From a virus, in IMG/VR virus record IMGVR_UViG_3300022698_000267, positions 37,575 to 101,574 of that record: a DNA stretch of 64,000 nt; one strand, given 5' to 3'. Below, piece by piece: positions 1-64,000 of this stretch. Both the position numbers and the translations under genes were made by a program. The notes beneath the pieces were generated by a model, which saw nothing but the letters and a program-made list of their open reading frames with translations, searched no databases and was not told the DNA's origin. Positions within the stretch are counted from its first letter, which is position 1, and each line of letters begins with the position of its first letter.

Positions 1-580
1 ACTTGTAATTTATAACTTCTGGTGATACAGGACTTATTAAATTTAAAGCTATTGTATTACTATTTGATATTGTAGACTGTGAAAAGGATGAAGAAGCCGG
101 ATTATCTGGAGTGTCCATGTCATACGTTATTGTATAGGTTCCATTAACAACATTTAATGGTTCTATACTGATATTAGAAGCACTTAAATCGAAAACTGTA
201 TATATTTTCCTTCCATGGTATGAAACCAACCCATATAAATCTTTCGTTGCACTAGATGAATTAGACCAAGCAAAAGATATCGAATACTTTTTCTCTGCTT
301 CTGTATATGTAAAAGCAGAGGTTATTGCTCCAGATGCAACAGTACCAATCTCATCAGCCATAGTATGCACATATTTGCTGTAAGAAGTTTGGTATCTTTC
401 TCCAAGACTTTCGAACATTAAATCTAAGTTTAAACTTCCTGGAGGAGTATGTGTTTTTGCCCACAAAGTTGCTGTATTAAAATCATTAATTTCTTTCTTC
501 ACATTGCCATTATGATCTAGTATTTGTAAAGAAACTACACCTTTCACCTTGACATTTTGTAAGTCTAAAACAGATTTCAT
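1..580 (-). CDS. hypothetical protein, 3' end truncated by window edge
   Basis: Open frame on minus strand from ATG at 580 to window edge; RBS AAAGAGGA 6 nt upstream; directly follows stop of 595..1569. Confidence 0.5.
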   Translation of the reverse strand, partial: MKSVLDLQNVKVKGVVSLQILDHNGNVKKEINDFNTATLWAKTHTPPGSLNLDLMFESLGERYQTSYSKYVHTMADEIGTVASGAITSAFTYTEAEKKYSISFAWSNSSSATKDLYGLVSYHGRKIYTVFDLSASNISIEPLNVVNGTYTITYDMDTPDNPASSSFSQSTISNSNTIALNLISPVSPEVINYK

Positions 581-594
581 GTTAAGTCCTCTTT

Positions 595-1569
595 TTAAAT
601 ACTTCCAACGATAAAAGTTGCCTTGCTGCTATCATTAATGATATATAAGTATTGGTCAGAATCATATTCATCGATCCAATTAGCGTGATCCACAATTTTT
701 GGGAATTGTGGGTAATTATTAGTTAAAATCACTATTTTATTTTCTGGAGTGCTCTCACCAAATTTGCTAACAAAGTTGGCTGTTGTTATGGATTCATATT
801 CAGTATATGTGTTTGCTACTCCAAGAAATTCTGAAAATTCAAAATAGGTTCCACTAGGGCTTTTTTGGTTCCATGTAGAAGTGACGGCATTCCAAGCCCA
901 CCAAGTCCCGTCTCCAGAACCGAATAGAAATCTTGGTTTATGTATGACAACACTTTTACTTGGAAGTACATCATCAGGTATGTAATCTAATGTTACTGTA
1001 ATTGAATCTACTCCACTCTCTTCAAATATAAGATAAAATGCAGAAAATTCAGTTAAGCTAAAGGGATAAATTAATCTTTCGTACTTTGGATCGAATGTGA
1101 ATTGCAACAAACTATCTGTAAGAAATAATAATGAATTTCTTTTGAGTTTTTGGTTTGAACAAGTTATAGGAGTCTGCTTACTAAGAATAACTGATGGCAT
1201 ACTTGTTCCAGATCCTGTTACAATACTTTGATTATCAATATCTATTGCAGCAAAACTTTCTTCTTCTGCTAAATCTCTCAAAAATAATGAGGTGATGGTA
1301 TTATTCAGAAAGTGAAGAACTACTTCTCCAGTCATTCCTTCATACAATTGAGTAGCCATATACTGTAAAGAAATGTCTTTATTGACTGGAAGAACAGAAT
1401 CAAATAATTTGAAATGTCTCATAACATCTTCAAAGATTATGTACTGAAGACTGTTTTGAATATAAATTCCACTTTCACCAGAAAAGATATAAAAATCTTT
1501 GTTATCTACGTAATTGATTTGTAAATTTTTACATTCTGTCGTCACTGAAATTTGTGTAGTAGTGAACAT
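595..1569 (-). CDS. hypothetical protein (324 aa)
   Basis: Long ORF, GGAG upstream, operon-like coupling to downstream gene. Confidence 0.55.
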   Translation of the reverse strand: MFTTTQISVTTECKNLQINYVDNKDFYIFSGESGIYIQNSLQYIIFEDVMRHFKLFDSVLPVNKDISLQYMATQLYEGMTGEVVLHFLNNTITSLFLRDLAEEESFAAIDIDNQSIVTGSGTSMPSVILSKQTPITCSNQKLKRNSLLFLTDSLLQFTFDPKYERLIYPFSLTEFSAFYLIFEESGVDSITVTLDYIPDDVLPSKSVVIHKPRFLFGSGDGTWWAWNAVTSTWNQKSPSGTYFEFSEFLGVANTYTEYESITTANFVSKFGESTPENKIVILTNNYPQFPKIVDHANWIDEYDSDQYLYIINDSSKATFIVGSI

Positions 1570-1726
1570 TGGAAAACTCCATTAAAAAATTCGGGTTGTA
1601 TGATGTTTTAGGAAGAAAAGAAAAACATTGAGAAATATAGAAATTCCACTGTAGAATTTCTAAAATCCTAAACCGACTTTAAACAATGGGCATTTAGTCG
1701 GTATGCCGTTATAAGGAGGATTTATC

Positions 1727-2524
1727 ATGGTGTATAAAGAAAAATTTGTGGCAGTGATTAAAGAAAGTGGAAAAATTCTAAGAGAGATAGAAAAAGAAAC
1801 AGTTATGCTTCCATTTGGAAGTGAATATTCGATACTTCTGAAGAATAAACATTGTAGAAAAGCTAGTGTTCAAGTAGAGATAGATGGACAAGATGTTTTA
1901 TTTGGTAAGTCGTTGATTCTTGAACCAAATTCAGATTTAGAACTGGAAAGATTCTTGGAGAATATGGATTCTGGAAACAAATTCAGATTTATTCGAAAAA
2001 CAGAAAAAATTCAAAAGCATAGAGGTGACAGACCAGATGATGGTTTAATTAGAATAGAATTTGCTTTTGAAAAATTGGTTCCATGGACAACTTGTTCAAC
2101 TTACTACACATATCCATGTAATTTCAACATCAATATGAGTCCACCCTTCTATAATACAACATTATACAATGCAACATTATCTAGTTCACCAAGTTCAAAC
2201 TCATCAAGCAGTGGAAATAACAACTCTTTTATATCTTCTTGTTCAATGAATCAAATATCTGATTGTGGAGAACTTTCTAAGCCTTTAGAAGATGAAGGAA
2301 TAACAGTTGAGGGTTCGAATTCACAACAAAAATTTACTTATGGATACATTGGACAATTGGAAGAACCAGAAGTGATTATTCTAAGATTGAAAGGTCATAG
2401 TAACTCAAAAGATGTTAAACAAGCTGTAACTGTCAATAAGAAATTGACATGTTCAAGTTGTGGAAAGAAACATAAACCCAATATAAAATTTTGTTTTGAA
2501 TGTGGTACTCGTTTAAAATTCTAA
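1727..2524 (+). CDS. hypothetical protein with C-terminal CxxC...CxxC zinc ribbon
   Basis: RBS AAGGAGG 7 nt before ATG; C-terminal CSSCGKKHKPNIKFCFECG. Confidence 0.6.
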   Translation: MVYKEKFVAVIKESGKILREIEKETVMLPFGSEYSILLKNKHCRKASVQVEIDGQDVLFGKSLILEPNSDLELERFLENMDSGNKFRFIRKTEKIQKHRGDRPDDGLIRIEFAFEKLVPWTTCSTYYTYPCNFNINMSPPFYNTTLYNATLSSSPSSNSSSSGNNNSFISSCSMNQISDCGELSKPLEDEGITVEGSNSQQKFTYGYIGQLEEPEVIILRLKGHSNSKDVKQAVTVNKKLTCSSCGKKHKPNIKFCFECGTRLKF

Positions 2525-2555
2525 TTCAATATGAACCTCTTTCATTTGAGGGTAT

Positions 2556-3662
2556 ATGATGGAGAAACTTCTAAATGTTTTGATTATAGAGGATGATGAA
2601 AAGATTGCTGAGCTGGAGTCTTCGTATCTTTCATCAATTTCAAATGACGTTTTTATAGCCTATACAATGAAAGAGGCTCTGAAGATTATTGATAAGGAGG
2701 ATGATAAAATAGACATTATTGTTCTAGATTTAAATCTTCCAGATAGCAAAGAGATTGATTCTTTCTTTTTGATTAAACAGAAAGTTAGAAAAATACCTAT
2801 TATCGTTGTAAGTGGTATTTCTATAGAATCTATAGCTATTGATGCTGTTAGTCGAGGAGCACAAGATTATATTGTAAAAGAGTACTTGAATGAGTACGTA
2901 TTAATTAAATCTATTAGATATGCCTTAGAAAGACATTCTATTTTTTTAGCAATGGATACGATGGTCGAACAGAAAACTAAAGAAATTGCAATGGCCTCCA
3001 AGTTTTCATTTGAATTAGCTAAGGCAGTAACCTGGATTCTAGAAAATGACATTCTAGACAATGAAGTAGACTATCTGTTAAGAAAATTTGGTTCTATTTT
3101 AGAAGCAGATAGAATGACAGTTTTAAAATTACAAGGAACAGAAAATTCAGTTAATATACAAGATTATGAGGAAGCTTGTAATTATGGCATCACTGATTTT
3201 TGGCAGAAAGATACTGTTGAAACGTGTGAATTCGAAGATTTAAACTTTCCTTGTTTCGATGACAGAAACTATGATATGAATTGGTGGCATAAAGCTTTGG
3301 TTGACAGGAAAATTAAACATATATTGCCAAAAGATACAACTGGACCTACAGTTAATAGATTGATTGTTAAATATGGGAGCAAATCTATCATAGTCGTTCC
3401 AATTTACTTAGCTGATGCTACCCCTTGGGGATTACTAGTTTGTGAACAGTGCAATTATGAAAGACACTGGACAGAGTTGGAAATTAGGAATTTGGGAATT
3501 CTTGCTCCATTAATTTCATTGGTTTATGAAAGAAATGAAAAGAATAAACGATTAGGAGAACTTTCTAAAAGAGCAGATAATGTTCTGTTGGACTTACAAG
3601 AACAACATAGTAAATTCAAGGGTTTAAATGAAGAGATGAGGGAACATGAACGAACTAGATAA
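2556..3662 (+). CDS. response-regulator receiver (CheY-like REC) domain protein with C-terminal GAF-like domain
   Basis: N-term LIIEDDE...DIIVLDLNLPD...PIIVVSG...KEY matches the REC acidic pocket, phospho-acceptor Asp, Ser/Thr and Lys positions; C-terminal 220 aa alpha/beta GAF-like. Confidence 0.55.
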   Translation: MMEKLLNVLIIEDDEKIAELESSYLSSISNDVFIAYTMKEALKIIDKEDDKIDIIVLDLNLPDSKEIDSFFLIKQKVRKIPIIVVSGISIESIAIDAVSRGAQDYIVKEYLNEYVLIKSIRYALERHSIFLAMDTMVEQKTKEIAMASKFSFELAKAVTWILENDILDNEVDYLLRKFGSILEADRMTVLKLQGTENSVNIQDYEEACNYGITDFWQKDTVETCEFEDLNFPCFDDRNYDMNWWHKALVDRKIKHILPKDTTGPTVNRLIVKYGSKSIIVVPIYLADATPWGLLVCEQCNYERHWTELEIRNLGILAPLISLVYERNEKNKRLGELSKRADNVLLDLQEQHSKFKGLNEEMREHERTR

Positions 3663-4254
3663 TGTTGTAAATAAAATTCTTATGATGGTGGAATCCATCA
3701 GTAAGACAACTTCTGAGATTCGCATGTTCATGAATTCCACTAAAGAAACTATGCCAGATACTAGAGATGTTAGAGATATTAAAGATAGTATTGGCAGAAG
3801 TGAAAAAAGTCTGGTTACCCATTTATCTGAATTAGATAACTTGGTTAAAACATTACACTCTTTGCTAAAACTTCCAGAATGTCTTGATGGGATAGAAAAG
3901 AAAACCGAAAGTTTAGGAAGTATATGTCCACAAAATCGTGATTCTTTAGTTAGCATAGAATCTATAGTTATTGGAATATCTTCTGATGTAACTCAATTAA
4001 AGCAAGATTTAGAAAATACTAACAAATCCTTGGATTCATTAAAAGCTTGGGCTCTGCGAAGAGTTCCGGCAATAGTAGGAATAATAGTAGCAATTTTAAT
4101 TGGTATTAGTTATTATGCAACATTTGTAAAACTATCAGATTGGGTAGTAAAATATAATACACAACAAGATTCGGTTTTATTAAACAACGTTAATTCCAGC
4201 CTTGATGAAATAAAAGAAAAAATGGGGATTCAAGATGACAATCAAAAAAACTAG
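3646..4254 (+). CDS. coiled-coil protein with C-terminal transmembrane segment
   Basis: ATG overlapping upstream gene end; heptad-rich; hydrophobic IVGIIVAILIGISYY. Confidence 0.5.
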   Translation: MNELDNVVNKILMMVESISKTTSEIRMFMNSTKETMPDTRDVRDIKDSIGRSEKSLVTHLSELDNLVKTLHSLLKLPECLDGIEKKTESLGSICPQNRDSLVSIESIVIGISSDVTQLKQDLENTNKSLDSLKAWALRRVPAIVGIIVAILIGISYYATFVKLSDWVVKYNTQQDSVLLNNVNSSLDEIKEKMGIQDDNQKN

Positions 4255-5104
4255 TAGACTTGGAAGATACACAGATTCCCTATTTTATTTCAAACAAAAA
4301 CCAGTTAATTGGAATTTTATTGCTGATTCAGGATCTATTGATTTTGTTGTAATAGAATCTGAGAAGGGAGATAATCTAGGAACTTTAAATTCAACATCTT
4401 CACAAAATGTGGATGGGTTGTACTTAGAAGCAACAAAATACTTATCAGCTTCAGAAGGAGACAATGAACAAGTTTCTTTCATCATTGATTTAACTATTAA
4501 TCTTCCAGTAGAGCATCCAGGTTCAGTTCTTAAAACAACTATAGAAAAAATAACTTTTCAAAATCCAATATTAAAAGATTCCTCTGAATATATTAGATCT
4601 TCAATTATAGAATTGGGTGGTGATACTGGAGAATACACATATAATGTAAAGTTCGAAAGAGTACTAGATTCTATAGACGATCTTGATTTGTCTAAAAACA
4701 AAGATAGTGTAGTAACTATTGACTATAGTAAAGATCATCGATGGTCTGTGATCAGTTTATCATTATCACCATTACCAAGAAAAATTCTACCCTATTATTT
4801 TGAAGATACAGTAATTGCTGAAAGGGGGATTGTACAATCATCTACAAATCAAAGCTTCCCTACTATACAACAAAGCAGATTTATCTATCGAGTTCCATTA
4901 ATACAAGATAATATAATATATAATGGTTCTGGGTGCCAAAAAAATTCTATTGTATATCAAGCACCTGCTTTAAGAACCTCTTATGTGCTACTTCGTACCG
5001 GTCCAGTAAGTGAGGACGTTGTGATGGGAGATTTTGTTTCAGGAATGACATCTAGCATCGAATATAGATCAGTAACTTTACAGGAAAGTCTCACTCAGAT
5101 TTAA
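4235..5104 (+). CDS. hypothetical protein (289 aa)
   Basis: ORF with TGGGGA RBS; overlaps upstream stop. Confidence 0.5.
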   Translation: MTIKKTSRLGRYTDSLFYFKQKPVNWNFIADSGSIDFVVIESEKGDNLGTLNSTSSQNVDGLYLEATKYLSASEGDNEQVSFIIDLTINLPVEHPGSVLKTTIEKITFQNPILKDSSEYIRSSIIELGGDTGEYTYNVKFERVLDSIDDLDLSKNKDSVVTIDYSKDHRWSVISLSLSPLPRKILPYYFEDTVIAERGIVQSSTNQSFPTIQQSRFIYRVPLIQDNIIYNGSGCQKNSIVYQAPALRTSYVLLRTGPVSEDVVMGDFVSGMTSSIEYRSVTLQESLTQI

Positions 5105-7820
5105 TTCTTCTAATCCAATTTTCAGGATCAAATTCCTTCTTAGCATATTCTCTTGCAGCAGAACCCATTTTAAGACGAAATTCTGAATCAAGTAATTTTT
5201 TCATTGCTTCGATATGTTCATCAAAATTATTACATAAAAATCCAGTCCCTTCAATAACTCTATCTTTTGGACCAGAATGATTATCAGCTATAACTGGCAA
5301 GCCTGTTGCCATTGCTTCCATAATTACTTTTGGTCCCTGATCATGATATCCTTCTGGAAGATGATACCAAAATACATTTCCAATCTGTAAGTAATCTGGA
5401 ATAGCAGGTTGATTTTTACGATACTGTACAACATTGCTCATCGGTTCTAAGAATGAGGGTGCAGGCATTAATCGAATTAAAGTTTCTGGAAATTCTTTAA
5501 TGATTCTTTGTAATTTCTCTTTAAAATCTTTAGGATATTTAGTATCCCCTTGGCTACTGTGTCTGATAAGTTGCAATTTTGTTTGTGTTTCAATATATGG
5601 TTTCTTATAGAATGGGGTTAAATCAATTGGTGGTGCTAATATGTGTGTATTGGAATTTGGAACTCTTTCTTTAAAGACTGCTTCCAAAGATGAGTTCAAG
5701 AAGATGTAGTCATCAAATTCTTTTGTCCATTCTATTTTTCCAATATGACCAAGTCTAAAATTTACACACATTACTTTTCTATCAGCTTTTACATCTAAGA
5801 AGTAATTGCCAAGTTTTGGAAATTCCCACACATAGTCATTGGTATAAACACAAAGGATGTCACAAGACTTATTAACTTCATTTAAGTCGTTGCTTATTTG
5901 TACTTGATGACTTCCAAGATTATTAAAAGTAGCAGATGGCCTAACTGGTGTTATGTATTGAACATCCCAACCCATTTCAATAAATCTGTTCATTATCCAT
6001 GTGGTAGAACTCTCGGCTCCTCCTTCACCACGTCCATTGAACAGCATTTTCAATAGAGGTTTGTTGGATTTTACTGTTGGTTTTTGTTCTTCGTTTTCTA
6101 TATTTCTAGTCCAGAGTTTACAACGATGTCCACCATTTCTTTTGTGAGCAAATCCTGGTCTGATATGTTTTTCTTGCCATTTGGTTTCCCATTCACGTCC
6201 AGCATCGTGAATAATAATATGCTTGCATAATTTAGCAGCAATTTTTGTTGAGCACTCTCTATTAGATCCACCAGCAGGACCATCGACAAAACCTAAATCA
6301 TAAGTTTTGGTCATGTCCACATCTTTTTCTGTTTTCCCATCCCATTGATGTATATTTAATTTTGGATACTTTTGTCTGAACTTAGTCACCCATTGAGATG
6401 CAGATTCATAAGTTGTAACATCCAGACCCATTTGATTCATTAAACAAGAAGAAAGTCCTGCACCAAATTCTAAAACAGTTTTAATCTTATTCTGTTCAAT
6501 AACATTTTTCATAAAGATCCAGTCTTTATCTGTTATACTAGAACCTCCCCATTTTTCAAATCCCATTTTCTGTGGAAGATCTGCAATTGCATCCAAATTT
6601 ACATCCTTATTCGCTTCAAAAGCTATTGGAGCAGCTATATTTGGTTTAATGAGAACTCTTGGTTGGTTTACTAACAATCTGTTTCCTTCATAGTATCTTT
6701 GGAAAGCATTGCATAAATCTTCTACTCTGATAATATCAACGCATAAGGGAAATTTTTCACCTTTATCATTAGTTACCACATTTTTACAAGATTTGTCTAT
6801 ATCACAACTCCAGCAAGCATTGGTTGTTGCACATGGTAGACAACCATCTGTTGCTAAGTATTGGTGTCCAGGATATCTGGTAAAACGTGCTGGTTCTCTT
6901 GCTCCAGCTATTACAATACAAGGCATGTTAAAAGCTGGAGCAAGGTGCATGTGGAAGCTAATCATTCCAATGGAACCTTCTGCATGATAGAATAGCTTAA
7001 ACAATTTTCTAATTCCATCAGCTCTTCCTTGTGTCTGTCCAACATAATTAATGACATTGTTACCTTTAAGAATTGGGTGTTTATGTCTACCCCCAGATAC
7101 ACCTATTTGCACGAAAGTATGATCAGGAAATTTATTTACAAATTCTTGATATCTTGAAAAAGGATACGTTTTGGTTGTCCAATCTCCTTTCTCTCCAGCA
7201 ACTATAATCCAATAAGGTGGTTGTATCAGAGGAGGTGCACTTATTTCCTTTTCTGTCATCCATATGTCAGGTTTAATTGCCCCTTGTTGTATAGAAACAC
7301 CCAGTTTTTCTTCAATGCTTAATCTAAAAGCATTAGCAAAATGTCTATCATCTCTATTGCTGGCATTGGTTAATCTAGATGGACCAATTTCTACAATCTC
7401 AGCATTATCTAAAGTAACTGATCTATCTAGATTAGGATTATTATCCCATATATGCATTGCTGTAGTGGAAACATTGATAGGCCAATCTGGGAAGGTAGCT
7501 TTAAAATCTCTGATAGCACAAGTCATCATAAGAATATCACCTATGGCTTGTCTATTTTTAAAAACGATTGGTCGAATATTTAATCTGTGTTCCTCAGAGC
7601 TTGCAGCAGAAAATCTTGGATTTAAATTTTCTTCTAAAACAACATCTTGAATCATTTCATTCAAAGCCTCTTTGCTACTTGGAAGCCTTCTATGAATATG
7701 TCCGTCTTGAAATTTTAAAACAATCAAAGATTCTTCCAAATTTCTGGTTGCACAATTTTCTTCTCTAAGAATAGCCGATACTTCTTTAGCAAGTTTTTCT
7801 TTTGTTCTCAGAATTGTCAT
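5091..7820 (-). CDS. multidomain glycosyltransferase: GT9 (heptosyltransferase-like) + class I SAM methyltransferase + GT4/GT-B C-terminal domain
   Basis: GT9-like ILMMTCAIRDF...GMISFHMHLAPAFNMPCIVIAG; MTase motif I VLEFGAGLS ... DLGFVDGP; GT4 signature GYHDQGPKVIMEAMATGLPVIADNHSGP...E (EX7E); TAGGA RBS. Confidence 0.6.
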   Translation of the reverse strand: MTILRTKEKLAKEVSAILREENCATRNLEESLIVLKFQDGHIHRRLPSSKEALNEMIQDVVLEENLNPRFSAASSEEHRLNIRPIVFKNRQAIGDILMMTCAIRDFKATFPDWPINVSTTAMHIWDNNPNLDRSVTLDNAEIVEIGPSRLTNASNRDDRHFANAFRLSIEEKLGVSIQQGAIKPDIWMTEKEISAPPLIQPPYWIIVAGEKGDWTTKTYPFSRYQEFVNKFPDHTFVQIGVSGGRHKHPILKGNNVINYVGQTQGRADGIRKLFKLFYHAEGSIGMISFHMHLAPAFNMPCIVIAGAREPARFTRYPGHQYLATDGCLPCATTNACWSCDIDKSCKNVVTNDKGEKFPLCVDIIRVEDLCNAFQRYYEGNRLLVNQPRVLIKPNIAAPIAFEANKDVNLDAIADLPQKMGFEKWGGSSITDKDWIFMKNVIEQNKIKTVLEFGAGLSSCLMNQMGLDVTTYESASQWVTKFRQKYPKLNIHQWDGKTEKDVDMTKTYDLGFVDGPAGGSNRECSTKIAAKLCKHIIIHDAGREWETKWQEKHIRPGFAHKRNGGHRCKLWTRNIENEEQKPTVKSNKPLLKMLFNGRGEGGAESSTTWIMNRFIEMGWDVQYITPVRPSATFNNLGSHQVQISNDLNEVNKSCDILCVYTNDYVWEFPKLGNYFLDVKADRKVMCVNFRLGHIGKIEWTKEFDDYIFLNSSLEAVFKERVPNSNTHILAPPIDLTPFYKKPYIETQTKLQLIRHSSQGDTKYPKDFKEKLQRIIKEFPETLIRLMPAPSFLEPMSNVVQYRKNQPAIPDYLQIGNVFWYHLPEGYHDQGPKVIMEAMATGLPVIADNHSGPKDRVIEGTGFLCNNFDEHIEAMKKLLDSEFRLKMGSAAREYAKKEFDPENWIRRIKSE

Positions 7821-7829
7821 ATTTTAATC

Positions 7830-8240
7830 CTAGAAAGAATAGATATTTACGAAAGCATTAGGGGAATGTAATTTTAGAACAAATTCATTATTTATCACTT
7901 CCCATTTGTATTTTAACATTATTATAGTATCTTGGGTACTTTCATAGGAACCAAGATTTTCAAAAATAAGTCTTTTCTTCCAACCTATTGGAGACCCACC
8001 TTCATCAACTTTGGTTATAAAAAGAGACGCTCCGGACTGCAATTCGTTTTCAACTATAACTTCCACATTATCGAAGGAATTTCCAGATTTAACAATCATG
8101 TATATACTTCCTGAACTAGATTTTGTAGCTGGATCTTCAGAAAAATTTATATCCATTGTTGTATCTTCTGGATTAAGTGAGGTTAAGATTTGATATGGAG
8201 CAACATTAGTATTAGATAGAAAAATGTTTGTGTTCATCAT
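7830..8240 (-). CDS. hypothetical small protein, paralog of 8237..8644
   Basis: Shares N-terminal NIF(L/I)S, PIGW and YKW motifs with neighbour; ATGA coupling. Confidence 0.5.
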   Translation of the reverse strand: MMNTNIFLSNTNVAPYQILTSLNPEDTTMDINFSEDPATKSSSGSIYMIVKSGNSFDNVEVIVENELQSGASLFITKVDEGGSPIGWKKRLIFENLGSYESTQDTIIMLKYKWEVINNEFVLKLHSPNAFVNIYSF

Positions 8241-8644
8241 TCCTCCACAAAGATATCAAAAATTGAATGACAATCTTGAGCTGTGATTTTGTATATATTA
8301 TCTAACACAATCCATTTGTAAACGAATGGAACTACTAAGTCAGATTGATTTGAAAATTCAAGATCATCATATATTATTTCATTTGTCCATCCAATTGGAT
8401 TCCCAAGGGTATCTGCTTTACTAATCTGTAATAAAATCCCGCTGACAGAAGTGGGATTTACAAACAATTTAATTCTAGAATAAGAAGTACCCCTTATAAC
8501 CACTAGAAATAGGAGATTAGATACTTTTCCAGTTACAAAACCATCTTTCAATGTAATATTCAAATCTTTTTCATAAGAAATAGATGGGAGGATTTTTTGA
8601 TACGGTTCAAAACTATTCTTAGAGATAAAAATGTTATTTGACAT
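8237..8644 (-). CDS. hypothetical small protein, paralog of 7830..8240
   Basis: Track start is TTG; in-frame ATG at 8644 with TAGGA RBS 6 nt upstream. Confidence 0.5.
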   Translation of the reverse strand: MSNNIFISKNSFEPYQKILPSISYEKDLNITLKDGFVTGKVSNLLFLVVIRGTSYSRIKLFVNPTSVSGILLQISKADTLGNPIGWTNEIIYDDLEFSNQSDLVVPFVYKWIVLDNIYKITAQDCHSIFDIFVEE

Positions 8645-8794
8645 TGTCAATCCTAAATAAGAGTTTTAATTTAGGTTTTTGAACCTCTGTACAACAAAGC
8701 ATTGAGGGCATACAGGCGATTGATGTGAATTTGTATAACTTTATATTCATGTGAATCTAAATTAGCAATGTGGGGGATTTGAGAGGGGTTAACT

Positions 8795-10909
8795 TCAATG
8801 CAAAACATTTGTTTCTAAATGTGTAAATTCTTCGTTCGTTATCTTGAAAGAATCAGGTCGTATCTTTGCATAGTATTCTGGTTTTTGAAAGATTCCATTT
8901 TGAAAATCGGCAAGTCGAACTGTATCTCTTCCAGTCCGGAGCAATGGGGCTCCATCAATAAAAAGCAAACCATTTGGACAAGTCCAAACTCTAACACCTC
9001 TTGGTGGACCTAATCCTGTCTTTCGAAATGGAACATTTCTTATGCCATCTACAACTTCACATTTTACTTCTTGACCAGAAATAGTGTCGAAGAAAGTCCA
9101 ACTAAAATCATTATTCCATGGATCCCTCAAACGAAATGTATCGTAAACTTGATCTTCCCACAGTATCATTGGATCTACTTCTAGATCGGAGGTTGCATCC
9201 TCTTCATGAAGGTCACCAACGTACTTTTCAAAACCATCATCTGGTTTTGAATCAAGGACTGCATCTGGTTCCATAAGGGATGGAATATTTTTAATAATCT
9301 TTTGATCTTCTTCTGCCTGTTTTTCTTCAAGTTCTTTTAGTTTCTTTTCTTTTCTGCGATTCCTTTCCTCTAAAATCTGTGCTTCTTTCTTTTTCTCTTT
9401 CAGTAATTTTCTTTCATAATCTACTTTCTTTTCCTGCATCCTCTCTTTAACTTTTCTTTCCAGTTTTTCCCTTCTTATTCGTTTTTCTTTTTCTTTTTCA
9501 TCCTCAATATCCTGTTTGTCTCCAAGAGGATTTTCCATTAACTTTGTGATTCTGGCATATTCACTTTTTGCTTCTTCAGAAGTTATTTTTCCTTTTAGAA
9601 ACTTCTCTTGTAGTGTGAAAAGTTCATCATTCAGTCTGCTAGCTTCTCTTGCAAATTCTACTGAGTTTCTAGTTCTGGTTACGATTGGTTGTTCGTCTTT
9701 TTGTTTTTCTCTGATCTGGTATTTAATTGCTAAAGAAGATTCTTCTGTTTCTAGTAATTTTTCGAATTTATCATAAGTCCAGTCGTTAGTTAATTCCCTT
9801 GGTTGGAAAGTTAATAATCTGCTATTTTTTCTAACACATTCAAGGCTTTTAAAAACTGCTCGAACACCTCTTTCTGCATCATCAGTATCTGTTTTTAAAA
9901 GCTCTCTGTGATAAGTTTCAATGTAAGCTAGGTAATTTGAAAATCCTGAATTAACTTTTGTCAAAATAAAGAAATCAAAATCTTCCAGATTTATGGTTCC
10001 ATCTTCAAATAATTCTAGTATAGATTTGGAAAGATCATCAAGAATATCTTCTGCCCTTTTCTTAATCTTCTTGTTTTTCTTTGGAAGAACAAACCATTTC
10101 CAGTAGTAGCCTAGAAATAGATTGAATAATTTCTCGTGTTCAGGCTTTATTCCAAATCTACCAATGTGGGAGTATCGAAAGTAAAGTGAAGTGACCGTAT
10201 CTTTTTTGCAGGTTGCGTACCAACTTGAAACATCCTTGTGAGGTGCATTATCAGATATATGATCTCTGTTGTACTGTGAAATTTTGAAGAATTGTCTTAG
10301 GTCTACTGAAAATCCAAACTGTCGATAAACAGGTGGTGATTTTTTCTCCATAATGCTTAGCAGATCAGAATATTTTTTCATCACCTCCATTATTTTTTCT
10401 TTAGATGTTCTTTCCAGTTTTGTTTGAATTTCTTTAATTGCATATTGAAAAATTTTGCTCTGGCCTTTAAGTGGTTTTGTTAGTAGAACTCGAACTCTTT
10501 TCGTTAGTGGAAGTTTTTGCCAGTACTCGAAAACTTCCACTACATTTCGTGGGAACTGTAATTCGATATTTCCTGCAATTGCTAATGTTTCTCGACCAAG
10601 TTTAACAGATTTTTTTGCTCTATCAAGTCTATTTTCTTCTCGCAACAATTCAAATTTTCTTCTGATTTTATTAGATTTTATATGTTTTTCGAAATCTTTC
10701 CACTGGTATCTATTGAAATTTTTTAATTCTTTTCTGTCATTTCTTCTAAGAAATGGAAGGTTTAATCTGGATCTTGGATCTTCTTTTATTCTGTACTCCC
10801 AGACCTTGGATATGAAAAATTCAATCTTCTTCCAATCCTCGCTTTTTACTTCTTCACATCTTCTAATTCTATTATCGATTCTTCGAATACTAGCAATACT
10901 TTTTGACAT
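8795..10909 (-). CDS. hypothetical protein (704 aa) with K/E-rich coiled-coil core
   Basis: Long ORF; central EKEKRIRREKLERKVKERMQEKK low-complexity; no recognisable catalytic motif. Confidence 0.55.
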   Translation of the reverse strand: MSKSIASIRRIDNRIRRCEEVKSEDWKKIEFFISKVWEYRIKEDPRSRLNLPFLRRNDRKELKNFNRYQWKDFEKHIKSNKIRRKFELLREENRLDRAKKSVKLGRETLAIAGNIELQFPRNVVEVFEYWQKLPLTKRVRVLLTKPLKGQSKIFQYAIKEIQTKLERTSKEKIMEVMKKYSDLLSIMEKKSPPVYRQFGFSVDLRQFFKISQYNRDHISDNAPHKDVSSWYATCKKDTVTSLYFRYSHIGRFGIKPEHEKLFNLFLGYYWKWFVLPKKNKKIKKRAEDILDDLSKSILELFEDGTINLEDFDFFILTKVNSGFSNYLAYIETYHRELLKTDTDDAERGVRAVFKSLECVRKNSRLLTFQPRELTNDWTYDKFEKLLETEESSLAIKYQIREKQKDEQPIVTRTRNSVEFAREASRLNDELFTLQEKFLKGKITSEEAKSEYARITKLMENPLGDKQDIEDEKEKEKRIRREKLERKVKERMQEKKVDYERKLLKEKKKEAQILEERNRRKEKKLKELEEKQAEEDQKIIKNIPSLMEPDAVLDSKPDDGFEKYVGDLHEEDATSDLEVDPMILWEDQVYDTFRLRDPWNNDFSWTFFDTISGQEVKCEVVDGIRNVPFRKTGLGPPRGVRVWTCPNGLLFIDGAPLLRTGRDTVRLADFQNGIFQKPEYYAKIRPDSFKITNEEFTHLETNVLH

Positions 10910-11304
10910 TTTCGATCTCTGCTAATCATCAGTTTTGAATTTTATCAGGTCTTCCCCATGCGACCTTAGAGGTTTTAGTATCTTACTTTTAGTTTTCGTC
11001 CAACACAATCCAAATTTCTGATAGAATCTATGGGAGTTTCTAATATCGCATACTGAAAAAAAATTCGAAAAATTTAATGCCATAATCTTGGTAGATTTCA
11101 ATCATCCTTTCGTTAGATTTCACTCTTCCACCTTCCACTTTCCGGAGGAATGCATTTTTAGGTTTCTGCTGAAAGAAAGATAAGTACATTCAAAGAAGGA
11201 ATATAAGCTAAAGCTTCTATTCAAGGAATATCAAAGAATAATATATATAATAACTAATAACTAGTAAATAGTAACTATTAGTACAATTACTACGTAATTG
11301 CACC

Positions 11305-11330
11305 CGTCTCGGCGCTTCGCACCGAAGACG
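11305..11330. other. GC-rich imperfect hairpin in AT-rich divergent intergenic region
   Basis: cgtctcgg...ccgaagacg, 8-9 bp stem with one bulge. Confidence 0.3.
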
Positions 11331-11413
11331 AAGAATAAGGGACATACCTTCTGGAAATAAGGGACTATTTTCTTTCATTTTCTATCGATTATTCTTCCGT
11401 GTGGAAATTGATG

Positions 11414-11443
11414 TGGAAGTGGAAGTGGAAGAAAAGTCTTCCA
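11414..11443. repeat. (TGGAAG)x3 hexamer repeat ending in TGGAAG-aaaagt-CTTCCA palindrome
   Basis: Direct reading; lies in 780-bp divergent intergenic region. Confidence 0.6.
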
Positions 11444-11490
11444 CAAGGTAGAAAATAAGCCTCAGTTCTGGAAGCTTTACTAGAGAACAC

Positions 11491-11519
11491 TTGACATTCT
11501 TGCTAATAGCCTTTATAAT
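11491..11519 (+). promoter_or_regulatory. consensus sigma70-type promoter (TTGACA-17 nt-TATAAT) upstream of helicase gene
   Basis: Perfect -35 and -10 hexamers with 17-nt spacer about 175 nt upstream of 11696. Confidence 0.5.
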
Positions 11520-11695
11520 ATGGTATGTAAAGGTTGAGGGTTCTTCCATTCTTTTTTCAAAAATTTTATCTCGTAGAAAAATATTCCACATCTACTAATA
11601 CTCGTATATTTATAATGTTCCTAGAGAAGAAAGAAATATACTAAAATTATTTGCAAAACTACTAAAATAAATCATAAATTAGAATAGGAGATAAA

Positions 11696-14380
11696 ATGAC
11701 CGAGTACACAATGTTCACTAAAGAAGAATTTGAAGGGTTTCTGGAAAGTAATTTCCCTGGTTTATGGTCCACAGCAGACACTCCTTATTCGAAAGAGCAT
11801 ATCTACTCAATTCAAACTGATAAAGATGATATAACAATTCGAATTTTTTCTTCTGTGGATGTTAGAACCAATCATTCTAGAGATATTGGAAAAGATGCTA
11901 TTCGATGTATTTTATGGAACGATATTGAAAATCGTCCAATTGGTAAAACCACTAGAGTTAATAGGGTTGGTGTTGTTTGGGAAAGAATTCTTTCTAGAAT
12001 TTCTGTTCTTCGAAAAAGGGCTATCAAAACTCAAGTAGTTGATTACGAGTACATAAAAGCTTTACTTTCTAGTCCTTCAAATAATGGTAGTACTTTTGTA
12101 ACCTCTTTACGAGATCAGTTAGAGAAGAAACATTTCTTATCTCCAGCCCAATTGAATTGTATTATTGGAAAGGGAACTGGAAGAACTACTATTGAGCAAC
12201 AGGTCCTTAGAAAAGATCCAAATTTTCAAAAGCGTTACATTAGTCAAGAAGATGAATCTATTGAAAAAGAGGTAGAAAAAGAAGAAAAACTAGTTGTTAG
12301 AACAAAAGAACTAGTTGATAATAGTTTATTAGTGGAAGATACTCAAAATGAAGATAACATCGAATTAATTTCCACAGATGGATACCCTTATCCATATGAT
12401 ACTTTTAACAAATTACAATCTAGAATTTTCCCTTACATTAAAGAAGATTGTAATGTTGTTGTTGCAGGAAATACAAGCTCTGGAAAAACAATATGTGCAG
12501 AATTGTTAATGTTTGCGACTTTGGCTAAAGGAAGAAAAGTGATTTATCTTAGCCCATTAAAAGCATTAACTCAAGAAAAATATGAAGATTGGCAAAAGAC
12601 ATTTTCTGGTTATAAAATTGTCATCATGACAGGTGATTATCAAATGACTGCTGCTCTTCAGAAGAGAGTAGCCGCTGCAGATATTATTCTGATGACCTCT
12701 GAAATGCTGGATAGTCGTACGAGGATGATTGAAGCAGAGAAGAACTTCTGGTTTTATGAAGTTGGTCTTTTAGTAGTTGATGAAGTTCATATTCTTGGAC
12801 AGGCTGGTGATAGAGGACATCCAATGGAAGTTGGAATTATGCGATTTACCAAAGTTAATCCAACCTGTCGTGTTGTTTTCCTTTCAGCAACGATGCCAAA
12901 TGTCAATGAATTAGGTCTTTGGTTAGCTATTTTGAATGAAAAGAAAACAGTATCTATTACAAGTCATTGGCGACCAGTTGAACTAACGAAGCATTATATC
13001 ACTTACGAAGAGGTTCGATTTGGTAGCGGATTTATGAATTATAAAGCTACACAATCTAGAAAAATATCTGCAGCAGTCAGAGTAATTGCCTCTAAGAAGG
13101 ATCAGAAATTTTTAGTATTTTGTCATGATAAAAATGCTGGAAGATTACTGATGAATACCTTTTCCAAACTTCATAAGGAAGATATTCGTTTTCATAATGC
13201 GGATTTGAATTTGAATGAGAGACAAGAAATTGAAAATGCCTTCATTCATGGAACATTACGAGTTTTAGTAAGTACTCCTACACTTTCATGGGGTAGGAAT
13301 GTTCCTGCTAGAAACGTGATTTCAGTAGGAGTACATCGTGGACTTAGTGAGATAGATGAGCTTGATTTAATTCAGATGGCTGGACGTGCAGGTCGTCCTC
13401 AATATGATAAAGAAGGTGATGTCTATTTCTTAGTTCCAAAACAGGAAGAATCTAAGTGGAAAACCCTAATAGAGAATCCAAAGGATATAACATCTGGATT
13501 AAAAAGGATTGATGCCTTAGCCTTTCATATTCTTGGAGGTGTACATGTAGGAGATATTTACCAAGCAAATGATGCTTTTGTGTGGTACGAAAGATCATTG
13601 GCTCACTTGCAAAATGCAGAGTTTACAAAAGATGATCTAGAAGAAGTTTTGAACACTCTTTTAGAATATAAAATGTTAACACGTTCTGAAGATAATAAAT
13701 TAATTCTTACTGGACTTGGAAAGGTCAGTGTCTTCTTTTATTTTAGTCCTTTTGATGTCTATCATTGGTTTAAAAATTTCGATGATCTTATTCGAATTGA
13801 TCCAAATCTTCTAGAGGATGACTACACAGTTTCTTGGGCAATGTCAGCTATTCCGAGTAATGATCCTGGATTCTCTCGAAAGAACATTGTTGAAGATTAT
13901 TTAACTTCTTGGACTGCTATACTTAGAGGAAGGGGTGTAAATCTTTCTAAGACGGGTGTACCTTTGGTCAATGTTCTTCCAAATGTTATAGCTTTCTATG
14001 ATTGTTTATCAGGCAATGAGGGACAACGTGATCCATTGATTGGAGCCATTTCTAGATCAATTAAACAGGATATTGGAAGATCATCTAATGCTATATCTTT
14101 AATAGATTCAATGTATGCCAGATGGAGCAGAAGAAATTTAACTGTTTCTAATCTTTTTGACGTTCTAGAATTAAGAACGAAGTATGGAGTTGGTTATGAG
14201 TTGTTAGACTTAGTAAGAATTCCAAATATCGGTGCAAGAAGAGCAGCTAAGTTATACAATGAAGGCTATAAAACTTCAGAGGATTTAAAAAAGGCTACTG
14301 AGGAAGATCTTGCTTCTATTCTTGGTGAAAGAACAGCTCTTAGGATAAAAAGATTCTTTCGAAAAGAGAATCAGACATAA
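11696..14380 (+). CDS. Ski2/Hel308-family superfamily-2 helicase with 230-aa N-terminal extension and C-terminal HhH region
   Basis: Motif I VVAGNTSSGKT, motif II DEVH, SAT, QMAGRAGRP (motif VI), C-terminal IPNIGARRAAKL helix-hairpin-helix typical of Hel308 domain 5. Confidence 0.8.
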   Translation: MTEYTMFTKEEFEGFLESNFPGLWSTADTPYSKEHIYSIQTDKDDITIRIFSSVDVRTNHSRDIGKDAIRCILWNDIENRPIGKTTRVNRVGVVWERILSRISVLRKRAIKTQVVDYEYIKALLSSPSNNGSTFVTSLRDQLEKKHFLSPAQLNCIIGKGTGRTTIEQQVLRKDPNFQKRYISQEDESIEKEVEKEEKLVVRTKELVDNSLLVEDTQNEDNIELISTDGYPYPYDTFNKLQSRIFPYIKEDCNVVVAGNTSSGKTICAELLMFATLAKGRKVIYLSPLKALTQEKYEDWQKTFSGYKIVIMTGDYQMTAALQKRVAAADIILMTSEMLDSRTRMIEAEKNFWFYEVGLLVVDEVHILGQAGDRGHPMEVGIMRFTKVNPTCRVVFLSATMPNVNELGLWLAILNEKKTVSITSHWRPVELTKHYITYEEVRFGSGFMNYKATQSRKISAAVRVIASKKDQKFLVFCHDKNAGRLLMNTFSKLHKEDIRFHNADLNLNERQEIENAFIHGTLRVLVSTPTLSWGRNVPARNVISVGVHRGLSEIDELDLIQMAGRAGRPQYDKEGDVYFLVPKQEESKWKTLIENPKDITSGLKRIDALAFHILGGVHVGDIYQANDAFVWYERSLAHLQNAEFTKDDLEEVLNTLLEYKMLTRSEDNKLILTGLGKVSVFFYFSPFDVYHWFKNFDDLIRIDPNLLEDDYTVSWAMSAIPSNDPGFSRKNIVEDYLTSWTAILRGRGVNLSKTGVPLVNVLPNVIAFYDCLSGNEGQRDPLIGAISRSIKQDIGRSSNAISLIDSMYARWSRRNLTVSNLFDVLELRTKYGVGYELLDLVRIPNIGARRAAKLYNEGYKTSEDLKKATEEDLASILGERTALRIKRFFRKENQT

Positions 14381-14769
14381 GCCAATCTTATTTTGAATTG
14401 TTTATATGAATTAGATCCAGATATTTCAAAATATTCCAGGAAATCATCAACCACAGTTTTTATGTAGAATGGAATTTTTACTAAAGTTCCTATTGCATTC
14501 AATTGCTCATTCTTCTGGATTGTTGTTGTCCATTGTAATCTATCCCACGAGAGGAAAACTCGAACCATCGACATTACACCCCTGACTTCCACTTTTATCA
14601 TTTCTAATTCAATATCATTTACTATTAGAAATAGAGTCTCCTCTTCTTTCACAACAGTTTTGGTGTCTTTTAATTTGAAAACAGGTGATATTGGATTTAA
14701 ATAATCTCCTGTTGATATTAGGTCGTAACTAGCTTGATCACTTCTTCCTATGTAGACTCCAGATAACAT
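14371..14769 (-). CDS. hypothetical protein (132 aa)
   Basis: ORF with GAGGT RBS. Confidence 0.45.
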   Translation of the reverse strand: MLSGVYIGRSDQASYDLISTGDYLNPISPVFKLKDTKTVVKEEETLFLIVNDIELEMIKVEVRGVMSMVRVFLSWDRLQWTTTIQKNEQLNAIGTLVKIPFYIKTVVDDFLEYFEISGSNSYKQFKIRLAYV

Positions 14770-14790
14770 ATTATACCTCGATTTTATAAT

Positions 14791-16332
14791 CTATTCTAAC
14801 CAGCTCCACGTCATTTCTCCCATTCCAGACCCTTGTACTTTAACCGAACCTGTTAAAACTCCTGGTGTCTGTAGAAGAGCAATGCCTTCTCTTATTGCTC
14901 CGGTAACACCTTCTTCATAATAGAAAGTTACACTTTTTGATTTTGTTATAACACTAGTTGGACAGCATGAGCTAAATTTTGTAGCAGAATCCCAGTGATT
15001 TGTTCTAATAGAAGCATTTATCATATTCTTTCCTGTTTCATCGTCTCCTGGATCCCCTCCACCAACATCTACTTGACCTCCACCACCTCCACCACCTCCA
15101 CCACCTCCATCACCTCCATCATTCCATTCCCCAGATACATCTGCTGTTGCTATCTCCCCATCTTTTACTGAAATTCTTCTTCGCAACATTCTGGCCATCC
15201 TAAAATGTCCTTCAGCTGGAACTACACTCTTCGATGAGTTTCGAACTGCTACCGTTCCAGATTGTGTCAATCGATAACTTTTTGAATCCAACATTATTGA
15301 AGTTCCACCAGCTGAATATTTAGTTACATTTGCTGCTGTCATTCTAGTTGAAATATTAAATTGAGCATTACATAGGGCTCCTTTGATCGCATTTATGGTT
15401 TCTGAAAATATTTTTAGTTCTGTGTAATTTTGTGCACCTTCTGGACTTTCAATATTCTTTAATATGTAAGGGTCTATGTTTGACATTGTTTGTCGTTTTA
15501 TGGTGTTAATAGCCCATTCTAATATTTGTGTTCTTCTGTTGAGCATTAACCATTCACCCCATACGTTTCCGTCGAAGTCAACGGTTTTCATATCATTTAC
15601 AATTCTATGTGCCGCTATAGTCCCGAAGAAGTTTGCATTTAGGAAAGTTAACGCTGCTATTACCGCTGTGCTACAAGTACATAGTATGTTTGCAGCTAGT
15701 AAATGTATCACCAATCCAATTGCTCCTCTTCCAATGCTTCCTATCATATAAGATTTTGTTTTTGGTGAAGGATCTTCTGGTTGTACTATTGCAGCATCTA
15801 AATTTGGAGCATCCATTACTAGCTCCCATCTAGTATCTGCATCTGCTCTTGGATAAATTAGTGGAAGTTGAATATCAACATCCCTTTCTTGTACATTGTA
15901 TGTATACACACTTCCCAGTGATGAACCACTAGTTAGTGCACCCAAACAATCAGATAGAAAAGAAATGTATTTATCATCACCGGAATTTATGATTTCCTCT
16001 GTTGCTTTGAATTTTAATATACCGGAATCTATCATGTCTCTTCCAATTGCATCAGAGCCAACATCAGATTTGAATTTAAATTCCTTTCCATCTTCATCTT
16101 CTAGAACTTCATGATAGGTATATTGAGTATTTCTCTCGCTGATTTGCGAGGTATCCCAATGTTCACCAGCTATATTGATATTGTTACTTGTAGCGGCGGA
16201 TATAACCTGTTCCACTTTACCTAAAACGTCTGAAATCTGTGCATCTTCACTTCCTGGAAGTGAATAACTATCATCTTGTAAATCTCCAATTCCAGGAACT
16301 GAATCGCCAAATAATATTGATGGTACGCCCAT
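14791..16332 (-). CDS. hypothetical protein with poly-Gly tract and one internal hydrophobic segment
   Basis: DGGDGGGGGGGGGGGGQVDVGGGDPGDD encoded by ccacctcc repeats on opposite strand. Confidence 0.5.
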   Translation of the reverse strand: MGVPSILFGDSVPGIGDLQDDSYSLPGSEDAQISDVLGKVEQVISAATSNNINIAGEHWDTSQISERNTQYTYHEVLEDEDGKEFKFKSDVGSDAIGRDMIDSGILKFKATEEIINSGDDKYISFLSDCLGALTSGSSLGSVYTYNVQERDVDIQLPLIYPRADADTRWELVMDAPNLDAAIVQPEDPSPKTKSYMIGSIGRGAIGLVIHLLAANILCTCSTAVIAALTFLNANFFGTIAAHRIVNDMKTVDFDGNVWGEWLMLNRRTQILEWAINTIKRQTMSNIDPYILKNIESPEGAQNYTELKIFSETINAIKGALCNAQFNISTRMTAANVTKYSAGGTSIMLDSKSYRLTQSGTVAVRNSSKSVVPAEGHFRMARMLRRRISVKDGEIATADVSGEWNDGGDGGGGGGGGGGGQVDVGGGDPGDDETGKNMINASIRTNHWDSATKFSSCCPTSVITKSKSVTFYYEEGVTGAIREGIALLQTPGVLTGSVKVQGSGMGEMTWSWLE

Positions 16333-16404
16333 TCTTGAAATCCTTTTAAAACATTCGATACTAACATATGTTTTTCTTTACATTGATTTTGTTGTGGAGT
16401 TCTT

Positions 16405-17127
16405 ATGAATACAGAAACAGGGGTCATCGTTGTTGGTGATCAAACTATAGGGTATACCGAGAGACTAACATGCTTACGGTGGGATATTCCTGCAGATGTT
16501 GTTACTGAAAGATCAGCATATACAGAAGATCCCTTCTATCTTTTTTACACTACAAGGTATTCTACGCAGAATTACATCCTTACAACGTACTCTACCAGAT
16601 GGACCTCTTATGTAGTTGAACAACAAACATATTCAGAAAAGTATATCATTCTAGATTATGCCAAAAGAGAAGTTACAGAAAGACACTATTATTACTATCC
16701 AGATAGTGCAAACAGATTCTTATTCGTTCAAGGTCTTTTAACTAATACTCCATTGTTACTAAAGTATCCAAAATATTTCAATTGGAATTACATTCCACAA
16801 ATTGTTAATCCTAGATTTGATATCTGGTCATTTTATCCTTTAGAAAAAAATGATTTAACTTTAAAAATAGTTGGAAGTTCTGGAACGATTTTATATTACA
16901 ATTATGGAATATCACAGGATTCTTTTTTGATAGAAGAATTTCCTCAATCACCACCTCCACCACCTCCTGTGGGTTCAATACTTCCACCTGGACCATTGGA
17001 TCCTCCACCTTGTAGATACAGGATTACAGTTTATGTTAATCATGTATTTGAAAATGAAGAGACAATTAATTGCTATCTAACAGTTTTTGATTCGAAAGGA
17101 AATTATTTGAAGGATGGAATGTGGTAA
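16405..17127 (+). CDS. hypothetical Tyr-rich protein with poly-Pro tract
   Basis: GTGGAG RBS; PPPPPPVGSILPPGPLDPPP from the same ccacctcc DNA motif. Confidence 0.5.
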   Translation: MNTETGVIVVGDQTIGYTERLTCLRWDIPADVVTERSAYTEDPFYLFYTTRYSTQNYILTTYSTRWTSYVVEQQTYSEKYIILDYAKREVTERHYYYYPDSANRFLFVQGLLTNTPLLLKYPKYFNWNYIPQIVNPRFDIWSFYPLEKNDLTLKIVGSSGTILYYNYGISQDSFLIEEFPQSPPPPPPVGSILPPGPLDPPPCRYRITVYVNHVFENEETINCYLTVFDSKGNYLKDGMW

Positions 17128-17186
17128 ATAATGATTATTTTCTAAAAACTTAAAGGTGATTTAAAGGGGATAAGGAGCAGAACATT

Positions 17187-17414
17187 ATGGATTTTCATTC
17201 TTTGTGTAGTAGACTAGATGATTTTCTAGAAAGAATTCCACCTAGTTTAGATAGTAATGACAGTAGAATTCAGTTTTTGTCTTCGATTAAGGATTTCAAC
17301 AAGACTCTTTCTGAAATAAATTTCGCTTCTTTATCGGAAGATCAAAATTTTATCATAAAAACGAAGTTGGGTTTGTTAGATAAAGCTTTTGATTTTCATT
17401 TGATGAATATATAG
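17187..17414 (+). CDS. hypothetical small protein
   Basis: AAGGAG RBS. Confidence 0.4.
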   Translation: MDFHSLCSRLDDFLERIPPSLDSNDSRIQFLSSIKDFNKTLSEINFASLSEDQNFIIKTKLGLLDKAFDFHLMNI

Positions 17415-17427
17415 GGAGGTACTAATT

Positions 17428-17832
17428 TTGACAAAGCTATTGATTCCAAAAGTTAAAGAACAGGCCCTTAGAAATCCTGATGACACTCCACCAGATCAAA
17501 CTGTAGATGAAAATCTTCCTCCAGATGATTCTGCAATGGATGAGACTCTACAGGAAGATACAATGGTCGAAAAAATAACAGTGGTTGCTTACGATGAAGA
17601 TCAAAGGATTGCACGTTTATTGGACTACATTAAACAACTAAGTGACCAAGGATACAGTTTTCGAATTGTCGTAGATCCGGAACATGAAGAGACTATGAAA
17701 GCTTTTCATTGGGAAGGTGAAGGAATTGATGAAATTCTAAGTGTTGACATGGAAGAAATTCCGATCAGTGAAGTTGACGTTTCGGGAGATGAAGAGGATA
17801 TGAATCCTCCCCCTCCTCTCCCTGAAGAATAA
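17428..17832 (+). CDS. hypothetical acidic protein (TTG start)
   Basis: TAGGGAGGT 6 nt before TTG; acidic Pro-rich C-terminus. Confidence 0.45.
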   Translation: MTKLLIPKVKEQALRNPDDTPPDQTVDENLPPDDSAMDETLQEDTMVEKITVVAYDEDQRIARLLDYIKQLSDQGYSFRIVVDPEHEETMKAFHWEGEGIDEILSVDMEEIPISEVDVSGDEEDMNPPPPLPEE

Positions 17833-18194
17833 TCTTTTTCATTCAATGAGTATCTGGATATCCCTGGTGGATCTACTAATTCTTTTTCCTTATTGTGGAA
17901 ATTCTTTTCATTCCTCCTATAGAAATCTTCGATACAAATCTTTTTAGACTACAAAAACTTCCTGTAATTTCTTTTCATTTCTAGAGGTTTTATTATTTTC
18001 TATATGAAAAAATTGTAATTCTATAGATTTGTAACTTCTGCTTTTCTTATATGTAAGGAAATTTTTAATCCTTTATTCTACTTTCCAATTATTTCTAAAG
18101 GTGGAAAATCTAAGTTTTAACTTTTTGATTACTTCGTTTATTTGTTTTGTGTGATAGTTTAAAAAACCTTGTTTAAATTCCTGAGGAGGTTGAG

Positions 18195-18332
18195 TTGAAA
18201 AGAGCTGTAACTTACACTAGAAATGAATGTCCTAAATGCCATTCTAGTTTATCCATCAGAAATACTTGATCTGCTACTATCAAAATCTGCAGGGCTTGTG
18301 GATATAAGGAAATAGATAAGAGAGAAAGATAG
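18195..18332 (+). other. zinc-ribbon mini-ORF (CPKC...CRAC) interrupted by a single in-frame TGA; readthrough/recoding candidate or pseudogene
   Basis: GAGGAGG RBS 7 nt before TTG; LKRAVTYTRNECPKCHSSLSIRNT-TGA-SATIKICRACGYKEIDKRER in one frame. Confidence 0.3.
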
Positions 18333-18364
18333 AATTTCATAAATCCTAATTTTGGAGGGTTCTC

Positions 18365-18661
18365 ATGCCTACTTGGTTAAAGTACATTTTTGCTGGTGGT
18401 GCCGTTTTAAAGATTTTGATTTCTTCAATTCCAAAAGCACTTCAAGATAAGAAGTTGACGATTGATGAACTTGCATCTCTCTTGAAGGAAATTTGTTCCA
18501 TTTTTGGTTGGACTTTAGAAATTCAAATTCCAGACAAATTTTCGGATACTTATTTGAATGTTGCTGGAGACATTGGAGCATATAATCCTCCAGTTAAACC
18601 ACCAACTAGTACACAAGAAGTCAAACCAGATAACGAACAAGAACAAATTATCGAAGGATGA
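18365..18661 (+). CDS. hypothetical protein
   Basis: GGAGGG RBS. Confidence 0.5.
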   Translation: MPTWLKYIFAGGAVLKILISSIPKALQDKKLTIDELASLLKEICSIFGWTLEIQIPDKFSDTYLNVAGDIGAYNPPVKPPTSTQEVKPDNEQEQIIEG

Positions 18662-18850
18662 TTATCATTTACAACTTTTTGAAAAGGGAATTTTTGTGAA
18701 GCCTAGAACTATTAACAGGAATAAAGAAAGAAGAATTGAAGAAAAGAAAAATAAAGAACTTGAAGAATTTTTGGTTTCTAAAAAGAATTCCAAAAAGAGA
18801 AAGTTAAAGAAGAGAGGAATTGTCGAAGACGAAGTTACAAATAAAAAGGA

Positions 18851-27069: not shown

Positions 27070-27115
27070 GTTAATTCTCCAAATCTAAAACATTGAATGA
27101 AGGGAGGATTTGATT

Positions 27116-27382
27116 ATGAAAAATATTTTGAGTATTAAAGTAATCATAAATACCTTGATAGCCGTTTTACTAGGCGGTCTTTTGGGTTGGGGAATTTGGG
27201 CTACAGATTCTGCTTATTGTGCAAATCAGAATAAAGAGAGGATTCAAGAAAACAAAGAACATATAGAAAGATTACAAGATAGCATCAGTTCCGATCTAAA
27301 AGAAATGAAGAAAACACAAAAGCAAGATACCGATAGAATAATGGATAAGTTAATGCAGATTCAAAGGGAAATGAAAAAGTAA
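27116..27382 (+). CDS. small membrane protein with coiled-coil tail
   Basis: AGGGAGG RBS; one TM. Confidence 0.45.
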   Translation: MKNILSIKVIINTLIAVLLGGLLGWGIWATDSAYCANQNKERIQENKEHIERLQDSISSDLKEMKKTQKQDTDRIMDKLMQIQREMKK

Positions 27383-27388
27383 TTTTAG

Positions 27389-27541
27389 ATGGATCAAGAT
27401 ATTAAAGATTTAGTAGTTTCTCCGGCTGTATCCATTATGATGACTATTGCTATCCCGTTCAGTTTCCTTATGGCGGTTGGCTGGACTTTATGGGAAAAAT
27501 GGAAGAAACTAGAACCTTTTTTTATGAGGTTTGTGAGGTAA
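27389..27541 (+). CDS. putative 50-aa transmembrane mini-protein
   Basis: ORF between neighbours; hydrophobic VVSPAVSIMMTIAIPFSFLMAVGWTLW; ends 5 nt before next ATG. Confidence 0.3.
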   Translation: MDQDIKDLVVSPAVSIMMTIAIPFSFLMAVGWTLWEKWKKLEPFFMRFVR

Positions 27542-27546
27542 ATATT

Positions 27547-28248
27547 ATGTCTAAATTTAAATTTTCGTTGATTCTAATTGTTTTACTTTTCCCTTTGACT
27601 GTTTATTGCACTGAACCAACTTCTCAGAATTATATGACCAGAACAGAAGTCAAGGATTTGATCAAAGACTACAACACAATCACATGGAAGCAGTACGTTG
27701 ATGCAAGATTTAAAGAACTGCAAGATGAAATAAAACTTAGGTCAGACTCTATAACCAAGTCCACTGAATTGGTTAAAGAAGGAATGGACATTCGATTCTA
27801 TGCCGTCAAGGAAGCAACTGATAATGCAAGAGTGGCTATGGAAAAACGTTTGGATGGAATGAATGAATTCAGATCCGCACTTAAAGATCAGGCGGTTCAA
27901 TTTGTAAACAAAGATGAGTATGCTGCAAGGGGAACGCAGTACGGAGCAGATATAGCCCGACTCAGGGATCAGATTTCAGGTACAGTTACACAAACAACAT
28001 TCAAAGCAACTCTGGCACAGAGGGATGAAATTAATAAACGGAACACGGACGACATTAAAAGCCTGTTGTTGTCCAGAGCAGAACTTGAAGGGAAAGCAAC
28101 TCAAACTCAGGCGTTGATCGCTATGGCAATGGGTTTGGTTGGAACATTACTATCCGGAATCAGCATATTTGTTTCAATAGTTAGACGTTCTCGCAATAAT
28201 AATCAGTACAGGGCTACAGACAGTATAGATAAACAGCGATCTGCATAA
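27547..28248 (+). CDS. secreted/membrane coiled-coil protein (signal peptide, C-terminal TM)
   Basis: GTGAGGT RBS; MSKFKFSLILIVLLFPLTVYC; C-terminal hydrophobic anchor. Confidence 0.5.
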   Translation: MSKFKFSLILIVLLFPLTVYCTEPTSQNYMTRTEVKDLIKDYNTITWKQYVDARFKELQDEIKLRSDSITKSTELVKEGMDIRFYAVKEATDNARVAMEKRLDGMNEFRSALKDQAVQFVNKDEYAARGTQYGADIARLRDQISGTVTQTTFKATLAQRDEINKRNTDDIKSLLLSRAELEGKATQTQALIAMAMGLVGTLLSGISIFVSIVRRSRNNNQYRATDSIDKQRSA

Positions 28249-28335
28249 TCGATAGAAGATGTATTAGCAATCCTTCCAAATATAACTCTACTATATTTCA
28301 TTACAATCTACTAAAATTAGTACTAGAGGTGACTT

Positions 28336-29049
28336 ATGATCTACGTTTGTGGTGACGTTCACGAATTTAAAGACAAAGATAAACTGTCTTCCAAAAATTG
28401 GCCTGAAGGAAAACTTCTTTCCAAAGATGATTATTTAATAGTTCTTGGAGACATGGGACTAATCTGGGATGCTATATCCTCCCCAAGAGAAAAAAGATTA
28501 ATTGAATGGTATAATCAAAAATCATGGACCACTTTATTCATAGATGGTAACCATGAAAACTTTGATCGTCTATTCTCAGATGAGTTTGGCAATGTACCAA
28601 AATTTGGATCGACTGTCAAACAAATATCCGATTCTATATACTATTTAAAAAGAGGAAATGTATACAAAATAGATAATCGAAAGGTCTTTACCTTTGGAGG
28701 TGGGGAATCCATTGATAAAAATAGAAGATTAACCAGGATTAGTTGGTGGTATCAAGAGATTCCAAATTATCGAGAAATGGATAAAGCTATTGATAAATTG
28801 AAAAATTTTGATAATTGTGTCGATTTTATCCTCACACATGCTTGCTCAAATCTTGCATTTGAGATGTTAATGCAAAGAGCCGACCTAGGATATAAAAGAG
28901 ATGCTGAAAGGGCATTACGGTCCTTCTTAGACTGGATAGAAAGGAATGTGCAATTTAAACAATGGCATTTTGGCCATTATCATGATGATTTTAAATTAGA
29001 TAATAAGCATTTTCTGCATTATGAAAATAAACCAATGCGAATTGTTTAA
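28336..29049 (+). CDS. calcineurin-like metallophosphoesterase
   Basis: CGDVH, LGDMG, GNHEN, GHYH motifs. Confidence 0.65.
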   Translation: MIYVCGDVHEFKDKDKLSSKNWPEGKLLSKDDYLIVLGDMGLIWDAISSPREKRLIEWYNQKSWTTLFIDGNHENFDRLFSDEFGNVPKFGSTVKQISDSIYYLKRGNVYKIDNRKVFTFGGGESIDKNRRLTRISWWYQEIPNYREMDKAIDKLKNFDNCVDFILTHACSNLAFEMLMQRADLGYKRDAERALRSFLDWIERNVQFKQWHFGHYHDDFKLDNKHFLHYENKPMRIV

Positions 29050-29079
29050 AAAATACTAATAATGTATGAAAGGAATAAG

Positions 29080-29352
29080 ATGGATACAATACCTGAAAAG
29101 GGAAAAAGGTACAATATCAAATCTCGTCCTTGGGACGCAAGCTATCTCGATATTATAGAATCTGAGGAAGGAGATTGGATTTATGATCCTATAAATTCTG
29201 AAACAGATTCTGAAACAGAATATGGTTATGGAAATTGTCCTGATTGTGGATGGTACAAAGAACCACAAGGTTGTAACGTACCAAGAGATAGTCCGGGATG
29301 TAATCTAAACAGAACAGAAAGAAAGGAAGTAAAAAATGAACGACTTCGTTAA
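29080..29352 (+). CDS. hypothetical protein with CPDCGW zinc knuckle
   Basis: AAAGGAA RBS before internal ATG. Confidence 0.4.
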   Translation: MDTIPEKGKRYNIKSRPWDASYLDIIESEEGDWIYDPINSETDSETEYGYGNCPDCGWYKEPQGCNVPRDSPGCNLNRTERKEVKNERLR

Positions 29353-29749
29353 AGAAGCTGAAAAGAATTGCGTAAATGTTGCTAAAAATATGTCTGATAT
29401 GCTCAATGTTATTAAAGCCCTAGAAAGGTTTGGCAGTAAATTCTTCAGTTATGATAGCATAGAAAAATCCGCTTATCAAAAAGGGGTTAATCTAATAAGG
29501 GAAGCTATTTACGCTCGATACATAGAATCCATTAGTAATTGTTTTCTATTTGTTGGTGTCGGTGGTGAAGATGCTGCAGCATACTCCAAAGAAAAATTTA
29601 AAGAACTGTTTGGAAAAGAAGAAAATGCTATTATGCAACTTCTAGACGAACATGGCACTTATCCTTCTTGGTATGAATCTGATAAAGAAGAAAAATTTCG
29701 TGAACAAGCAAAGAAGAAATTAGAAGAAGTGGAAGTTGGAAAAAAGTAA
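29336..29749 (+). CDS. hypothetical protein
   Basis: AAAGGAAG RBS. Confidence 0.45.
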   Translation: MNDFVKEAEKNCVNVAKNMSDMLNVIKALERFGSKFFSYDSIEKSAYQKGVNLIREAIYARYIESISNCFLFVGVGGEDAAAYSKEKFKELFGKEENAIMQLLDEHGTYPSWYESDKEEKFREQAKKKLEEVEVGKK

Positions 29750-29750
29750 A

Positions 29751-30125
29751 ATGGAACTGAAAGAATTTAAGGCATATTTCAAAAAAAGTCTAGAAGTATT
29801 TGAAGAGATATTTCCAGCTGCTACTAAAAATAAACAACTTGATTTAGCTCTTGATGATTTATTCTTAAAAGTACATACTCCAGTATGTTCCAATTGTGGA
29901 ATGCTTGTCAGTGAATCTGAAGTTCTTTGTACAAATTGCGATCCTTATTATTGTGATAGCTGTGGAAAACCTTCAGATTTTCTTAAATGTTCTAAATGTG
30001 TCGACAAAATTGTTGAAAGAACAGTTGCAGATAAAATGAAAGAACATAGAAATATGCAAGCCGATGTGATACATGCAGAAAAGGGTTTATTGGCAGCGCT
30101 CAAAAGAAAATATGAGAAGGAGTAA
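29751..30125 (+). CDS. Cys-rich zinc-finger protein, paralog of 46150..46455
   Basis: EFKAYFKKSLEVFEEIFP...KQLDLALDDLFLK aligned with 46150 ORF; multiple CxxC pairs. Confidence 0.5.
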   Translation: MELKEFKAYFKKSLEVFEEIFPAATKNKQLDLALDDLFLKVHTPVCSNCGMLVSESEVLCTNCDPYYCDSCGKPSDFLKCSKCVDKIVERTVADKMKEHRNMQADVIHAEKGLLAALKRKYEKE

Positions 30126-30128
30126 CTT

Positions 30129-30578
30129 ATGGAAAACACAATTCAATACATTGTATGTAAAAAATGTGGAGAGACCCTAAATCCTGCAGTAAATTATTGT
30201 CCCAATTGTGGCCTTTCTGTTCCAAAGCCTCCAAAGAAGAAATATTCTGGTACTTGTATAGAAGATGGAATTTACGAAGTAACTTTTAGACCTGTTCGTG
30301 GTCACTTTAGTACTATGGATGGAGCTAAAGAAGCTGCTATAAATTCTTGTTGGAATGAAGATGAAGAAATGGCAGAGGGTTTCGAGATTAAAAGAATTCA
30401 TTCCAATTGTAATATAAAAGTCTTCCCCTATATCTGCGGAGATTGTTATGATACAGTAGCAAAAAAAGATGAAATTGATGGACATTGCTCTTTTTGTGAT
30501 GCAATAAACTGGATTGAACGGGATGGAACAGAGAGTGAAGGAGAAATCCATTACAATTCTAAAAAAGGAAGGTCATAG
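30129..30578 (+). CDS. Cys-rich zinc-finger protein
   Basis: GAAGGAG RBS; CKKCG...CPNCG...CGDCYD...HCSFCD. Confidence 0.5.
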   Translation: MENTIQYIVCKKCGETLNPAVNYCPNCGLSVPKPPKKKYSGTCIEDGIYEVTFRPVRGHFSTMDGAKEAAINSCWNEDEEMAEGFEIKRIHSNCNIKVFPYICGDCYDTVAKKDEIDGHCSFCDAINWIERDGTESEGEIHYNSKKGRS

Positions 30579-31058
30579 ATGTACTTTTTTACGGCAGATG
30601 AGCATTATGGACACAAGAACATAATCAGATTTTGTGACCGCCCATTTTTATCTATCGAAGAAATGGATAGAACCATTATTGATAGAAATAATCAAATGGT
30701 TGGCAATAACGATACAGTGGTTCATGTTGGTGATTTTACATTGAAAAATACATCCATTGCTAAGCGTTACATTTCACAGCTAAATGGAAACCACATTTTT
30801 ATAAGAGGGAGTCACGATTACTGGTTGAAAGGGACTCAAAAACTAGTAACCATGTGGGAAAAGAAGATTGAAGGACAGTATATAGTAGCCTGTCATTATG
30901 CCATGCGGCATTGGCCCAGATCTTATCATGGGAGTTGGCAAGTTCATGGACACGCTCATGGAGGTATGAAGTCTATCGGATTGCAATATGATGTGGGTGT
31001 GGATAAAAATAATTTTTATCCAGTATCATTTACTAAATTGTGTAGTATACTTGCTTAG
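30579..31058 (+). CDS. small calcineurin-like metallophosphoesterase
   Basis: FTADEHYGH, VHVGDF, GSHD, HGHAHGG motifs; AAGGAAGG RBS. Confidence 0.65.
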   Translation: MYFFTADEHYGHKNIIRFCDRPFLSIEEMDRTIIDRNNQMVGNNDTVVHVGDFTLKNTSIAKRYISQLNGNHIFIRGSHDYWLKGTQKLVTMWEKKIEGQYIVACHYAMRHWPRSYHGSWQVHGHAHGGMKSIGLQYDVGVDKNNFYPVSFTKLCSILA

Positions 31059-31067
31059 GAGCGAATC

Positions 31068-31250
31068 ATGCAATGGGTATCAATCAAAGCTGAGTTCACT
31101 TACGATAAAGCACAAGAATTAATAAAATTCTTGGTGTCTGAAGGTTTCTCAACTGTAGCAAAGGCAAAAGGTAAAGAATGGGAAATCTATGGAATGAAAA
31201 ATGAGCATTTTCAAATTAATCCTAATACGGCAAATATAGAAAAATTGTGA
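31068..31250 (+). CDS. hypothetical small protein
   Basis: TAGGAG RBS. Confidence 0.35.
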   Translation: MQWVSIKAEFTYDKAQELIKFLVSEGFSTVAKAKGKEWEIYGMKNEHFQINPNTANIEKL

Positions 31251-31261
31251 GGAGGATAGTC

Positions 31262-31504
31262 ATGTTAAGAATAATTTTTTCCACTGTTATAGTGGCATTT
31301 GTGTTATTGTTTCAAATTTTGTGGTGGGCTTTTTCAACTTCGTTCACAGCTTCAGTTGCAGTTGCACAAGTTGAAGATGGAATTGTTCAATATTCTTTGG
31401 TACAGAAGTTGATTAATACTTCATCTCCGGCTGCTGTAATTTTGGTAGGAGTTGTCATTCTTGTTTTAATTTGGATTAAACCCTTGATGAAAAAATGGAG
31501 GTAG
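31262..31504 (+). CDS. two-TM membrane protein
   Basis: GAGGAGG RBS before ATG. Confidence 0.45.
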   Translation: MLRIIFSTVIVAFVLLFQILWWAFSTSFTASVAVAQVEDGIVQYSLVQKLINTSSPAAVILVGVVILVLIWIKPLMKKWR

Positions 31505-31510
31505 TAAAAG

Positions 31511-32497
31511 ATGTTGATGTCGATGAAGAAGTTTATCATTCTGGTATTATTGGTGATGGTGCTTGGTCTTACTGCTTGTGGACCTGCAAAAACAGACAGA
31601 TTCAAAACAATCAAACCAAATGAGACAGCTTTTGTCATTCCAGTTGAAGGAGTAACCAAAGCAGGCCAAAAAGCATTTATGTCCGTTGAATTCCTCAATC
31701 AACAAAAGGTCGCTACCAAACGAATTTATCTGCCCCTTCGTGAAATTAGTACTGGGAGATGGTGGTGGGAGTATGAATGGATTCCTACTGTAGACATCAT
31801 TACGGTTGATAGATCACCCATTACACGAGAATGGACGGGTGATGCAAAAACTGGATCAACAAATAAAAATCAAGCCCTATGGGTTGAATCATCTGATTCA
31901 ATCGGGTTTGGAGTTGGTGTAAATCTTACCGCTATGATTCTTGAAGAAGATGCAGCTTTATTTCTTTATAAGTATGCAGGAAAATCACTTTCAGCAATTG
32001 TAGATAATAATGTTCGTGGAAGAGTCAATGCCATTTTAAGTAGAGAATTTGCCAAATATACCCTTGAGGTTGGCAGAGACAAGAAAAATGACATTATCGA
32101 TAAAGTCGAAAAAGACACAGTGGACTACTTCAAGAAGATGGGAGTGACCATTTCCAATGTCGGCCTTTCAGAAGGTCTTGTATATGAAGATAAAGAAATT
32201 CAAAACAAGATTAATGAAAATTTTGTTGCTGAAATGGATATTTCCATTAAGGAGAATCAACGACTTTCACAGGCCAAGACCAATGCTATGAATATTGAGA
32301 TAGCAGAAGCAGAAGCTGTAGCTGCAAGTAAATGGGCTGCGGCGGCAGAAGATCGTAAAAAACAAATAGATGTTAAAATTGCACAAATGCTGGCTGAAGC
32401 AAAATTGACAATGGCCAAGAAATGGGATGGCAAGCTTCCTGCCAATCTAATCCCACAAGACAATCCACTGATTATGGATTTTACAGGAGCCAAATAG
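31511..32497 (+). CDS. SPFH/band-7-domain lipoprotein
   Basis: Lipobox LGLTAC; C-terminal SPFH-like segment with AEAEA coiled coil; TGGAGGT RBS; GC-richer. Confidence 0.55.
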   Translation: MLMSMKKFIILVLLVMVLGLTACGPAKTDRFKTIKPNETAFVIPVEGVTKAGQKAFMSVEFLNQQKVATKRIYLPLREISTGRWWWEYEWIPTVDIITVDRSPITREWTGDAKTGSTNKNQALWVESSDSIGFGVGVNLTAMILEEDAALFLYKYAGKSLSAIVDNNVRGRVNAILSREFAKYTLEVGRDKKNDIIDKVEKDTVDYFKKMGVTISNVGLSEGLVYEDKEIQNKINENFVAEMDISIKENQRLSQAKTNAMNIEIAEAEAVAASKWAAAAEDRKKQIDVKIAQMLAEAKLTMAKKWDGKLPANLIPQDNPLIMDFTGAK

Positions 32498-32499
32498 AG

Positions 32500-32691
32500 A
32501 TGCAAAGATTCCTGGTACCATTATTTACTTTTATCTGGTGGAATAGATTGAGCCATGAAAGACAATTATATGATTTTCGGATAAGAGCAAGAGATCATGT
32601 GGTTAAAGTAAAAGGATGGAGAACTGCTCTTATTGATACATTTGGTTCTGGAAGACAAACAGTTTCTTTTTGTTTCTGGTGGTTTAAGTAG
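32500..32691 (+). CDS. hypothetical small protein
   Basis: ORF, weak RBS. Confidence 0.3.
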   Translation: MQRFLVPLFTFIWWNRLSHERQLYDFRIRARDHVVKVKGWRTALIDTFGSGRQTVSFCFWWFK

Positions 32692-32705
32692 TATGGAGGG
32701 ATACA

Positions 32706-33092
32706 ATGAAAATAGATGAAAGTATGATTGCTGATGGTATCAGGGAAAAAATTGCCAGTGATGTCGTCAATTCATTGGATGAAGAGACCAAGGTAAAAAT
32801 CATTTCAAAATCTGTAGAAGAGCTTATTGGTAACTACAAATTCCAAAACGTATTACGAGATGAAATCAATTCGGTAGCCATAAATGATATGCGACAATAT
32901 TTAAAAAGGGGAGACATTAGAGAGAGGATCCTCGAAGAAGCAGTAAAGGCTGTCGAATTATATATTCAGACATTACACAAAGGATTACTGCAGGTTTTAC
33001 TAAAAAGTATTGATGGAAATAAGGGATACGATAGACCAGATTTATCTGAAGCAATTAAAAAGATTCTTGGTGATAAATTTTTTGAGGAATAA
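32706..33092 (+). CDS. hypothetical protein
   Basis: GGAGGG RBS. Confidence 0.5.
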   Translation: MKIDESMIADGIREKIASDVVNSLDEETKVKIISKSVEELIGNYKFQNVLRDEINSVAINDMRQYLKRGDIRERILEEAVKAVELYIQTLHKGLLQVLLKSIDGNKGYDRPDLSEAIKKILGDKFFEE

Positions 33093-33096
33093 TAGA

Positions 33097-33327
33097 ATGT
33101 TGGTGCAAGTCGATTACTACAAAGATACGGGTAAATGGTATTCTGGTGGCAGAGTTGAGATTGATAAAATGCCATGGGAAAGTGGTATAAGAGATGAAAT
33201 TGAAAAGAATCAAAAAATTCTGTCTTCTTCTGGACATGATTTTTTCATGGTAGTGTCAGATATTCCAGAATCTGAAAATGATCCAAATTATCGAATGACT
33301 TATGCTAGATTGTATCATCCAAAGTAA
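33097..33327 (+). CDS. hypothetical protein
   Basis: GAGGAAT RBS before internal ATG of track ORF. Confidence 0.45.
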   Translation: MLVQVDYYKDTGKWYSGGRVEIDKMPWESGIRDEIEKNQKILSSSGHDFFMVVSDIPESENDPNYRMTYARLYHPK

Positions 33328-33334
33328 CATTAAT

Positions 33335-33437
33335 TGAGGGGAAGGTGGCCTTAAAAGTAGGAATCCTTTAAAGAGTGGCGTTAAATTGAACTGTATGAAA
33401 GAAGACAGTTGCCTTTGGTGTAACAACACACCCCTCA
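33335..33437 (+). other. structured, GC-richer intergenic element (nested hairpins); sRNA/cis-regulatory candidate
   Basis: TGAGGGG...CCCCTCA closing stem around AACTGT/ACAGTT and AAGG/CCTT hairpins. Confidence 0.3.
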
Positions 33438-33454
33438 CATTTTAAGGAGAAATA

Positions 33455-33958
33455 ATGGAAAAGATGATCATGTGGCTAGCAGTTGGTGATGAAGGAAAGC
33501 ATTACTATTGGCCTTCATTATCTGTTAATAAGATGGATTGCAAAGCAAAGATATACGATGATTTGTATAAACCTTTTGGTGATAAGCCCGATTGGTCAAA
33601 AATAGAATTTATAAAGGTTCGGATATCACCGGTTGGATGGGAAACCATTACGTATGGAAGTGGAACTCATATAGTGACAAGGAATGATTTTGAAAAGCCT
33701 CATTACTATGTGTATGCAGACAAACGTTATGAAGTATGTAAAGAATTGGAAGCTTGGTTGAATGGTGGACCAGATCCAAGATGGAGATTTAAATTAGTTC
33801 GTTGGACGGATGAAAGTGTAAAGGGACCGGAAGGAATTCACATTTATACAACTGGACCTTTTATTCTACCACCAGATGATAATGGAGCCTTAAATTGGCA
33901 GGTAGATCCAGATAAAAAACAGGAACGCATGGCTTTGATTGACAAACTTCTTGAGTGA
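33455..33958 (+). CDS. hypothetical protein
   Basis: AAGGAG RBS. Confidence 0.5.
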   Translation: MEKMIMWLAVGDEGKHYYWPSLSVNKMDCKAKIYDDLYKPFGDKPDWSKIEFIKVRISPVGWETITYGSGTHIVTRNDFEKPHYYVYADKRYEVCKELEAWLNGGPDPRWRFKLVRWTDESVKGPEGIHIYTTGPFILPPDDNGALNWQVDPDKKQERMALIDKLLE

Positions 33959-33985
33959 AGATTTGAAACATATTGAGATTGTAAG

Positions 33986-34177
33986 ATGGAAAAATTATAT
34001 TACAAAATGTACGAAGATGTTAAAAGTATTCCTGGTAAATCAGTTGTGATTGAACCAGATCAAATGATTGATGAAATAAATGCTTCTAGGGAATGTGGTT
34101 GTGATATGCCTGTTTTTGAACCCGTATTCATGACAGAGAGTGAATTTAACGAATTGCCTGAATTTACTGGGTTCTAA
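33986..34177 (+). CDS. hypothetical small protein
   Basis: ORF. Confidence 0.35.
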   Translation: MEKLYYKMYEDVKSIPGKSVVIEPDQMIDEINASRECGCDMPVFEPVFMTESEFNELPEFTGF

Positions 34178-34203
34178 AGTTGTAGTAGTTAAGGAGATAG
34201 AGA

Positions 34204-34401
34204 GTGAAGGTTATTAAAACTTCAGGTCATTGTTACGATGGAATGGGTTGGACAGACTGTGATTTCTGGAAACATGGGGATTCTGAAGAGACTTCCAGTA
34301 AATGTACGCTTTTCGGTATAAATGGTGTGTCAAAGGATGCTAGTAAATCTTTAATACTTTGCGATAGAATCTATGGTTTAGATTATGAAGGAGAAGTGTA
34401 G
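34204..34401 (+). CDS. hypothetical small Cys-containing protein (GTG start)
   Basis: AAGGAG 7 nt before GTG. Confidence 0.4.
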   Translation: MKVIKTSGHCYDGMGWTDCDFWKHGDSEETSSKCTLFGINGVSKDASKSLILCDRIYGLDYEGEV

Positions 34402-34581
34402 ATGGACTTCACCTACAAACAAGCAAAAGCTCTTCTGGAATTTTTCGGTGGAGATGAAGAAACAGAAGTGACAGTGGTGGAAGTTAAAGAAGGTGAACTA
34501 AGTCATTCTGGTCCTGGATTATATGTTTATTATACTGAGTATCCAGAAGATGGTTCATTTCTTTTACTAGATGGGGTTTAG
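34402..34581 (+). CDS. hypothetical 59-aa protein (below track cutoff)
   Basis: ATG immediately after upstream TAG. Confidence 0.35.
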   Translation: MDFTYKQAKALLEFFGGDEETEVTVVEVKEGELSHSGPGLYVYYTEYPEDGSFLLLDGV

Positions 34582-34721
34582 GTTCCAATGTTTAAATGGA
34601 AGAAAAGTGATTTGAAATTGCCCCATATAAAAAACCCATTAACTTGAGCTCGCCGAGAGTTCCTCCACCGCCTCCAAAACGAATAATTCAAGAAGATATT
34701 AAATTTGGAAGGAGAAAAGCA

Positions 34722-34919
34722 ATGTCTTTAGATTGGATTTCAATAGATGATTATCTTCCAGGTTATAAAGTAATGGAGGCTTTGGTTAGATTAGAAAACG
34801 GTGAACATAAACTTTGGAAAAGAATAGAAAAGCAATCCTTAACTGGAGAATGGGTAGTGAAAGATGGAAATGGAATGAATACAATTTCTACAGCAAAGAA
34901 ATGGATTAGATTAAAGTGA
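34722..34919 (+). CDS. hypothetical small protein
   Basis: GGAAGGAG RBS before internal ATG. Confidence 0.4.
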   Translation: MSLDWISIDDYLPGYKVMEALVRLENGEHKLWKRIEKQSLTGEWVVKDGNGMNTISTAKKWIRLK

Positions 34920-35101
34920 AAAAGGAAATGGTAAAAAGGATAGTTCAATTGCTTCCAGATTGGATAAAAGATCCTCAACCTGGTCTCGATCCAACAATGT
35001 ATGGAACAGGAACTTATGAAGGAGATTTGGAAGAACACAAGAAAATTTTCAATTTTTTAAGAGAACAGGATTCTAAATTAAATCTTAAAAACATCAAATA
35101 A
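34916..35101 (+). CDS. hypothetical small protein
   Basis: ORF overlapping upstream stop. Confidence 0.35.
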   Translation: MKKEMVKRIVQLLPDWIKDPQPGLDPTMYGTGTYEGDLEEHKKIFNFLREQDSKLNLKNIK

Positions 35102-35125
35102 AGTAATTTCAATTTGAGGAATAAA

Positions 35126-35374
35126 ATGGGTAGAGGAAAAATCAGAATCTCAGAATCACTTTATAATTCCAGTTTATTTGATAAAAAAGAAATCTTTCGA
35201 CAGATAGGATTCCTTGAAGAGTCTATGGATTTTGAGGAAGGGGTGTATATTTTCACAGGTCAATCTATCCAATTTCTTGATTTAGAAGAAGAACAAGAAC
35301 TACCCACCTATTTAATTCTTGGCAGAAAACTTTCTGATGGAGAGATTCGATATTCTGTCAAGTCAATTCTTTAA
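35126..35374 (+). CDS. hypothetical small protein
   Basis: GAGGAAT RBS. Confidence 0.4.
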   Translation: MGRGKIRISESLYNSSLFDKKEIFRQIGFLEESMDFEEGVYIFTGQSIQFLDLEEEQELPTYLILGRKLSDGEIRYSVKSIL

Positions 35375-35474
35375 AATTCAAAAAATTATTGAAGTTTTTT
35401 AATTTTTAATACTAAAATAACTTTAGATGTTACTTTGTTATTTGTTTTAAAACCTTGAACTAGGAGAAGCAAAA

Positions 35475-35954
35475 ATGACAGATTACTATAGATTACAGAA
35501 CGATATGACTGGAAAAGATGAATTACATTACCCAATCGGAGTTTTTATTCATCAGATAGATCTTCCTAAAGAATTTGAAGATAGAATATATGGAAGGCTA
35601 ACAGATATTCTTGTTTCTGTAATAGAAACTTATCCAGAAATGAAAGATGGACATTTTGATATCTTTACCCCAAGTCTATATCAGTTACATGATTTTGTAG
35701 ATCAATTAGATAATGTAAAATTGTCCTATGTGGATGACATAAAAGATTTTGACTTGAATCCATCTTTGTTAAGTTTTCATGTCTGGGCAACGAAAGATTC
35801 TTTAGAAAGCTGTTATAACGTTTACAGATACGTTACAGATAATTTTGGGTTACATTCCACCTTTGAAGTTCTTGGAACAGAGAAAGACCAGAAGGAGCTA
35901 GAAGAGATTGCTAGGAAATATAGACTTTTACAAAGTACTGGAGCCAATAACTAA
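35475..35954 (+). CDS. hypothetical protein
   Basis: TAGGAG RBS. Confidence 0.5.
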   Translation: MTDYYRLQNDMTGKDELHYPIGVFIHQIDLPKEFEDRIYGRLTDILVSVIETYPEMKDGHFDIFTPSLYQLHDFVDQLDNVKLSYVDDIKDFDLNPSLLSFHVWATKDSLESCYNVYRYVTDNFGLHSTFEVLGTEKDQKELEEIARKYRLLQSTGANN

Positions 35955-37671
35955 TGTTGGTCGTTCGAAAGGTACTAAGAAAGTAAGGAAACCAGAAACA
36001 AAAGCTCCAAAACAAGGAAGACCACGAAGGGAAAAGTCAGAACCACCCACCATTTCTCAGAAAGTATCTGGAAAATCTAGATTAATTCCTACGCCGATTT
36101 CAACCTCTTCTGGACATGTCCAAAAGTATTGGGTAGATGTCAATAAAAATCTTAAATCTAAAATTAATACAATAAGAGGTGCTGATAAAGGTAAAGAGGG
36201 TCTTCGGGATGCTAGTTCTTCTGGTATAAATAATATTGTAAAGCAAGCAAGTAAAGATTTTATTGGGCAGGCAAATATTCCAAAGATTGTTGATTCTCTT
36301 AGACCAATACAAGGCAATTACTTTAGAAGATCGATAAAAGAAGAGCCTGATGTTGAAACATTTAGTAAATCTTGGGCCTATAAACCAGGATCTTCTTACT
36401 CTAAAGAGGTTTTTTCTCCTACCGGAAGGAGATCAGGGGTTACTTCTAAACAGGTTCATGACAAAGTCACTAACAAAACTAAAGCACAGAAGCATGTATA
36501 TCGATATGAGCATACTTTAGATACTGGAGAAAGTGTTAAAGAAAGTGCTTTAGAAGTATTTAAAAGACATAATGCCGGAGGAGCAACAGATCAAGAGGTG
36601 GAGGCTTATGCAGCTTTAACTTTAAATATGGCTAAAGATTTAGGTTGGGGAATGCCTGATGCTATTATAGTTCCTCCAAAGACCCTTACACCTGAAGCTA
36701 AAGAGAGAGGAGAATCGTCAAGCCAGAAGGATTCTCAATCTTTACACATTAGGGTTGCAAAGACTCTTTCAGAAAGAGTTCATATGGCTGTAGATAAAAA
36801 GACTGGAAAGCATTATGATGGACTTGAAGGTCCACAGAAGATTGTTAGTGGTGAAGCTGATCATCGACAGATTGCATTTGATCCAGATTTGTTAGATCCA
36901 AAGGATGCGAAAGTTCAAAATATTGCAGGTTGGGCTCATAAAGATGATGTAATTCCTTGGAGTAAAGATAAAGCAGAAAAATTTGAAAGTAACATGCGAC
37001 AGAGAAGTAGTAGATACAGAGTTCCAGCTGCTGAAAATATGTTTCGTCAGGTTATGGGTGTTGGTGGAGTAGATAAAGCTGGAAAACAGAAATTTGATCG
37101 TGGAAGTCCAGAAGAGAGAGCAGCTTTAAAAGATCAACGTGATATGATGGAAATTCAACTTGGTTTGGATGAGAAACAAGGACTGAAGAGTGCTTGGATT
37201 TTAAATCATAATTTAGATACGGGAAGCACATTATTTGCTATGAGTAAAATCATGGAAGAGATGGGCATAAAAACTGAAATCATTGGTTTATTTGATATGA
37301 AGAATTCTACAAATAATCTAAAGTCAGAGTCTACAGAAGCTTTAAGTGGAAAAATTGCACAAGGGAAGGGACAAGCACAAGCTAGAAAGCAGGGAAAGGT
37401 GGAATCTAAAGAAGGTACAGATATTTGGATTACTCAGGATTATTTTAGGAATGTTGAAAAAAGAAATCTTCAAAGAGATGCACTCAAGAAACAAAAAGAA
37501 CTTCAGCAGAAGGCTGCACAACGTGCTGTTAAAAAGATAGAACCAAGAGTACAGAGAAAAGTTGCGTCTATAGATAGTGGTGGTGGAGGAGGTGGAATGA
37601 CTGCTGCACAAAGGCAAAAGTTACAAAGAAAATTGCAGTTCCAAGAAGACAAAAGAAGACGTGGTTTTTAG
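35908..37671 (+). CDS. large basic low-complexity protein; start unresolved (no in-frame ATG for about 230 codons)
   Basis: Frame open from TTG 35908 (AAGGAG 10 nt upstream), overlapping upstream gene in +1 frame; C-terminal GGGGGG. Confidence 0.45.
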   Translation: MLGNIDFYKVLEPITNVGRSKGTKKVRKPETKAPKQGRPRREKSEPPTISQKVSGKSRLIPTPISTSSGHVQKYWVDVNKNLKSKINTIRGADKGKEGLRDASSSGINNIVKQASKDFIGQANIPKIVDSLRPIQGNYFRRSIKEEPDVETFSKSWAYKPGSSYSKEVFSPTGRRSGVTSKQVHDKVTNKTKAQKHVYRYEHTLDTGESVKESALEVFKRHNAGGATDQEVEAYAALTLNMAKDLGWGMPDAIIVPPKTLTPEAKERGESSSQKDSQSLHIRVAKTLSERVHMAVDKKTGKHYDGLEGPQKIVSGEADHRQIAFDPDLLDPKDAKVQNIAGWAHKDDVIPWSKDKAEKFESNMRQRSSRYRVPAAENMFRQVMGVGGVDKAGKQKFDRGSPEERAALKDQRDMMEIQLGLDEKQGLKSAWILNHNLDTGSTLFAMSKIMEEMGIKTEIIGLFDMKNSTNNLKSESTEALSGKIAQGKGQAQARKQGKVESKEGTDIWITQDYFRNVEKRNLQRDALKKQKELQQKAAQRAVKKIEPRVQRKVASIDSGGGGGGMTAAQRQKLQRKLQFQEDKRRRGF

Positions 37672-37789
37672 CCATACTGCAAGAAGTGAAAACTCTCCTT
37701 TTTAATATCCAAATCTTGTAAACTACTAGAGTGAATTTTCAACCTTTTAAAAATCCTCTTTCTACTAATAATATTAAAGGAGGAGTAAA

Positions 37790-38155
37790 ATGGATATCCA
37801 TATTCAAGGTTTAGTTGTTCGAGTTGATGAGAAGAAAAACTCGTACATGGATGGACTTTTCAAAGGATTTCGAGTTAGGGTGGTGGATATAGATCAGGAT
37901 TTCTTTCAGAAGTTTGGTGTGGATACTCCAACTACTGATGATTTCCACTCTTGGTATGCAGATTCTATAATAAGTCCAGCAGAGGCTATTGGAAATTTTG
38001 TTTTAAAGATGACTGGAAATCATCAGTACATTGATAATCATGTAAACCCGGAAGAAGATCCTGATCTGGAGCCATATCATGACGAAGAGGAGGATTCAGA
38101 TTTAATTGTGATTTCTAAAAATCCAAGACCAATTAGTGGAAATCCTTTTGAATAA
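37790..38155 (+). CDS. hypothetical acidic protein
   Basis: AAAGGAGG RBS. Confidence 0.5.
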   Translation: MDIHIQGLVVRVDEKKNSYMDGLFKGFRVRVVDIDQDFFQKFGVDTPTTDDFHSWYADSIISPAEAIGNFVLKMTGNHQYIDNHVNPEEDPDLEPYHDEEEDSDLIVISKNPRPISGNPFE

Positions 38156-38163
38156 GGAAGGAA

Positions 38164-38586
38164 ATGAAAAAAAGAAAACCAATTCTATGTTTAGATTTCG
38201 ATGGTGTGATTCATAGTTATACAAGTGGATGGAAGGGAGCAGATATTATTCCTGATCCTCCAATGGAGGGAGCATTCGAAGCAATAACCGATTATAGTTA
38301 TAGATTCGATGTTCATATATTTTCATCACGTTCACATCAGGAAGGTGGTATTGAGGCTATGAAGAAATGGTTTATTCATTATGGATGGCCAGTCGGCCCG
38401 AGTGGAGATCCATTAAATCTTTGGTTTCCTACATACAAGCCTCCAGCGTCGGTCACACTAGACGATAGAGCCCTGACCTTTGCTGGGACATTCCCAAATA
38501 CAGAAAATCTAACAGAATTTATCTCAGCTAAGAAGACAGGAATTTTCGATAAAATTAAAGTCGCTGTTTTAAAGTCGCTGTTTTAA
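38164..38586 (+). CDS. HAD-superfamily phosphatase (5'(3')-nucleotidase / Pnk-phosphatase-like)
   Basis: LCLDFDGVIH DxDGV motif near N-terminus; GGAAGGAA RBS. Confidence 0.5.
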   Translation: MKKRKPILCLDFDGVIHSYTSGWKGADIIPDPPMEGAFEAITDYSYRFDVHIFSSRSHQEGGIEAMKKWFIHYGWPVGPSGDPLNLWFPTYKPPASVTLDDRALTFAGTFPNTENLTEFISAKKTGIFDKIKVAVLKSLF

Positions 38587-38603
38587 AGTCGCTGTTTTAA
38601 AGT
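38557..38603 (+). repeat. 14-bp tandem repeat (AAAGTCGCTGTTTT) x3.3 spanning stop codon of HAD gene
   Basis: Direct reading. Confidence 0.7.
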
Positions 38604-38612
38604 ACGAGGTTA

Positions 38613-38801
38613 ATGATGCCTGTCCAAAAGATGATTGAATTAAATATTAAACTTGTTCGAAGACTTGCAAAGATTATAGGTCCTAGTAGTGCTGCACAGG
38701 CTGCTTTGAATAAAGCTGAAGAACTTGATAATCCTAGATTTTTTAGAAAGGGAGATACTATCATTGTTATTGACTCTTCCATTCTAGAAGAAAATTCTTA
38801 G
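38613..38801 (+). CDS. hypothetical small protein
   Basis: GAGGT RBS. Confidence 0.4.
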   Translation: MMPVQKMIELNIKLVRRLAKIIGPSSAAQAALNKAEELDNPRFFRKGDTIIVIDSSILEENS

Positions 38802-38811
38802 AGGTAGTTTA

Positions 38812-39060
38812 ATGCAATGTACTTGGAAAGATTGTAAAGAAAAAGCAACAAATCCACAAATTGCCAAAGATGGTGAGCAATGGGCAAATCTTTGTGACAA
38901 ACATCGTAAACAGTTGGATGATTCAATTGGTAAAGATCCTTCTATTATGTTATGGGCTTGGACTAAAGCAGGTGGTGGATCTGAAAAAATGGCAAATCGC
39001 ATGATGAAAAAGATTGATCTTGTCATGCTGGATAGATTATTGAAAAGGTTAAAGAAATGA
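38812..39060 (+). CDS. hypothetical small protein
   Basis: GAGGT RBS. Confidence 0.4.
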   Translation: MQCTWKDCKEKATNPQIAKDGEQWANLCDKHRKQLDDSIGKDPSIMLWAWTKAGGGSEKMANRMMKKIDLVMLDRLLKRLKK

Positions 39061-39335
39061 AATGTCCAGATTGTTTTTCTGAGAAGTATAGTGTTATAGA
39101 AACTGATCCAATTATTATGTCTTGTGATGATTGTCATTCCTTTCATTCTGTTTCATGGTCTATAGGATTTTGGATCGGTTATTTACAAAAGGGAAATGAA
39201 CTTTTAACTGCAAAATGTTTTGTCTGTGGTAAAGAGTTGAAAGTTAAAGTTGAAGATTTTGTATTAGCTGACGCCGGTATAAATCCAATAGCATGTTTTG
39301 AACATGCAAATAAGGAAGATATAAATGAGAGTTAA
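39057..39335 (+). CDS. Cys-rich zinc-finger small protein
   Basis: CPDC...CDDC...CFVCG. Confidence 0.4.
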   Translation: MKCPDCFSEKYSVIETDPIIMSCDDCHSFHSVSWSIGFWIGYLQKGNELLTAKCFVCGKELKVKVEDFVLADAGINPIACFEHANKEDINES

Positions 39336-39582
39336 AACAATTTATAGAAAAAATTTAAAAATGTCGGTTGGTAAGATAGCAGCTCAGGTTGCACATGCTG
39401 TTATTGGTTTAGGAATAACTGATCCTCTTTGTACGATAGTTGTGCTTGGTGTAAGTGATAAGAAGTTCTTTGAAATAACAACGGAAAAGGAGAATGTTTA
39501 CATTCATAATGACTTTGGTTATACAGAAGTTAAAGAAGGAGAATTCACCTGTGCTGCATGGGTAGAGGAAGGAGTTTATTGA
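39325..39582 (+). CDS. minimal PTH2-type peptidyl-tRNA hydrolase-like protein
   Basis: NLKMSVGKIAAQVAHAVIG matches PTH2 signature LKMGKGKIAAQCSHA; C-terminal D-FGYTEV-EGEFT-AAW resembles DAGRTQIAPGS-TVLAIGP; AAGGAAG RBS. Confidence 0.45.
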   Translation: MRVKTIYRKNLKMSVGKIAAQVAHAVIGLGITDPLCTIVVLGVSDKKFFEITTEKENVYIHNDFGYTEVKEGEFTCAAWVEEGVY

Positions 39583-39583
39583 A

Positions 39584-39793
39584 ATGGACATATTACCGGT
39601 TTCACACGGTGACAGAGATTCAAAATTACCGCATTATGCAGTTGTTGACTTGGACAAGTTTCCGGAAGGATCCACTTCTATGTCGGTATTTTGGAAAGTT
39701 CCTTTTATAAAACGTGTAAAATTGTTGTTTACCGGCAACTTGGAAACCAGTTTCCAAGCTAGTTCAGTTCCAAGCATGAGGATTGATACATAA
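39584..39793 (+). CDS. hypothetical small protein
   Basis: GGAAGGAG RBS. Confidence 0.4.
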   Translation: MDILPVSHGDRDSKLPHYAVVDLDKFPEGSTSMSVFWKVPFIKRVKLLFTGNLETSFQASSVPSMRIDT

Positions 39794-39794
39794 A

Positions 39795-40292
39795 ATGAGA
39801 ACTTACTACATAGGATTTAATGACTATTTCCATACAGCATCAATTCATTTGAGTGAAGTTTCAACTGGTTTGTATTACCTTTACATGCTTACAATGTGGA
39901 TTTGTGATAAGATTCCAAGTATTCCATTTCCAAAATGTATTCCCTGGAAGAGTTCAGAAGGTTGGATGTCAATGAATGAATGGTTTGGTGATTTACAACA
40001 ATGGTTTCATATGGTTGTTTGTGAATCTGTTGCTAATTTTTCTTTTAAACATACCAAGTCCATTATAATTCCTTTACCCTATGGATATTTAGAAGAGTTA
40101 TTTCCTGAATACTGTCAACATAGTTCAGAATGGGATGATGACGATAGAATGTTTCGACAGCTATCTAAAGAACTATCTTGGAAACATACAGATGAATTCA
40201 AACAATTTTTGAAGAAACTTGGTTATGAACACATCAAACAATTATGCGATTCACAAGTTTCTTGGTACGAACGAAAGATGAAAGGATCTTAA
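39795..40292 (+). CDS. hypothetical protein
   Basis: ORF. Confidence 0.45.
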   Translation: MRTYYIGFNDYFHTASIHLSEVSTGLYYLYMLTMWICDKIPSIPFPKCIPWKSSEGWMSMNEWFGDLQQWFHMVVCESVANFSFKHTKSIIIPLPYGYLEELFPEYCQHSSEWDDDDRMFRQLSKELSWKHTDEFKQFLKKLGYEHIKQLCDSQVSWYERKMKGS

Positions 40293-40522
40293 TGAAAGAC
40301 TATGAAATGAAGCAATGTAAACTTCGAAGGGGTGATGTCATCACCACTACTTGGATACCTATTAAATTTGCAATCAAAGGAAAATTTCTAAAATTAAAAG
40401 ATGAAGGAATATGGACCAATGGTTGGCAGGTTATATCAGTATATGGACCAACGAAACTGTACAGTGATGTTAAAGAAAGAAGTCAGGAGTACAAACATAA
40501 TCGTTCTATAACCGATATTTAG
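40292..40522 (+). CDS. hypothetical protein
   Basis: TAATG overlap start. Confidence 0.4.
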   Translation: MKDYEMKQCKLRRGDVITTTWIPIKFAIKGKFLKLKDEGIWTNGWQVISVYGPTKLYSDVKERSQEYKHNRSITDI

Positions 40523-40579
40523 ATTCTAAATTCTTAGAAAATACTAATATTAATTATAGTTTGCTAGAATACAAGGAAT

Positions 40580-40900
40580 ATGATGATGACTGAAGAAGAA
40601 CTTATTCTATTGGCCCAAATACGAAAAAAGGTAAAAGAAAAGCCAGATTTTATCAATGTCATAATGGCTACGGCAACTCAAGGAGTGGTTGATGCAGTGG
40701 ATCAATATCGTGAGATGGCAGCTGATATGGAAACTCTTGCTTCAACGGCTATATTCATGGCAGGACAAAAAAGAGTTACAAAGAAAACCAAAGAGAAATT
40801 TGAACAATTAGCTTTATCCAAATTGACTAAGTATGAAGACAAAACTTTCTTTAAATGGGATTGGGCTTTGAAGGATAAAGAATGTTCGAAGGAAGAGTAA
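40580..40900 (+). CDS. hypothetical protein
   Basis: AAGGAAT RBS. Confidence 0.45.
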   Translation: MMMTEEELILLAQIRKKVKEKPDFINVIMATATQGVVDAVDQYREMAADMETLASTAIFMAGQKRVTKKTKEKFEQLALSKLTKYEDKTFFKWDWALKDKECSKEE

Positions 40901-40901
40901 A

Positions 40902-41120
40902 ATGTTTGCAAAAGTTTCTACATTTGAAGAACAGTACGAACAGCTTTCTCAAAAATACAGAGGACTTCGAAAAGAAGATTTAGAGGAATTAAATCCTTCG
41001 TATTCTTGTGTTCTATGTAAAAAGTTTGCAGTGTGTGGAAGGATAGGTCGTGCTTGTTTTGAAGCTGAACCAATGACAGAAGAACAATTTTCTTTGACTT
41101 ACAATTTCGAGGGGTTTTAA
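40902..41120 (+). CDS. hypothetical small Cys protein
   Basis: GGAAGAG RBS. Confidence 0.4.
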   Translation: MFAKVSTFEEQYEQLSQKYRGLRKEDLEELNPSYSCVLCKKFAVCGRIGRACFEAEPMTEEQFSLTYNFEGF

Positions 41121-41121
41121 T

Positions 41122-41439
41122 GTGGATATACAAGACAAAATAGAGCAATGGCTTGATAGAAACGTGCCTAGATGGACGAAAGAACAATTTAAAGAGCTTG
41201 TTTCATTGTTTCGTAGTTGTGAGTCTAGGACTAAAATAAGAATTTCTGGTCCTATAGTTAAAGAAGAAACTCTGGCTGATATTCTGTTAAATTTGGCTGA
41301 CTGTTTTCAGAAAGCAGGTGGTGCGATTCCATCGCTGGAAGTTCTTAAAGATCAAACAGCATGGGAATTCATTCGTATTATTGCACCTAATGAAATTCGT
41401 TTTCATGTAAAGGAAAAGGATCAAGAAGATAACCAGTAA
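41122..41439 (+). CDS. hypothetical protein
   Basis: GAGGGG RBS. Confidence 0.45.
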   Translation: MDIQDKIEQWLDRNVPRWTKEQFKELVSLFRSCESRTKIRISGPIVKEETLADILLNLADCFQKAGGAIPSLEVLKDQTAWEFIRIIAPNEIRFHVKEKDQEDNQ

Positions 41440-41502
41440 TGATCCAGACATTTAAATGTGGTGGATGAATTCACTATGAAAAATAATAAGGAGCATGTTA
41501 TG

Positions 41503-42399
41503 GAACTGACAGTTTATGGTTGCAGGGGCAGCATTCCAACACCGTCAACAAAGGAACATAGCACAATTATATATGGAGGAGACACGACTTGTTTTAAAGT
41601 CTCTTTCGAAGGTCTCAAAACTCACCTTATTCTCGATTGTGGTTCCGGAATGCGTCAATTGGGAAATGATTATATTCCTAGTCATGTTCTACAAGGCAAT
41701 CCAGTACAAGCAGTCATTTGTTTGACTCATTTTCATCACGATCATATTCAGGGAATTCCTTTCTTCGCCCCACTGTATATGAAGCAGAATCATTTCCTTT
41801 TTATTGGTCCTGTTTTCGATGGAATTATTGGTGAGACAAGGAAACAAGTGCAGGATTATCTGCGACATGAACAACTGCCTCCATTTTTTCCTGTGTATCA
41901 TGATTGCATGCCCTCCCAGAAAAAATATTTGGATGTTATTCCTGGTGAACAAGTTTTGATTTCACCAGATCTTATGGATTCATTTGATTTCTCATCTTTT
42001 CATGATAAAGTCGAGATTACAACCTTTGCTTTGAATCATCCGAATGGGGCTTGTGGTTATCGAGTAGAGTATCGTGGAAAGGTCATTTGTTTCTGTGGTG
42101 ATCATGAACATTTAGGCTCTCCTTATGTGCTATTTGAAAAATACTGTCAAGATTCTGATCTTTTGGTTATGGATGCTGCATATACTGAAGAGGAGTATAT
42201 GAATTCAAACAATCCTAAGCAGGGATGGGGACATGGAACAATTGGTAGTTGTATTGCTGAAGGGGAGAAATTAAATGCGAAGCAAGTTATGCTTTCACAT
42301 CATGATCCTTTACATGATGATGTATTTCTTGCTAATGCTGAGGATAAACTTCCAGAAAATTTCTTCTTTGCAAAACAAGGAATGGTAATAGACATATGA
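41503..42399 (+). CDS. metallo-beta-lactamase-fold hydrolase, RNase Z-like
   Basis: HFHHDHIQG (HxHxDH); N-terminus MELTVYGCRGSIP resembles RNase Z MELLFLGTGAGIP; AAGGAG 6 nt before ATG. Confidence 0.55.
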   Translation, partial: ELTVYGCRGSIPTPSTKEHSTIIYGGDTTCFKVSFEGLKTHLILDCGSGMRQLGNDYIPSHVLQGNPVQAVICLTHFHHDHIQGIPFFAPLYMKQNHFLFIGPVFDGIIGETRKQVQDYLRHEQLPPFFPVYHDCMPSQKKYLDVIPGEQVLISPDLMDSFDFSSFHDKVEITTFALNHPNGACGYRVEYRGKVICFCGDHEHLGSPYVLFEKYCQDSDLLVMDAAYTEEEYMNSNNPKQGWGHGTIGSCIAEGEKLNAKQVMLSHHDPLHDDVFLANAEDKLPENFFFAKQGMVIDI

Positions 42400-42686
42400 G
42401 AGGGCGATATCCACAACTTTTTCCAAAATTAGAAGATTTATGGTTTCAAATTGCCGTCGTTTACCTAATCTTGGTAGCTTTTGTTTTTATTCTTTTCTTT
42501 AGTCTTTCATATGGTTACCGGGCCTATCGAACGAAGAAATTCACTGGTAAAGATTGTGATTGGAAAGGCAGGCTTAAAAAGCGTTTCAAATTATCTAAGT
42601 TCAGATTCGAATGGGGCAGATGGTGTTATATCATTCATCCTATTGAAGGTGGAACACATATAACTTGGTGGGAATGGGAGAAGTAA
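42396..42686 (+). CDS. membrane protein
   Basis: ORF, one TM. Confidence 0.4.
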   Translation: MRGRYPQLFPKLEDLWFQIAVVYLILVAFVFILFFSLSYGYRAYRTKKFTGKDCDWKGRLKKRFKLSKFRFEWGRWCYIIHPIEGGTHITWWEWEK

Positions 42687-42698
42687 AAGGAGGATACA

Positions 42699-42974
42699 AT
42701 GTTTATCGATAATCGAGAAAATCTTAGAAAAAATATTGAATTGATTCAACGGAGAATGTGTTCTTACGATAATTTTTCATTTGATCCAGAATGTGAACCA
42801 CCCAGATTTTGTGATTGTAAGTACGGTGCTAGTGGACGTGGAGAACAAACAGGTTGTCCTGAATTGCGTTGTATGTTGGTTCTTCTTGAAAATATGACGG
42901 ATGAAGAGTTCTCAGAACTTGTTAACAGAGCAAATCCACATATTATATTGAAGGAGTCAGACGATGAAACTTGA
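42699..42974 (+). CDS. hypothetical Cys-containing protein
   Basis: AAAGGAGG RBS. Confidence 0.45.
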   Translation: MFIDNRENLRKNIELIQRRMCSYDNFSFDPECEPPRFCDCKYGASGRGEQTGCPELRCMLVLLENMTDEEFSELVNRANPHIILKESDDET

Positions 42975-43455
42975 AGAATGTCCAGAATGTGAAAGTAGAG
43001 TTTTGAATAGGAGATGGTGTTCAGGTCGTAGATTACAACAATTCTGTGAAACTTGTGGATGGGAGGGTGAAAAAGAAATTCCAGAACAACGAGAAATAGA
43101 AACCACCAAAAGAGTAATTGTGAATCATCATGGTGGTTTTCAATATACCATTTATGACAAGTATGGACATACTTATATGTATTCTAAATCTTTTGTTGAA
43201 AAAGCATTGGCAATAGAGGAATTAGAAAAGGATTTAAAAATAGGTGAAAATAAAGATTATGGACCTTTTACAGCAGTTCTATGGCCTAGATTTGTAGAGG
43301 TACATGGAGAAATTTTTACCAAGACAGTTCCAAAACCAATTGTGAGAGTACCTCCTCAACCTTACTTTTCTTGCGAAAGAATGAAATTTTGCAATGATAG
43401 AAATAGTTCGAATTGTAATGAAGAATGTGTCGATTATGTCAAGAATACATATTGA
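42964..43455 (+). CDS. Cys-rich zinc-finger protein
   Basis: AAGGAG RBS; CPECE...CETCGW. Confidence 0.5.
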   Translation: MKLEECPECESRVLNRRWCSGRRLQQFCETCGWEGEKEIPEQREIETTKRVIVNHHGGFQYTIYDKYGHTYMYSKSFVEKALAIEELEKDLKIGENKDYGPFTAVLWPRFVEVHGEIFTKTVPKPIVRVPPQPYFSCERMKFCNDRNSSNCNEECVDYVKNTY

Positions 43456-43531
43456 TAGATTCTTTGGGTTGAAAGAAATCGGAGAAAGATGCTACATGTC
43501 CTGGCTTCATAGACAATGTTCGAGGAGATAA

Positions 43532-43828
43532 ATGTTGAATAGGCGAGATTTTATAAGAAAGACCATTATAGCTTTGTTAAGTCTTCCTTTTATCACTTTA
43601 CTTTCAAAGAAAAATGTAAAATTTCATACAATAGATGAGAATCTTTCTGTGGGTTTTCCAGAAGCAGAAGGAACTTATTCAATAAGTACTTGGGTAAAAC
43701 CAGTTAATGGAGATTGGAAACCTATTGATTTGAAATTTCTATCTGAAAAGAAGAAGACTTATATTCTTCAAAAACTCCTTAAATTCAAAGGACATGTGGA
43801 TTCTATTACTGTATGGAGGGAGGTATAG
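43532..43828 (+). CDS. hypothetical secreted protein
   Basis: GAGGAG RBS; N-terminal hydrophobic segment. Confidence 0.45.
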   Translation: MLNRRDFIRKTIIALLSLPFITLLSKKNVKFHTIDENLSVGFPEAEGTYSISTWVKPVNGDWKPIDLKFLSEKKKTYILQKLLKFKGHVDSITVWREV

Positions 43829-43829
43829 A

Positions 43830-44354
43830 ATGTCTTGGTTCTACAGAAGAAGTAATAAAAATGTCTACATTCCCTCTTTTCAGATGGATTGTGACCATGT
43901 TCAACATCAATGGTTGAGTCTTCTCCATTGGAAAATGCAGACAGTAGTTAATCAAGGCCTCCGTGCTCCAGATACTCATTTCTGTAAGAATATCAAGACT
44001 GTCTGTCGATGGATGAGGAGCAATACTTTACAAAATGCAGACGAACATCACACTTTTATGTGTAGAAAAGCTGACCTTCCAGACATAGAAGATATTGAAA
44101 ATGAAATCAATTACTGTTCTGTTCATTTTGCTACCCATTTTGTATATGCTTTGGAGATAATTGGTTACAAACATCCTCATGCGGCTGTTAGAGATGTTGC
44201 AATGAATTACTATCGAGGTATTGTTTCTGAGTTATGGCATTTTAATCTTGAAACACCTAAAGAATTGGAAATAAGATTGGCTGATGTTGGAAGAGTTCCA
44301 AAGGTTCAGAAATGTCCAGCCAATGAACAAGACGACCCTTATTTAAGGAAATAG
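43830..44354 (+). CDS. hypothetical protein
   Basis: GGAGGGAGG RBS before internal ATG. Confidence 0.45.
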   Translation: MSWFYRRSNKNVYIPSFQMDCDHVQHQWLSLLHWKMQTVVNQGLRAPDTHFCKNIKTVCRWMRSNTLQNADEHHTFMCRKADLPDIEDIENEINYCSVHFATHFVYALEIIGYKHPHAAVRDVAMNYYRGIVSELWHFNLETPKELEIRLADVGRVPKVQKCPANEQDDPYLRK

Positions 44355-44358
44355 CATT

Positions 44359-44931
44359 ATGAGAGAGCAATTACCACAATTTGATCTTGGAGCACATATC
44401 AATATCCCTAAAGATAAACAAATTTTTACTGAAGAAGATCTGCCGGCCATCATCCTTACCAATCCGAAGTATCCTCATAATGTTGGAGCTGCTGTTCGTG
44501 GAGCATCATGTTATGGTGCTAAAACAGTAATTTTTACTGGAGATAGACTCCTTACTAGTCTAGCCTTGGTTTCTAAAACCAAGAAGGGTTGGCGACTTCC
44601 AAGAGAGGAGCGAATGAAGGGATACAAAGACGTCAGAATTTTCAATGATGACAAACCATTCAATCGATTTCCAGCAGATACCAGTTTCGTAGCCATTGAG
44701 GTTAAACCAAATTCCGAATGGCTCCCGAATTTTGCACATCCAAATAAAGCAGTTTACATTTTCGGTCCTGAGGATGGTTCAATACCATCAGTTTATTTGC
44801 GTCATTGTCATCGATTTGTCATGATTCCAACTAAGCATTGTTTGAATCTTGCTGTTGCAGTGAATACTGTTCTATACCAAAGGAATTGTTCTTTCGGTGT
44901 TGTAACAGCGGATGATATCGATATGATCTAA
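44359..44931 (+). CDS. SpoU/TrmH-family (SPOUT) RNA 2'-O-methyltransferase
   Basis: LTNPKYPHNVGAAVRGASCYGA (motif I) and VYIFGPEDGSIP...MIPTKHCLNLAVAVNTVLY (motifs II/III). Confidence 0.65.
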   Translation: MREQLPQFDLGAHINIPKDKQIFTEEDLPAIILTNPKYPHNVGAAVRGASCYGAKTVIFTGDRLLTSLALVSKTKKGWRLPREERMKGYKDVRIFNDDKPFNRFPADTSFVAIEVKPNSEWLPNFAHPNKAVYIFGPEDGSIPSVYLRHCHRFVMIPTKHCLNLAVAVNTVLYQRNCSFGVVTADDIDMI

Positions 44932-44945
44932 GAAAGGAGATTTTT

Positions 44946-46121
44946 ATGGACAATACAATCGATGTTTGTTTTACCTTTGATACTACTGGATCAATGTACC
45001 CTTGTCTAACACAGTTGCGACGATATCTTAGTGAGACCTGTGAGCAATTATTTAAAGACATACCTGACCTTCGGATAGCATTCATTGCCCATGGCGACTA
45101 TGATGATGCACCGTACACGTATGTAACCAAGGTCTTTAACTTTTCCAGAGACAAGAATAAGATTGTCAATTTTGTTCGTACAGTTGGTCCGACGGATGGA
45201 TATGACAGACCAGAATGTTACGAGCTGGTCTTACATAAGGCTAGGACTGAACTTGATTGGCGATCTGGTCGTTCCAAAGTTTTGGTTATGATTGGTGATG
45301 ATGTTCCTCATGGTCCAGATTACAGGAAAAATCGTGATCGTATTGACTGGAGGAATGAATTGGGACTTCTTCTTGAAGCACAAATCAATGTTTATGGTGT
45401 GCACTGTATGCCTGGAACCAGATGGCATTCTAAACCTTTTTATACAGAGATTGCTAAAAAAACTGGAGGGTTTTACCTGACTTTAGATCAATTCTCTTAT
45501 ATTCGTGATTTGGTTATGTCCATTTGTTATAAGCAGGAAAGTCCTGAGGCTTTGGATCGTTTTGTAGATGAGATTAAAGTTCAAGGTCGTATGAATCGAA
45601 ATCTTGCTTTTTCAATCAGTGTCATGACCGGAGAAGCTACATATTCGGAAGAGGAGGAAGTGTACGAGGCTCCAACATACAAAAGACCTCCAAGAACAAG
45701 GAAGTATGCTTTTGAAAAGGATGGACTTATACCTGTTCCATCTGGTCGTTTTCAGGTTCTTCCTGTTGATGATGAATGTACAATCAAAAATTTTATTGCT
45801 GAGCAGGGTGTATCATATGAAAAGGGCCGGGGATTTTATGAACTGATAAGACATGGCAGAAAAAGATACAAAGTACAACCATACAAAGAAATTATCCTTA
45901 TGGACCGTGAATCTGGTGATCTTTTTACTGGTGCAGAACCAAGGAAGATGCTGGGTTTACGTCCTTTCATGGCTAGGAGTGATTACAAAGGAGAAGTATA
46001 CGATACTTTACCTCCTAATCAATTGCCAAATTATCGGGTATTCATTCAATCGACATCTTATACCAGGAAACTTGTTCCTGGAAGCAGCTTGTTATATGAA
46101 GTGGAGGATTGGAAATACTAA
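44946..46121 (+). CDS. von Willebrand factor A domain protein
   Basis: MIDAS CFTFDTTGSM; VLVMIGDDVPHGP; AAAGGAG RBS. Confidence 0.55.
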   Translation: MDNTIDVCFTFDTTGSMYPCLTQLRRYLSETCEQLFKDIPDLRIAFIAHGDYDDAPYTYVTKVFNFSRDKNKIVNFVRTVGPTDGYDRPECYELVLHKARTELDWRSGRSKVLVMIGDDVPHGPDYRKNRDRIDWRNELGLLLEAQINVYGVHCMPGTRWHSKPFYTEIAKKTGGFYLTLDQFSYIRDLVMSICYKQESPEALDRFVDEIKVQGRMNRNLAFSISVMTGEATYSEEEEVYEAPTYKRPPRTRKYAFEKDGLIPVPSGRFQVLPVDDECTIKNFIAEQGVSYEKGRGFYELIRHGRKRYKVQPYKEIILMDRESGDLFTGAEPRKMLGLRPFMARSDYKGEVYDTLPPNQLPNYRVFIQSTSYTRKLVPGSSLLYEVEDWKY

Positions 46122-46149
46122 TTATATCTATAACTATCGGACTAAAGAC

Positions 46150-46455
46150 ATGCAATTTCAAAATGTTACGGATTTTAAAGATTATTTTAAAAGATCTTTT
46201 GGAGTGTTTCAAGATCTATATCCACACGATATAGATAAGCAGATTGATTTGGCTTTAGATGATACCTTACGGATGGAATTCTTGGGAATCGAGGTTTACT
46301 GTACAAGTTGTGGTTGTCCTCAACAAGCAGATGATATTCTTTGTTATGAATGTCAGGAAACATTACTTGTACCTAAATGTGATTCTTGTAAAGCACTGAT
46401 TCCAAGATCTTTATGTTGGAATTGTTTTAAGGTTGAATCTGGAATTCAATCCTAA
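46150..46455 (+). CDS. Cys-rich zinc-finger protein, paralog of 29751..30125
   Basis: DFKDYFKRSFGVFQDLYP...KQIDLALDDTLRM shared with 29751 ORF. Confidence 0.45.
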   Translation: MQFQNVTDFKDYFKRSFGVFQDLYPHDIDKQIDLALDDTLRMEFLGIEVYCTSCGCPQQADDILCYECQETLLVPKCDSCKALIPRSLCWNCFKVESGIQS

Positions 46456-46547
46456 AGATTTTGAATCGAAACCTAGAAGGTTTTCTGCTAAAAATACTAA
46501 ATAATAATTGAATGATTTGCTTTTGTGTATAAAAGGGGAGGTCGAAG

Positions 46548-46868
46548 GTGTCTAAATCTACGAAACTTCTTTACTTACGTGAAAGAAAGGAAAAAATTCC
46601 TTGTGGAAATGAAGATTGTCCTTTTTGGTCTTCAGAAGCAGCAACACATTGTGATGATGCTGAGCATGGTGGGGATGCAACATCAGAATGTACTGTGTAT
46701 TTTCCACAACCGGAAAAATCAAATATTTTCAATGCAGAACAAACCGTGACTATTGGAACAATAACATCGGATTCTGCTTTTTCTTTGACCGAGCTTCTGC
46801 TGAATAAAGGTTTCTCAATGAATGTTACCACTATCAACTCTTTGTGGCATATCGAGGCCTGGAAATAG
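46548..46868 (+). CDS. hypothetical protein (GTG start)
   Basis: GGGGAGG RBS before GTG. Confidence 0.45.
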   Translation: MSKSTKLLYLRERKEKIPCGNEDCPFWSSEAATHCDDAEHGGDATSECTVYFPQPEKSNIFNAEQTVTIGTITSDSAFSLTELLLNKGFSMNVTTINSLWHIEAWK

Positions 46869-47218
46869 TGACAAAGGTTATTCCTTTTAAATATGTTCCA
46901 AGCCTTTATTATCGGGAATGGATGCAAGATTGTGGTGCAGGAGTTATGCTTGGTTATGATGTTGTTGAAGCCAAGAACCGGTCGCGTGCAAAAGATTTTC
47001 CCGCTTATAATATGTATAATCAAGGGAAATTCACAAAGATTGTTCGAGTAAAAAACAAACATCGTGCATTATCTGAGGTTCAATTATCTACGATTTATGG
47101 AATGAAACCTTACGAAAAAAAGTTAAAAACAACAGTTCGATTTGCAGAAATAATTGCTTGGATTCTAACTTTCATTATTTTAGGAGTACTTCTCGGACTG
47201 ATAGGTAAGAATATTTAG
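46844..47218 (+). CDS. membrane-anchored hypothetical protein; start uncertain
   Basis: C-terminal TM IIAWILTFIILGVLLGLIG; no clear RBS at track start. Confidence 0.35.
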   Translation: MAYRGLEIVTKVIPFKYVPSLYYREWMQDCGAGVMLGYDVVEAKNRSRAKDFPAYNMYNQGKFTKIVRVKNKHRALSEVQLSTIYGMKPYEKKLKTTVRFAEIIAWILTFIILGVLLGLIGKNI

Positions 47219-47220
47219 AG

Positions 47221-47868
47221 ATGTCCGGAATTTTATCTGGTCCTCAGGAGCTTGACTATAGACATAAATTGAGTAAAACACCTCCACCTGATAAGACAGT
47301 TGAGGAATTAGCGGAAGAGAATCAATTAACCCTTATGAACTGTGATAGGAGGAAGTGTAAACTTCTTCCAAAAGCCTGTGCTAGAATTTGGTGGGAGGTT
47401 AATAAGTTAAAGAAGAATGGAGGAAAATTCAACAGTTGCTATCGATGTTCTGTTGGTCAAAAACTGGCAGATGAACTCGAGGCAGTAAGACTTGTCAATC
47501 AACATTTTCTTTGTGTTCAATGTGGAAATGAACCAGCCATGTTACACCCGGCTACTAAAAGACCTTTTAAGCATGGTCTAGGAAAGGAATGTTTCAAGTT
47601 AAGAATGGCTGAGAGAAGGAAGAAAAAATTGGAGGAAAAAGGGAAAGTGTCTGAGGAAAAAGGGAAAGTGTCTGAGGAAAAAGGGAAAGTGTCTGAGAAA
47701 AAAGCTGCAAAAGCTAAGGATAGTGATAATATTTTGAATATTGATTTTAACTCCCATCCTTATCTTCTAAGAAAACTACACGAGCAAGCAGTTCTTGAAA
47801 TGCGAACAGATGAAATGCAAGCTCTCTGGATTTTAAAGACAGTCCTGGAAGATGTTAACAATGGATGA
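47221..47868 (+). CDS. hypothetical protein with EKGKVSE x3 repeat
   Basis: ORF; internal 21-bp repeats. Confidence 0.45.
   Translation: MSGILSGPQELDYRHKLSKTPPPDKTVEELAEENQLTLMNCDRRKCKLLPKACARIWWEVNKLKKNGGKFNSCYRCSVGQKLADELEAVRLVNQHFLCVQCGNEPAMLHPATKRPFKHGLGKECFKLRMAERRKKKLEEKGKVSEEKGKVSEEKGKVSEKKAAKAKDSDNILNIDFNSHPYLLRKLHEQAVLEMRTDEMQALWILKTVLEDVNNG
47641..47703 (+). repeat. 21-bp in-frame tandem repeat x3
   Basis: GGGAAAGTGTCTGAGGAAAAA x3. Confidence 0.7.
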
Positions 47869-48106
47869 AAAATATAAAGATATTGGATTCCCTCCAGATC
47901 AGCTTATTGAGGAATGCTCAGAAGTAATTACTGAATGTTCAAGTCTTATCAAGTTGATTTGTAAAGCCAGGAGGTTTGGTTGGGATTCAAACCATCCAGC
48001 TGAGGTTGAGACTAATTTGCAACGGGTTTCATCTGAGTTAGGTGATTTAGAGATTCGAATTTATGAGTTTCGAAAATGGTTGGAGGAAAAAGGAAATGCA
48101 CGTTGA
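47852..48106 (+). CDS. hypothetical protein
   Basis: ORF. Confidence 0.4.
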   Translation: MLTMDEKYKDIGFPPDQLIEECSEVITECSSLIKLICKARRFGWDSNHPAEVETNLQRVSSELGDLEIRIYEFRKWLEEKGNAR

Positions 48107-48293
48107 ATTTACGTCCGATGGATCTTTATACATAGCTTCTAGTAATTCTATGGAAGATTTTACTTTAGAAGCCTGGTGGGAGCGTTTTCAAGATGGAAAG
48201 GTAATATTTGGAATTAGAACTGAAAATGATGGACCTCCAAATTCTAGCAAAATTAAGAAGACAGACAGTAAAGGTTTGCACTTTAACAACTAG
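48063..48293 (+). CDS. hypothetical protein
   Basis: GGAGGAAAAAGGAA RBS. Confidence 0.4.
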   Translation: MSFENGWRKKEMHVEFTSDGSLYIASSNSMEDFTLEAWWERFQDGKVIFGIRTENDGPPNSSKIKKTDSKGLHFNN

Positions 48294-48305
48294 GAGATTC
48301 TTTCT

Positions 48306-48659
48306 ATGAAAAGTTCACTTCCAATTAATCTAGAAGACTTGAGAGTAGAACATCCTATGTATCCAACTCCCAAAAAAGGAAGTATAGAGGGAGCTTTTTT
48401 GATCCCATATGCTGATACAGATTTAAGGATTCTTTCTGGTTGTGGAGATGGATGGGATCATGTTTCCGTTTCTGTTGCACATCGTTGTCCAACTTGGAAT
48501 GAGATGTGTTTCGTCAAAAATTTGTTTTTTGAAAAAGAAGAATTGGTTTTACAATTTCATCCACCAGAAAGCAAATATAAAAATTGTCATCCCTATGTTT
48601 TGCATCTTTGGAGACCATGGAATCAAAAAATTCAACTTCCACCAGCAAATATGATTTAA
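48306..48659 (+). CDS. hypothetical protein
   Basis: TAGGAG RBS. Confidence 0.45.
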   Translation: MKSSLPINLEDLRVEHPMYPTPKKGSIEGAFLIPYADTDLRILSGCGDGWDHVSVSVAHRCPTWNEMCFVKNLFFEKEELVLQFHPPESKYKNCHPYVLHLWRPWNQKIQLPPANMI

Positions 48660-48660
48660 A

Positions 48661-48897
48661 ATGACAACAGAGTCAGAATCAATAGAACACAGAATACATA
48701 AGGAATATGATAGGGTCTATCAACTTCTAGGACAAAATCCAACCATTTTATTTCTTGGAAGAAAAGAGATGTACGAATTTCGACAATTTGTATCTAATCT
48801 ACCTGTAAAGCATAATGAGGATGAGATAGAAATGTTTCTTGGTATGACAATTCGTTTTTTAGGTCATAAACTCTCACATCTTGAGGCAGCTTTTTAA
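48661..48897 (+). CDS. hypothetical protein
   Basis: ORF. Confidence 0.4.
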   Translation: MTTESESIEHRIHKEYDRVYQLLGQNPTILFLGRKEMYEFRQFVSNLPVKHNEDEIEMFLGMTIRFLGHKLSHLEAAF

Positions 48898-48907
48898 GGG
48901 GGTATAA

Positions 48908-48994
48908 ATGAAGAATAGATTTAGCAACAATGTTTTGATGATATTTTTGGGAGTTGCAATAGTATACCTTGTAGTCTTGTATTTAATTAACTGA
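48908..48994 (+). CDS. 28-aa transmembrane mini-protein
   Basis: AAGGGGG RBS 6 nt before ATG; hydrophobic core. Confidence 0.3.
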   Translation: MKNRFSNNVLMIFLGVAIVYLVVLYLIN

Positions 48995-49008
48995 GAAAGG
49001 TAGATAAA

Positions 49009-49221
49009 ATGGCTACATTGCTTGTAGTAATGTTGATTTTTCAGATTATTATTTGTGCAAGTCATGGGGGTGTACCAACTAACGGCTACGATTTTATCGA
49101 ACCAGATAATGAAGATACTATAAGGAAACGTAATCCTGAAATGTCTGATGAAGAAATTGAGTACTGTTTACAAGAAGAGGCCAATTACTTTATGGTTGAT
49201 ATTGATTCTTTAAGGAAATAA
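49009..49221 (+). CDS. hypothetical secreted small protein
   Basis: GAAAGG RBS. Confidence 0.4.
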   Translation: MATLLVVMLIFQIIICASHGGVPTNGYDFIEPDNEDTIRKRNPEMSDEEIEYCLQEEANYFMVDIDSLRK

Positions 49222-49222
49222 A

Positions 49223-49738
49223 ATGTCTAAACGATACGGTCGAAATCAGAAAAGGCGACATCGAGAAAAAATTGCAAAATTACAGGATGATTTAAAGGTA
49301 TGTGAACAGACTTTAGATGCATCTAAAAGAATTATTAATGACACTGCTTGGCATCTTCGTGAACTTACTCAAACCATTGAAAAATTCTGTATTAATTCTA
49401 TATTACTACCTCCAAAAAAGATTAAACTTTCTATAATTCCTGAAAGGGTCCAATTGGAACTAATGAATCCTTTTGATCTAAACTTCGATCCAGATAACTT
49501 TGCTCCAAATGCATCTATAGAAATTATAGATCTACTTAGTTTGGAAGTATTTATGGAATCCAAGTACGATTTTCTTAAACATCAAGTTCATGTAATAGTG
49601 GAGGCCGGTAAGGGAAGAACATCTTATGCCATATCTCAAGAAGGTTTAGTAAATTACCCAATCGATTATCTTGTACGAAATTTGGCTCCAGATATTGCAT
49701 TAAAACTAGCAAAAATCCTGAAGATGGAATTGAAATGA
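49223..49738 (+). CDS. hypothetical protein
   Basis: AAGGAA RBS. Confidence 0.45.
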   Translation: MSKRYGRNQKRRHREKIAKLQDDLKVCEQTLDASKRIINDTAWHLRELTQTIEKFCINSILLPPKKIKLSIIPERVQLELMNPFDLNFDPDNFAPNASIEIIDLLSLEVFMESKYDFLKHQVHVIVEAGKGRTSYAISQEGLVNYPIDYLVRNLAPDIALKLAKILKMELK

Positions 49739-49923
49739 AATTTTGTGATAATGAGAAATGTTTTTGTCATCGAGAAGTTGATAAAAATACTAATAATAAT
49801 ATGACACTTACCTTTAATGGGATAAAAAGAAAGATAGCTAGATACGAATATATCATGGATGGCAAATGCAAATTCTTCTGTGAAATTTGTAAGAATGCTA
49901 TTGATATGTTTGGTGAGGATTAA
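49735..49923 (+). CDS. Cys-rich small protein
   Basis: ATGA overlap. Confidence 0.4.
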   Translation: MKFCDNEKCFCHREVDKNTNNNMTLTFNGIKRKIARYEYIMDGKCKFFCEICKNAIDMFGED

Positions 49924-49924
49924 A

Positions 49925-50137
49925 ATGCTGAAGGTTAAGCAAATAAGAAACGATATATACTCCATACTTAATGGCAAGGGAAGTATTCGCCGTGAATATG
50001 GAGAAACTCCTGCTGGAAATGCTATGAATGGTCGATGGGTTTTTCGTGATGAAAATGGTAGAATGATTGACTATGACCAATATCGACACGATTTGTTTGA
50101 AAGACATGATATAGAGGAGGATCATGGCAGCAACTAA
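49925..50137 (+). CDS. hypothetical protein
   Basis: GAGGA RBS. Confidence 0.4.
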   Translation: MLKVKQIRNDIYSILNGKGSIRREYGETPAGNAMNGRWVFRDENGRMIDYDQYRHDLFERHDIEEDHGSN

Positions 50138-50333
50138 TCTTCAAAAGATGAGTTGTGGAGCTTGTGGAGTATCCAAATTCATGATTTATAAGAAAAAGGA
50201 TGCTGAAGAGTTACATGTAGAATGTCAGGGATGCAAAAGCACATCTATAATTTCTTGTTCGAAACCTGCCTTACGGATTGATTGGGGTGAGAAATCTGAT
50301 GGTTTGTTGGTAGTATTTCCAGAAAACCTTTAA
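50124..50333 (+). CDS. Cys-containing small protein
   Basis: GAGGAGG RBS. Confidence 0.45.
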   Translation: MAATNLQKMSCGACGVSKFMIYKKKDAEELHVECQGCKSTSIISCSKPALRIDWGEKSDGLLVVFPENL

Positions 50334-50350
50334 TCTAGGAGGACCTACAA

Positions 50351-51670
50351 ATGAAACAAGTGGCAAAGACTTTAAAGGAAATGAAAGATGATTCAGTAAT
50401 GGGTCAGGTTCTTGATCGGACAATGCTTCTAAGTGATGATGTGATCGATGAAATTTTGGGTTGGTGGTCATTCGATCTGTTGAAAAGAAAAGCCGGCTTG
50501 GCATTGGACGGAATTGCTTATGGATTGGATTTATCCACTGTTCTATATGAATTTGCAAAAAGGAAAATGGTTGTAAATTTTCCAACGTATCATAGTATGA
50601 GAGGATCTACCATTACGGAAGGACAGAACGTTGTGTCTAAGGAGAACCGTCATGGTCCCATTCTACGGTTGAATGCAAATAAGGATATGTTCTCCTTCAG
50701 TGTCTTGACAAATGACGCAAATGTAATGGGTACAGACAGTGTTGGAGCATTCAGGTCTTTTGCTGTTGTAGGTTTGACCGGAGAATTCGATGCCACATGG
50801 GAAAGAATCGAATTTATGCCTCCAAAAGATATCAAAGACCATTTTAATGATGAAGGTCTTGGAAATCACATTACCGTTAAGCATTTTGTTCATCCGGCTA
50901 GGAGATCACAGGTTTATGGTCAATATTATGTGAAAACAAGGGCTGCATATCAAAGGTTGCAAGAGGAACTTGAACACCTGTCATTTTTGAAAAAACGTTT
51001 CGAGCATGAGGGAATAGTTCGTGATGAGGGTGAGAAAAAAGAGTGGCCCAAATCCACTACGGATTACAGCACAACCAAGAAGGTTTCTGTTCCGGCCTTT
51101 GAAATGATACTACATATTCCGAATATGCTTCCACATCCGGTGGCAAAATTTGTGGGCAAGCAGAAGTCACCCTCACAATGGGAGAAGTTTAAAGGAAAAC
51201 AACATGCTTCCAGATGGGATGAATGGGTTGATAAAAGGAATAAGTTGATGGATGCCTTTTCTGACGTTCCTTGGTTTCCAGAGCTTGATGCAAATGACCT
51301 GGATTTTATTGAAGATCGCATTAAATACTTGCGATATGATTTGCTTCCTACCCTGAATTTTTTGCTTCGGTCAGCAGAGCTTGCCTTTTGCAAATATGGT
51401 AAGGGTGCAACTGCTGACCCAGTAATGCCTCCTTGGATTAAAACAACAAGGGTCAGGGATGCATGGAATCCTGGTTTTACTATACCAGCACTTGATCGTG
51501 AAATTGAAGGCTTCAAATCTACAAAACCAAAAGTTTCGTGGGATAGATTAGTTCTATTTCAGGATAAGATTGGTGAGTACGGAACCTCATTGCTGAAGAG
51601 GACTTTTGAGAAGAATCAAACAGTGAATGTCAATTACGATTTCACATACCCAGAATGGTTTCGGGGTTAA
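50351..51670 (+). CDS. hypothetical protein (439 aa), GC-richer; possibly structural
   Basis: TAGGAGG RBS; no motif recognised. Confidence 0.5.
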   Translation: MKQVAKTLKEMKDDSVMGQVLDRTMLLSDDVIDEILGWWSFDLLKRKAGLALDGIAYGLDLSTVLYEFAKRKMVVNFPTYHSMRGSTITEGQNVVSKENRHGPILRLNANKDMFSFSVLTNDANVMGTDSVGAFRSFAVVGLTGEFDATWERIEFMPPKDIKDHFNDEGLGNHITVKHFVHPARRSQVYGQYYVKTRAAYQRLQEELEHLSFLKKRFEHEGIVRDEGEKKEWPKSTTDYSTTKKVSVPAFEMILHIPNMLPHPVAKFVGKQKSPSQWEKFKGKQHASRWDEWVDKRNKLMDAFSDVPWFPELDANDLDFIEDRIKYLRYDLLPTLNFLLRSAELAFCKYGKGATADPVMPPWIKTTRVRDAWNPGFTIPALDREIEGFKSTKPKVSWDRLVLFQDKIGEYGTSLLKRTFEKNQTVNVNYDFTYPEWFRG

Positions 51671-51688
51671 TATTCAGCGATACTGAAA

Positions 51689-51994
51689 ATGATAGTTCAT
51701 CCTTGCGACACGTATCCAACTTGTGATACGTGTCCAACATATACAAGTACTACTGAAGCAACAGATTCAGTACGAATATATGTTGGAAATTCATTCGTTA
51801 GTGAAACTAAACGTGATGAAGAAAAGGCATTCAAGGATTATAAAGAATTACAACATTTAATGCATGTTGCAGAAAGGCATGCAGAACAAAAAGCATGGTG
51901 GTATGCTGGTTTTGGAAAAGTTCATCTTTACGACGTTAAACCAAAAAGTCATTTAATTCATAGACGAATGATGTCCTGTAATAGATTTGATTAA
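51689..51994 (+). CDS. hypothetical protein
   Basis: ORF. Confidence 0.4.
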   Translation: MIVHPCDTYPTCDTCPTYTSTTEATDSVRIYVGNSFVSETKRDEEKAFKDYKELQHLMHVAERHAEQKAWWYAGFGKVHLYDVKPKSHLIHRRMMSCNRFD

Positions 51995-52027
51995 GAAGCA
52001 GAATTTTAAAGTGAAAAGGGAATTAGA

Positions 52028-52327
52028 ATGCCAATCGTAATTATTCATGAAGAAGTTTTTAGTTCCAAAGACGCTAACCCAGGTTTATATGGATCAGTTG
52101 ACTTTCCTGGGGAAATGTTAATCAAAACTCATTCAGGATTATGGTTTAATACTGCAGGTACGGAATTAAATCCCAAAGAAATTTTTCTTACTAATGTCTA
52201 CACAGATCCTGATGAAGAAGAGATAAATCCAAGTGGAGAGAAGTATAAAGAAACAAGTCTAACAGATTGTAAGCATGATTTTTTCATGGCTGTTTGTAAG
52301 AAATGTAAACAAGTTGTTCCACTTTAA
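52028..52327 (+). CDS. hypothetical protein
   Basis: AAGGGAA RBS. Confidence 0.45.
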   Translation: MPIVIIHEEVFSSKDANPGLYGSVDFPGEMLIKTHSGLWFNTAGTELNPKEIFLTNVYTDPDEEEINPSGEKYKETSLTDCKHDFFMAVCKKCKQVVPL

Positions 52328-52328
52328 A

Positions 52329-52526
52329 ATGATAGAACCCATTATACATAAACAAGGTAGGGAAACTGCTACAAAATATGTAGGGTTTGGTCAGTACGAA
52401 GAGATAAAAGCTCCTCTATGTGTGGGTGCCAAAATGTTGTATAAGGGTTTCTCTTATTATATACATAGAAACTGGAAGTATGTGACATGTAAACATTGTT
52501 TGAAGAAAAAGAGGATTAGAAAGTGA
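52329..52526 (+). CDS. hypothetical Cys-containing protein
   Basis: ATG right after upstream TAA. Confidence 0.4.
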   Translation: MIEPIIHKQGRETATKYVGFGQYEEIKAPLCVGAKMLYKGFSYYIHRNWKYVTCKHCLKKKRIRK

Positions 52527-52536
52527 TTAAAAATAG

Positions 52537-52670
52537 CTGGCAGCGGCGCTGGAGCGAAAGCGCACCGTATCGAGCACGGGAGTAATTGGGTGGATGTCCA
52601 GGGCTCGACCGATGGGGTACTAAACGATCCGTCAAATTGCTCATAGCCGGGGTAGCGTCCGGTCTGCCAG
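52537..52670 (+). other. GC-rich (about 55%) structured intergenic element: candidate ncRNA/riboswitch/intron remnant
   Basis: Closing stem CTGGCAG/CTGCCAG; inner hairpins CGGCGC...GCGCACCG with GAAA-containing loop, TCGAGC/GCTCGA, CCGGGG/TCCGG. Confidence 0.35.
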
Positions 52671-52709
52671 TTAAAATAACTACTAGAAGTGAAATACAGG
52701 GATAATTGA

Positions 52710-52904
52710 ATGAGACGTTGCTATTTTTGTAAAGAACCAATCTCATTACTAGCAACTTATTATATAGTAAAGGTTCCTACGAAACCAAAAGGTGTGTCAA
52801 ATAGATGGAAACAAATTGGAGTTGCTTGTGAAAGATGTCAGGATAAGACACCTATAAAGGATAAAAGGAAAGATAATGACAAATATAGTCTGTACTCGGA
52901 CTGA
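52710..52904 (+). CDS. Cys-rich small protein
   Basis: ORF. Confidence 0.4.
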   Translation: MRRCYFCKEPISLLATYYIVKVPTKPKGVSNRWKQIGVACERCQDKTPIKDKRKDNDKYSLYSD

Positions 52905-53064
52905 ATGTTTTTACAATATACTGTGTGTAGGTTATTTTGGATGTAAAGCAACTGCTATTGGAATTACTGAGAAAGGATGCGATACTTATTTTAATTACTC
53001 TGAAACTCTAAAAGAAATTGAAGAGGAATTTCAAGTTGCTTCAGATTCTGAAAAGGTCGATTGA
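52876..53064 (+). CDS. Cys-containing small protein
   Basis: AAAGGAAAG RBS. Confidence 0.4.
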   Translation: MTNIVCTRTECFYNILCVGYFGCKATAIGITEKGCDTYFNYSETLKEIEEEFQVASDSEKVD

Positions 53065-53498
53065 TGAACATTGAAAAAGCTCGTAAGATTATAGGAAAAA
53101 CTGAATATTTTCGTTCATACTTTCGGAAAGATATAGTTGATGCAATTAATTGGGTACTTGACACTTATCCGAATTGTGACAATTCCATATGCAGCAAACA
53201 CCTATATCATGAATCAGGATGTAAACTTTGCGAAGCAATTACTGTGGCTGAGTTAATCATAATTGATAAGAGAGGAGAGACAATGAAAGATACTAATATA
53301 AGGGAAAAATTAAAGAAGGAATCAGCCCGTCTAGAGAGTCTGAAGAAGTCTATAGACGCTGTTCTGGCAGAACCCATAGAGGAATCAGAACCATCGGATG
53401 TTAGTATAACTCTGGTTGGAAATCCCGAATGGTTACAAAAGCTTCAAGAACTTCATGAGCTTCATGAAGAGTTGGTTGCGGAGGCTATTGTCAAATGA
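53061..53498 (+). CDS. hypothetical protein
   Basis: ATGA overlap. Confidence 0.45.
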   Translation: MMNIEKARKIIGKTEYFRSYFRKDIVDAINWVLDTYPNCDNSICSKHLYHESGCKLCEAITVAELIIIDKRGETMKDTNIREKLKKESARLESLKKSIDAVLAEPIEESEPSDVSITLVGNPEWLQKLQELHELHEELVAEAIVK

Positions 53499-53656
53499 AA
53501 TTAGAAGATTACATCGAGAAGGCTAAAAAAGAATTAGATGATCTACAAAACCAATTTGTGGAAAGCAATAAGAAAGATCCTGATATGTGGCCTTTGGAAA
53601 TGGAAGAGACTGATTGGGGCGATCAGGAATTGGCCGCAAGGTTTGGACAGATTTAA
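53495..53656 (+). CDS. hypothetical 53-aa protein
   Basis: ATGA overlap start. Confidence 0.3.
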   Translation: MKLEDYIEKAKKELDDLQNQFVESNKKDPDMWPLEMEETDWGDQELAARFGQI

Positions 53657-53659
53657 ATT

Positions 53660-53836
53660 ATGAGTAGTGCAATCGATATAAATGATTTTTTAAAATCTAC
53701 AGAATCTAATGTCTGTATGGGTCATTTCATGGATATGCCAGATTGTCCTGGTAAAATTGATAGTAAACTCCCTATCTGTAAAGATTGTGTTGCTCAAGCA
53801 ATGGAAGCAATGGAGCAGTCAATATGGCAACAATAA
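53660..53836 (+). CDS. Cys-rich 58-aa protein
   Basis: CMGHFMDMPDCPG...CKDC. Confidence 0.3.
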   Translation: MSSAIDINDFLKSTESNVCMGHFMDMPDCPGKIDSKLPICKDCVAQAMEAMEQSIWQQ

Positions 53837-54036
53837 GTCCAGCAATTAAAGAAATTTCTGAGTTGATTATCAAAGAGGGAAATATCAGATCCAATACTGA
53901 CCAATACCAAAATACTAATTCTGCTATTCATTCTGTATTAATGGATCTGGTTCCAATATTATGTGGAACTATGGAAAAGAATGTTAAAAGAAAAAAGAAA
54001 ACTGGAAGCAATGATGAAATTGCGAACTGTTTGTGA
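53824..54036 (+). CDS. hypothetical protein
   Basis: GGAGCAG RBS. Confidence 0.35.
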   Translation: MATISPAIKEISELIIKEGNIRSNTDQYQNTNSAIHSVLMDLVPILCGTMEKNVKRKKKTGSNDEIANCL

Positions 54037-54250
54037 AAGAGAAATATGGTCTGGTTTCTTTGGAATAGATGAATATGGTACTCAGCCTGAATGTGGACAA
54101 GAGATTGAAATAGAAGTAGAAGAGGATTGTATAATCAATGACAAATATGGAATTCGACCCTCATTTTCAGTGGAATGTCCAAAATGTCATGGAACTATAG
54201 CATGGCCTCAACAGTGGGAAGTTGTGGAGAATGATAATGATAATAAATGA
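54011..54250 (+). CDS. Cys-containing hypothetical protein
   Basis: ORF. Confidence 0.35.
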   Translation: MMKLRTVCEREIWSGFFGIDEYGTQPECGQEIEIEVEEDCIINDKYGIRPSFSVECPKCHGTIAWPQQWEVVENDNDNK

Positions 54251-55205
54251 AAAACTAACAGTTAATGAAAAAATAATAGTGTATATGATCTTTGGTTCTC
54301 ATCTATATGGAACTAACACACCTGATTCTGACACAGATTACAAAGGGGTTTTCTTTCCAACTAAAGAACAGATATTTCTTGGAAGAATCCCAAAATCTTA
54401 TTCCACCAGCCCAAAGAAAACAGGACAGGGACAAAAAAATACCTCTGATGATACTGATATAGAAATCTATTCTCTCCACTACTTTTTAAAATTAGCATGT
54501 GAAGGACAAACTGTTGCTATAGACATGCTTCACGCTCCAAGTCATATGCTTTTGGAATCTTCTGAGATTTGGGATTTCATTGTAGGAAATAAACATAGAT
54601 TCTACAGCAGAGATATGGATTCTTTTATTCGCTATGCTAGGAAACAGGCGGCTAAATATGGAATAAAAGGTAGTCGTTTAGCCGTAACCAAAGAATTTAT
54701 AGATTTACTAAATTCTGTTCCAGATGATACAAGACTTTCTGAGTTATGGAATAAACTTCCAGATGGTGAACATTGTTATTTTGTGGAAGATGACCCAAAA
54801 GGAATTGCTCAATATCAAATCTGTGGAAAAAAGTTTCAAGCTACTAGTAAAGCATTGTATGTTAAGAAAATAGTTCAAAGTTTCTATGATCGTTATGGTG
54901 AACGTGCTAAACAGGCTGAATTAAATCAAGGGATTGATTGGAAAGCAGTTTCACATGCTTTAAGAGCCGCTTATCAAACCAGGCAAATTTTAACAGAAGG
55001 AACCATAACTTATCCTCTAAAAGAATCTGGTTTTCTACGGGATGTGAAGCAGGGTTATTTTCACTACACTAAATACGTTGGTCCTGTTTTAGAAGCTCTT
55101 ATGGATGAACTTGAAGAGCTTTCTAAAAATAGTGATCTTCCTGCAACAGCCGATAGAAAGTACTGGGATACCTTCCTCATAGATCTCATCGATGCAACTC
55201 TTTAA
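54237..55205 (+). CDS. polymerase-beta-superfamily nucleotidyltransferase (minimal NTase; RlaP/CD-NTase-like)
   Basis: FGSHLYGTNTPDSDTDYKGVF = hG[GS]x9-13DxD; downstream TVAIDMLHAP third acidic strand; GGAG 7 nt before ATG. Confidence 0.6.
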   Translation: MIINEKLTVNEKIIVYMIFGSHLYGTNTPDSDTDYKGVFFPTKEQIFLGRIPKSYSTSPKKTGQGQKNTSDDTDIEIYSLHYFLKLACEGQTVAIDMLHAPSHMLLESSEIWDFIVGNKHRFYSRDMDSFIRYARKQAAKYGIKGSRLAVTKEFIDLLNSVPDDTRLSELWNKLPDGEHCYFVEDDPKGIAQYQICGKKFQATSKALYVKKIVQSFYDRYGERAKQAELNQGIDWKAVSHALRAAYQTRQILTEGTITYPLKESGFLRDVKQGYFHYTKYVGPVLEALMDELEELSKNSDLPATADRKYWDTFLIDLIDATL

Positions 55206-55213
55206 TTTCTAAA

Positions 55214-55259
55214 ACATTTGTAGACGTAAAGATTATTTTTATGATAGGTCTACAAATGT
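55214..55259. promoter_or_regulatory. perfect 12-bp inverted repeat with 22-nt loop (operator or weak terminator)
   Basis: ACATTTGTAGAC ... GTCTACAAATGT immediately after NTase stop. Confidence 0.4.
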
Positions 55260-55355
55260 ATTGGATTTCTGAAGAAGCTTTACAACAAGTTGATGAATTA
55301 ATCAAATCCTATAATCAACAACCAGGGTTACAGGAATTTGTAGTTGAGGATGATC

Positions 55356-55547
55356 ATGAAATCTCAAGCGATACTAGAAATAAAACAGGCACTACTGGAA
55401 GAGGCAGGACGTAGATATAAACAATCAAAACATTCATATTTCGGAGCTGCAGTTTATTCTACATTTCTTGATTTAGGAGAAGAGCTTCATAATTTAATGT
55501 TTGGAACTCCATCGGAAAGAAAGAAATTCGAGAAAGAAAATTCATAA
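55356..55547 (+). CDS. hypothetical protein
   Basis: GAGGAT RBS. Confidence 0.4.
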   Translation: MKSQAILEIKQALLEEAGRRYKQSKHSYFGAAVYSTFLDLGEELHNLMFGTPSERKKFEKENS

Positions 55548-55670
55548 GACTTAGGGATCAGAATGTTGCTACGTTTAATAAAATCAATTTTAGATTACTT
55601 AAAGGAAAGCATAAATCTTATAACCTCTCATTTCATGCAACACCCTCATTCTATTGAAAGGAGTATATCA

Positions 55671-56114
55671 TTGTCTAGAAATATTAACAAAGCAGGTTTG
55701 GAATTGATAAAAGATTTCGAGGGTTTTTATGCCGAAGCTTATATTTGTCCAGCTGGAGTTTGGACTATTGGATATGGACATACCAAAGATGTGCATAAAG
55801 GACAATGGGTTTCAAGACAACAGGCAGAGGAACTTCTACAAGAGGATCTGGAGGAAGCACAAGAGGCAGTAGAAAGGTATATAGAGGTTCCTTTGACAGA
55901 CAATCAGTTTGCTGCATTGGTAAGTTTTACCTTTAATCTTGGTGCTGGAAATTTAAAGACCAGCACACTCCTGAGAAAATTAAATGCAGGTGATTATGAT
56001 GCTGTCCCTTCCGAATTGGCTCGTTGGATTAAGGCTGGTGGAAAAACGCTGACGGGATTAGTCAGACGACGTGCTGCCGAAACTGAACTGTTTATGCAAC
56101 CAGATGAAGTTTAG
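55671..56114 (+). CDS. GH24 endolysin (lambda R / P22 gp19-type lysozyme), TTG start
   Basis: ELIKDFEGF...TIGYGHT...NQFAALVSFTFNLGAG; AAAGGAG 7 nt before TTG giving a 147-aa product. Confidence 0.8.
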   Translation: MSRNINKAGLELIKDFEGFYAEAYICPAGVWTIGYGHTKDVHKGQWVSRQQAEELLQEDLEEAQEAVERYIEVPLTDNQFAALVSFTFNLGAGNLKTSTLLRKLNAGDYDAVPSELARWIKAGGKTLTGLVRRRAAETELFMQPDEV

Positions 56115-56296
56115 CCAATTCTATAAGTGAAGCAACTAGGATGAAAAAATTAAGCAAATTAAAAACTCTACTGTTAGTTCTCAGCTACATTTTACCGATT
56201 ATAATAGCTTTGGCTCTTATTTATTATATCAAACATTCTTAAAAACCTTATTAAAAACTTTAGTAATAATTTAACTTTATTTGCAGGAGGTCGGTC

Positions 56297-56794
56297 ATGA
56301 GAAAATTTTTTCTGTTTTTAATCGTTAGTGCAGTCTTGGCAATGCTTGCCGGATGTGCTGGAACTCCAACACCTTGGAATCAACCTTGTACGATTTATGA
56401 TGACGTCGGAGCAACTCCGGAAAATAGTGTGATCGCAAAGTTGATTAAAAATCCTTGCGTTGCCCAAAAAATGCTTGTAACAGCAGCCAAGGCTCCATAC
56501 CTCTGGAAGAAACAAGAATATATTGATATGTTCAATAAATGGGAAACCTACATTGAAGAAATTGTTAGAGGGGGTGTAACATATTCCCAATTACAAACGA
56601 TTGTTATTGCTCAAGTTTCAAAGTTAAATGAGGAGGCTGGTGTTGTTCTGCTTATACTATCGGATGGAATTTTTGTTTTCAATGGAGAAACCGCTTTAAT
56701 TAGTGAAATCGATCAGACACTAATTTTAATGTCGTTGGAAGATTTGAAAACAAATGTCAATCAGTTGACGTTGATTGGTCGACAGCTGGAATAA
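56297..56794 (+). CDS. lipoprotein downstream of endolysin (spanin-like candidate)
   Basis: Lipobox LAMLAGCAG; GCAGGAGG RBS. Confidence 0.5.
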   Translation: MRKFFLFLIVSAVLAMLAGCAGTPTPWNQPCTIYDDVGATPENSVIAKLIKNPCVAQKMLVTAAKAPYLWKKQEYIDMFNKWETYIEEIVRGGVTYSQLQTIVIAQVSKLNEEAGVVLLILSDGIFVFNGETALISEIDQTLILMSLEDLKTNVNQLTLIGRQLE

Positions 56795-56817
56795 AAGTAT
56801 AGTACAATTGTTTAATT

Positions 56818-56860
56818 AGAAAAGAGGGTGTCAAATCATAAAATTGACACCCTCTTTTAG
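56818..56860 (+). terminator. intrinsic terminator (15-bp perfect stem)
   Basis: AAAAGAGGGTGTCAA-9 nt-TTGACACCCTCTTTT. Confidence 0.65.
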
Positions 56861-56955
56861 TTTAACTACGTAATTTCTTCACAAATCACTTTTCTTTAAA
56901 ATTTTAAACTATTTCTAGAATAAATACTAAATAATAGGAATGGAGTGAGAATAAT

Positions 56956-57204
56956 ATGAAAGTAAAAAAAGTCAAAGGCTACTTTTACACTTATCGTGGA
57001 AATGGATATGGTCCGTTTATTAGTAAAGAGATTTGTACTGTTGAAATAGTAAATAGAATGTATAGTGATACTTCGGATATTGGAAGGAGTCTACTATTGA
57101 AGTACCAAGAAGGTAGATACAAACCTAGGATTTACTTTGGAACAGTACGTGTCAGTGGAGCTAAAGAGTTACTAAAATCTACATTAAAGGTTGTGCTAAA
57201 ATGA
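56956..57204 (+). CDS. hypothetical protein
   Basis: GGAGTGAG RBS. Confidence 0.45.
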   Translation: MKVKKVKGYFYTYRGNGYGPFISKEICTVEIVNRMYSDTSDIGRSLLLKYQEGRYKPRIYFGTVRVSGAKELLKSTLKVVLK

Positions 57205-57734
57205 AATTGATGAGTGAAGGAACAAAATCGTATCTGTTTGGATGTCATCATTTTATTCTACATCCTTACTCAGTTTTGAAAGCGTGGAGAAAAGAATATA
57301 AATCCTGGCCTACTTGGTGGGAACTAATTTGCATTCTCCTTCATGATATTGGGATTTGTGGAAGGGAATATTTATCTGATGGTAAAGCCAAACGAGGGCA
57401 CTGGGAAAAGGGAGCAGATTTATCTTTTAATGTAATTCTTCTCTTGGCTCCACGAAGAAGGCAATTTTATCTGGCTTATAGGGCTTATATATTCTGTGCT
57501 GGACATTGTCCAAGTGAGTCTGATTATACAATGAGTAGATTGTATAGAGCAGATAAAAAATCTTGGTTGGAAGCTCCAATGTGGTGGTTAAGGAGTAATG
57601 CCAGAATAGAAAAGTTTGTAATCTCTGCAGAAGAATGGGTTGCAATTGTTAGAAAACAATTAGAACATAAAGGTTACAATGGAGATGGTGCACATTCAAT
57701 GTATATGAATATCAGGAGTTTAAAGAATGAGTGA
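57201..57734 (+). CDS. hypothetical protein, possible HD-type phosphohydrolase
   Basis: CHHF...LLHDIG weak HD signature. Confidence 0.3.
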   Translation: MKLMSEGTKSYLFGCHHFILHPYSVLKAWRKEYKSWPTWWELICILLHDIGICGREYLSDGKAKRGHWEKGADLSFNVILLLAPRRRQFYLAYRAYIFCAGHCPSESDYTMSRLYRADKKSWLEAPMWWLRSNARIEKFVISAEEWVAIVRKQLEHKGYNGDGAHSMYMNIRSLKNE

Positions 57735-57918
57735 TGTAGAAATCGATTTGGAACTTATACGAAAAAGTCCTGCAGCGTATTTAGTTTCAGATGGTGAAAT
57801 AGAAGAGTGGTTACCAAAATCTCAGGTAGAAGTAGATTCTAATGACGATTTAGAAGAAGGACAAACTTATCTTTTCATTATTCCTGAATGGTTGGCATTT
57901 AACAAGGGTTTCGTATAA
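57727..57918 (+). CDS. hypothetical acidic small protein
   Basis: ATGA overlap. Confidence 0.4.
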   Translation: MSDVEIDLELIRKSPAAYLVSDGEIEEWLPKSQVEVDSNDDLEEGQTYLFIIPEWLAFNKGFV

Positions 57919-57956
57919 TTTCTTAAAGAAGTGCACAGCAATAAAATCCTTTCTTT

Positions 57957-58292
57957 TTATATCTTTATCTTCATAACTTTCATTTTAATTCTAAGACCAT
58001 AACCATCTTCAACATCATCAGGTAGCCATACTTGCACTTCTTGTTTAATTTCTTGAATGATATTTTTTTCATCTACAACAACAGTAACTCTCCATCTTTG
58101 GGAATCAACAGTTAGTGCAGTACCAGGTGTAATTACTCGAATCATATTAGGTCGTAGAGCATGAACAAAACCCAAAGCAGTAGAATCCCATTCTAATCCT
58201 TTTAGAAATTCTAATACTGGAATACTAGTACTACCAAAACGAATACTTTCTGGCATATAGGTTTTCCCTTGCATACTTCTATAATCTTTCAT
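57957..58292 (-). CDS. hypothetical protein
   Basis: AAGGAGAG RBS. Confidence 0.45.
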   Translation of the reverse strand: MKDYRSMQGKTYMPESIRFGSTSIPVLEFLKGLEWDSTALGFVHALRPNMIRVITPGTALTVDSQRWRVTVVVDEKNIIQEIKQEVQVWLPDDVEDGYGLRIKMKVMKIKI

Positions 58293-58312
58293 TTACTTCT
58301 CTCCTTTATTTA

Positions 58313-58534
58313 TCACAAACCATTTGCTATTTTTACCTCTTTTATCATTTTTTCAAGGGCAAACACATCAACTCGGCCTCCCCAATCGGCAATGGTTTGT
58401 TTATCTTCTTTTGAAACATATCCACTTACAATAGATGCTCGTAATTGTAATTCCCCATTCACTTCTACAGTACCAATACCTAAAGTTCCTCTGGCTCCAC
58501 TAACCCATGTAACATCTTTAAGAATTGTAGACAT
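58313..58534 (-). CDS. hypothetical protein
   Basis: AAGGAGG RBS before ATG (track start GTG). Confidence 0.45.
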   Translation of the reverse strand: MSTILKDVTWVSGARGTLGIGTVEVNGELQLRASIVSGYVSKEDKQTIADWGGRVDVFALEKMIKEVKIANGL

Positions 58535-58544
58535 TACCACCTCC

Positions 58545-58721
58545 TTATGAAGAAATAATTAAAATTGGTTTTACATCATGAATAGGATTGTTGCAGAATT
58601 TTCCTTTTTCCTTAGTCCAACCACATGAACATTTTTCCCAACAATCGCACTCCTCCATTTTAGCACCACACTTTACACAATGAACACTTTTATCAATTAA
58701 TTTATCAAGCAATGTATCCAT
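58545..58721 (-). CDS. Cys-rich 58-aa protein
   Basis: AAGGA RBS; CVKCG...CDCWEKCSCGW. Confidence 0.4.
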   Translation of the reverse strand: MDTLLDKLIDKSVHCVKCGAKMEECDCWEKCSCGWTKEKGKFCNNPIHDVKPILIISS

Positions 58722-58722
58722 T

Positions 58723-58992
58723 TTAATCCTTTTTAGGGTATAGAACAGATTGTTGCAAGGCCAGTGAATTCTCTAGCCATTTTTCAAGCATCAACCACTC
58801 AGTATTTTTGCCTTTTCTTTTTACAACTTGCATTGTAGAGCGACATAGTTCATTTGCTGATTTGAGAGTTTTTTCAAGTTTATCTATTCTTTCCTGCATT
58901 AATTCAATGTACTCACATCTTGAATTAATTTTAGTTGTTTCTGAACGCATATTTTTGATAATAGTTTCTGTATTTTCTTTAGACACTTCCAT
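58723..58992 (-). CDS. hypothetical coiled-coil protein
   Basis: AAGGA RBS. Confidence 0.4.
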   Translation of the reverse strand: MEVSKENTETIIKNMRSETTKINSRCEYIELMQERIDKLEKTLKSANELCRSTMQVVKRKGKNTEWLMLEKWLENSLALQQSVLYPKKD

Positions 58993-59006
58993 TTTCAAAT
59001 CATCCT

Positions 59007-59414
59007 TTAACTCAAAGTTCTACGTTTTTTAGATCTTTCACCCATGAATTCCCGTTTGTGTTTCTTTAGAAGACGAATAACATTTCCTTTAGTAGTTTCA
59101 CATTTCTCAGCTATTTGTTTTATTGTCATATCCCGCATTTTTTTAGGAGGTATCTGCAAAAAGTTCTCTTGCTTTACTCCAGGATGTATAGAAAATCTTC
59201 TTCCACCCCTTGGTTTCTGTACAAAGATGTTTATCTCTTTTAGATACCGTGTAACTCCATGTGGTGAAAGTCCCAATTTTCTTGCTAGAGGTCTTACATA
59301 AAACTCGCATTCTTTATAGAGATCAGCAATCCATTCCTCTGCCGTTTTGTAATTGGTTTTATTCCAAGTGTTGTAAGTGTCTTTAAAACTTTCCCAATCT
59401 ATACGAGTATACAC
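59007..59414 (-). CDS. DNA-binding protein with two HTH-like segments (GTG start)
   Basis: CGGAGG 6 nt before GTG; RKLGLSPHGVTRYL and IKQIAEKCETTKGNVIRLL. Confidence 0.45.
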   Translation of the reverse strand: MYTRIDWESFKDTYNTWNKTNYKTAEEWIADLYKECEFYVRPLARKLGLSPHGVTRYLKEINIFVQKPRGGRRFSIHPGVKQENFLQIPPKKMRDMTIKQIAEKCETTKGNVIRLLKKHKREFMGERSKKRRTLS

Positions 59415-59415
59415 A

Positions 59416-59673
59416 TTAATCCTCCGTTTTAGTAGTAACTGGTTCCCAACAATCACATTGCTTTACAGGAGCAAATTGGTCGTCTCGTTGAACAATATAT
59501 CCCATTTTTCTTTTGATTGGAGCAGGTAGTGGATAACGACAAATACCATCTCTAGTAAATTTTTCGGGGTTTAATTCGGAAATAACTGTTTTCCATTCTG
59601 ACCAGATTGGTTCCCATTTACAAGTCAGACACTTAAACTCAATTTGATTCTTCGATGATTGGGTCTTCTCCAT
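59416..59673 (-). CDS. Cys-rich small protein
   Basis: CLTCKW...CDCW. Confidence 0.4.
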   Translation of the reverse strand: MEKTQSSKNQIEFKCLTCKWEPIWSEWKTVISELNPEKFTRDGICRYPLPAPIKRKMGYIVQRDDQFAPVKQCDCWEPVTTKTED

Positions 59674-60448
59674 TGAAAATAACTCCTACTCTATTGGTTA
59701 CTTTAGAAAATACAGGCATATCTAGTCTTCTAACTTCTGTTCTTTCAATTTCTAGATCAGGATTCTCTCTTGCTTCATGTTTTGGTGGAAGTTTTTCAAT
59801 TTCTTTAGTATCAAACTTCCTAAGGACTGTTCTTTTTTGGAAGTACATTCCTCGTTTAAAATTAGCAGGATAATCATTCCAGTTCACACCTTTTTCAAAT
59901 AACATTTCCTGCATATCTTTTCCATTTTTCTTGTGTAATTGTTTGTGGGAATAGTATACTCTTGCTGCCATTGAAATACTATTTTTGGTAGCATCAAATT
60001 CTCTCCACAAAATAACATTGGCTGCTTCTTGTTTAGTCGGGACTTCCCATGCTCTACAATCGAATAGAGCAACTCTGTGTGCTTTTTCAGGAATCATCTT
60101 ACTTAAATAAGCATTAAAGGTTGCAGTGGTCACAGAAGTTAAAACAGAAACCATTTTCAATATTTTTCTATCAAAAAATATTTGGCTTTTCAAATTGTCA
60201 CTGTAATATACCAGACTAATTTCATCTGATTGTGTATGACCAATACAGGCATTAGTTTCTTTAACAAGAGTATCAACAACAATACCCATTAATTCTGATA
60301 GTCTTACATCATAAGGACGTTCTAATCCTTTTGTAAATTGACTGAAATTTTTACCATCAATTCGTACACAGATTGGAACCATAGGAAGAAACTTTCGTTT
60401 ACTTTCACGTCCTTCATACATTTTCATTCTGTCGCCTAAATCATCCAT
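59639..60448 (-). CDS. Thg1-like protein (tRNA-His guanylyltransferase family 3'-5' polymerase), catalytic residues intact
   Basis: PICVRIDGKNFSQF and IGHTQSDEISLVYY match Thg1 R(L/I)DGRNF and GQSDE metal-binding motifs. Confidence 0.7.
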   Translation of the reverse strand: MDDLGDRMKMYEGRESKRKFLPMVPICVRIDGKNFSQFTKGLERPYDVRLSELMGIVVDTLVKETNACIGHTQSDEISLVYYSDNLKSQIFFDRKILKMVSVLTSVTTATFNAYLSKMIPEKAHRVALFDCRAWEVPTKQEAANVILWREFDATKNSISMAARVYYSHKQLHKKNGKDMQEMLFEKGVNWNDYPANFKRGMYFQKRTVLRKFDTKEIEKLPPKHEARENPDLEIERTEVRRLDMPVFSKVTNRVGVIFNGEDPIIEESN

Positions 60449-60462
60449 TTATCATTTCCCTC

Positions 60463-61281
60463 TTATTTTGTATCAACAATTGGGTCTTCTCCATTGAAAA
60501 TAACTCCTACTCTATTGATTACTTCGGAAAATGGAGGCATGTCTAATCTTCTGACTTCCGTTCTTTCAAATTTCAGATCAGGATCTTTTCTTGCTATGTG
60601 TTTTGGTGGAAGATCTGTAATTTCCTCTTTATTGAACTTTTTGGAAACTTTTCTTCTTTGGAAAAAAGTTCCTCGTTGAAAACTAACAGGATAATCGTTT
60701 TTCCAATCCATATCTTTTTCAAGTAACATTGCTAATCTATCTTCTTCATTCTTTCCCAACAATTGTTTATGTGAGTAATATTGTCTTGCTGCTATTGAAA
60801 TACTTTTTTCAATTGCGACAGTTTCTTCCCATAGAATAATATTGGCTGCCTCTTCCAATGTTGGGACTCCCCAAGCTTTGCAAGAAAACACAGCAACACG
60901 GTGTGCTTTTTCTGGTATTACTTCTGGAAGGTATCTATTAAATGTTGCAGTAGTTACAGAAGAGATGACAGAAATCATTTTCATTATTTTTCTATCGAAA
61001 AATATTTGACCCTTCAAATCGTCATTGTAATAAATCAGATTGATTTCATTTGATTGTATATACCCAATGCAAGCATTAGTTTCTTTGACAATGGCTTCAG
61101 TAACAATCCACATCAAATCTCGCATTCGTGTATCGAAGGGTTTATCTAATCCTTTTGTAACTCGCTTCCAATCTATACCAGTAACTTGTATACAAATTGG
61201 AATCAAGGGCATAAATCTTCGATTACTTTCACTACCTTTGTAAAGTCTCGTTCTTTCAAATAAATCGTCTAATTTGTTCAT
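60463..61281 (-). CDS. Thg1-like paralog with degenerate active site
   Basis: About 45% similar to neighbour; PICIQVTGIDWKRV and IGYIQSNEINLIYY: first Asp to Thr, second Asp to Asn. Confidence 0.65.
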   Translation of the reverse strand: MNKLDDLFERTRLYKGSESNRRFMPLIPICIQVTGIDWKRVTKGLDKPFDTRMRDLMWIVTEAIVKETNACIGYIQSNEINLIYYNDDLKGQIFFDRKIMKMISVISSVTTATFNRYLPEVIPEKAHRVAVFSCKAWGVPTLEEAANIILWEETVAIEKSISIAARQYYSHKQLLGKNEEDRLAMLLEKDMDWKNDYPVSFQRGTFFQRRKVSKKFNKEEITDLPPKHIARKDPDLKFERTEVRRLDMPPFSEVINRVGVIFNGEDPIVDTK

Positions 61282-61290
61282 TTTAATCTC

Positions 61291-61533
61291 CTATAAAATG
61301 TCTTTATTCCAGCCGGGTTTTGTGTTATCAAGTCTTTTATACCAATCTTGATTGGCTAAGGTTATTGATGTACTCTTATTTTCATTCTGATCTTTCATGA
61401 AAGTCAAAGCTCGTAGAACGTAAAGATCTTTTTCTAGATATTCTTGTGCTACGTCAAGATGACAATGCTTTTTTACTACTTCCCTCATTGTCATAGAAAC
61501 TAATAGTCCGTCAATGATTTGTGAAGCATCCAT
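61291..61533 (-). CDS. hypothetical protein
   Basis: AAAGGAAA RBS. Confidence 0.45.
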   Translation of the reverse strand: MDASQIIDGLLVSMTMREVVKKHCHLDVAQEYLEKDLYVLRALTFMKDQNENKSTSITLANQDWYKRLDNTKPGWNKDIL

Positions 61534-61536
61534 TTA

Positions 61537-62022
61537 TCATTTCCTTTCTTTCCAATCAGTTATTTTAAAGGCTCTATCTTCGGTTATGTGAACAGAAAAT
61601 AATTTATCAAAACCTTCATTCATACTTGGTATTTCTAATCTTTGATAGCTGGCTATTACAGCTACTTTTGGAAGATTTTTATCAAGTCGTTTTTCATTTC
61701 TTTTTATACAGATATCTAAATTTGCCTGAAAATAAAAACCAATAATCGGCATTTTTACTTTCTTCAATAAGGGAAAGTATTTTTCTCTTTCTTTTTTAGA
61801 GGGATTGGTATTATCGATAACCATTGGTTGTTCTGTTTCAATACAAAATTGAATTAATTTTGATTCTCGATTTCTGGTTTTCAACATATCCAGATTGACT
61901 CTTATATGCGTATCTGCAAAGTTCTTCTGATAGAAGGTTGATTTTCCGGTGGCTGGGATTCCAATAAAAATTATGTTATTCCTTTTCCAAGAAGCTGTTG
62001 ACTTGTTTGAACTGCTTTCCAT
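61537..62022 (-). CDS. polynucleotide 5'-kinase, T4 Pnk kinase-domain-like, no phosphatase domain
   Basis: Walker A IIFIGIPATGKST, Walker B VIDNTN, lid CIKRNEKRL; GGAGGG RBS. Confidence 0.65.
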   Translation of the reverse strand: MESSSNKSTASWKRNNIIFIGIPATGKSTFYQKNFADTHIRVNLDMLKTRNRESKLIQFCIETEQPMVIDNTNPSKKEREKYFPLLKKVKMPIIGFYFQANLDICIKRNEKRLDKNLPKVAVIASYQRLEIPSMNEGFDKLFSVHITEDRAFKITDWKERK

Positions 62023-62023
62023 T

Positions 62024-62263
62024 TTATATCAAACCCTCCATCTTTAACAAAAATTGACAAGCTTTTAATCTAGTTTTAAATCCATCAGTCCCATTAAGAG
62101 GATGAGGTTTTCTCCACACAGCAGACCATCCAGAATATTTACCTAAATTAAAAACCTGTCCAATTAACTTGCCCCCAATGTAGAAAGCATAATGACTATT
62201 TTGTAACTTCTTAAAACCATAGTCCTCAACTTTTCCATTTACATTTAAAGAATACTTCGACAT
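62024..62263 (-). CDS. hypothetical protein, first gene of kinase/Thg1 operon
   Basis: TGGAGAAAAA RBS. Confidence 0.45.
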   Translation of the reverse strand: MSKYSLNVNGKVEDYGFKKLQNSHYAFYIGGKLIGQVFNLGKYSGWSAVWRKPHPLNGTDGFKTRLKACQFLLKMEGLI

Positions 62264-62414
62264 TTTTTCTCCAATAAAATCTTAAACTAATTTTAGTATA
62301 TTTTCAGGAAATACTAAAAATAATCGAACTTAAATTTTAGGGATGCAACCAGGTAAAAAATTATATAGGTTTTGAAGATGCTGTTGCTGAACAATTCATA
62401 GAAGGTGCTTAAAG

Positions 62415-62612
62415 ATGAAAGACTGGTTGTGGTTATATTTTACAGGTATTATTCTTGGAATTTATGCTTTTTTAATTATAACCCTTCGGATTTTGAAACG
62501 ATATCGTGAAAAGAAATTGGAAAATTGTCCCATGTGGATAAGAACCAATATTCCCAAATGGAATACTGGCAACAAGAAGAAAGATAAATACAAGAAGTGG
62601 AATCTAAAGTGA
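62415..62612 (+). CDS. small membrane protein
   Basis: AGAAGGTG RBS; one TM. Confidence 0.45.
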   Translation: MKDWLWLYFTGIILGIYAFLIITLRILKRYREKKLENCPMWIRTNIPKWNTGNKKKDKYKKWNLK

Positions 62613-62631
62613 TGTAAATGGAGAATTCAAA

Positions 62632-62802
62632 TCACTTCTTCTTTGGCTTCAATTTTGTTTTTGTTTCACCAGAATAGGTCTTCCCACCCTTTGAACAAAA
62701 TTTCCTGTACTGATTTTTCTTCAAACCGAACTTTTTGTTTGGTCCAGTAACAGTCCAAATCTTACCACCATCGGAAATGCATTTCATAAAATCAGCTGGC
62801 AT
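62632..62802 (-). CDS. 56-aa basic protein
   Basis: GAGGAGG 7 nt before ATG. Confidence 0.4.
   Translation of the reverse strand: MPADFMKCISDGGKIWTVTGPNKKFGLKKNQYRKFCSKGGKTYSGETKTKLKPKKK

Positions 62803-64000: not shown

Follow-up and report, generated by a model that had tools for sequence, protein, structure and literature searches.

A tandem pair of Thg1-like protein genes, one encoding a dismantled active site, beside a predicted polynucleotide 5'-kinase gene in a probable jumbo phage

INTRODUCTION

Proteins of the Thg1/Thg1-like protein (TLP) family are, to our knowledge, the only known 3'-5' polymerases, and we know of no characterized member that is not a homo-oligomer, though the dimers are functionally asymmetric. 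The 64,000-nucleotide stretch of viral DNA analyzed here (positions 37,575 to 101,574 of IMG/VR record IMGVR_UViG_3300022698_000267, referred to as the window), whose source is probably a jumbo phage, encodes two adjacent TLP paralogs, one of which has lost the metal-binding residues on which catalysis depends. An earlier note, made from the DNA letters alone, had proposed that the two products form an active/inactive heteromer which acts, next to a 5'-kinase, in tRNA 5'-end repair during infection.

RESULTS AND DISCUSSION

Arrangement and authenticity of the TLP gene pair

Copy A (59639..60448, 269 aa), a canonical TLP with a complete set of catalytic residues, and copy B (60463..61281, 272 aa), a Thg1-like pseudoenzyme candidate, are both encoded on the minus strand, which bears out the adjacent paralogs that the earlier note had placed here. 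The two genes are separated by a 14-nt spacer, B being upstream in the direction of transcription, and each is preceded by a Shine-Dalgarno sequence (GGAG at 61291-61288, 6 nt before the ATG of B, and GAGGGA at 60462-60457, 8 nt upstream of A), a spacing and signal content which make coupled expression of the pair possible. A promoter and terminator scan of the locus returned promoter-like sites at chance level and zero terminators.

The metagenomic derivation of the sequence would allow the pair to be an assembly artifact, formed for example by the joining of two strain alleles. However, the identical tandem arrangement is present on an independent 17-kb contig (L004) from a different sample, which differs from the window by 1 mismatch in 13.5 kb and by none within the A and B genes, and this second sample therefore excludes both misassembly and sequencing error. 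Moreover, while the two proteins align with 62% identity over 267 aa (one single-residue gap, E=1e-132), their genes are only 75% identical, far past strain variation, so that an artifactual origin is given practically no credence.

Family membership and predicted fold

Both products exceed the Pfam gathering score of PF04446 (Thg1; 29.2 bits), with 101.9 bits for A (E 3e-29) and 73.9 bits for B (E 1.5e-20), whereas PF14413 (Thg1 C-terminal domain; gathering score 26.3 bits) was sub-threshold in A (16.6 bits) and absent from B; of the two families by which the earlier note had proposed to recognize the pair, only the first was recovered. Both copies also match PHROG 4717 (A, E=1e-81; B, E=7e-52), and the best solved relative of each is BtTLP (PDB 4KGK; A, E=1.3e-41; B, E=5.9e-25), the matches of copy A to yeast, Candida, and human Thg1 being weak (3e-13 to 3e-7). 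The eukaryote-specific Thg1 motif HINNLYN, which is involved in tRNA-His anticodon recognition (PMC6471195), is missing from both proteins, the aligned region reading DATKNSISM in A and VAIEKSISI in B. On these sequence comparisons, A and B are assigned to the bacterial/archaeal TLP type rather than to eukaryotic Thg1 sensu stricto.

The AF2 model of copy B was confident throughout (pLDDT 96.9, pTM 0.90), and a Foldseek comparison of this model returned Thg1/TLP chains for all of the top 32 PDB matches, including BtTLP 4KGM (E=2e-19, rmsd 1.5-1.7 Å). Copy B is accordingly modeled with the palm-like Thg1 fold, a prediction which is extended to copy A via its identity to B and its match to 4KGK. 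While BtTLP (PDB 4KGK/4KGM), A, and B would thus have the palm-type fold in common, the A/B clade differs in its longer conserved C-terminal hairpin/extension (about 269 versus 245 aa). Copy B owes its place in the Thg1/TLP family to its ancestry and fold rather than to a catalytic signature.

Active-site residues of copies A and B

The earlier note had read both metal-binding motifs as intact in copy A and both metal-binding aspartates as replaced in copy B, and the alignments agree: copy A retains VRIDGKNF and TQSDEIS, the corresponding segments of copy B being IQVTGIDW and IQSNEIN. In BtTLP, D30 and D75 are the two metal ligands (PMC3701042). When aligned to this enzyme, copy A possesses all three carboxylates (D31, D75, and E76 in its own numbering) and the equivalents of all documented active-site residues (E12, R28, D30, D75, E76, K99', R131, and R147 of BtTLP), and of the 77 conserved columns it departs from the family at only 3, all of them outside the documented active-site positions.

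Copy B, by contrast, deviates at 17 of these columns. The equivalents of BtTLP D30 and D75 are T and N, replacements which are unambiguous given the level of A/B identity and the single one-residue gap, while the third carboxylate (E76) is retained. Expressed in the numbering of copy A, the changes comprise E12K, R29Q, D31T, F35W, D75N, R132K, and R149E, together with K9R, D130S, D152V, N156K, and K198Q; in its own numbering, copy B carries K15, Q32, T34, N78, K135, and E152 at the signature positions, at which only E79 is retained. Relative to BtTLP, copy B hence lacks D30, D75, R28, E12, and R147 and has K in place of R131. Deviations are concentrated in the catalytic center, affecting 7 of the 8 documented cis active-site residues versus 10 of 69 other conserved positions (Fisher p=5.7e-5).

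It is conceivable that copy B is still enzymatic, with altered chemistry or with metal or nucleotide ligation through alternative acidic residues, the type of finding which the earlier note itself had named as speaking against its reading. In the alignment, such residues do lie near the former site: E79 is kept along with S77, E152 has been gained in place of R149, and D37 has been gained three residues past the lost Asp, where no acidic residue occurs in 64 homologs; in addition, N78 could ligate a metal weakly. Against this, activity is dramatically decreased in BtTLP D75A, and the metal-coordinating carboxylates are described as essential (PMC3701042). Furthermore, R29, R149, and E12, which position the NTP, are lost in B, where the basic-to-acidic swap should repel the triphosphate, and the configuration of B is unique among the family members examined. 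Retained or altered catalysis is, on balance, regarded as very unlikely, and copy B is predicted from its residue content to have lost metal and NTP binding and to be catalytically dead for the canonical reaction.

Duplication history, selection, and rarity

The synonymous divergence between A and B (dS 0.77) is well below that to the nearest outgroup (~1.9), indicating a lineage-specific duplication; in a neighbor-joining tree, B was placed as sister of A at 50% bootstrap only, the synonymous distances being more informative. The pairwise dN/dS of A versus B is 0.32 (95% CI 0.22-0.47), which excludes the value of ~0.55 predicted for a neutral B beside a constrained A. In neutral simulations, the open reading frame remained intact in <1% of runs at 0.1 substitutions/site and in 0 of 5000 at 0.37 substitutions/site. 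A three-taxon estimate of dN/dS specific to the B branch proved too noisy (bootstrap CI 0.07-2.6, with the outgroup dS saturated), and the pairwise value and the survival simulations were relied upon instead.

The pair was observed in one phage lineage, represented by two samples, and it is not conserved across lineages. A second TLP copy within 6 kb was encountered in 0 of 168 other loci, and an active-site loss comparable to that of B was found neither in these nor in 214 aligned homologs and representatives (about 380 in all), among which the most extreme cases were a single change at a catalytic position (D31N in P0181) or partial sequences. No B-like protein was detected in ~15 billion proteins or in contig collections, and a metagenome scan using B-specific peptides yielded zero matches. 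The jumbo or large phages 201phi2-1, fHe-Yen9-04, and CcrColossus carry a single-copy Thg1/TLP gene (Iyer et al. 2021, PMC7824862). A single TLP copy with an intact active site is present in all of the ~100 phage records listed of 164 and at each of the 80 IMG/VR loci, none of these TLPs being tandem or degenerate; two TLP "places" were counted in 1 of the 164 records, one which was not recognized among the ~100 listed.

Such rarity would be in keeping with copy B being a redundant young duplicate, inactive, functionless, and heading for loss, as would its more rapid evolution (a branch ~1.4-2 times that of A in length, with the excess of deviating conserved columns given above) and the fact that the branch-specific interval for B includes 1. 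The 272-codon frame is nevertheless intact and preceded by its Shine-Dalgarno site, and it is free of frame-disrupting indels despite 38% protein and 25% DNA divergence from A, an outcome seldom reproduced in the neutral simulations and at odds with the pairwise dN/dS. Likewise, the substitutions in B crowd the active site and spare the C-terminal region, and the structural model is confident, so that impending loss is considered an improbable account of the gene. Copy B is one of a paralogous pair, without catalytic residues yet under purifying selection; it is not a decaying pseudogene but is kept by selection as a folded protein.

Features retained by copy B

The residues which TLP subunits supply in trans have been preserved. 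Two lysines (K95/K98 in A, K98/K101 in B) align with R93/K96 of ScThg1, R83/K86 of MaTLP, and K99' of BtTLP. Within the C-terminal hairpin/extension of B, 0 of 15 conserved columns are changed, compared with 17 of 62 in the core; its motif LPPKHxARxxPDL is preserved, and the hairpin is basic (15 K/R/H in 48 residues). Each MaTLP dimer binds one tRNA, for which molecule A is the catalytic subunit and molecule B the source of both the hairpin and the residues acting in trans (PMC4820378). The premise of the earlier note that not all subunits catalyze at once is in agreement with the MaTLP-tRNA structure, with its 4:2 stoichiometry and distinct roles within the dimer (PMC4820378). Compared with this complex (PDB 5AXM/5AXN), copy B has kept the class of trans residues (R83 and K86 in MaTLP) and the elbow hairpin and has lost the cis class, a pattern that would suit a role as noncatalytic partner of copy A.

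Several observations count against such a partnership. The N-terminal helix motif LGDRMKxYE, which is highly conserved in the family and part of whose region in BtTLP is at the dimer interface, is degenerate in copy B, and copy A has all of the trans residues and a hairpin of its own, showing no visible dependence on B. With the pair restricted to a single phage lineage, moreover, comparison across lineages offers a conserved heteromer no backing. Alternatively, copy B may act independently of A as a homo-oligomeric, noncatalytic RNA-binding protein which shields, sequesters, or senses the 5' ends or acceptor stems of tRNAs, or which lures away a host tRNA nuclease as a decoy. The conservation of its fold, basic hairpin, and C-terminal region in conjunction with the loss of its catalytic residues, as well as the purifying selection acting on it, would suit this role, which accounts for lysine and hairpin retention equally well. 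On the other hand, the invariant lysines K98/K101 would have no obvious purpose absent an adjoining active site, though binding of RNA phosphates is possible, and the tight tandem spacing with A suggests joint use; this alternative is accordingly viewed as unlikely, if deserving of attention.

Neighboring genes and the kinase-TLP linkage

Immediately upstream of the TLP pair lies a tightly packed, codirectional cluster on the minus strand. An 80-aa open reading frame (61291..61533), which has zero Pfam or PHROG matches and zero homologs in 168 other loci, separates copy B from a 161-aa P-loop kinase gene (61537..62022), the start of which is abutted by the first gene of the cluster, a 79-aa open reading frame (62024..62263) with zero Pfam or PHROG family matches. 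At the other end, an 85-aa open reading frame (59416..59673, minus strand) overlaps the 3' end of copy A by 35 nt and is likewise among the genes predicted on L004.

The 161-aa product scores 46.5 bits against PF13671 (AAA_33; cutoff 27), belongs to PHROG 505 (polynucleotide kinase), and finds its best PDB matches in the kinase domain of mammalian PNKP (E=5.5e-10), to which its P-loop GIPATGKST and the Asp of its VNLD segment align. It is thus predicted to be a polynucleotide 5'-kinase of the PNKP/Pnk type, and the 5'-kinase which the earlier note had seen beside the TLP pair is upheld, with the 80-aa frame intervening. Of the known RNA repair kinases of this type (mammalian PNKP, T4 Pnk, and bacterial Pnkp), it shares the P-loop and catalytic-Asp region with the PNKP kinase domain, and it differs from them in being a stand-alone kinase domain without a fused phosphatase or ligase, whose partner is a TLP rather than a ligase or Hen1.

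The linkage recurs beyond this phage. The kinase is 46% identical (E=2e-51) to one whose gene overlaps a TLP gene in a bacterial metagenome-assembled genome, and at 11 of the 80 bacterial loci, as well as in L008, a kinase homolog sits directly beside the TLP gene. In the contig of the closest relative, L001, a 161-aa open reading frame upstream of the TLP gene was considered, on account of its equal length, as a further kinase and rejected, as direct comparison revealed no similarity; L001 shares only a TLP-RlaP adjacency with the window.

An RlaP-family Pol-beta nucleotidyltransferase, associated with RNA repair, is encoded at 54222..55205 on the plus strand (PF10127, 50.3 bits versus a cutoff of 23; PHROG 388, E=8e-94), 4.4 kb from copy A and on the opposite strand. 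A gene of this family adjoins the TLP gene or lies within 6 kb of it in L001-3, L006, L052/L056, L086, and L146. A scan of ~40 open reading frames of the window recovered no RNA ligase, so that the ligase association from which RlaP takes its name is not seen there, and a search for a Ro/TROVE protein beside Y-RNA-like matches found none. Phage TLPs have been interpreted (Iyer et al. 2021, PMC7824862) as restoring 5'-end nucleotides, within RNA repair repertoires to which RlaP, kinases, and ligases likewise belong.

Proposed role of the locus

RNA 5'-end repair is the best reading of the locus, to which the recurrence of the kinase-TLP pairing in bacteria lends weight. To this extent the proposal of the earlier note holds; its more specific terms, tRNA as the substrate and infection as the time of action, are ones that we infer. 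In the proposed cassette, the kinase would convert 5'-OH ends left by host ribonucleases to 5'-phosphates, whereupon the TLP would use ATP or GTP to activate the new 5'-phosphate and would restore the lost 5' nucleotides, templated by the 3' strand of the acceptor stem. The TLP gene is presumed to have been duplicated in place in this phage lineage, with the downstream copy A remaining the canonical enzyme and the upstream copy B losing metal and NTP binding while being preserved by selection as a folded protein. Copy B would then join copy A in mixed dimers or tetramers, assuming the role played by "molecule B" in TLP homodimers, i.e., contributing the trans-acting lysines which complete the NTP site of A and the beta-hairpin which grips the tRNA elbow. 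In an A:B assembly of this kind, the asymmetry of the dimer, normally a matter of chance, would become fixed.

Our confidence that the locus is such a cassette, in which the duplicated TLP copy B is a dead but selected coassembling partner of A, is evenly poised. Somewhat more tentative, and in our estimation rather less than an even prospect, is the fuller proposal that copy B represents the first natural pseudoenzyme subunit of 3'-5' polymerases, forming an obligate heterodimer in which catalysis (A) and the trans-lysine/elbow-clamp functions (B) are genetically separated, and which would perform polarized 5'-end repair, possibly with altered specificity, on RNAs which host defense nucleases have cleaved and on which a dedicated 5'-kinase has acted first.

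Comparison with known enzymes and implications

Two solved TLP systems differ from this arrangement: BtTLP is a homotetramer derived from a single gene, whereas two tandem genes are present here, and the subunits of MaTLP are identical, either being able to catalyze, whereas the asymmetry of an A:B complex would be genetically fixed. An evolutionary parallel is provided by tRNA enzymes which combine a catalytic and a degenerate paralog, such as the Trm61/Trm6 m1A58 methyltransferase, ADAT2/ADAT3, and the archaeal alpha2-beta2 splicing endonuclease. In pairs of the Trm61/Trm6 type, a homo-oligomeric enzyme has been duplicated, after which one paralog catalyzes and the other is an obligate partner which retains the fold and RNA binding. 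Such pairs are of ancient origin, occur widely, and have been established biochemically, whereas the A/B pair is recent (dS about 0.8), confined to a single phage lineage, and predicted from sequence.

If the proposed partnership is true, a dead paralog reduced to the trans-acting and RNA-clamping parts would constitute a natural separation of the two subunit roles, and copy B would represent a ready tool with which to dissect or engineer a 3'-5' polymerase. The kinase-TLP cassette, present in 11 of the 80 bacterial loci as well as in this phage, furthermore provides a testable prediction as regards the undefined role of bacterial TLPs, namely, that their natural substrates may be 5'-truncated RNAs with 5'-OH termini, for example the products of metal-independent ribonucleases in phage-host conflict.

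Tandem TLP genes on probable jumbo phage DNA

The window harbors two minus-strand genes, at 59639..60448 (copy A, 269 aa) and 60463..61281 (copy B, 272 aa), whose products share 62% identity with one single-residue gap (E=1e-132). B is located upstream of A in the direction of transcription, with a spacer of 14 nt, and a Shine-Dalgarno sequence precedes each gene at proper spacing (GGAG for B, GAGGGA for A). Both products match the Pfam Thg1 model PF04446 above its gathering score of 29.2 (101.9 bits for A, 73.9 for B), whereas PF14413, the C-terminal model also put forward in the earlier note, falls below threshold in A and has no match in B. The nearest solved structure for both copies is the Bacillus thuringiensis TLP (BtTLP) 4KGK (E=1.3e-41 for A, E=5.9e-25 for B); in BtTLP, D30 and D75 are the ligands of the two metals, and a D75A replacement dramatically decreases activity (PMC3701042). 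While A carries the motifs VRIDGKNF and TQSDEIS, those of B read IQVTGIDW and IQSNEIN, the D30 and D75 equivalents being T and N. Because the same arrangement was recovered independently from a second sample, on the 17-kb contig L004, which differs by 1 mismatch in 13.5 kb and by none in A or B, the pair is not an artefact. The PF04446 matches, the alignment to BtTLP, and L004 thus confirm the earlier description of tandem Thg1-like paralogs, one with both catalytic aspartates replaced, and the observation is stronger than was stated, as the whole cis active site of B is gone.

A jumbo phage is the probable source of this DNA, as judged from the 273.5-kb contig, dense short ORFs, a phage lysozyme, PHROG matches, a tRNA cluster, and the nearest TLP relatives, which belong to huge phages; the window showed no structural genes. 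The cluster of tRNAs and tRNA-like elements (22440-23400, plus strand) includes a tRNA that ARAGORN missed (22440-22509; GAU anticodon loop, T-arm shortened), a 74-nt "tRNA-Leu(CAA)" (22551-22624) without the long variable arm normally present in bacterial tRNA-Leu, and a tRNA-like element (23170-23315) in which an 88-nt insert replaces the anticodon arm. Y-RNA-like (YrlA) matches at 22679-22806 and 23266-23380 on the same strand are sub-threshold (37 and 34 bits against a gathering score of 69), and no Ro/TROVE protein is encoded near them. Other plus-strand genes encode a GAF domain fused to a response-regulator receiver domain, here in a phage setting (2556-3662), an MreB/actin-like protein of the putative phage (20436-21458; PF06723, E=4e-20), and, at 24377-27007, a 534-aa product with a weak HisK-N-like (ASK signalosome) match and, downstream of it, an ARPP-1/ARPP-2 domain protein (E=5e-19), the two possibly forming a conflict-system module.

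Residues lost and retained by copy B

Of 77 alignment columns with at least 85% conservation, 3 are altered in A and 17 in B, all 17 lying in the catalytic core and none among the 15 conserved C-terminal hairpin/extension columns. Studies of BtTLP and of the Methanosarcina acetivorans TLP (MaTLP) define E12, R28, D30, F34, D75, E76, R131, and R147 as cis residues, while the trans residues K99' (BtTLP), R83/K86 (MaTLP), and R93/K96 (yeast Thg1) are supplied by the neighboring subunit (PMC3701042, PMC4820378). With these roles transferred by profile mapping, seven of the eight cis positions are changed in B (E12K, R29Q, D31T, F35W, D75N, R132K, and R149E, in A numbering), compared with 10 of the 69 other conserved columns (Fisher p=5.7e-5). 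The N-terminal helix motif is also degenerate. Both trans-acting lysines (K98 and K101 of B) are present, as is the hairpin, which is rich in basic residues and carries the family motif LPPKHxARxxPDL.

Such wholesale loss is confined to B. In an alignment of B with 65 homologues from a 5.8-billion-cluster protein collection, R.DG..F and SDE are kept in every sequence except B, and when 148 representatives from an exhaustive search of a 50%-identity library were added (214 sequences), B remained the sole full-length protein with its active site dismantled, R29Q, D130S, and R149E each being found in B only. The other deviants are a few partial sequences and P0181, a 257-aa TLP representative in which the first metal-binding aspartate alone is replaced (D31N); the rest of its residue set is intact, and it could be a second inactive variant or a sequencing error. 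Both aspartates, E76, and the cis NTP-binding residues E12, R29, R132, and R149 are kept at all 80 IMG/VR viral, 80 bacterial or archaeal, and 8 other loci inspected, none of which encodes a second TLP within 6 kb. Among 164 GenBank phage records encoding a TLP, one has two matching places, and the approximately 100 listed are all single-copy; B-specific peptides had no match among the metagenome contigs scanned. The A/B pair is, accordingly, a singleton lineage. Four residues before the SDE motif, A and its homologue P0003 carry a histidine (H71 in A) where 206 of the 214 homologues have a tyrosine, which B retains (Y74).

In the MaTLP-tRNA structure, each dimer binds one tRNA, the 5' end of which occupies the active site of molecule A, while the trans residues come from molecule B, whose beta-hairpin grips the tRNA at its elbow (PMC4820378); these distinct roles bear out the asymmetry premise of the earlier note, in which not all Thg1 subunits catalyze. 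Retention of the trans lysines and hairpin together with loss of the cis residues is the pattern expected of a dedicated "molecule B," and this match is the main, if indirect, argument for an A:B heteromer, which we consider plausible, at roughly even odds. As caveats, A retains all that homo-oligomer function needs, and the N-terminal helix motif of B is degraded. The same pattern is equally compatible with B being a stand-alone RNA binder, a rather unlikely but not negligible alternative. Residual or altered catalysis by B, which might draw on the retained E79 and on D37 and E152, two acidic residues gained close to where the site had been, is deemed improbable. The searchable literature yielded no description of a Thg1/TLP pseudoenzyme or heteromer; Trm6/Trm61-type pairs offer a conceptual parallel. 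The earlier interpretation as a whole is partly supported.

Origin and maintenance of copy B

Phylogenetic analysis grouped B in a clade with A and the homologues P0003 and P0004, on a branch approximately twice as long as that of A, with only 50% bootstrap support for A as its exact sister. Synonymous divergence is 0.77 between A and B and approximately 1.9 between either and P0003, whose contigs encode one TLP only, and of the codons specifying one and the same residue in all three genes, A and B share 72%, compared with 56-60% for either and P0003. Synonymous divergence and codon identity together indicate a duplication specific to this phage lineage.

Functionless decay of B would predict a pairwise dN/dS of approximately 0.55 (neutral B, with A at a background omega of approximately 0.11), a value outside the interval observed (0.32; bootstrap 95% CI 0.22-0.47); the branch-specific estimate for B is 0.38, with a very wide interval. 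In neutral simulations of a 269-codon gene, which left indels out of account, the open frame survived in <1% of cases at 0.1 substitutions/site and in 0 of 5000 at 0.37. The AF2 model of B is confident (pLDDT 96.9) and superimposes on BtTLP with an rmsd of 1.5-1.7 A over ~205 columns, its top 32 PDB matches all being Thg1/TLP chains. Decay is, therefore, held to be a poor explanation, and sequence and model support the view that B is a maintained, folded protein rather than a decaying pseudogene.

RNA-repair setting and the kinase-TLP cassette

Separated from B by one orphan 80-aa ORF is a minus-strand gene (61537..62022) for a 161-aa P-loop kinase of the polynucleotide-5'-kinase type, which matches AAA_33 above threshold and the PHROG "polynucleotide kinase," and whose P-loop and catalytic Asp line up with those of its best PDB matches, to the PNKP kinase domain (E=5.5e-10). 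An ORF of L001, the contig of the closest relative, was considered as the same kinase and rejected upon direct comparison. A 46%-identical kinase (E=2e-51) overlaps the start of the TLP gene in a bacterial MAG (L008), where it lies immediately 5', and in 11 of 80 bacterial TLP loci, from Myxococcota, Planctomycetota, Lentisphaerota, and Alphaproteobacteria, the immediate neighbor of the TLP gene is a homologue of the window kinase, upstream in eight (L095, L098, L101, L103, L111, L113, L123, and L131) and downstream in three (L156, L157, and L159). No third gene is conserved across these 11 loci and the MAG; kinase and TLP form a conserved two-gene cassette. The kinase-linked 5'-end repair context that the earlier note had proposed is upheld by the PNKP-type neighbor and this recurring bacterial linkage.

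An RlaP nucleotidyltransferase is encoded 4.4 kb from the TLP pair, and in several other lineages the TLP gene has RlaP beside it or close by. Jumbo-phage RNA-repair repertoires have previously been described as including TLPs, RlaP, kinases, and ligases (PMC7824862). RlaP and the TLPs are here on opposite strands owing to a convergent strand switch at 57918-57957, plus-strand genes extending to ~57918 and the minus-strand TLP cluster ending at 57957, whereas in L001 RlaP is directly 3' of the TLP on the same strand. No RNA ligase was found among the approximately 40 ORFs scanned in the window. A calcineurin-like metallophosphoesterase (28336-29049, plus strand; PF00149) is a possible end-healing enzyme; its L001 homologue (57-69% identity) is apparently split into ORFs 6828-7106 and 7546-7902. 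L001 also carries a resolvase and OrfB_IS605/Cas12f-like TnpB pair (3166-5008), ~5 kb upstream of TLP-RlaP. A SpoU-family RNA 2'-O-methyltransferase (44359-44931, plus strand; PF00588, E=1e-15) is a further RNA-modifying enzyme of this phage region.

As TLPs require a 5'-phosphate or 5'-triphosphate end (PMC3701042, PMC4820378), the natural reading of the cassette is a pathway for 5'-OH ends in which the kinase would act first and the TLP next. A 2019 review of TLPs makes no mention of any kinase. The cassette predicts that the natural substrates of bacterial TLPs are 5'-OH RNA ends and may represent a more general lead than the A/B pair.

Follow-up and report, generated by a model that had tools for sequence, protein, structure and literature searches.

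The 5'-end repair activity of Thg1-like proteins (TLPs) was found in vitro in 2010, and the locus described here bears on the in vivo role of the bacterial and viral members of this family. In published assays TLPs act on 5'-monophosphorylated RNA or tRNA, which they first adenylylate; this agrees with the need of Thg1-type enzymes for a 5'-phosphate from which the original prediction for this locus had started. The Thg1-like protein BtTLP is a dimer of dimers in which D30 and D75 hold two Mg2+ ions, the D75A variant is nearly dead, and R28 and R131 contact the NTP. A PNK-Thg1 system was predicted by comparative genomics by Anantharaman, Iyer and Aravind in 2010 (Biol Direct 5:43, PMC2904730), who also gave the rationale of a 5'-OH end being converted to a 5'-phosphate and then extended in the 3'-5' direction. 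Since both the link and the rationale were published then, the pathway is not newly recognised here.

The catalytic residues of Pnk-type kinases are well described. In the C. thermocellum enzyme (CthPnk), the P-loop residue K21 contacts the beta and gamma phosphates and S22 binds Mg2+, while an essential Asp acts as the general base (D35 in T4 Pnk, D38 in CthPnk). In the Asp-x-x-Arg motif of RNA-repair Pnks the Arg binds the first phosphodiester, which is also anchored by a Thr (T86 in T4, T80 in CthPnk), and lid arginines act on the gamma phosphate of the NTP.

In bacteria, a TLP gene lies directly downstream and on the same strand in 59 of 80 reference-genome loci of the kinase family to which the protein described below belongs. 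Enough downstream sequence is present at 72 of the 80 loci (the informative loci), and among these TLP adjacency is found in 56 (78%). The adjacency spans at least 7 phyla and the two genes often overlap by ~11 nt. At the other 16 informative loci (22%) the kinase has no TLP neighbour, which suggests that it is able to work in other contexts. Some of the kinase-TLP operons continue into Hen1-Pnkp repair genes. An R2K ATP-grasp protein was considered as a third core partner and rejected, as it occurs at one of the 80 reference loci and a few others. A search of the literature found no biochemical or expression data for members of this kinase family.

The DNA analysed here (the window) is a stretch of 64 kb from a genome of ~273 kb, whose source is probably a giant phage. 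Its features are collected in Table 1. The idea of a 5'-kinase feeding a Thg1-type enzyme at this locus is supported by the bacterial adjacency and by the family membership of the kinase, but its claim to novelty does not survive the earlier publication.

Table 1. Features of the kinase-TLP block and its surroundings, in coordinates of the window
Feature	Coordinates	Strand	Remarks
Divergent intergenic region	62264..62414		151 nt, flanked by the block on the minus strand and an ORF on the plus strand
79-aa ORF	62024..62263	-	First gene of the block; 1 nt separates it from the kinase start
Kinase	61537..62022	-	161 aa, ATG start; stand-alone polynucleotide 5'-OH kinase-type P-loop protein
80-aa ORF	61291..61533	-	Sole ORF between kinase and TLPa
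TLPa	60463..61281	-	272-aa Thg1-like paralogue with degenerate active site; Pfam Thg1 E 1.5e-20
TLPb	59639..60448	-	269-aa Thg1-like protein with complete catalytic signature; Pfam Thg1 E 3.4e-29
Six small ORFs 3' of TLPb	57957..59673	-	85, 135/149, 89/91, 58, 73/75 and 111 aa; gaps of at most 20 nt
RlaP-family nucleotidyltransferase	54222..55205	+	Pfam RlaP E 3.5e-13, over cut-off

Kinase gene and its family

The P-loop ORF of 161 aa was confirmed in the ORF map exactly where it had been predicted, and a Shine-Dalgarno-like GGAGGG stands 5' of its ATG. The protein matches Pfam AAA_33, the family in which the original prediction had proposed to look for it, at 46.5 bits (gathering cut-off 27, E 6e-12), and also the PHROG 'polynucleotide kinase' family. 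Its domain-level matches in NCBIfam are the kinase modules of PNK-3'Pase, bacterial Pnkp and PSTK, all of them far under the curated cut-offs and covering only the common kinase core. An HMM made from 120 members of a kinase family of ~149 aa gives 217 bits (E 2.4e-65), which identifies the protein as a true member. It is 43-51% identical to 21 aligned members, keeps 27 of the 27 columns that are invariant in the alignment (n=22) and carries a 13-aa N-terminal extension compared to the bacterial members.

The motifs by which the gene had been recognised (GxxxxGKST, DNTN and KRNxKR) are present and invariant in this family. The Walker A motif G21-x4-G26-K27-S28-T29 is invariant among the 22 members and aligns to the P-loop of PNKP, D70-N71-T72-N73 is likewise invariant, and K107-R108-N109-x-K111-R112 shows little or no variation at R108 (R/K), N109 and R112. 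The general-base candidate is D45, which is invariant and aligned with the Asp of 'VNRD' in PNKP. CthPnk and T4 Pnk have their essential Lys, Ser, general-base Asp, anchoring Thr and lid Arg at the positions of the invariant residues K27/S28, D45, T72 and R112. The Asp-x-x-Arg motif of RNA-repair Pnks is not kept and the sequence reads D45-M46-L47-K48. Lys48 is kept in at least 90% of the family and an invariant Arg, R50, is located at +5 from D45; the best match, PNKP, also has no Arg at +3 from its general base.

The AF2 model of the protein (pLDDT 85.8, pTM 0.81) reveals a kinase fold that fills the whole 161 aa. No HAD or other phosphatase domain was found by Pfam, by NCBIfam or in the model, in keeping with the kinase-only character originally assigned. 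Foldseek ranks 1-17 in the PDB are all polynucleotide 5'-kinases (PNKP, Mucorales KIN and CthPnk; TMq 0.67-0.74, E 1e-10 to 4e-7), followed at higher E-values by PSTK (3e-6) and gluconokinase (1e-5). Matches to the family profile are led by the PNKP kinase domain (5.7e-19), with CthPnk (1.7e-9), a Mucorales RNA 5'-OH kinase (1.2e-7), Pnkp1 (3.7e-5) and T4 Pnk (4e-4) behind it. The description of the gene as T4-Pnk-like therefore holds for the superfamily and the motifs but not for closeness, since T4 Pnk is much more distant from it than are the Mucorales RNA kinase, CthPnk and PNKP. Judged from sequence and model, the protein is most likely a stand-alone 5'-OH kinase of polynucleotides, with RNA as its most likely substrate.

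It is very improbable that the protein phosphorylates nucleosides, NMPs, sugars or other small molecules, or that it is a tRNA-linked kinase/ATPase of the PSTK/KTI12 type. AAA_33 is a broad family, PSTK is the best NCBIfam match by E-value (1.2e-12), Pfam KTI12 scores above its cut-off (26 bits vs 22), gluconokinases and adenylate kinases appear further down the fold search, and D-x-x-R is not literally conserved. However, the PSTK model (TIGR03574) reaches 47.8 bits against a cut-off of 290.5, covering residues 50-141 only, and the C-terminal tRNA-binding domain of PSTK and KTI12 (~250-270 aa) is absent from the window protein. The 17 best structural matches named above, the invariance of the general-base Asp and of the acceptor-strand-binding Thr and Arg, and the conserved TLP adjacency, which makes sense only with an RNA-end enzyme, all point to polynucleotides.

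Gene block and the two Thg1-like genes

The kinase gene belongs to a co-directional minus-strand block of 11 genes, from 62263 to 57957, which are separated by gaps of 1-20 nt or overlap. An operon containing the kinase and the TLP genes had been placed at 62263 to 58545; the minus-strand block stands, but it reaches farther, to 57957. A scan of the block found no terminator-like site, and matches to sigma-70 promoters occurred at chance level only. Because of the tight gaps and overlaps and the lack of terminator-like sites, co-transcription of the kinase with the TLP genes is plausible. The divergent intergenic region in front of the block is its likely promoter region because it is the sole sizeable non-coding gap; in the light of the sigma-70 scan this assignment is by position only.

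As originally described, the kinase lies two genes upstream of the TLPs. Neither the first gene of the block (79 aa) nor the 80-aa ORF that lies between kinase and TLPa has a significant match in Pfam, PHROG or PADLOC, and among the fetched loci relatives of the 80-aa ORF are limited to identical copies in L001/L002. The six small ORFs 3' of TLPb include one HTH protein and one Cys-rich protein; the ORF at 59007..59456 has only weak HTH-type matches in Pfam, PHROG and PADLOC, and it is uncertain whether the six form part of a functional system. PADLOC assigned none of the genes in the block to a defence system, and no GenBank phage matched the block at the nucleotide level.

The RlaP gene is located ~4.4 kb from TLPb on the opposite strand and forms a separate transcription unit. 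It is a possible functional associate of the block. RlaP lies directly after the TLP gene in the closest related contig (L129/L130), and 4 of 40 viral loci have it at most 6 kb from the TLP. RlaP proteins add nucleotides to RNA 3' ends (PMC12776372).

TLPb matches phrog_4717 at 1.3e-81 and BtTLP (4KGK) at 1.3e-41, with the R-x-D, S-D-E, D-x-R and W-R-x-x-D-x-x-K-N motifs aligned. We compared both proteins with a 14-residue signature that includes BtTLP E12, R28, D30, S74-D75-E76, K99, D129, R131, R147, D150 and N154. TLPb has none of the 14 residues changed and keeps the three catalytic carboxylates and the NTP-binding residues; it is presumed from this conservation to be an active template-dependent 3'-5' polymerase. 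In TLPa, 11 of the 14 are changed, namely both Mg-binding Asp residues (T34, N78) and nine more. The replacements include Q32, T34, N78, S133, K135, E152, V155 and K159 for R, D, D, D, R, R, D and N, respectively, and in the alignment to 4KGK Q32 and K135 stand at the positions of R28 and R131. TLPa alone has a broken signature among 66 homologues, and it deviates at 16 of the 36 columns that are at least 90% conserved in 87 TLPs.

The fold of TLPa appears to be kept, BtTLP being the best fold match of its AF2 model (pLDDT 95.5, a score that is driven by the family alignment). The omega of the TLPa branch is ~0.46, indicating purifying selection, and dS between TLPa and TLPb is 0.76 as compared to ~1.8 to the outgroup; these branch omegas are rough, since the NG86 calculation used three sequences and the outgroup among them is distant. 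The loss of catalytic residues together with the kept fold and purifying selection suggests that TLPa is probably a non-catalytic subunit. TLPa belongs to the Thg1 family by descent and on its sequence is not to be classed as an active enzyme. The locus thus does hold two Thg1-family genes, as had been reported, but not a pair of enzymes, and the degeneracy of TLPa is among the points that are new here. Such a natural dead paralogue could show how TLP oligomers split RNA binding and catalysis among their subunits.

Kinase-TLP pairing in phages

The pairing is exceptional in phages. At 40 IMG/VR TLP loci no member of the kinase family is present up to 6 kb from the TLP gene, and GenBank phages contain no close member although 164 of their records carry a TLP. 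The kinase as a single-protein query retrieved no close relative from IMG/VR; the family alignment retrieved one contig with a bacterial-type kinase and TLP (L132). A further 12 IMG/VR matches to the alignment were rejected as distant, unrelated P-loop proteins. In the nearest relative, L129, the ORF upstream of the TLP gene is likewise 161 aa long, but it is a coiled-coil protein that gives no match to the kinase HMM. The best GenBank phage match, in Bacillus phage KLEB27-3, is a classic PNK of 331 aa whose neighbourhood is that of an RNA ligase and lacks a TLP, and therefore belongs to a different system. Ligase-linked phage PNKs match the window kinase only at E-values of at least 6e-8 and identities of at most 33%.

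The partner TLP does not belong to the Thg1+Thg1C clade of bacteria. Against 54 kinase-linked bacterial TLPs, TLPb reaches no more than 33.8% identity, whereas its identity to phage TLPs goes up to 58.9% in IMG/VR and to 70% in L129, and both window TLPs fall in the phage/BtTLP clade. As these TLPs are combined with a kinase of the type that partners TLPs in bacteria, the pairing appears from sequence comparison to have been put together a second time in this phage. A second assembly argues for functional coupling and strengthens the case for kinase and TLP working together. The rarity of the pairing and its apparent independent assembly are new here.

Possible functions and comparison with known systems

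The explanation that we favour, and consider moderately probable, is that the kinase and TLPb, together with TLPa if it takes part, rebuild RNA 5' ends. Its substrates would be structured RNAs, tRNAs being the most plausible, that are cleaved or truncated on the 5' side and carry a 5'-OH, which the kinase would convert to a 5'-monophosphate. TLPb would then activate the 5'-phosphate end with ATP or GTP and, copying the opposite strand, add back the lost 5' nucleotides by 3'-5' synthesis. TLPa would probably be a non-catalytic partner that either binds RNA or provides a scaffold within a TLP dimer or tetramer of mixed composition. In the phage, the likely purpose would be to restore translation RNAs hit by host nucleases that leave 5'-OH ends. 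Several observations count against this reading: an 80-aa ORF parts the kinase and TLP genes, which overlap in bacterial pairs; 16 of the 72 informative bacterial family members have no TLP neighbour; phage TLPs normally have no such kinase nearby (the 40 IMG/VR loci and the GenBank phages above); and Asp-x-x-Arg is replaced by D45-M-L-K48. The nearby RlaP is moreover a hint of a pathway based on a ligase, in which the kinase may also be used.

If RNA 5'-end rebuilding is true, it amounts to a second, ligase-independent form of RNA end repair, in which the 5' end is healed and the missing nucleotides are then re-synthesised, and host nucleases that attack RNA 5' ends are implied. It speaks against this reading that no nuclease is known to leave a 5'-OH inside the 5' acceptor strand of a tRNA. 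If the pathway is not real, what remains is a tidy new example of an already known gene neighbourhood.

A bolder form of this explanation, which seems to us unlikely, is an independently built machine of the kinase and a heteromeric TLP with a dead subunit, used for nuclease reversal or for 5'-editing of tRNA(CAA). Nuclease reversal here means the repair of tRNAs whose 5' ends have been clipped to 5'-OH by a nuclease of the host's defence. Such a machine would give the kinase-TLP system its first physiological role outside eukaryotic organelles, and the Thg1 family its first pseudoenzyme subunit.

The kinase could instead provide the 5' healing step of a classic heal-and-seal pathway, with an RNA ligase encoded elsewhere in the genome and RlaP restoring 3' nucleotides. 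The siting of the kinase beside the TLPs would then be incidental, or the TLP only an occasional user of its product. The name RlaP comes from association with RNA ligases, and the presence of this RNA 3'-end repair enzyme so near the block, the usual position of phage PNKs beside RNA ligases (Bacillus phages KLEB27-3 and PBC2, Ochrobactrum phage OC), the Hen1-Pnkp genes that follow some bacterial operons and the 22% of informative family members without a TLP neighbour would all fit such a pathway; the inspected 64 kb, too, are only part of the genome. However, no RNA ligase is recognisable among the larger ORFs of the window, the kinase lacks the 2',3'-phosphatase partner domain that ATP-dependent ligase pathways need, and it falls in the TLP-partner family with its 78% adjacency, not in the ligase-linked phage PNK families. 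A heal-and-seal role is therefore doubtful in our estimation. A Ro60/TROVE protein, too, was not recognised among the larger ORFs of the window.

It is also conceivable, but improbable, that the TLPs mature phage tRNAs or tRNA-like RNAs and that the kinase handles a 5'-OH processing intermediate. Maintenance of G-1 on tRNA-His and 5'-editing of tRNAs with mismatched acceptor stems are possible roles of this kind. In mitochondria, the substrates of TLP-dependent tRNA 5'-editing are marked by mismatches in the first three acceptor pairs (PMC6471195). The window holds a cluster of unusual tRNA-like genes, and in the best tRNA of the window, tRNA(CAA) at 22551..22624, pairs 2-71 and 3-70 are non-canonical. 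Elsewhere, tRNA arrays lie at most 6 kb away in 13 of 40 viral TLP loci, and a tRNA-His(GUG) gene is present ~320 nt upstream of the TLP in L009/L010. The tRNA cluster of the window, however, is 38 kb from the operon, and two search patterns found no homologue of the mismatched tRNA in viral contigs. No excess of 5' mismatches was seen in tRNAs near other viral TLPs, pairs 1-3 being mismatched in only ~3 of 64, one of which is the normal C1-A72 of an initiator; 5'-editing as the TLP role is thus of low probability. The G-1 role was rejected, as the two phage tRNA-His genes that we checked encode G-1 opposite C73, so that its addition is not required. RNase P leaves 5'-phosphates, and a kinase is therefore unnecessary in ordinary tRNA maturation.

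As regards known systems, the predicted bacterial PNK-Thg1 system shares with the window the kinase family and the gene order, in which the kinase precedes the TLP on the same strand. It differs in being chromosomal, whereas the window version is on a probable giant phage, in the ~11-nt overlap of its genes where the window has the 80-aa ORF, and in the number of TLP genes, two in the window with one of them catalytically degenerate. All catalytic residues of BtTLP (PDB 4KGK/4KGM), which repairs 5'-truncated tRNAs in vitro, are kept in TLPb, and TLPb is 46-59% identical to jumbo-phage TLPs such as that of Pseudomonas phage 201phi2-1. BtTLP and the jumbo-phage TLPs are single-copy and without a kinase neighbour; the window adds both a dead paralogue and the kinase.

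Among the kinases, the best match in sequence and structure is the kinase domain of mammalian PNKP (Foldseek 8e-11, 25% identity), with which the window protein has 'V-N-x-D-x-L' and 'V-I-D-N-T-N-P' in common. PNKP, however, is a DNA-repair enzyme in which the kinase is fused to FHA and HAD phosphatase domains, whereas the window protein consists of the kinase module only and is encoded next to RNA enzymes. CthPnk and the Mucorales enzymes RazKIN, LcoKIN and MciKIN have a similarly small P-loop fold (~160-175 aa, TM 0.64-0.72) with the P-loop Lys/Ser, the Asp general base, the Thr and the lid Arg in common, and the Mucorales RNA kinases also stand alone without a phosphatase. Identity to these proteins is only 18-22%, they have D-x-x-R where the window protein has D-x-x-K, and they supply RNA ligases (the Pnkp ligase domain and the fungal tRNA ligase, respectively), not a 3'-5' polymerase. 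T4 Pnkp belongs to the same superfamily, with the P-loop, the Asp general base, S/D-x-T-N and an R-N-x-x-R lid, but its match to the family profile is marginal (E 4e-4 to 1.6e-3, positions 54-118) and it appears at rank 43 in the fold search. It carries a C-terminal HAD 3'-phosphatase, which the window kinase is without, and its partner is Rnl1 in place of a TLP. T4 Pnkp has a phage-encoded role in RNA end healing, as had originally been proposed for the kinase of the window.

A predicted stand-alone kinase of a TLP-linked family

The original prediction placed a kinase-only, T4 Pnk-like gene beside two genes for Thg1-like proteins (TLPs). The ORF lies exactly where it was predicted, starts with ATG behind a GGAGGG ribosome-binding sequence, and no phosphatase domain was found in its product. 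The protein passes the gathering cut-off of Pfam AAA_33 (46.5 bits; cut-off 27) and matches the PHROG 'polynucleotide kinase' family, as the HMM check proposed for it anticipated; NCBIfam models for PNK-3'Pase, bacterial Pnkp and PSTK give partial matches confined to the kinase module, far under their full-length cut-offs. Among PDB sequences (phmmer) the top match is the kinase domain of mammalian PNKP (E 5.5e-10), with the P-loop, a 'VN-x-D-x-L' segment and 'VIDNTNP' aligned. A profile from 22 family members improves this match to 5.7e-19 and also finds Clostridium thermocellum Pnk (CthPnk; 1.7e-9), the Mucorales stand-alone RNA 5'-OH kinases (1.2e-7), PSTK (6e-6), Pnkp1 (3.7e-5) and, weakly and over part of the profile, T4 Pnk (4e-4 to 1.6e-3).

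Foldseek searches with an AlphaFold2 model of the kinase (pLDDT 85.8, pTM 0.81) return polynucleotide 5'-kinases at all of ranks 1-17, with PSTK 18th, gluconokinase 19th and T4 Pnk 43rd. The family-invariant residues (G21, G26, K27, S28, T29, D45, R50, D70-N71-T72-N73, N109 and R112) map to residues essential in CthPnk and T4 Pnk, namely the P-loop Lys/Ser, the Asp general base, the first-phosphodiester Thr and the lid arginines. RNA-repair Pnks carry Asp-x-x-Arg, whereas the window kinase has D45-M-L-K48 with an invariant Arg at +5; mammalian PNKP likewise lacks Arg at +3. By sequence and model, the protein is predicted to be a polynucleotide 5'-kinase-type enzyme which is Pnk-like in the broad sense. 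The Pnk-type assignment therefore stands and the particular likeness to T4 does not, PNKP, CthPnk and the Mucorales kinase being closer by structure.

Hundreds of stand-alone homologues (~145-160 aa, 44-54% identity) are present in the protein database. In Acetivibrio clariflavus and on metagenomic contigs a Thg1+Thg1C gene lies downstream of the kinase gene and shares ~11 nt with it, an arrangement also seen in two additional family members. Scanning prokaryotic genomes, one for each species, gave at least 561 relatives; among the best 80 loci a TLP gene lies immediately downstream on the same strand in 59, or in 56 of the 72 (78%) informative loci, defined as having at least 800 nt of downstream sequence. 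These loci span Planctomycetota, Cyanobacteria, Bacillota, Bacteroidota, Chloroflexota, Gammaproteobacteria and others. The window kinase scores 217 bits against the family HMM, which places it in the specific kinase family whose genes partner bacterial TLPs in operons.

In some bacteria (metagenome contigs L006-L008, genes ~6001..9670) genes for Hen1 and a Pnkp-like kinase-metallophosphatase come straight after the kinase and TLP genes, so that four RNA-repair genes are clustered, two of them for distinct polynucleotide kinases. A few loci have an R2K-clade ATP-grasp gene behind the kinase-TLP pair, and one viral TLP has such a gene nearby; as a core partner it was rejected, being sporadic (1 of 80 reference loci). 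The closest non-self homologue by E-value (P0002; 54% identity; L131, 857..7246) is without a TLP neighbour; after it come genes for ankyrin/TPR proteins and two CRISPR-associated genes (Cas_NE0113, Cas_Cas02710).

Features of the window and of comparison contigs (L-numbers); coordinates are those of the window unless a contig is named
Feature	Coordinates	Strand	Remarks
Kinase	61537..62022	-	161 aa
ORF, 80 aa	61291..61533		between kinase and TLPa
TLPa, Thg1-family	60463..61281	-	272 aa, downstream of kinase
TLPb, Thg1-family	59639..60448	-	269 aa, downstream of kinase
Cys-rich ORF, 58 aa	58545..58721	-	in kinase/TLP block; zinc-ribbon-like (C-x2-C ... C-x-C ... C-x-C)
RlaP-family RNA 3'-end nucleotidyltransferase	54222..55205	+	4.4 kb from TLP genes
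RlaP in closest related contig	L129 8840..9859; L130 6277..7296		directly after TLP gene
SpoU-family RNA 2'-O-methyltransferase (1e-15), then directly VWA-domain protein gene	44359..46121	+	
Calcineurin-like metallophosphoesterase	28336..29049	+	1.3e-8
tRNA, anticodon CAA (called Leu)	22551..22624	+	ARAGORN; 5-nt variable loop, A73, CCA not encoded
Four tandem permuted tRNA-like modules	22679..23380	+	
Rfam tRNA match	22440..22509	+	missed by ARAGORN default; 41 bits, shrunken T-arm, 4-69 A.C mismatch
Rfam tRNA match	23170..23315	+	missed by ARAGORN default; 39.5 bits, 88-nt anticodon-region insert
TLP by tRNA array	L009/L010 5608..6792; L016, L020, L022, L024, L027, L028, L030, L031, L041, L042, L045		
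R2K-clade ATP-grasp	L147 6240..7115; L065 8089..8937; L003/L005 fragment; L019 2282..3280		

The gene block and its two TLPs

The kinase gene belongs to a co-directional block of 11 genes with spacing of 1-20 nt or overlaps; the 85-aa ORF following TLPb shares 35 nt (59639..59673) with the TLPb end. The block had been predicted as an operon from 62263 to 58545 with the kinase two genes upstream of the TLP pair. The gene order is borne out, a single ORF separating kinase and TLPa, and the end point is revised to 57957. A terminator scan found no terminator-like sites in the block and a promoter scan found matches only at chance rate; one transcription unit is plausible. No block gene matched known defence-system models (PADLOC).

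The window probably belongs to a phage. At the nucleotide level it matches no known phage, and its PHROG and Pfam hits are few. It carries a phage-type lysozyme gene, and its genes are densely packed, with many small ORFs; the source contig is reported as 273,563 bp, and the nearest relatives of the TLP genes are in IMG/VR and huge uncultured-phage genomes. Cell-like regulatory or cytoskeletal genes are also present (2556..3662, 11696..14380, 20436..21458 and 25997..27007, all +): a response-regulator receiver and GAF protein, a DEAD-box helicase with C-terminal helix-hairpin-helix, an MreB/ParM-like actin (4e-20) and an ARPP-1/ARPP-2 domain protein.

TLP homologues were found at 40 IMG/VR loci, many on contigs of 200-476 kb. 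At none of the 40 did tblastn or the family HMM, even at E<=1, detect a kinase-family gene within 6 kb of the TLP, and a second TLP is absent from all of them. When IMG/VR was scanned with the family alignment, one credible relative of the kinase emerged (L132), its genes overlapping as they do in bacteria. In GenBank phages TLP is present in 164 records, and the kinase has six weak matches, all classic PNKs, of which the inspected ones adjoin RNA ligases. The nearest relative of the window TLPs (contigs L129/L130; 70% identity to TLPb) is followed directly by RlaP, without a kinase. TLPb is up to 59% identical to viral TLPs from IMG/VR versus at most 34% to 54 kinase-linked bacterial TLPs, and the mean identity of the kinase to family members from bacteria is 47%. 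With a bacterial-type kinase and phage-type TLPs, the neighbourhood seems to have been assembled anew here, a second, independent assembly which would argue for functional coupling of kinase and TLP. The Bacillus thuringiensis TLP (BtTLP; PDB 4KGK/4KGM) groups with the viral clade (up to 53% identity versus at most 35% to kinase-paired bacterial TLPs), so existing biochemistry describes a clade usually without a kinase partner.

Compared with 87 other TLPs, TLPa is altered at 16 and TLPb at 3 (none catalytic) of the 36 alignment columns that are at least 90% conserved. TLPa has 11 changes in a 14-residue catalytic signature and is the sole broken case among 66 database homologues, all others having 0 or 1 change. 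Both Mg2+-binding aspartates are lost (D30 and D75, BtTLP numbering; the BtTLP D75A mutant is nearly inactive), as are NTP-contacting R28 and R131 and brace E12. TLPa is nevertheless a full-length ORF with a predicted BtTLP fold (pLDDT 95.5). TLPa and TLPb are mutually closest at synonymous sites (dS 0.76 versus ~1.8 to the L129 outgroup), which indicates that the duplication arose in this lineage. Omega, from a rough partition over three taxa, is ~0.46 on the TLPa and ~0.22 on the TLPb branch, suggesting relaxed but still purifying selection on TLPa. Since BtTLP and Thg1 are dimers of dimers, the most economical reading is that TLPa would be a non-catalytic subunit of a mixed oligomer.

Proposed RNA-end repair and alternative roles

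We propose that the kinase would phosphorylate RNAs that have lost 5' nucleotides and end in a 5'-OH, and that TLPb would activate the 5'-phosphate using ATP or GTP and then refill the missing nucleotides 3'-5' with the complementary strand as template, TLPa possibly supplying RNA binding or assembly. The substrate in TLP assays is 5'-monophosphorylated tRNA, which the TLP first adenylylates or guanylylates; a 5'-OH end would therefore require a kinase. RlaP extends damaged RNA 3' ends by one or two nucleotides (PMC12776372), and the phage may thus have the means to restore clipped RNAs at both ends. In 4/40 IMG/VR loci the TLP has an RlaP-like ORF within 6 kb, and a TLP-RlaP link, which would rebuild the 5' as well as the 3' end, does not seem to have been described previously. 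The calcineurin-like protein could be an RNA 2',3'-end phosphoesterase.

The window has a tRNA-like cluster at 22440..23400. Its permuted modules have the order T-arm, 3' acceptor strand, discriminator, CCA, 7-8-nt linker, complementary 5' acceptor strand and D-arm, and one precedes a full anticodon arm (anticodon AUG). Their fold z-scores are -1.8 to -2.5, and their scores against Rfam YrlA (Y RNA-like; 37.3, 34.3 and 27.1 bits) are below the gathering score of 69. They are YrlA-like tRNA mimics or else tRNA genes in circularly permuted form; among the larger ORFs of the 64-kb window none was recognised as a Ro60/TROVE protein. The longer Rfam tRNA match overlaps them. Elsewhere, the TLP gene is within or beside tRNA arrays in 13/40 IMG/VR loci. 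On L009/L010 a tRNA-His(GUG) with genome-encoded G-1 and C73 lies ~320 nt upstream of the TLP, and G-1 is encoded in both phage tRNA-His genes examined. An ARAGORN tRNA call near another viral TLP (L041/L042, 11900..11980) has an anticodon loop of 8 nt and a four-base anticodon 'gtta'; it could be frameshift-suppressor-like or a false call.

In a rival reading, the TLPs would act in maturing or editing phage tRNAs. In tRNA(CAA) the acceptor pairs 2-71 (A.C) and 3-70 (C.A) are non-canonical (Infernal), and mismatches in the first three acceptor pairs mark TLP-dependent 5'-editing substrates in amoebal mitochondria (PMC6471195). Against this, searches of viral contigs gave no homologue of tRNA(CAA), and the tRNAs neighbouring other viral TLPs have no excess of 5' acceptor mismatches. 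Alternatively, the kinase may feed an RNA ligase encoded beyond the 64-kb window, a ligase-based route at which RlaP hints, although no RNA ligase is recognisable among the window's larger ORFs. That the protein is no polynucleotide kinase at all is unlikely given its family-invariant residues, profile matches, Foldseek ranks and conserved TLP adjacency.

Relation to known kinase-Thg1 systems

The gene link was already reported in 2010 by Anantharaman, Iyer and Aravind, who proposed that the kinase supplies the 5'-phosphorylated terminus used by Thg1 (PMC2904730). The route from 5'-OH through 5'-phosphate to 3'-5' fill-in is thus well supported as a hypothesis, but as a pathway it is a rediscovery of that prediction. 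Full-text literature searches found no biochemical test of the pairing, and a 2019 TLP review makes no mention of any kinase (PMC6471195). On the viral side, the 2010 paper noted Thg1 genes of phage 201phi2-1 and mimivirus with no kinase tied to them (PMC2904730), and Iyer et al. (2021) describe Thg1 as sporadic in jumbo phages. New relative to these accounts are how seldom phages carry the pairing, the apparent independence of its assembly here and a TLP paralogue that is probably catalytically dead yet under selection.
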